Source: a virus
Lineage: Duplodnaviria; Caudoviricetes
Reading direction: 5' to 3' (one strand)
IMG/VR virus record: IMGVR_UViG_3300033508_000475
Coordinates: 1-25,430 of that record
DNA length: 25,430 bases
Positions within the stretch are counted from its first letter, which is position 1. Each line of letters opens with the position of its first letter. The notes beneath the pieces were generated by a model that did no database searches, had not been told where the DNA came from, and was given only the letters and a program-made list of their open reading frames with translations. Made by a program: the position numbers and the translations under genes. Positions 1 to 25,430 of the stretch are shown piece by piece.

Positions 1-162
1 ACTAAGATAGTTACAAATAATGAATCTAATATAGTAGAATATCAATCAATAAATTTAGATGATGCAAATATAATTAATAAATCTGATATACAAAAAAATA
101 ATGATAACTATATTATCTTAAATACTCAAATTGCTGCTGCTACTTCAACTTTAACTTATTAA
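1..162 (+). CDS. C-terminal end of the baseplate hub/Tal-like tail protein that starts at 23900 and wraps across the circular junction
   Basis: Frame 1 reads TKIVTNNESNIVEYQSINLDDANIINKSD...ILNTQIAAATSTLTY* (TAA 160-162). Bases 1-58 are identical to 25373-25430 and in frame with the 23900 ORF. Confidence 0.85.
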   Translation, partial: TKIVTNNESNIVEYQSINLDDANIINKSDIQKNNDNYIILNTQIAAATSTLTY

Positions 163-176
163 CATAATTATATATC

Positions 177-1592
177 ATGACTCAAATTAAATTTAGGCCT
201 TTATCAAATGTTAATTTTTTTAGTCAAATTTGAACAATAGCAAATCAACAAACATGAACTGTTAATTGTTTTAATTGGTGATGATGAAATTTAGAAAATG
301 ATTTTTGATTAATTGTTCAATGATCAATTAATCATTATTGATCTACAATTTTTTTAATTAATTATGACACTTTAACTAATTCTTCATCAATTTATAATTT
401 TGATATAATTGATTGATTTAATACAGAAAACTGATGGAATAAATCAATGTGGTTAAAAAAAGATTGATTTATATACCAATTTTTTGTTCCTTCTGTATCA
501 TCAAATAGAAAAATGTATATAAGAAGATTTATTGTTTGAACAACTGCTAATGCATCTTGAGTATTTAAATTAGAAAGAGATGTAGCTTATTGAACTTTAA
601 TAACTTGAGATAATTATACAACAACAACAACAGTGACAGCTAATCTAAATTATTGAGTTAAAATGATAAAACATTCTTGATATTTTGTTATATGTGTTTT
701 TTGATTCAATAATTGAATAACTACTAATACAATAACTTTTGATGTAGCAAATAATATTAATATTGTGAATCATAATCTTATTGCATCAAATTCAAATTCA
801 AGTGAAACTCAAAATATGATGAATTTTGATTCATATTTTCTTGTTCAGGCTCAAGCTTCAATTTGTACTATGTTTACATTAACATGAACAAATATAAATA
901 ACATTTGAAATGTAACACATTCTTTATTATGACGAGCAGTTATAAGAAATAGTCAAGGACAATTTAATAAATTAAAACAAAGTTGAAAATATATAACAGA
1001 AAGTTGAGCATTTATTTGATATTACAATGCCTGAAGTTTAACTTTACAGGCTACTTCTCTTTCAAGAAATTGAAATTGATTAGACAACTCTGTATTTCCT
1101 ATTAGATTAGATTCTTCTGTAATTTTTAAATGATTATTATCAACAAATTGGTCTATCGTAGATAATAATTTTAATTGACCAAATGAAAGTTTATTGCCAG
1201 TCATAAATACTTGGATAAGTAGAGTAGAACATGATAATGATACATATACTTTGTTATTAAATAGTTGAAACCTTTATACATTTCAAATAACTGAAAGTTG
1301 AAATGCTGTAAATTTTGTATCAACTTGATACATAGAAACAAAAGATTATGTAGTTACAGCATGATTTGCTAAATGTTCTTTCTCAGCAATTGAGAATTTA
1401 AATTGACAAACAGCAAATTATCAAGTTTCTTTTGATAGTTGAGCAACTCGAACATGAATAACTCTTAATTCTTTTCTTACACTTCCAACAACACCTTATC
1501 CAAGTTTTATTAGGTTAAAAGTGACTTTATCAACAACAAATGTAACTCAAACTAGTCAAGTAGATAAAATAAATTTTCTTTTACATAATTAA
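177..1592 (+). CDS. Putative tail fibre / receptor-binding protein (471 aa, TGA=Gly)
   Basis: Continuous ORF once TGA is sense. Asn/Thr/Ser/Gly-rich, beta-type composition. Lies after the hub gene and before the endolysin. C-terminal Asp-box-like motif YQVSFDSGAT[CGA]TGI. Confidence 0.65.
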
Positions 1593-1606
1593 AATATTAA
1601 TTAAAT

Positions 1607-2254
1607 ATGTCAGAAACAATTAATAAATTTGAAAATTGATTAATAGTTATACATCATACCGCATGATGAACATTAGATTCAATTAATAATTCTCATAAGA
1701 AAAGATTTTTTGATGAACAAAAATTAAAACAAGCTTTATGAAAAATTAATTGAGAAATAACTAAATATCCTTATATTGCTTATCATTTTTTAATTGATAA
1801 ATGAGTTATCTATAGAAATAGAGATCTTAATCAAGTTTGATACCATGCTTGAAATTGGAATGTAAATTGTAATTCTATAGCTATTTCCGTTAATTGAAAT
1901 TTTGAAAATGAAGAAATAACAGAACAAGATTTAAATTGTATTAAAGAAATCTTAAAAGAATTATGAGAAAAAATTGAAATAAAAGAAATAAAATGACATA
2001 GAGACATAAAAGCAACCTTATGTCCATGAAAAAATTTATATAAAAAACTTGATGAATTAAGAGAATTTGTTTTTAAAAAAGAAGAAAAACAATGAAAATA
2101 TGAAAAGATTTTTAATGATGAATTTTGATGAAAAAGTTCTATATATTATGATTTAAATAGTATTATTAATAATATAAAAATTGATAAAGAAGATTTATAT
2201 ATAATATTAATATGACAAGAAAGATTATATCAAGAAATAAAAAAAACTATATAA
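1607..2254 (+). CDS. Endolysin, N-acetylmuramoyl-L-alanine amidase (Amidase_2 / T7 lysozyme-like), 215 aa
   Basis: Motifs IVIHHTAGG, IAYHFLIDKG, VGYHAGNWNVNCNSIAISVNGNF and IKGHRDIKATLCPGKNL supply the Zn ligands His/His/Cys. The conserved glycines in these motifs are TGA codons. Confidence 0.92.
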
Positions 2255-2288
2255 TAAAATGTGTTTAATAAAATAAATATAAAAGGAG

Positions 2289-2321
2289 AAAAAAGAAAGC
2301 ATTATGCTTTCTTTTTTTTTT
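2289..2321 (+). terminator. Intrinsic terminator, probably bidirectional, closing the late operon
   Basis: AAAAAAGAAAGCA-TTA-TGCTTTCTTTTTTTTTT: inverted repeat with a long T tail 35 bp after the endolysin stop. Confidence 0.8.
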
Positions 2322-2411
2322 AAATAAAATATAAATAATTTTTTTTAAATATTATAAATTAATACATTATTAAAAATAAAATTATATAATTAAAAAAGAT
2401 TTTATATAAAA

Positions 2412-2436
2412 AAAAGATAATACTGTATTATCTTTT
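2412..2436. promoter_or_regulatory. Perfect 25-bp palindrome, operator or initiator site candidate
   Basis: AAAAGATAATAC-T-GTATTATCTTTT, 12-bp arms around a single central base. Confidence 0.55.
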
Positions 2437-2514
2437 AAAAGATTTTTTAAAAAAGTATAAAAAAGATATCAACGAATGAAAAAAAAAACTATATATTAAG
2501 TTTGTAGAGTTGAT

Positions 2515-2628
2515 TTAAGATATTAAGATATTAAGATATTAAGATATTAAGATATTAAGATATTAAGATATTAAGATATTAAGATATTAAGATATTAAGA
2601 TATTAAGATATTAAGATATTAAGATATT
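2515..2628. repeat. Perfect tandem array (TTAAGATA) x ~14
   Basis: 114 bp of uninterrupted 8-mer. TAA occurs in all frames on both strands, so it is non-coding. Confidence 0.97.
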
Positions 2629-2684
2629 CTCATTAACTCAAAAAATTTAATAATATTATTTTTTTATTAAAATAAAATATTAAA

Positions 2685-2798
2685 ATGAATAAAAAAGATA
2701 AAAAATTATATAAAAAACAAATAAAATTAATGAAAAAATTATCATTATATTTTTTAAAATTTAATAAAAAATGATGATATTTATTAAATATATACTAA
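2685..2798 (+). CDS. Small basic hypothetical protein (37 aa)
   Basis: MNKKDKKLYKKQIKLMKKLSLYFLKFNKKGGYLLNIY*, with a T-rich then A-rich leader like the other genes. Short and may be spurious. Confidence 0.35.
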
Positions 2799-3058
2799 AA
2801 AATTATTTATATTTATAAAAATATAAATAAATTCTTATATTAATATTTAATTATTATTTTATACTTATATCTTATACTTATATTTTATATTTAATTATTA
2901 TCTTATACTTATTATCTTATAATTTTAATTATAATATTATATATAAAATCTTATTTCTTAAATTTATGTATTTTAAAAATTAAATAATTATATTATAAAT
3001 AATATATTAGCTTAATAGCTTATAGCTTATATCTTTATCTTAAAACATTTAAAACATA

Positions 3059-3670
3059 ATGAAAATATATAGTATTAATTATTCAAATTTAAAAAATATA
3101 AATGATTTAAAAAATGAAGCATTTATTGAATATAATAATGAGAATAAAATAATGAATTGAAGACAAAAATTATGAAGTTCTTACGATTCTAATACTCATT
3201 CAAAAATATCAAATTGATTATTTTCTGAGAAAATATTTAATATTGCATTTCAAAAATATATTAGATCCGAAAATTGTTCTTTTCTACCTTTTGATTTTAT
3301 TAATCAAGAAAAAAATATAATATTTGATTTAAAAACAATGAATATAAATTGAGATATACAAAGAATTATTAATTCTCAAACATTTTATTTACAAGCAAAC
3401 TCTGTTAAAAAACTTAAAAAATATGCTGATAATAATAATTATGATTATGATAAATGTTATTATATAATTGCTATGTTAGATGAAAATATACAAGTATTAC
3501 ATATAATATATTCAAACAATTTTAATTTAAATAATATTTTAAAATTAGAAGCTGAATCTAAAATGCCTCCTTGGTCACAAAAAACTTGAAATTTACAACC
3601 AATTATGAATTATATATTAAAATATGATGATTGAGAAAAAAGAGAATTTAATGAAATGAATTTAAAATAA
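3059..3670 (+). CDS. Putative PD-(D/E)XK-fold nuclease (203 aa)
   Basis: GLFSEKIFNIAF (helix Glu) followed by LPFDFINQEKNIIFDLKT fits the E...PD...(D/E)xK layout. Confidence 0.5.
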
Positions 3671-3671
3671 T

Positions 3672-3743
3672 TTATATTATAAATATAAGTCCGTAATGAC
3701 AATAAACTAAATCTCCTTTTTAATTTATTATTCTATTAAACAC
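3672..3743 (+). promoter_or_regulatory. Repeated accessory-region promoter/leader element, copy 1 (truncated at 5' end)
   Basis: TATTATAAATATAA-GTCCGTAATGAC-AATAAACTAAATCTCCTTTTTAATTTATTATTCTATTAAACAC-ATG. Confidence 0.7.
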
Positions 3744-4292
3744 ATGAGAAAAGAAAAACCTTTAAATTTGAAATTAACTAAAAAAGAAATTGAAGATATG
3801 CAAATATTAATTTATAATAAATGTATGTCTTATAAATGAGAACCCTCTTATATTTTAAAATCTAATTCTTATTCTAAAGAAGATTTAAGATGAGAAATTT
3901 TTACATTTCTTATGAGATATTATCCTGTTCAGGAAATGAATAACTATGAAATGTATAATAAATATCTTGAAAAAAAGATAAAACAAACACATTTTGAGAT
4001 AGAAAATTTAATGAAGAAAAAAATGAAATGATTTGATCTTGTACAAATTGATAATGAAAATAATTATGTACAAATTGAAAATGATAATAATGAAGATATA
4101 ACAAATATAAAACTTATTATTAAAAATTCAATTAATGAAGAAATAACTGATGCAATGTTAGAAGATATTTATTATAGTCTCATTGATTGAAAAAGAAAAA
4201 ATGTTATAATTAAAATATCTTTTCCAAAATTGCGTCAAAAAATATGAATTGAATTATTAAAATTACAAGAAGAAAAAAATAAAGATTTATAA
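3744..4292 (+). CDS. Hypothetical protein, possibly sigma-factor-like transcriptional regulator (182 aa)
   Basis: ORF is clear. ILIYNKCMSY...YSKEDLRGEIFTFLMRYY loosely resembles sigma-70 region 2.1-2.2 (EDLxQE). Function is weakly supported. Confidence 0.4.
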
Positions 4293-4297
4293 AATAT

Positions 4298-4327
4298 AAA
4301 ATATAGCTATTTTTAGCTCTATTTTTT
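4298..4327 (+). terminator. Intrinsic terminator
   Basis: AAAATATAGCTA-TTTT-TAGCTCTATTTTTT, an imperfect stem with T tail just after the 4292 stop. Confidence 0.55.
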
Positions 4328-4414
4328 AATAAAAAAAGTTTTTTTAAAAAGAAAATAAGTTAAATTTTATTTGATTAAATCTATATTTTTAAATTTAAAA
4401 TTAAAAAAGTATTA

Positions 4415-4549
4415 AAAAAAGATTTTTAAAAAATATCTTATAGTATTATAAATATATAAACGCATCAATTATGTTAACTGACTCTATTGAGACTAACTAA
4501 TTAAAGCTTTATATCTTATTATTCTTTTATTTATTATTATATTAAACAC
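4415..4549 (+). promoter_or_regulatory. Repeated element, copy 2 (divergent middle)
   Basis: AAAAAAGATTTTTAAAAAATATCTTATAGTATTATAAATATATAAA, then a different spacer without the GNRA hairpin, then CTTTATATCTTATT...ATTAAACAC-ATG. Confidence 0.7.
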
Positions 4550-4852
4550 ATGACTAATCTACTTAATTATCTTAACAACAATTTAACATTTAAAATTTGA
4601 TATAATTGAGCAATTAATGAGCAAGAAATTATTGAACAATTAAAAAATATAAATGAAATTAATAAAAATGAATATGAATACAATGAAAATGATTGAATTT
4701 GAAAAAAAACTATAATGTTATGTAATAAAGAAACATTTACATTATATGAGATTAAATTTATTAAAAATAATATAAAATGTGAAGAATATTTATACTTTAA
4801 AAATATTGATAAAAACACTATTTTATTTGAAAAACAATTATTATATAAATAA
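4550..4852 (+). CDS. Hypothetical protein (100 aa)
   Basis: MTNLLNYLNNNLTFKIGYNGAINEQ...FEKQLLYK*. The stop codon overlaps the start of the next repeat copy. Confidence 0.75.
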
Positions 4853-4950
4853 AAAAGATTTTAAAAAATAAATAATAGTATTATAAATATATAAATATCC
4901 GAAATAACTATAAACTATTTCTCTTTTTATTTCTTATTCTTATTAAACAC
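4851..4950 (+). promoter_or_regulatory. Repeated element, copy 3
   Basis: AAAAAAGATTTTAAAAAATAAATAATAGTATTATAAATATATAAAT-ATCCGAAATAAC-TATAAACTATTTCTCTTTTTATTTCTTATTCTTATTAAACAC-ATG. Confidence 0.85.
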
Positions 4951-5451
4951 ATGAACAAATTTAAACTTGATATTATTAATATCTCAGAAGACAGATTAAA
5001 TAAAACTATTTTAGTTAACAAATTAAGACAATGACAATTAGAAAAAATTGAAATTAAAGATTGATATATAGAAGTTATATATCTATGAAAAAATTGGTAT
5101 GATATTAAATTAAGAGACATGAAAAATAATATGATTGCAGAAGCTAAAAGAAAATATAAATATGAAATAATAAAATTTTGCAAACAAATTTGGACAGAAA
5201 GATATAAAAATAATAACTTTTATACTTATATATCTAATACAGAAAGTTATTCAAAAATTTATATATCAAAAACAAAAAATAATGATTGTATTTTTGAGAT
5301 AAAAAATCTTGATAATAATAAAAATATAATGTATACAAATTTTGAACAAGCTGAATATTTTACATTTAATTCTAATTATAATTGCTATCGAGTACATAAT
5401 TGAGATATTGATAATATTAATACAAAAACTTTAGAAGCTTATTTAAAATAA
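4951..5451 (+). CDS. Hypothetical protein (166 aa)
   Basis: MNKFKLDIINISEDRLNK...TLEAYLK*. Contains the track ORF 5119..5403 as a fragment. Confidence 0.8.
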
Positions 5452-5489
5452 TAAAATTATTTCTTTTTATTCCTTATTCTATTTAAAAC

Positions 5490-6131
5490 ATGAAAAAAAA
5501 TAAAGATTTTATAAATAAAAAAGATATACTTAATACAAAAAATATAACTAAAATTGATATTAATAATAAAACTTCTTTAATAAAATTTAATTTTCAAAAT
5601 AAAACATATAATACAATTGAAAGAATTATACATAAAATTACAAAAAAAACCTTATTATATTATTATGATTTATCAGATGATTTAATAAATAGAATAATAA
5701 AAGTATCACATAAAATGAGAAGATTAAACACTAATAATGATGATTTTAAAAATATTTATAAACCTCGTTTTAAAAATATTATGAAATATGAAGATGTTTT
5801 TGATTTCTTTCCATTTGATTTTAATTTAGATAATTTTAATGAACATTATGTACATACATTTCAAAAAATTATTGATGATATATATGAATATAATATACAT
5901 GATTGAAGTAGAAAACATGTATATTATACTTCGTGACGAAATTGTTTACAATTAATACAACTTCAAAAACATAACAATATATATTATATTAATTATACAT
6001 TCAGAAGTCAATCATATAAATGTTTTTGATTAGATTTGATACAATTTGTATTGCCATTAATTGATAATATAATACATAATTGATGAGAAATTTGAGATAT
6101 AACATTTATGATTAATAATTTACATGAATAA
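5490..6131 (+). CDS. Divergent thymidylate synthase / dNMP hydroxymethylase-fold protein (213 aa)
   Basis: C-half HDGSRKHVYYTSGxNCLQLIQLQKHNNILYINYTFRSQSYKCFGLDLIQF...EIGDITFMINNLHE* parallels ThyA motifs in order: PDSRR, catalytic Cys, FQF, LYQRSxD, N177, GDF, H. Confidence 0.7.
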
Positions 6132-6243
6132 AAAAGATTTTAAAAAATAAATAATAGTATTATAAATATATAAATGTCCGAAATGACGATAAACTATTTC
6201 TCTTTTATATCTTATTTTTATTAATATGAATACTGAACAAATT
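6130..6243 (+). promoter_or_regulatory. Repeated element, copy 4 (extends through the first 6 codons of the next gene)
   Basis: Near-identical to 6970-7082. Hairpin GTCCGAAATGAC at 6176-6187. Confidence 0.9.
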
Positions 6244-6726
6244 AATTTAACGGTTAAATATTGTGATCAAAATCAAAAATGAAAACGATATGTTAAAAAT
6301 TGAATACATACAATATTTCTTGATGAAGATGTAGCAAAATCTTTAGAAATATGAGAAAATTATAATTTTTCTTTTTATGAAAAAAGTGAATTTAATCAAA
6401 GATTTTATTATTTCTGACAAAAATTTTGAAATTGTTCTGTAATAAGAAAAGATTATTGATTAGAATTATGATATGATACAGAAGAAATTAAAAAAGAAGA
6501 AATAATATCTTCTAAAGAAGAAAATAATAATGATAATTTTAATATATTAATTAAAAAATTAAATGATAAACTTGATAAATGAGAATATGATAATTATGAT
6601 TTAATTAAATTAAAAAATTTAATATTAAAAGTTGAAACAATTATTGAAAAATTAAATAATTATGATAATGAAACAATTATTAATAAGCTTGAAAACACAA
6701 ATGATTTTGATTTTTTTGATAATTAA
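6226..6726 (+). CDS. Hypothetical protein, possible single-stranded DNA-binding protein (166 aa)
   Basis: Beta-rich aromatic N-half (QKGKxYVKNGIHTIFLDEDVAKSLEIGENYNFSFYEK), helical middle, and acidic/aromatic C-tail NTNDFDFFDN*. ORF is solid; the SSB call is weak. Confidence 0.45.
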
Positions 6727-6776
6727 TATATAAATTTATTAAACTATTCCTTTTTATTTCTTTATTATAATTAAAA

Positions 6777-6971
6777 ATGAAATTTGAAAAAAAATATAAA
6801 TTATTTTGAAAAATTTATGATATTAATGAATTAATTAAATTATTAAATATTTTATCAATTAAAAATGATAAACAAGATACAAATATTTATATAATATTAG
6901 TTAAAAATATTATTGATAATACTAACATTTTAATAAGAAGAATAAATAATAAATATTATTTTATTAATTAA
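6777..6971 (+). CDS. Hypothetical protein (64 aa)
   Basis: MKFEKKYKLFGKIYDINELIKLL...KYYFIN*. Preceded by the 3' half of the leader element (AAACTATTCCTTTTTATTTC). Confidence 0.65.
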
Positions 6972-7082
6972 AAAGTTTTTAAAAAATAAATAATAGTATT
7001 ATAAATATATAAATGTCCGAGATGACGATAAACTATTTCTCTTTTATATCTTATTTTTTTTAATATGAATACTGAACAAATT
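6970..7082 (+). promoter_or_regulatory. Repeated element, copy 5 (extends through the first 6 codons of the next gene)
   Basis: Hairpin GTCCGAGATGAC at 7015-7026. Ends with ATGAATACTGAACAAATT, the same as copy 4. Confidence 0.9.
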
Positions 7083-7367
7083 ATAAACAATCTTAATACA
7101 TTTAATATGTTTAGATTAGAATTATTAAATATTATTATTGAAGATATTTATCAATTAAAAAATAATATTGATAAATGAGAAACATTTTATAAAAAATATA
7201 ATAAGATAAATACATCAATAAAAGAAGATAACTATATTTCTATAAAAGTCTTTAAAAATGATTATAATGAATTATATAATATTAAAATTAATTTCTTTTG
7301 TTGACGTTGTCATATTGATAATATAAAATTTGATGAATTAGCTTGAATTATATTAAAATATATTTAA
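7065..7367 (+). CDS. Hypothetical protein (100 aa)
   Basis: MNTEQIINNLNTFNMFRLELL...FFCGRCHIDNIKFDELAGIILKYI*. Confidence 0.75.
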
Positions 7368-7394
7368 AACTTTTATTATTTAATTATTAAAAAA

Positions 7395-7514
7395 ATGGAA
7401 AAATTACAAAAATTAAAAGAAATATTATTAATAAATATACTAAACTATATTTATATTTGAATATGTGTTATTATTTTAATTCAAAATTTTGAATTAATTA
7501 AACATATTAAATAA
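7395..7514 (+). CDS. Small single-TM protein (39 aa)
   Basis: MEKLQKLKEILLINILNYIYIGICVIILIQNFELIKHIK*, with the typical CTTTTATT leader. Confidence 0.55.
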
Positions 7515-7534
7515 ACTTTATTTATTACATTAAA

Positions 7535-8140
7535 ATGATAAAAAAACTTATTAAAATAATATTTCTATTATTAATATTTAATTTATATAATAGTATTATA
7601 TTTGCTTTTGATATAACTAAATATAATAATAAAGAAGAGAATATAATAATATGATGTATTAATAAAAAAAATGAAACTATTGATGTAAAAATTAACTCAA
7701 AATGAAAAAAATATTGTGATTATAAAAATATAATATTGCCAAAAAAATCACATTTATTAATATTTAAAGAATTATATTGAGATAATAAAACTATGATTGC
7801 TAATAGATTAGCATTAATTAATTTTGAAAGTGCATTTAATGAGTATGCAATTAGTCCTTGATGAGATTATTGATATATACAAATTAGATGATGAAAAGAA
7901 TATTTATGATTAATTAAAGAATCATTATATTATTTAGATGCTAGATTTATTGAACAAAAGATAAATTTATGTCAAAAAAAACTTAAGATAAAATCAGATG
8001 ATTATGATAATATATATAAATGTTTATTAATGAGACATAATTGAAGAAAAACATTAAATAATAATTATACTATTAGATGAATTAATACAAGAAATTATTA
8101 TATTAATTATTTTAAAAATAATAACGAACAAAAAAAATAA
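7535..8140 (+). CDS. Lytic transglycosylase (SLT / lysozyme-like fold) with N-terminal signal peptide (201 aa)
   Basis: LALINFESAFNEYAISPGGDYGYIQI matches the SLT motifs ES..N..A.S..GA.GLMQ; CLLMRHNG corresponds to AYNxG. N-terminus MIKKLIKIIFLLLIFNLYNSIIFA-FD is signal-like. Confidence 0.8.
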
Positions 8141-8181
8141 CTATATAACAAATATAACCTTTTATTTTATTATTTATTAAC

Positions 8182-8466
8182 ATGATTTATTACATTAAAC
8201 TAATGTTTTTAAAACAAAATTGAGCACATTGTGAAATTAAACGAGAAATTGATGAAAAAATATTCTTAAAATATGAAAAAAAAACTTCAGAATTTAAATT
8301 AAATTTTATTGAAAAGTTAGTGAAAGAACAACTTTTATTATTAAGAATGAATTATTTTTGATCTTTTGATTATAAATTCACTTGATTTAGATTAGAAAAA
8401 TTAACAACAAGACAAAAAAAAATAAGAGATGAAGCTATGATACTTATTAAAGAAAATATTAACTAA
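8182..8466 (+). CDS. Hypothetical protein (94 aa)
   Basis: MIYYIKLMFLKQNGAHCEIKxEIDEK...ILIKENIN*. Confidence 0.7.
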
Positions 8467-8493
8467 CTTTTTATTTAATAATATATAAAACAC

Positions 8494-8877
8494 ATGATTG
8501 CATTTATACTATTCCTTATTTGAATAATTATTCTACTTATGTTTATATTTTGAACTACAATTAAATTTGCTATTATATTCTTTATATTTATAATAATATG
8601 AAGTTTAATACCTATTTTGACTTGATATTATAGTTTTATTCTTGATAAAAAGAAACAATATAATAAAGAATATAAAAAATTATTAAATCAATGATATTTT
8701 GATTTAAAAGATAATTGAGAATGATGAAAATATCAAGAATTTCTTAATGATTGTTTTAATGATAAAATTGAAGAAGAAAAGATGAATTATTTTTTTGAAC
8801 AAGAAGATAAAAGATTAAATAAAGAAAATGATAACACTGAAGAAAAAATAAATAAATTTATAAATGATAATTATTAA
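8494..8877 (+). CDS. Membrane protein, two N-terminal TM helices plus charged tail (127 aa)
   Basis: MIAFILFLIGIIILLMFIFGTTIKFAIIFFIFIIIGSLIPILTGYYSFIL followed by a K/E/D-rich domain. Confidence 0.75.
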
Positions 8878-8911
8878 TAATATACTTTTAATTCTTAATT
8901 TAATAAAAAAA

Positions 8912-9262
8912 ATGTTTAAATATGATAGTAGAATAAGAAAACAATATAATATTATGTGAGATAAATATTCTTTATATTTTGATATAACATCATCATTATT
9001 AACAATATTTTTAATTTTATTTTCATTATTAAATAATATTAATATTATATTTTATATGTTAACATTATTTAATTTATTAATAATCTTAATATCATTCTTC
9101 TTAACAGAAAAAAATTGTAATATGATTATATTAGATATTGATGAAAGAATAAATAATAATTATAAAAATATTTTATTTAATAATAAAATTATATCATTAA
9201 TTAAAATAACTAATATTATTATTTTATTTATATCTATTATATTAATTATATTATCAATTTAA
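8912..9262 (+). CDS. Membrane protein, about 3 TM helices (116 aa)
   Basis: Extends track ORF 9056..9262 upstream through a TGA. Three I/L/F-rich segments. Confidence 0.7.
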
Positions 9263-9289
9263 AATATATATAAATATAACAAATAATTT

Positions 9290-9316
9290 AAAATATGACT
9301 TTATGTCATATTTTTT
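9290..9316 (+). terminator. Intrinsic terminator separating the accessory and packaging regions
   Basis: AAAATATGAC-TTTAT-GTCATATTTTTT, a perfect 10-bp stem with T tail. Confidence 0.75.
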
Positions 9317-9320
9317 AAAT

Positions 9321-9338
9321 AACTATATAATATATAAA
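9321..9338 (+). promoter_or_regulatory. Putative late promoter motif upstream of terS
   Basis: AACTATATAATATATAAA, identical at 14707-14724 and nearly so at 19655. Contains TATAAT. Confidence 0.6.
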
Positions 9339-9427
9339 GATTTTTATTTTTAATACTTATATTATTTTATAAGAAAAAAATATATATAAAATAAATAAAA
9401 GCAATTTTAATATTTTAAAAATAAAAT

Positions 9428-9832
9428 ATGAGACAAACAACTAAAACTTTAGAGAAAAAAATAGCTAAAAGTATAATTAAAAGTGTATCAGATTGATTTT
9501 GAATCATAAAGGCATGTAAAAGGTGATGAATATCTGTACCAACTTTTTATATGTATTTAGATAATTATAATTTAAGACATGAATATAATAAAGCAAAAAC
9601 AGATATAATATATGATGCATTAAAAACAATTAATAAAGCAGTTAAATTTGATGCTAAAATTGCATTAGAAGTATTAAAAAGAAGAGATAAAAAAATATGG
9701 TCAGAAAAAACAGAGATAAAACATGAGTGAGAAATAAAATGATGAAATAATCGAATAACATCTATACAATTAATATGATTTGATGAATATGAAAGAAAAA
9801 AAGAAGAAAATAATGAAGAAACAGATAAATAA
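9428..9832 (+). CDS. terS: Terminase small subunit (134 aa)
   Basis: N-terminal HTH (VSDGFGIIKACKRGGISVPTFYMYL), ALEVLKRRDKKIWSEKTEIKHEG, and position directly before terL. Confidence 0.8.
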
Positions 9833-9861
9833 AATAAAGTTTATTTCTATTTATATAAAAT

Positions 9862-11214
9862 ATGAAAGAAAAAAAAGAAAGAAAATATGAAATAATTTTA
9901 ACAAAAAAACAACAAGAATTCTATAAAGCATTTTTAAATAAAAAAATAAATGAAATTTTAATTTGAGGATGAGCTAGATGATGAAAAACTTGGTGAGTTT
10001 GAGAAATCATTTTATTAACAATGATTTTATACCCTTGAATCGTATGGTTAGTTTGAAGAAGAGAATGGGATGACTTAAGGAAAACTAGTTTACAAAATAT
10101 ATTGAAAATATTAAATAAAAAATGAATGAAAGAAAAAGAAGATTTTCGAATGAATTATCAAACAAAAGAATTATTATTAAAAAATTGATCTAAAATATAT
10201 TTTATGCCTTTAAAACAACAACCTTCTGATCCTGAATTTAATTTTTTGGGTTGATATGAGATAACTTTTTTCTTTATTGATGAAGCACAGGAAGTTTCTG
10301 AAAAAGTTTTATCAATTTTGAAGTCAAGGTGTACAGAGAAAATAAAAGAATATAATCTTGTCTGAAAATGATTCTTATCTTGTAATCCTTTAAAATGTTG
10401 GTTATATGATAGATATATAAAACCACGAAAAGAATGAACTTTATCAGAGAATTTAATATTTATTCCTTCTCTTTATCTTGATAATCCTTATATGGATCAT
10501 CGTAAATATGAAAAAATGTATGAAGATGCAGATGAAGTGACTAAAGAAAGACTACTTAAGTGAAATTGGGAATATGATGATACACCTTGAAAACTTTATG
10601 AATATAATGATATATTAAATATATTTTCTAGAGAAGTAGAACAAGAAGATTTAGATATGTATATAAGTATTGATTGAGCTACAGAATGAAAAGATAAAGC
10701 TGTTTTATTAATTTGGAGATGATTTGAAATAGTTGAAGCAAAAATTTGGGATAAATGTACTACAAAAGATATTGAAGATTATGCTAAATTAAAAATGAGT
10801 GAATATAATATAAGAGATAAAAATGTTGTAAATGATCATGTATGAATATGAGCATGAATATCATATTGAATTTGAAATAATGTTTTTAAATTTAATTCAA
10901 ATTCTTCTGAAATAAAAAAGAAAGCTAAAGACCCACAAATTTTTAATAGATTAAGGGATCAAGTTTATTTTGAATTAAAAAAACATATAAAAAAAATAAC
11001 TGTAAGAGATAAAGAATTAAATAAATATAAAGAAATAATAATAAGAGAACTTGATGTAATTGCTCAAATTGATATTGATAAATGATGACCACAAAAAATA
11101 ATTAAAAAAGAAGATATAAAAAAATTAATATGACATAGTCCTGATTTTGCTGATGCAATTGCTATGAGAATGATTTATGAATGTAATAGAAAGAAGAGAC
11201 TATCATTTTTTTAA
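9862..11214 (+). CDS. terL: Terminase large subunit (450 aa)
   Basis: Q motif LTKKQ, Walker A IGGGARGGKT, Walker B FFFIDEAQE, coupling motif SCNP, nuclease motifs ISIDGATEGKDKAV and GHSPDFADA. Confidence 0.95.
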
Positions 11215-11265
11215 AAAACTATATTAATATTAAAAGATTAATATTTTAACTTATTTATAAAAAAA

Positions 11266-11466
11266 ATGTTAAAAAATATAAGTTGAAGAGAATTAATGTC
11301 AGCATCTATATATGTAGATTATGATGAAGTTAATAACTCATATAAATTAGTTACAACAGATACAAAAAATAGTGCAACAAATTTAAAAATTATTGCTATT
11401 AAAGATTTAATTGATAGCACAATAAAAGTTAACGAAGTTGATTGACAACTTAGTTTTTTAATTTAA
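11266..11466 (+). CDS. Hypothetical virion-associated protein (66 aa), N-terminus paralogous to the next gene
   Basis: MLKNISGRELMSASIYVDYDEVNNSYKLVTTD... Confidence 0.7.
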
Positions 11467-11482
11467 TAATTATATTTATAAT

Positions 11483-11965
11483 ATGCAAAAAGAAATTGCC
11501 TTTAGAGAACTTTTAGATTCAACAATTCTTGCTGAATACAATGAAGTTAATGATGTATATACTTTAGTAGTTAATTGATCAAATTGATCTTGAAGTTGAA
11601 ATGAATATTTCATTTGATATTCTTGAATGATTAATTTTTTTGAAAATATGAATAATTATTTTAGTATATTTTTTTCATATAATACTCAAAATAAAAAATC
11701 AAATGAACTTGAAAATAAAATTAAAAATAATTTACATATAAAAGAGATATATTTAAATATTACATCAAATGAATTAATATCTAATATAAAAATTAGAGAT
11801 ACAGAATGAAATGATATTTGAGAAATAACTGCATGATTTATTTGAGTTTTAAAAATTGATAATTTAAATCTTATTTATGATTTAGATGATATAATTTTTT
11901 TTGAAACATCAATTTGAACCTGATGATGAATGTGTTGAGTTAATCAAATTATGTTTAAAATTTAA
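11483..11965 (+). CDS. Hypothetical virion-associated protein (160 aa): shared N-terminal module, GS linker, beta-rich domain
   Basis: MQKEIAFRELLDSTILAEYNEVNDVYTLVVNGSNGSGSGNEYFIGYSG... Confidence 0.7.
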
Positions 11966-11978
11966 TTATATTATTAAT

Positions 11979-13253
11979 ATGACAAAAAAATATAAGAATA
12001 AAATAAATAAAAAAGGTAGTGCAACACCTCAAAATTTAATTAATAGAGTAGAAAATTGAAAGAAAAGATTTGATTATCAAAATACTGATATTTTTTTCTG
12101 AAAAAGTATTAATATTAATGAATTAATGTATACTGCAATTGATGATCTACTTTATCAAATTTATTATGCTAATGCAGATGTACAAAGAGCTATAGCAGAT
12201 AAAAATAATTTAATCTTTGAATCATGATACTTATTTAAAAATAAAAAATGAGAAACAATAAGTACAGAAAAAACTAATAGATTTAATGATATATTAAATA
12301 ATCATATTGATTTTGAAGATTTTAAAAAAGAATTTAATTATTACAGAAATATCTTCTGAAATGTATATACTTATATATTAGAAGATAATGATTGAAGAGT
12401 AGTATGAATTCAAAATTTAGATCCAAGGTTTATTTATCCACATTTTAATGATTTCTGATTTGTAACTCATTATTGATATTTAAATATGGAACTTGAAAAA
12501 TCAAGAATAATACACTTTAAAAATTGATTTGATCCTAATCAAAAATATAAAGGTATGAGTCCTCTTGTTTGAGGTATCTTAGATATTCTTTGAGATAATG
12601 AAGCAGCTAGATCTAATTTTATGTTCTTCTTAAATAATGCTATACCAGCATCTTTAATAAAATTTAGTGAAGATGTTGATGCAGAAGATATAAAAATTAT
12701 TATGAAACAAATGAATGAAAAATTTTCTTGATGAAATAATCAACATAAAATTTGAGCATTGCAATGAGTTGAATGAGTAGAAAAACTTCAGAAAGATTAT
12801 AAAGACATGGAGTATAAAATTCTTAGAGATTTCTCTACTGAAAAAATAGCTACATGTTTATGAGTTCCTCTAACTAGATTAAATAAAATTAATGTAACAT
12901 ATAATAATATGAAAGAAGCTTTTGAACAATATGTTGAGGCAACAATATTAAACGAAGAAAAAGATTTTGAAACTCATTTAAATAAAATATTAAAATATAC
13001 ATTTTATTTTGATGATATAAAAATTGAAGCAATTAATGATCATGTTGATAATACATTATATTATACTGATATTTATATTAAACAAATTGAAAATTGAATT
13101 ATTACACCAGCTTTTGCAGCTGAAAAATTATGATATGAAATTAAAGATGAAGAAAATCAAGATAAAATTTATATGAAAAATTGATTATTAAAGATAGAAG
13201 ATATATGAATGCCTTTAACACAAACTGATTTTAATTTATGAGAAATACAATAA
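11979..13253 (+). CDS. Portal protein, HK97 family (424 aa)
   Basis: IFGNVYTYILEDNDGRVVGIQNLDPRF, IIHFKNGFDPNQKYKGMSPL, FFLNNAIPASLI, KDMEY, IATCLGVP. Confidence 0.93.
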
Positions 13254-13918
13254 TGATTGAAATATTTAATTTAATAGATAAATTTTGAATTAGTTTTACA
13301 ATTGTTGCAATTATAATATACTTTTGAGTTTCATTTACAAAATTTTATTTAGAGAAATATAAAAGAGATAATAGATTAGATAAATTAAATTTAAAAAATC
13401 ATGACATATTTTCTAAAATAAATAATTTAATAAACGTTGAAACAAAATATATTGATGCAACTTATGAGTCAAAAAAAAATATGGCTAAAGATTATATTAA
13501 ATTATCTATGTTCGTATTCTTAGAAGAATTAAAGAAATTATTAAATGATATTAATGATAATTATGATGAAGAATTATTATATAATAAATTATTAGATTTT
13601 ACAACAGAACAAGATAAAAAAATATATAAGATAAATCATAGTCTTAATATTGATAAAAGATTTATAGAAAAATATGAATATTATAATAAACAAAGAAATG
13701 ATTTAATTAAAAATTTTATTTCTAGAATAATTAAATCTGATTATTATACAACAAAAATAAAAATAGCAATTATATTAGATAATTATATAAAAGAATGGGA
13801 ATGAAGTATATATGATGTTAAAAATGCTATAAGAGATATTAATTGAGAATTAAAAGCAGTTGAATATAAAGAACAATTAGAAGACATTGAAACAATTAAA
13901 AAATTTTATTACAGTTAA
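13253..13918 (+). CDS. Membrane-anchored protein (221 aa), possible holin-like
   Basis: TAATG overlap with the portal stop. N-terminal TM segment FGISFTIVAIIIYFGVSF followed by a helical soluble domain. Confidence 0.55.
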
Positions 13919-13927
13919 AATAATATA

Positions 13928-14698
13928 ATGTGTAATATATGTTATAAAATTAAAAATAATTGATGAAGAAATAATAATAAAATAAGACATTTAGAAAAAG
14001 AAACAACTAAAGATATATTAAATTTTTATAAGGAAGTTATTAAATGAATTAAAAAAGAATTAAATAAAAAATCAGTATCAAGTTTATCAAATAATATACA
14101 AAAGATAGTTAATGATGCAGTTAAAAATACTTGAATAACTGATAATATAATTAAAAATTTCTTAACATCTGCTAAAACATGAAATAGTTATGTAAATAGA
14201 ACAATGAATTTTTGAATTTGATTTGATAGAATAGAAGAAACTATGCAAAGATATTTTCAATGAATTATTGATGAATTTACACCTACTGAAACATGAGATA
14301 ATATAGTATCAAATATGATTAGAAATATAAAATTAATATCTGCTGAATGAGCTCAAGAATGATTAAGTGCTAGTTTAATTTGAAGAAGAATATCTGAATC
14401 AACTTCTTTATCAGTTCATAGAGCAAATACTATAGCAATTAGAGAAATATGAATATGATATGAAAAATGAAAAGAAGAAACAATAAATTGATATTTATCT
14501 GAAAATCCTTGAAAAAAAGTTTTCAAAAAATGGGTTACAGTATGAGATAGTAGAGTTACACCTTCTCATACTCAAAATGAAAAAGATGGTTGGATATTAA
14601 AAGATCAATCATTTAGTTGAACATGAGATCAAATTGCTCCTGCTTCTGATAATCCAAGATGTCGTTGTAGTGTTGTTTATAAATTTGAAAATGCTTAA
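13928..14698 (+). CDS. Minor head morphogenesis protein (Mu gpF / SPP1 gp7 family), 256 aa
   Basis: RANTIAIRE, KKWVTVGDSRVTPSH, PASDNPRCRCSVVY. Confidence 0.9.
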
Positions 14699-14706
14699 AT
14701 ATAAAA

Positions 14707-14724
14707 AACTATATAATATATAAA
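14707..14724 (+). promoter_or_regulatory. Putative late promoter motif upstream of protease/capsid genes
   Basis: AACTATATAATATATAAA, identical to 9321-9338. Confidence 0.6.
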
Positions 14725-14749
14725 TGTTTAACTTTATTAATATAATGTA

Positions 14750-16219
14750 ATGAATATAAAGAAACAATATTGATGAGAAATGTGTTTTATACAAGTTAAC
14801 TTTAAGTTAAATAAACAAAATAAAGATTGAAATTGAATAATGATAGAATGATTCTGAAGTACTGATGCAAAAGATTGTGATTCTGATATTGTAAAATACT
14901 CAGCTTGGGATACAAAAACAATTAATGAATTCTTAAATAATCCTCAAATGTTATTATCTCATGATTTTAATAAATCAATTTGAAGATGGTTAAAATTAGA
15001 GAGAAAAATATCTTGAAATAAAAAAGGATTATGGGTTGAATGAGTTGTTGAACATGATTTAATTGAAGATTGAGTATCAATAAAAGAAAGAATAAGAAAA
15101 TGAACAGTTAGAACTTTATCAATTTGATTTATACCATTGAAATATAAATGGATTAATAAAAAAGGTGAAGTATTAGCAGATGAATTTTGACTTAAATTTT
15201 GAATTAAAGATGAAGATCTATATAAAGAATGAGTAGTTAGATATATTAGCAAAGTTGAATTATTTGAAATTAGTGTTGTTAATATTCCTGCAAATTCTCA
15301 AGCAATCTTTGCTTTACAGAAATCATTAAAAATTAATAATTATTTTATTTTACAAAATTTTAAAAATATGAAGACAAAATTAAATTTAAATGTATTTAAA
15401 TGAAGAAGAACAAAAGAAGCAAGTATATCACTTGATCAAATTGAAACTGAATTTAATGCAGTTGAAACTGTAATTGAAGAAGTTAAAACATATTTAAATG
15501 ATATAACTCTTGAACTTGATACTGTTGAAAAGAAAATTGAAGATTGAATTGCTGAAGAAGATGCTAAATTAATTGTATCTGATTTAGAAACAATGAAACA
15601 AGAAATTATTACAAATAAAGATGAGTTAGTTGCTGTTGAATGAATACTTGAACAAGTTAATGTTGATGCAATGACTAAAGAATTATCTGAAGCTGATGCT
15701 GAAATGGTTAAAGAAAAAATTGATGAATTAACATCTGAAGTTAAAGAAGAAATAGTTGAATTAGAAAAAAATGAAGAAAGAATAACATCTTTATATGAGA
15801 AAATTTGAGTTAATTCAGAAGATGAATCTACTGATGAAACAATAACTGATCCTGTAGAATGAGAAGAAATAACTACTGAAGGAGAAGATACTAAAGAAAT
15901 TGATGAAGAAGAAGTTAAAGAAAAAAAAGAAGATATTAAAGAAGAAATTACAAAAGAAAATTTAACTGAAATGATTAAACAAATTATTAAAGAATTAATC
16001 CCTGATGATAATAGTTGAAATAAAGCAGATGAAATCTCTGCATTAGAAAAATCTTTTTCTGACACAGTTACATCACTAAATGATAAAGTTGATAAAATGG
16101 CTACATTATTAGCTAAAGCTCAAAGTTCTGCCATTCCTGTTGTTTCTACTGTGAAGTCATTCAAAATTGATACAACTTGATTATCTGAACCAAAAAGCTT
16201 TTCTAAGAAAAGAGCTTAA
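14750..16219 (+). CDS. HK97-type prohead protease fused to an acidic coiled-coil scaffold (489 aa)
   Basis: IEGFGSTDAKDCDSDIV, PQMLLSHDFNKSIG (His), TLSIGF (Ser), ELFEISVVNIPAN, then about 280 aa of Glu-rich helix in the same frame. Confidence 0.9.
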
Positions 16220-16263
16220 AAAAATTTAAAAATTATTTTATTTTAATTTAAAAAAAACTAAAA

Positions 16264-17394
16264 ATGTTTAATAAAGAAAGATTTTACAAAACACTTAATG
16301 TATTATATGCTAATACTAAGTTTGATAAGAAAACTTGAAAGTATGAACTTCCAGCAACATTAAAAGGTTTAACAATTAATGAATTGTTAACTAAATCAAA
16401 TGAATCTATGTCAACTACTCAAGCTGATAATGGTTGAAACTTTACAGTTCCTGAACAATTAGAGGCTAATGTCATTGCTAGAGTTACGGAAGAAATTAAT
16501 CTATTATCTATGATTCCTGCTTCTAATCAATATTTAACAATGCCTTCTGATTCTTATAAGATTCCTGCTGTTGGTCAATCTCTTAGAATGAGCAGAATGA
16601 CAGAACAAACAGATGTTCCAGGTGCAGTTGCTCCAATCGTTAAAGCTAATACTAAGAGTATAACTCTTAATGCTGACAAATTAGCAACTACTATCTATGT
16701 TTCTTATGAATTAATGGAAGATGCAGTTATTAATTTTCAAAATTTTGTTGAAGCTGAATTAACTAGAGCATTTGAAGTATCTGTTCATAACTTCATCATT
16801 AATGGTGATAATGATACAGCTAATACTAATATCAATACTCTAGGTGCTGTTCCTTCAGTTACATTTGATTTTATGTGAAATGCTAACTGATTAAGAAAAT
16901 TAGCAATCTCAGCTTGAAATACAGTTAACTCTTGAACTTTAGATGTACAAGATATTAGAAAGGGAAGAAGTTTATTAAAAACTAAAGGTACTAGACCTTC
17001 TGATTTATTATTAGTTATGAATTCTCAAGTATATTTTCAATTGTTATCATTAACTCAAGTTGAAACAATTGAAACATTTGGTGCTAACGCAACAATTGTA
17101 AATGGTGTATTAACTCATATTGATGGTATTCAAGTTGTAGTTAGAGAAGAAGTTCTTAATGCTGATGCTGATTGAAAAGTTAATGATAATACAGCTTTAA
17201 ATACAAAAGGACAAATCTTAATAGTTCATGTTCCTTCATTATTTGTTGGATTCAAGAGATTATTAATGATCGAAGTTGATACTAATACTTCTACTCAACA
17301 ATATTTAACTACTGCTTCTACTAGATTAGCTTCAAATGTAAATCAAAATGATTTTCCTGCTGTTGCTCTTATTAGAAATATTACATTAGTTTAA
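16264..17394 (+). CDS. Major capsid protein, HK97 fold (376 aa)
   Basis: STTQADNGGNFTVPEQL, ITLNADKLATTIYVSYELMEDAVINFQNFVEAELTRAF, FIINGD, HIDGIQVV. Confidence 0.93.
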
Positions 17395-17409
17395 TATAAT
17401 ACATATAAA

Positions 17410-17440
17410 TTAAAGGGGATGTAATAATCCCCTTTAAATT
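17410..17440 (+). terminator. Hairpin/terminator after the major capsid gene
   Basis: TTAAAGGGGAT-GTAATA-ATCCCCTTTAA, an 11-bp stem and the most GC-rich hairpin noticed. Confidence 0.8.
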
Positions 17441-17464
17441 CCTTTATTTTAAAAATAATTTAAC

Positions 17465-17818
17465 ATGGAATATACATTTAAAGTTATGGCTGATACTTTA
17501 TTAAGAAGTACAAATTGAGAAAAATGTGAATATAAACAAGGTGATTTAATAACAGTTAATTCATTTGCTGATTATAGAAATTTTCTTAATTATGCTAGAA
17601 GATGAATAATTATTGAAGTTAAAATGAAAGAAGAAATTCTTGATATTGTTGATTCTGTTGTAGATACTGCAACTGATGTTATTAATACAGTTGATACTCT
17701 TGTAGATGATTCAATTGAAACTATTAATACTTTAGTAGATACTACAAAAGATGCAGTTAATAATATTGTAACAGATATTAAAAATGTTTCTTCTAAAAAA
17801 TCTAAGAAAAATAAATAA
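17465..17818 (+). CDS. Small protein after the capsid gene, with 11-residue periodic C-half (117 aa)
   Basis: MEYTFKVMADTLLRSTNGEKCEYKQGDLITV... then DIVDSVVDTAT/DVINTVDTLVD/DSIETINTLVD/TTKDAVNNIVT and a basic tail. Confidence 0.7.
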
Positions 17819-17843
17819 ATTTTATTTTTGTCAAAAAATATAA

Positions 17844-18458
17844 ATGTATCTAATTGACATTGATAATATAAAAACTCTTTATAATATGACATCAGATGAT
17901 GATTCATATATAGAACAAATTAGTGAAATAGTTGAATCTTATATTCATAATTTTTGTAATGTTAAAACATTTGAATATTGAGATTATGAAATAACTTTAA
18001 AAAATGAAAATAATAAATATAATAATAATTTAATTGATATTATTATTGAAAATTATACTAATATAACAGAATTAAAAAAAATAAATTGAATAATATATAC
18101 ATGAATAAGATGAGAAGATTATGAAATATTTAATAAAAGAAATATTCAATTATCTGAAAGTATATCATTCAATAAATTTTGATTAGCAAGACTTGAAATT
18201 ACAGCATGATTTCAAAATACAAGCAAAGAATTTATTGATATACAAAAAGCTGCTAATATATTATTTGAATTAATACATTCAAGTTATAGAAATAATAATA
18301 ATAAATATAGAATTTTAAATGATATAACTATTTGAGATATTTCAAAATGATTTAATACTAATGAAATGGATTCTGTTGTTTTTGAATCAAAAAAGAATGT
18401 TGTTATAGCAAATATTATATTAAAAAAATATAAATTATTAAATGCTTTATCTAATTAA
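17844..18458 (+). CDS. Head-tail connector/adaptor (HK97 gp6 / SPP1 gp15-like), 204 aa
   Basis: IDNIKTLYNMTSDDDSYIEQISEIVESYIHNFCN, later ITAGF...IQKAA, plus synteny. Confidence 0.75.
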
Positions 18459-18466
18459 TATATAAT

Positions 18467-18799
18467 ATGCTTGAAATAACAAATTGTATTATTGATGAAA
18501 TTAAAAGATTATCAGTTGATTTAGATAATAATAAAAATTTTGATATAATAGTAGCAACTAATATAAAAGCATATAAATATAAATGAAAATATGAAGATTT
18601 TGTAGCTTTTGAAGAATTTCAAAATTGACAAGAAAATTGGAAATTTATTATTGCTAAACAAGATTGATATGAAATTAAAGATAATGATTTAATTATTATT
18701 TGAAATGATAAATATTTAATTAAAAATAGTGTTTTACAAACACCTGATTGAGAGTTTTATAATTTTTATCAAATTATAAGTTTCAAAAATAATGATTAA
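18467..18799 (+). CDS. Head closure/stopper protein (110 aa)
   Basis: EIKDNDLIIIGNDKYLIKNS pattern, size and synteny. Confidence 0.65.
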
Positions 18800-18800
18800 T

Positions 18801-19214
18801 ATGTCTGTTAAAATTAAAATACCTGATTTTATTAAAAAAATACAATTAGAAAAACCAATTAAACAAACTATATTTGAAATTTGAAATGATATAAGAACTG
18901 ATGCTGTTATTAATGCACCTTATAAATCTTGATCATTAAGAAGATCCTTATCTGTCATAGTACAAGATAAATGATTTACAGTAGAAGTATGAAGCAATTT
19001 AGTTTATGCAAGAATACAAGAAGAATGATGAACAATTAATTGAAATCCTTATCTACATTTTAAAATATGAAATAATTGGATTAAAAAAAGAAGTGTAAGA
19101 ATTAGATGAAAAAGATTCTTAAAAAATTCTTATGATAAACATAAACAAAATATAGAAGAAAAATTTAGACAAAATTTTGAAAATTATATAATGAGATTAT
19201 CAAGAAGAAATTAA
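18801..19214 (+). CDS. Neck / tail-completion protein (HK97 gp10-like), 137 aa; alternative start at 18792
   Basis: NAPYKSGSLRRSL, VEVGSNLVYARIQEEGG, GKRFL. Confidence 0.85.
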
Positions 19215-19234
19215 TTTAATTTATTAAAATAACA

Positions 19235-19642
19235 ATGTATAAAGATATTTGTGATACAGTATATAATTTAATAAATAATAATAAAACAACTTTAAAAATA
19301 AATAAAATATATAATTATGATAAAGCTGTTTTTGATGAATGATTTGCTGCATGTGTAATAACTCCTGCTGCTAATACTTCAACAATTTTACAGAATACTT
19401 CTTATGAAGTTAATATTTGAGTTAATATAAGAATTTTTTGGGATTCTAAAAATTTACAAAATACAGAATCTGATATAAGAACATCAGCTGATAATATATT
19501 AAAATTATTAATGAGAAATTATACTTTAGAATGAAAAGCAATTAATCTTGATTTATCATTTAATTTTTGATATACTTGAGATCCTGCTTATAGAGTCTTT
19601 GAAATAACAGCTATTTATAAAACAGATTTTGATATAAATTAA
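19235..19642 (+). CDS. Tail terminator protein (135 aa)
   Basis: Size, position before the tail tube, and the pattern IYNY...FAACVITP...NYTLEG. Confidence 0.6.
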
Positions 19643-19651
19643 TATAATATT

Positions 19652-19668
19652 AAAAACTATATAATATA
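19652..19668 (+). promoter_or_regulatory. Putative late promoter motif upstream of the tail tube gene
   Basis: AAAAACTATATAATATA. Confidence 0.55.
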
Positions 19669-19703
19669 TTAAATAATATATTTTAATTGTAATTTAAAAA
19701 AAA

Positions 19704-20720
19704 ATGAATAATACACATATTTGAGCAAATCAAGCTTTATGACTTGCTAAAGAAACAACAAGATGAACAGCTGTAACAGCAAACATCATGTGGATACCAA
19801 AAGCTTCTTGAACATTAAATCCAGAAGATGCTTATGTAAATGATGAAAGTTGAATTGGTACTATTGTAACTGTGAGAGATTCTAGAAAAGTTAAATCAGG
19901 TTCAAATTTAACTTGTGAGTTAGTTATGTGAGATGTATCTGTATGACAACTTTTAATGTGAGTTTTTTGAGCTGAACCTACTTCAGTTGTTGATGCTTTA
20001 GATGCATGAGTATATAATCATACTTATGAATTAGCTGAAAATAATACACATAAATCATTTACAATATATGCAAATGATAATGTAATTGGTTCTTGAAATT
20101 CTGAAAGAGCAACGTATTGAGTAGTTGATTCTTTTGAAATCAATGCTACAGCATGAAATTATGTAAGAACTAATTTAACAATGATTTGAAGATGAGTTAC
20201 AGAAGTATCACATCAATCAACAAATTTTGTAAGTGAAAATAAATTCTCATTTGATGATGTATCAATAAAAGTTGTATCAGCTTCTGATAAAGCATCTGCA
20301 TTAACTGCTTTAGCTTCTGCTCCTGCATTTAAAGTACAATCTCTTAGAGTTAATTTTGCTAAAAATACTTTACAAAATCAAGAACTTTGATCATTAGATA
20401 TTGCAGATATATTTAATCAAAACTTCACAATTGAATGAGATTTTACAGCTGTATATAAAGATAAAGATATTTATGATGTATTTAATAGTTCATCTAAAAA
20501 ATATATGCAAATTATCTTAGAGAATAATAATGTAGTTATTTGAACAATTTCTAATCCTTCTTTAGATATTTTATTAAATCAAGTTAGTTTTCAAACTTGG
20601 ACAAAATCAAGTGATATAAATGCTATTGTTACACAAACTATTTGATTCATTTGAGAATATAATACAACTGATGCAGAAGCAGTCACTGCTGTATTAAAAA
20701 ATACTAAAACAAGTTATTAA
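19704..20720 (+). CDS. Major tail (tube) protein (338 aa)
   Basis: LGLAKETTRGTAVTA..WIP, GVYNHTY, SFTI motifs typical of siphophage tube proteins, plus synteny. Confidence 0.85.
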
Positions 20721-20754
20721 TAAAATCCTATTTTTAAATCTTTTTCTTAAACAC

Positions 20755-21033
20755 ATGATTGATAATATAACATATAAAAAAGAAACTGTTAAAATTGCAG
20801 AAACATATCAAAATATGATTATGCAAGCATCTTGAAAATGAGACTATGAAATGTATATTGCTGTACAAGCTGCTAATAAATACAAAGTTTGAGTATTAAC
20901 ATGATTATCTGAAGATGAAATTAATGAATTAGAACCTTCATTATACTCTGAAATGTTAACAAATGTTTGAGCTATTATGAATACATGAGAAGCATTTAAT
21001 AATACAGATTATGAAGAAAAAAAAAAGTCTTAA
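20755..21033 (+). CDS. Tail assembly chaperone (lambda gpG-like), 92 aa
   Basis: LTGLSEDEINELEP motif. Ends GAA AAA AAA AAG TCT TAA. Confidence 0.8.
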
Positions 21034-21248
21034 GAAGAATAATTATTAATAATTCTAAAGAAGAACCTCCATTAATTTATTTTAAATTTATCTTGTTGAA
21101 AGAATTATCAATAACATTAACTGAAATTGATAATCTTTCTTTACAAGATTTTAATTTATTATTATCAATTATTAGTTTCAGAAATGAAAAAGATGAAATT
21201 GAATATAAAAAAATGGAACAAAAAAAGAGAGTTAAAAATATAATGTAA
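21021..21248 (+). CDS. Tail assembly chaperone extension (gpGT-like) reached by -1 programmed frameshift
   Basis: Slippery heptamer A AAA AAG at 21021-21027. The -1 frame is open to TAA 21246-21248 (VLRRIIINNSKEEPPLIYFKFILLKELSITLTEIDNLSLQDFNLLL...) with no early ATG. Confidence 0.8.
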   Translation, partial: KKVLRRIIINNSKEEPPLIYFKFILLKELSITLTEIDNLSLQDFNLLLSIISFRNEKDEIEYKKMEQKKRVKNIM

Positions 21249-21271
21249 TATTTTAGATATTAAATTAATAA

Positions 21272-23032
21272 ATGTCTAATCAAATAAAAGTTGAAGTATC
21301 TGCTGTAGATAAAACAAGATGAGTTGTTAAAAAAATTCAATCAGATTTGAATTGATTATGATGAAAATTATGAGCTAGTTTAAGAAATTGATTATCTTGA
21401 ATATCTTGATTATGAGCTAAAATTTGATCATGATTATCTAGTTGATTATCTACAGCTTTACAATGAGTTCAAAATTGACTTATTTGAATATGAGTTGCAT
21501 GAACAACATGAATGTGATTATTAATTAATGATACAATACAAGCAGATAAAACTTTCAGACAATTAAAAAATCAAATTGGTTGAACTGATGCTGAAATGAA
21601 TATATTAAAAGATAGTATCAAAGCTACATTCGCACAATGATTATGAACAAATTTAGAAGATGTTTCTAAAATTTTTTGAACAATTAAAAGAGAAACAAAA
21701 TTATCTTGAAAAGAATTAGAAACATTATCTAAAAATATTTTAACAATTTGAGATACATTCTGACAAGATTATAATAGAGTATTTTTCTCAATAAATAGAT
21801 TAATGAGTGAATTTTGAATTTCTTGAACTGAAGCATCAAATTTAGTTATGAAATGATTACAAACTACTTGAGATACAGCAGATGATTTCTTACAAACTGT
21901 ATGAGAATATGCAGCTAATTTTAATGAATGATGATATGCAGCTAAAGATTTTTTTAATTTTCTAATAAATTGAAATAAAAAAGGTGCTAAAGATTTTGAT
22001 TGAACAGCAGATGTTGCTAGAGAGTTCTTTTCTCTTTTAAAAGATTGAACAACAGAACAACAAGCAATGATTGATGAATTAGGTATTAACTATAAAGATT
22101 TTAGGGAATGAATTAATAATTGATCTGTTACACAAAAAGATGCTATGTTAAGAATATCTACAGCAATTGCTACTGTATGAAGAGATTTAGATGCTTCAAA
22201 AATATCAGCAACTCTTTTTTGAGCAAAAATTGATGATGTTTGAGTAGAATTTGTAAAAAATCTTAGAAATGCAAAAGATGAAATGTGAAATGTTAATTGA
22301 GTAGTAGATACAGCTACAAAAAATATTTCAAATAATTTTGAAAATGTTTTTAGAAGGATGAGACTTTCTTTTATGAAAATATGAGAAGCATTCTTGCCTT
22401 TTATTCAACAATTTTCAAATTGGATTGATAATAATCAACCAAAAATTGATGAATTTGCTAAGTCAGTTGCAAAATTTATTTGAGAATTTGATTTCAATTG
22501 AATGATTAACTCATTAATAAAATGAATTAATTTAATTTCAAATTTAGTTGTAGCATTAAAACCTGTTTATGATATTTTTAAAAAAATATATAATACTGCT
22601 AAAGAAATAATTAACTTAGTTGATGTAATATTATCATGATGATGAAAATCTTGAGTAGCAGAAGTTATTTGAAAAATGCAAGAAATTGATTTAACTTGAG
22701 CTATAGATAAACAATTTAATATATCAAGATGATTTTGAGAATTATTTCAATGAAATTGATTAAAATGATTTACAGATAAATGATATTGATTAAATAGTGA
22801 TAGTTATATACAAGCTAAAGATAAAATTAAATGATTCATGGATGTTTGAGCATTTGATATTGAAAAAGCTAGAAATGTAAAAAATAATACAACAAATGTT
22901 TGATGACAAACAATTAACATAAATATGAATAATAATGTTATTAAAGATCAAGCTGATGAAAAAAGAACAGCACAAACAATTTCAGAAACAATTGCAAAAC
23001 AAAATCAAAATTTTATATTATGAATTAATTAA
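21272..23032 (+). CDS. Tape measure protein (586 aa)
   Basis: IKVEVSAVDKT start, Gly/Leu/Ser-rich N-region, DDFLQTVGEYAANF and GAKDFDGTADVAREF motifs of phage minor-tail/TMP domains, plus synteny. Confidence 0.9.
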
Positions 23033-23035
23033 AAA

Positions 23036-23884
23036 ATGCAAACAATTTTCAAATATAATACTCCTGCTTTTGAATTTTGAAATTGAATTAATTGAATAGT
23101 GATTACGGAAAGTGATCATAATTCTTGATGAAATATATGATATAACATGAAATGAAGACAATGATACGATTGAAATATAATTTTTGATGAAAATTTAAGA
23201 GAAAAAAAGATAAATTTAAAATGATATATAAAATGAACTGATGCTCAAGATCTTTTAGATAAACTTAATTTATTAAAAAGAAATTTAATTAAAAGATCTT
23301 TATTTACAAGTGTTTTATTTCCTCTTCTTTGACAAGAACTTCCTTTTCTTGAAATACGAGAATGAGATAAAACAATTAGATATGAATGATTTTTTGAAAA
23401 TTTAAATGAATTAACTGTTAAAAATAATTGAATGATTAATTATTTGCCAATTAATTTAAATTTTATTTGTCCTAATTGATATTGAAATTGAGTTTTAAGA
23501 TCATTTAATCAAACTTTAACATCAAATTTTGTATCAACTACAAATATTATGTTTTCTACAAATGAATCAAATACTATTGTACAACCATGAATAGTTCTTG
23601 ATTTTAATTGAAATTATAATTGAAATATAACTTTACAAATTTGAGCTGATATAGCAAATTTTTCAATAATTTTAGTTGCTTGACAAAAAATAAATATAAG
23701 TACAGTATCAAATATAATTTGAATATATTTATATAATTCAGATGATTCTATAAATAAAGAAATTGATTTTAGTTGAATTATACCTCGCTGAATATACGCT
23801 TGAATAAATAGTGATTTTAAGATTCTTTTTTCAACTTCTGTTAATGTTAATTTTACAACTTCTTTTCAAGAAAGATTTATCTAA
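23036..23884 (+). CDS. Distal tail protein (Dit), 282 aa
   Basis: GRQGYDGNIIFDENLREKKINLKGYI, INLNFICPNGYG, C-terminal FQERFI*, directly after the TMP gene. Confidence 0.75.
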
Positions 23885-23899
23885 TAAATTAATTATAAT

Positions 23900-25430
23900 A
23901 TGCAATCTCAACGTTATCAAATTAAAATATATGATATTAATAATAATTTTGTTAGAACAATTAAAAATGATACATTATTAACAGATATAACATTCACAAA
24001 AAATATAAATTGATGAATGTGAGAAGTTACATTTGAAGTTAATTGAAAAATTGATATATGAATTTTTGATGAACAATATAAAGTTAAAATATTTGAAACA
24101 GATCCTATATCAAATCAAACATTTTTAATTTATTGATGATTAATTAATAATGTAGAAAATCATTTTCAATGATTTTTCTTTCATAGAATATATTGTTATT
24201 GATATATTGCTTTCGCAACAAAACATATTTTAAAAAGTAGTGTTTGAAATTATGTTTTCAATTATGATTGAACATCATCAAATATGATAAAAGAAATAAT
24301 TGATACATTAAATCTTGAATATTGAAATATTTATAGTTATGATTCTAGTTCAATTGAAGATGATTTAACAGATGTTAGTGTTAAATGTGATAAAACTACT
24401 GCATTTGATGCATTAAATATAATAAGACAATCAGTTAAAGATTTCTACTTCTATATAGATGCAAATTGAAAAGTATTTTTTAAAAAAAAATCTAATGTTG
24501 TAGAAAAAATTCTTGTAAAATGAAGAGATATTTATGAATGTTTTCAAGCAAATGATCTTGATAGTATCGTAAATCATGTTATTATAGAACATATTCTAGG
24601 TTTTGAAGAATTTGAAGATGCTACTAGTATAGCAACATGGTGAAGAAGAACAGCAACTTTGATTGAGAAAGAAACATGATCAGCTACTGCTTTAAAAATT
24701 GCTGAAGAAACAGTAGAAAGACTCAAAAATCCTGTTAAAAAAACAAGAGCTATTATTGCTTCTCAATATGTTACATGATATTCAAAAAAATGGACACAAT
24801 TAGAACCTTGAATGACAGTATCAATTAGAAATGTAGATGATTCGAACATAACACAAAATATACAAATTGTTAAAATGAGCTATTATAAAGATCAAATTGA
24901 TATTGAATTTGAAGAAACATATAATAATCTTTCTAAGAGCATTGCCGCGATCGCGTTCAATGTTAAAAAAAAAATAGAGAAAAATAAACAATCATGATGA
25001 TGAGGTTGATGACCTGGATCATGATGAATAACTTGATATTTTGATAGTTATAATGATCATTTTTTAGATGATACATGAATATTAATAAACAATAATATTG
25101 TAAGAGAAAATAGCATAATAAGATTAAAAAAACAATTTGAAATATGAGAATGAAATGTTATGCAATATGAAATTTTAAATTTAGATGATGCAAATATAAT
25201 TAATAAATCTGATATACAAAAAAATAATGATAACTATATTATCTTAAATACTAAGATAGTTACAAATAATGAATCTAATATAGTAGAATATCAATCAATA
25301 AATTTAGATGATGCAAATATAATTAATAAATCTGATATACAAAAAAATAATGATAACTATATTATCTTAAATACTAAGATAGTTACAAATAATGAATCTA
25401 ATATAGTAGAATATCAATCAATAAATTTAG
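23900..25430 (+). CDS. Baseplate hub / Tal-like protein with Gly linker and 41-aa repeats; continues to 162 (about 544 aa if the overlap is 58 bp)
   Basis: FTKNINGGMGEVTF, TAFDALNII, FYFYIDANGKVFFKK, SIATWGRR, LEPG, then the linker SGGGGGGPGSGG at 24992-25027. Confidence 0.8.
25176..25430 (+). repeat. 123-bp (41-codon) exact tandem repeat spanning the contig junction; includes the 58-bp terminal overlap
   Basis: 25176-25298 equals 25299-25421; 25250-25375 equals 1-126; 25373-25430 equals 1-58. Confidence 0.95.

Follow-up and report, generated by a model that had tools for sequence, protein, structure and literature searches.

Tryptophan as the probable meaning of CGA in a phage that reads TGA as glycine

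In a siphovirus-type phage whose genes open only when TGA is translated as glycine, CGA is probably read as tryptophan. This assignment, made from sequence comparison, is likely on one strong site in a putative tail-associated protein, one moderate site in the terminase large subunit (terL) and a consistent clade of relatives, with one lysine-like site against it. A double reassignment, stop-to-Gly together with Arg-to-Trp, had been proposed from the letters of the DNA alone (hereafter the sequence-only reading). The proposal is supported; its best evidence is the strong site, at position 1449, together with how the nearest relatives use their codons, and not the terL motif that had been offered for it.

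The window, which is the whole stretch of DNA analysed (25,430 nucleotides; 1..25430, + strand; the full record G000), has a GC content of 19.7% and no tRNA gene. Read with table 25, the + strand encodes a full set of siphovirus genes, with PHROGs and Pfam matches to terminases, portal, protease, capsid, tail tube, tape measure, Dit and amidase. Under table 11 there are just 18 ORFs of at least 60 amino acids, none of which matches a full gene. TGA serves as glycine in 32 of the 33 ORFs and in all gene classes, supplying 388 of 418 Gly codons (GGT 23, GGA 7) among 7,103 codons, and every one of the 33 ORFs stops at TAA. In the Codetta-like test described below, TGA is called Gly at 1.0 on 52 homologue columns.

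The same 33 + strand ORFs, read with table 25, contain ten CGA codons, no CGG and 30 TGG. The sequence-only reading had placed ten in-frame CGA codons and no CGG, and all ten positions are in frame; it had also described Arg as mostly AGA, which agrees with the counts (AGA 185, AGG 9, CGT 5, CGC 1). A last reading frame, from 23909 to the contig end (507 codons) and running on into 1-162, adds neither CGA nor CGG. Codon counts alone do not show Trp, because the CGA:CGT ratio of 10:5 lies inside the A:T spread of the other four-codon boxes. The rates, 14 CGA per 10,000 codons and no CGG, fit the range published for Absconditabacteria (CGA below 37 and CGG mostly below 7 per 10,000; PMC8629427). 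Both terL CGA codons recur in L117, another assembly of this phage (99.9% over 4,377 nt), so they are not errors of a single assembly, though L117 may share the sample.

The strongest site for Trp is the CGA at 1449..1451 (+), residue 425 of a 471-amino acid protein (177..1592, +) that has no family match and also contains the CGA at 933. This protein is likely tail-associated because its gene follows those of the tail when the map is drawn as a circle; a single-sequence fold of it is uninformative (pLDDT 32). The codon falls on an aromatic column of an S-x-D-x-G-x-x-W module (lnLR Trp:Arg 8.2), where an Asp-box-like SxDxGxTW motif had led the sequence-only reading to expect Trp. Homologous domains bear this out: 28 of the 30 that span the column have an aromatic residue (20 W, 7 F, 1 Y), two have T and none has R or K, in a set whose retrieval was biased, as the search profile had W at the column in five of six rows and the column was masked for alignment only. 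These domains derive from 30 fetched loci, two of which were seeds, with 32 domains reaching at least 15 bits. The module itself (1320-1589) is common to large Patescibacteria proteins, being matched by the profile search in 39 of 401 genomes, and gave no Pfam or PHROG match in the full-length scan.

Searches with a query bearing Arg at the site agree with this picture. The best four matches in 301 phylum genomes all have Trp encoded by TGG at the column, the four being paralogues of one genome. Run against all 1.84 billion proteins of the database, the Arg query returned seven matches. P0147, the best standard-looking match, has W at the column within a closely matching motif. P0148, a full-length orthologue of the 471-amino acid protein (30% identity), has Q there by phmmer and W one residue earlier, the codon of that W being TGG or TGA. 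P0146 does not span the site, and P0149 has F, at 5 bits. Two repeat proteins, P0144 and P0145, with domains of at most 15 bits and P or K at the column, were set aside, and eleven chance-level rows of the Arg-query search (9-11 bits; W 1, R 3, six others, one uncovered) were not counted.

Two further CGA codons lie in terL (450 amino acids; 9862..11214, +; phrog_2, E 4.5e-32), in which the other seven Trp, invariant ones included, are all TGG and 27 Gly are TGA. The CGA at 10426..10428 (+), residue 189, had been flagged as the Trp of a family motif, and it is likely Trp with moderate support (lnLR 3.5). The peptide quoted for it was right, but KPWKxGxL is not conserved as a family pattern, Trp being present in 3 of 23 non-redundant standard-code homologues. 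Column 189 is variable among these homologues (A 4, F 4, S 4, D 3 and W 3 lead), and the site is weaker than claimed; in its favour, Arg or Lys occurs in none of 78 standard-code loci. The nearest relatives have F, W, F and CGA there. Among 119 proteins, R is found at the column in three (P0003, which is L118, P0041 and P0081), and these three also have R on Trp columns.

The CGA at 10147..10149 (+), terL residue 96, is neutral to unfavourable, and the alignment leans against Trp. Its column is Lys in 14 of the 23 non-redundant homologues, the 78 standard-code loci include one Trp (L011) and one Arg (L032), and the four nearest relatives have K, K, T and D. The lnLR Trp:Arg is +0.7 with all rows and -1.2 with code-25 rows only. 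The sequence-only reading had held that homologue columns with mostly Arg or Lys would speak against Trp; these residues are absent at 1449 and 10426, and 10147 has mostly Lys.

A Codetta-like sum was computed for the phage. The test uses HMM emission probabilities from homologue alignments, with the phage excluded, CGA/CGG masked in code-25 rows and HMMER background values applied. It calls CGA as Trp at 0.992 on three columns, with a summed lnLR Trp:Arg of 12.4 (8.2, 3.5 and 0.7); 1449 supplies two thirds of the likelihood, and 4.2 is left when that site is removed. AGA and AGG give -75.5 and -24.3, against +12.4 for CGA. CGT, seen on one column, has Lys as its best call and a lnLR of -2.2. 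In the controls, all 41 other codons with at least two columns gave their table-25 meaning, and four of the five codons seen on one column missed it. Three columns are far below proof that CGA is Trp. The protein database translates TGA as Trp, to the point that the phage's own terL shows 27 G-to-W differences there. W letters in code-25 relatives are distrusted for this reason, and DNA loci were tested where possible.

Usable homologue columns exist at three of the ten CGA sites. At 933..935 (+; residue 253 of the 471-amino acid ORF), P0148 is poorly aligned, and the near-identical P0121 has the same letter as the phage protein, a match at the level of the letter. At 5937..5939 (+; residue 150 of ORF 5490-6131), the lone homologue P0143 has W, which may stand for TGG (Trp) or TGA (Gly) given the database translation, and it was not counted as Trp. 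ORF 4951-5451 (CGA at 5389..5391, +) has no homologue among those found, no homologue of ORF 6226-6726 spans 6286..6288 (+), and ORF 8182-8466 (8242..8244, +) has a chance-level match only; at the first two of these sites the sequence-only reading had found Trp natural in its context. The terS codon at 9752..9754 (+; residue 109) lies in an unaligned C-terminal tail, the L118/L119 alignment ending at residue 101-102, short of the site. For Dit (23357..23359, +; residue 108) there is a phrog_33 match without an alignment, and no sequence homologue was retrieved. For the five sites lacking a homologue, viral scans that used capsid, portal, ORF 5490 and a motif pattern came back empty, a tblastn search with three proteins had no match in 50,697 phage records, and PDB sequence searches returned chance matches only. 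ORF 5490-6131 is itself shorter than P0143 (213 against 290 amino acids). Its C-terminal half may contain thymidylate synthase-like motifs, a reading that no family match backs.

Placement of CGA/CGG on Trp columns appears to be common among code-25 phages. With the phage itself left out, 12 of 17 non-redundant code-25 terL relatives show it, and 12 such codons in ten loci occupy columns 236 and 285, where all 23 standard-code homologues have W. In three other loci, L087, L088 and L113, CGA/CGG lie on Lys/Arg or variable columns; the rest of the 17 comprise one weak case (L114) and one without either codon. L123 is a fourth Arg type, with seven of its eight codons on columns that have K/R in at least 13 of 23 homologues. 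The nearest relatives with DNA, L118/L119 (66% in terL), carry CGA at the invariant W236, CGA at 189 as in the phage, and CGG at the aromatic column 439 (F in 21 of 23).

A quick 76-row tree places the phage in a five-row clade (SH-aLRT 100) with P0002, P0005, L118 and P0004. An Arg-for-Trp signature is seen in P0002 (R on two Trp columns), P0005 (one) and L118, and P0004 has no scorable column. In a careful 23-row tree the phage pairs with L118 (100/100). The topology tests reject a group made up of the phage and the four Arg-type rows (p-AU 8e-71), and also a single clade of Trp-type rows (p-AU 0.0009). At least three changes of CGR meaning are needed on this tree, whose groups were defined by codon reading after the first tree was seen, whose backbone is unresolved, and whose gene, terL, can move by recombination. 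Because what a codon means varies along the terL tree, the relatives are not proof for the phage.

It is improbable that CGA is plain arginine here, with the phage using table 25 only, as a BD1-5 (Gracilibacteria)-type phage would, and its Trp-like contexts being chance or tolerated. Arg-reading phages of this kind do exist among the relatives (L087, L088, L113 and L123, with CGA/CGG on Lys/Arg columns), 10147 lies on a Lys column, CGA encodes none of the invariant Trp in the phage's terL, and the two transitions TGG to CGG to CGA could leave an Arg. Set against this are the lack of any Arg or Lys among the 30 module domains at 1449 and the 78 standard-code terL loci at 10426, the strongly negative values of AGA and AGG columns in the Trp:Arg comparison where CGA is positive, and the Trp-type signature of all three testable clade members.

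The mixture of one Lys-like with one Trp-like site would also suit an ambiguous reading of CGA, or a recent move between Arg- and Trp-reading hosts, in which CGA was kept mostly where either residue is tolerated. The TGG codons at all invariant terL Trp and the repeated changes of CGR meaning on the terL tree point the same way, yet the column at 1449 is nearly always aromatic and the clade is consistently Trp-type. CGA would also make up a quarter of the Trp codons, so that by a rough estimate few conserved Trp on CGA are not unexpected. This explanation is rated a little lower still than plain arginine, and CGA as Trp on top of TGA as Gly is the best reading.

With CGA as Trp, the phage would infect an Absconditabacterales (SR1) bacterium that uses the TGA=Gly, CGA=Trp code. 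The host TrpRS would charge tRNA(UCG) with Trp, and the phage would borrow this tRNA, so that CGA would be read as tryptophan, including at the seven sites that have no usable homologue column. Recoding would then be a passive adaptation to the host code and not a regulatory device of the phage. Decoding would rest on the host because the phage carries no tRNA, release factor or synthetase: ARAGORN found no tRNA gene on the whole contig, and no release factor or synthetase family was seen in the 31 of 34 proteins scanned. The double code itself makes an Absconditabacterales-type host likely. A terL homologue at 49% is named from an Absconditicoccaceae MAG. No spacer or prophage link to a host was found: no spacer-length exact match to the phage is among the matches listed for 401 class genomes, in an insensitive search that scored at most two candidates per genome and left 88 matches unlisted.

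Five code-25 genomes contain terL relatives, on contigs that may be mis-binned; they are not this phage's host. The sequence-only reading had proposed to look for Trp identity elements in the host tRNA(UCG). By the published rule these are G73, no A20 and A/G1:U72 (PMC8629427). Such a tRNA(UCG), with G1:U72, G73 and U20 by position numbers assigned by eye, is present in three (G001, G003 and G005) of the four genomes with Trp-type or weakly Trp-type terL and was not found in G002. All four have a tRNA(CCG) with A1:U72 and G73, and the genome with an Arg-type terL has a partial tRNA(UCG) gene ending in A73. Further tRNA pattern searches gave no relevant gene. Genome G004, which contains L113, is titled Peribacteria, a label that may be wrong: TGA occurs in frame both in its release-factor gene and in terL, and the genome belongs to the class sample of G001.

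In two of the three genomes where tRNA(UCG) was found, the Trp-type gene lies directly upstream of tRNA-Trp(CCA), with gaps of 72 and 20 nt (L199:1470-1688 in G001 and L201:1391-1557 in G005). This adjacency may hint at origin or co-expression. A term search of PMC8629427 yielded no mention of such an arrangement.

The double code is already published for the likely hosts. In Absconditabacteria both CGA and CGG are predicted to mean Trp, and in some Gracilibacteria CGG only, on computational grounds (Shulgina and Eddy, 2021; PMC8629427). The Absconditabacteria code is also recovered by KACI (bioRxiv 10.64898/2026.04.02.715157), and Arg reassignments are described as still without experimental verification (PMC13695967). 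Like the genomes with the Absconditabacteria code, the phage has a low GC content, relies mainly on AGA for Arg and uses CGA more than CGG, and its two reassignments would be the same. It differs in that the published code concerns bacterial genomes, in having no CGG in frame, and in a GC content (0.197) below the 0.26-0.38 of the reassigned clades (PMC8629427).

Use of this code by the phages of these bacteria seems to be undescribed, as the sequence-only reading had supposed: no paper on CGA as Trp in phages was found, in a search of mainly open-access literature. Code-25 phages and prophages of Absconditabacteria and Gracilibacteria have been described (Liu et al., 2023; PMC10746230), with the same dense, genome-wide in-frame TGA matching the host code. 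The main text of that paper treats them under table 25 alone, with no occurrence of CGA, CGG or arginine. Those phages are tied to hosts by spacers, whereas the host of the present phage is deduced from its code. Two phage assemblies in recoded Bacilli are predicted to read AGG as Met (PMC8629427). Like the present phage they lack a cognate tRNA and follow a sense-codon change of the host, but the codon and host are different and no stop-codon change is added. Code 15 and code 4 phages of standard-code hosts also require a non-standard code; they recode against the host and often carry their own suppressor tRNAs, release factors and synthetases (PMC10746230). In contrast, the present phage has no tRNA and is recoded in all gene classes, not in part of the genome.

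If CGA is Trp in this phage, a predicted and experimentally unverified bacterial code would extend to viruses, with independent gene families giving the same signal. The recoding would be a consequence of the host code and not a new mechanism. Table 25 would turn conserved Trp of these phages into Arg, as the protein database turns their Gly into Trp, and the meaning of CGA/CGG would separate two host groups that table 25 lumps together. The Trp/Arg split of code-25 phages has more reach than the single-phage result. There is about an even chance that code-25 phages divide at CGA/CGG into those that read Trp and those that read Arg, and that the two are intermingled on the terminase tree because phages, or their packaging genes, repeatedly crossed the sense-codon barrier between Absconditabacterales and BD1-5. 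CGR meaning would then be a host marker, and virion proteins of such phages might allow peptides to show, for the first time, that a sense codon has been reassigned in bacteria.

The sequencing runs listed as containing phage sequence are microbial mat metagenomes, with no RNA run among them; two hold at least half of the words, and one of these may be the source. The contig ends in its first 126 nt repeated one and a half times with a 123-nt period, which points to a circular genome carrying a tandem repeat or to overlap in the assembly. A long AT-rich non-coding stretch at 2250-3060, which includes a short tandem repeat near 2515-2628, is a candidate replication origin. Between 4400 and 7100, several early genes are preceded by copies of repeated elements in the intergenic DNA, and the first residues of two ORFs are identical (MNTEQI), which might reflect a shared promoter or cassette.
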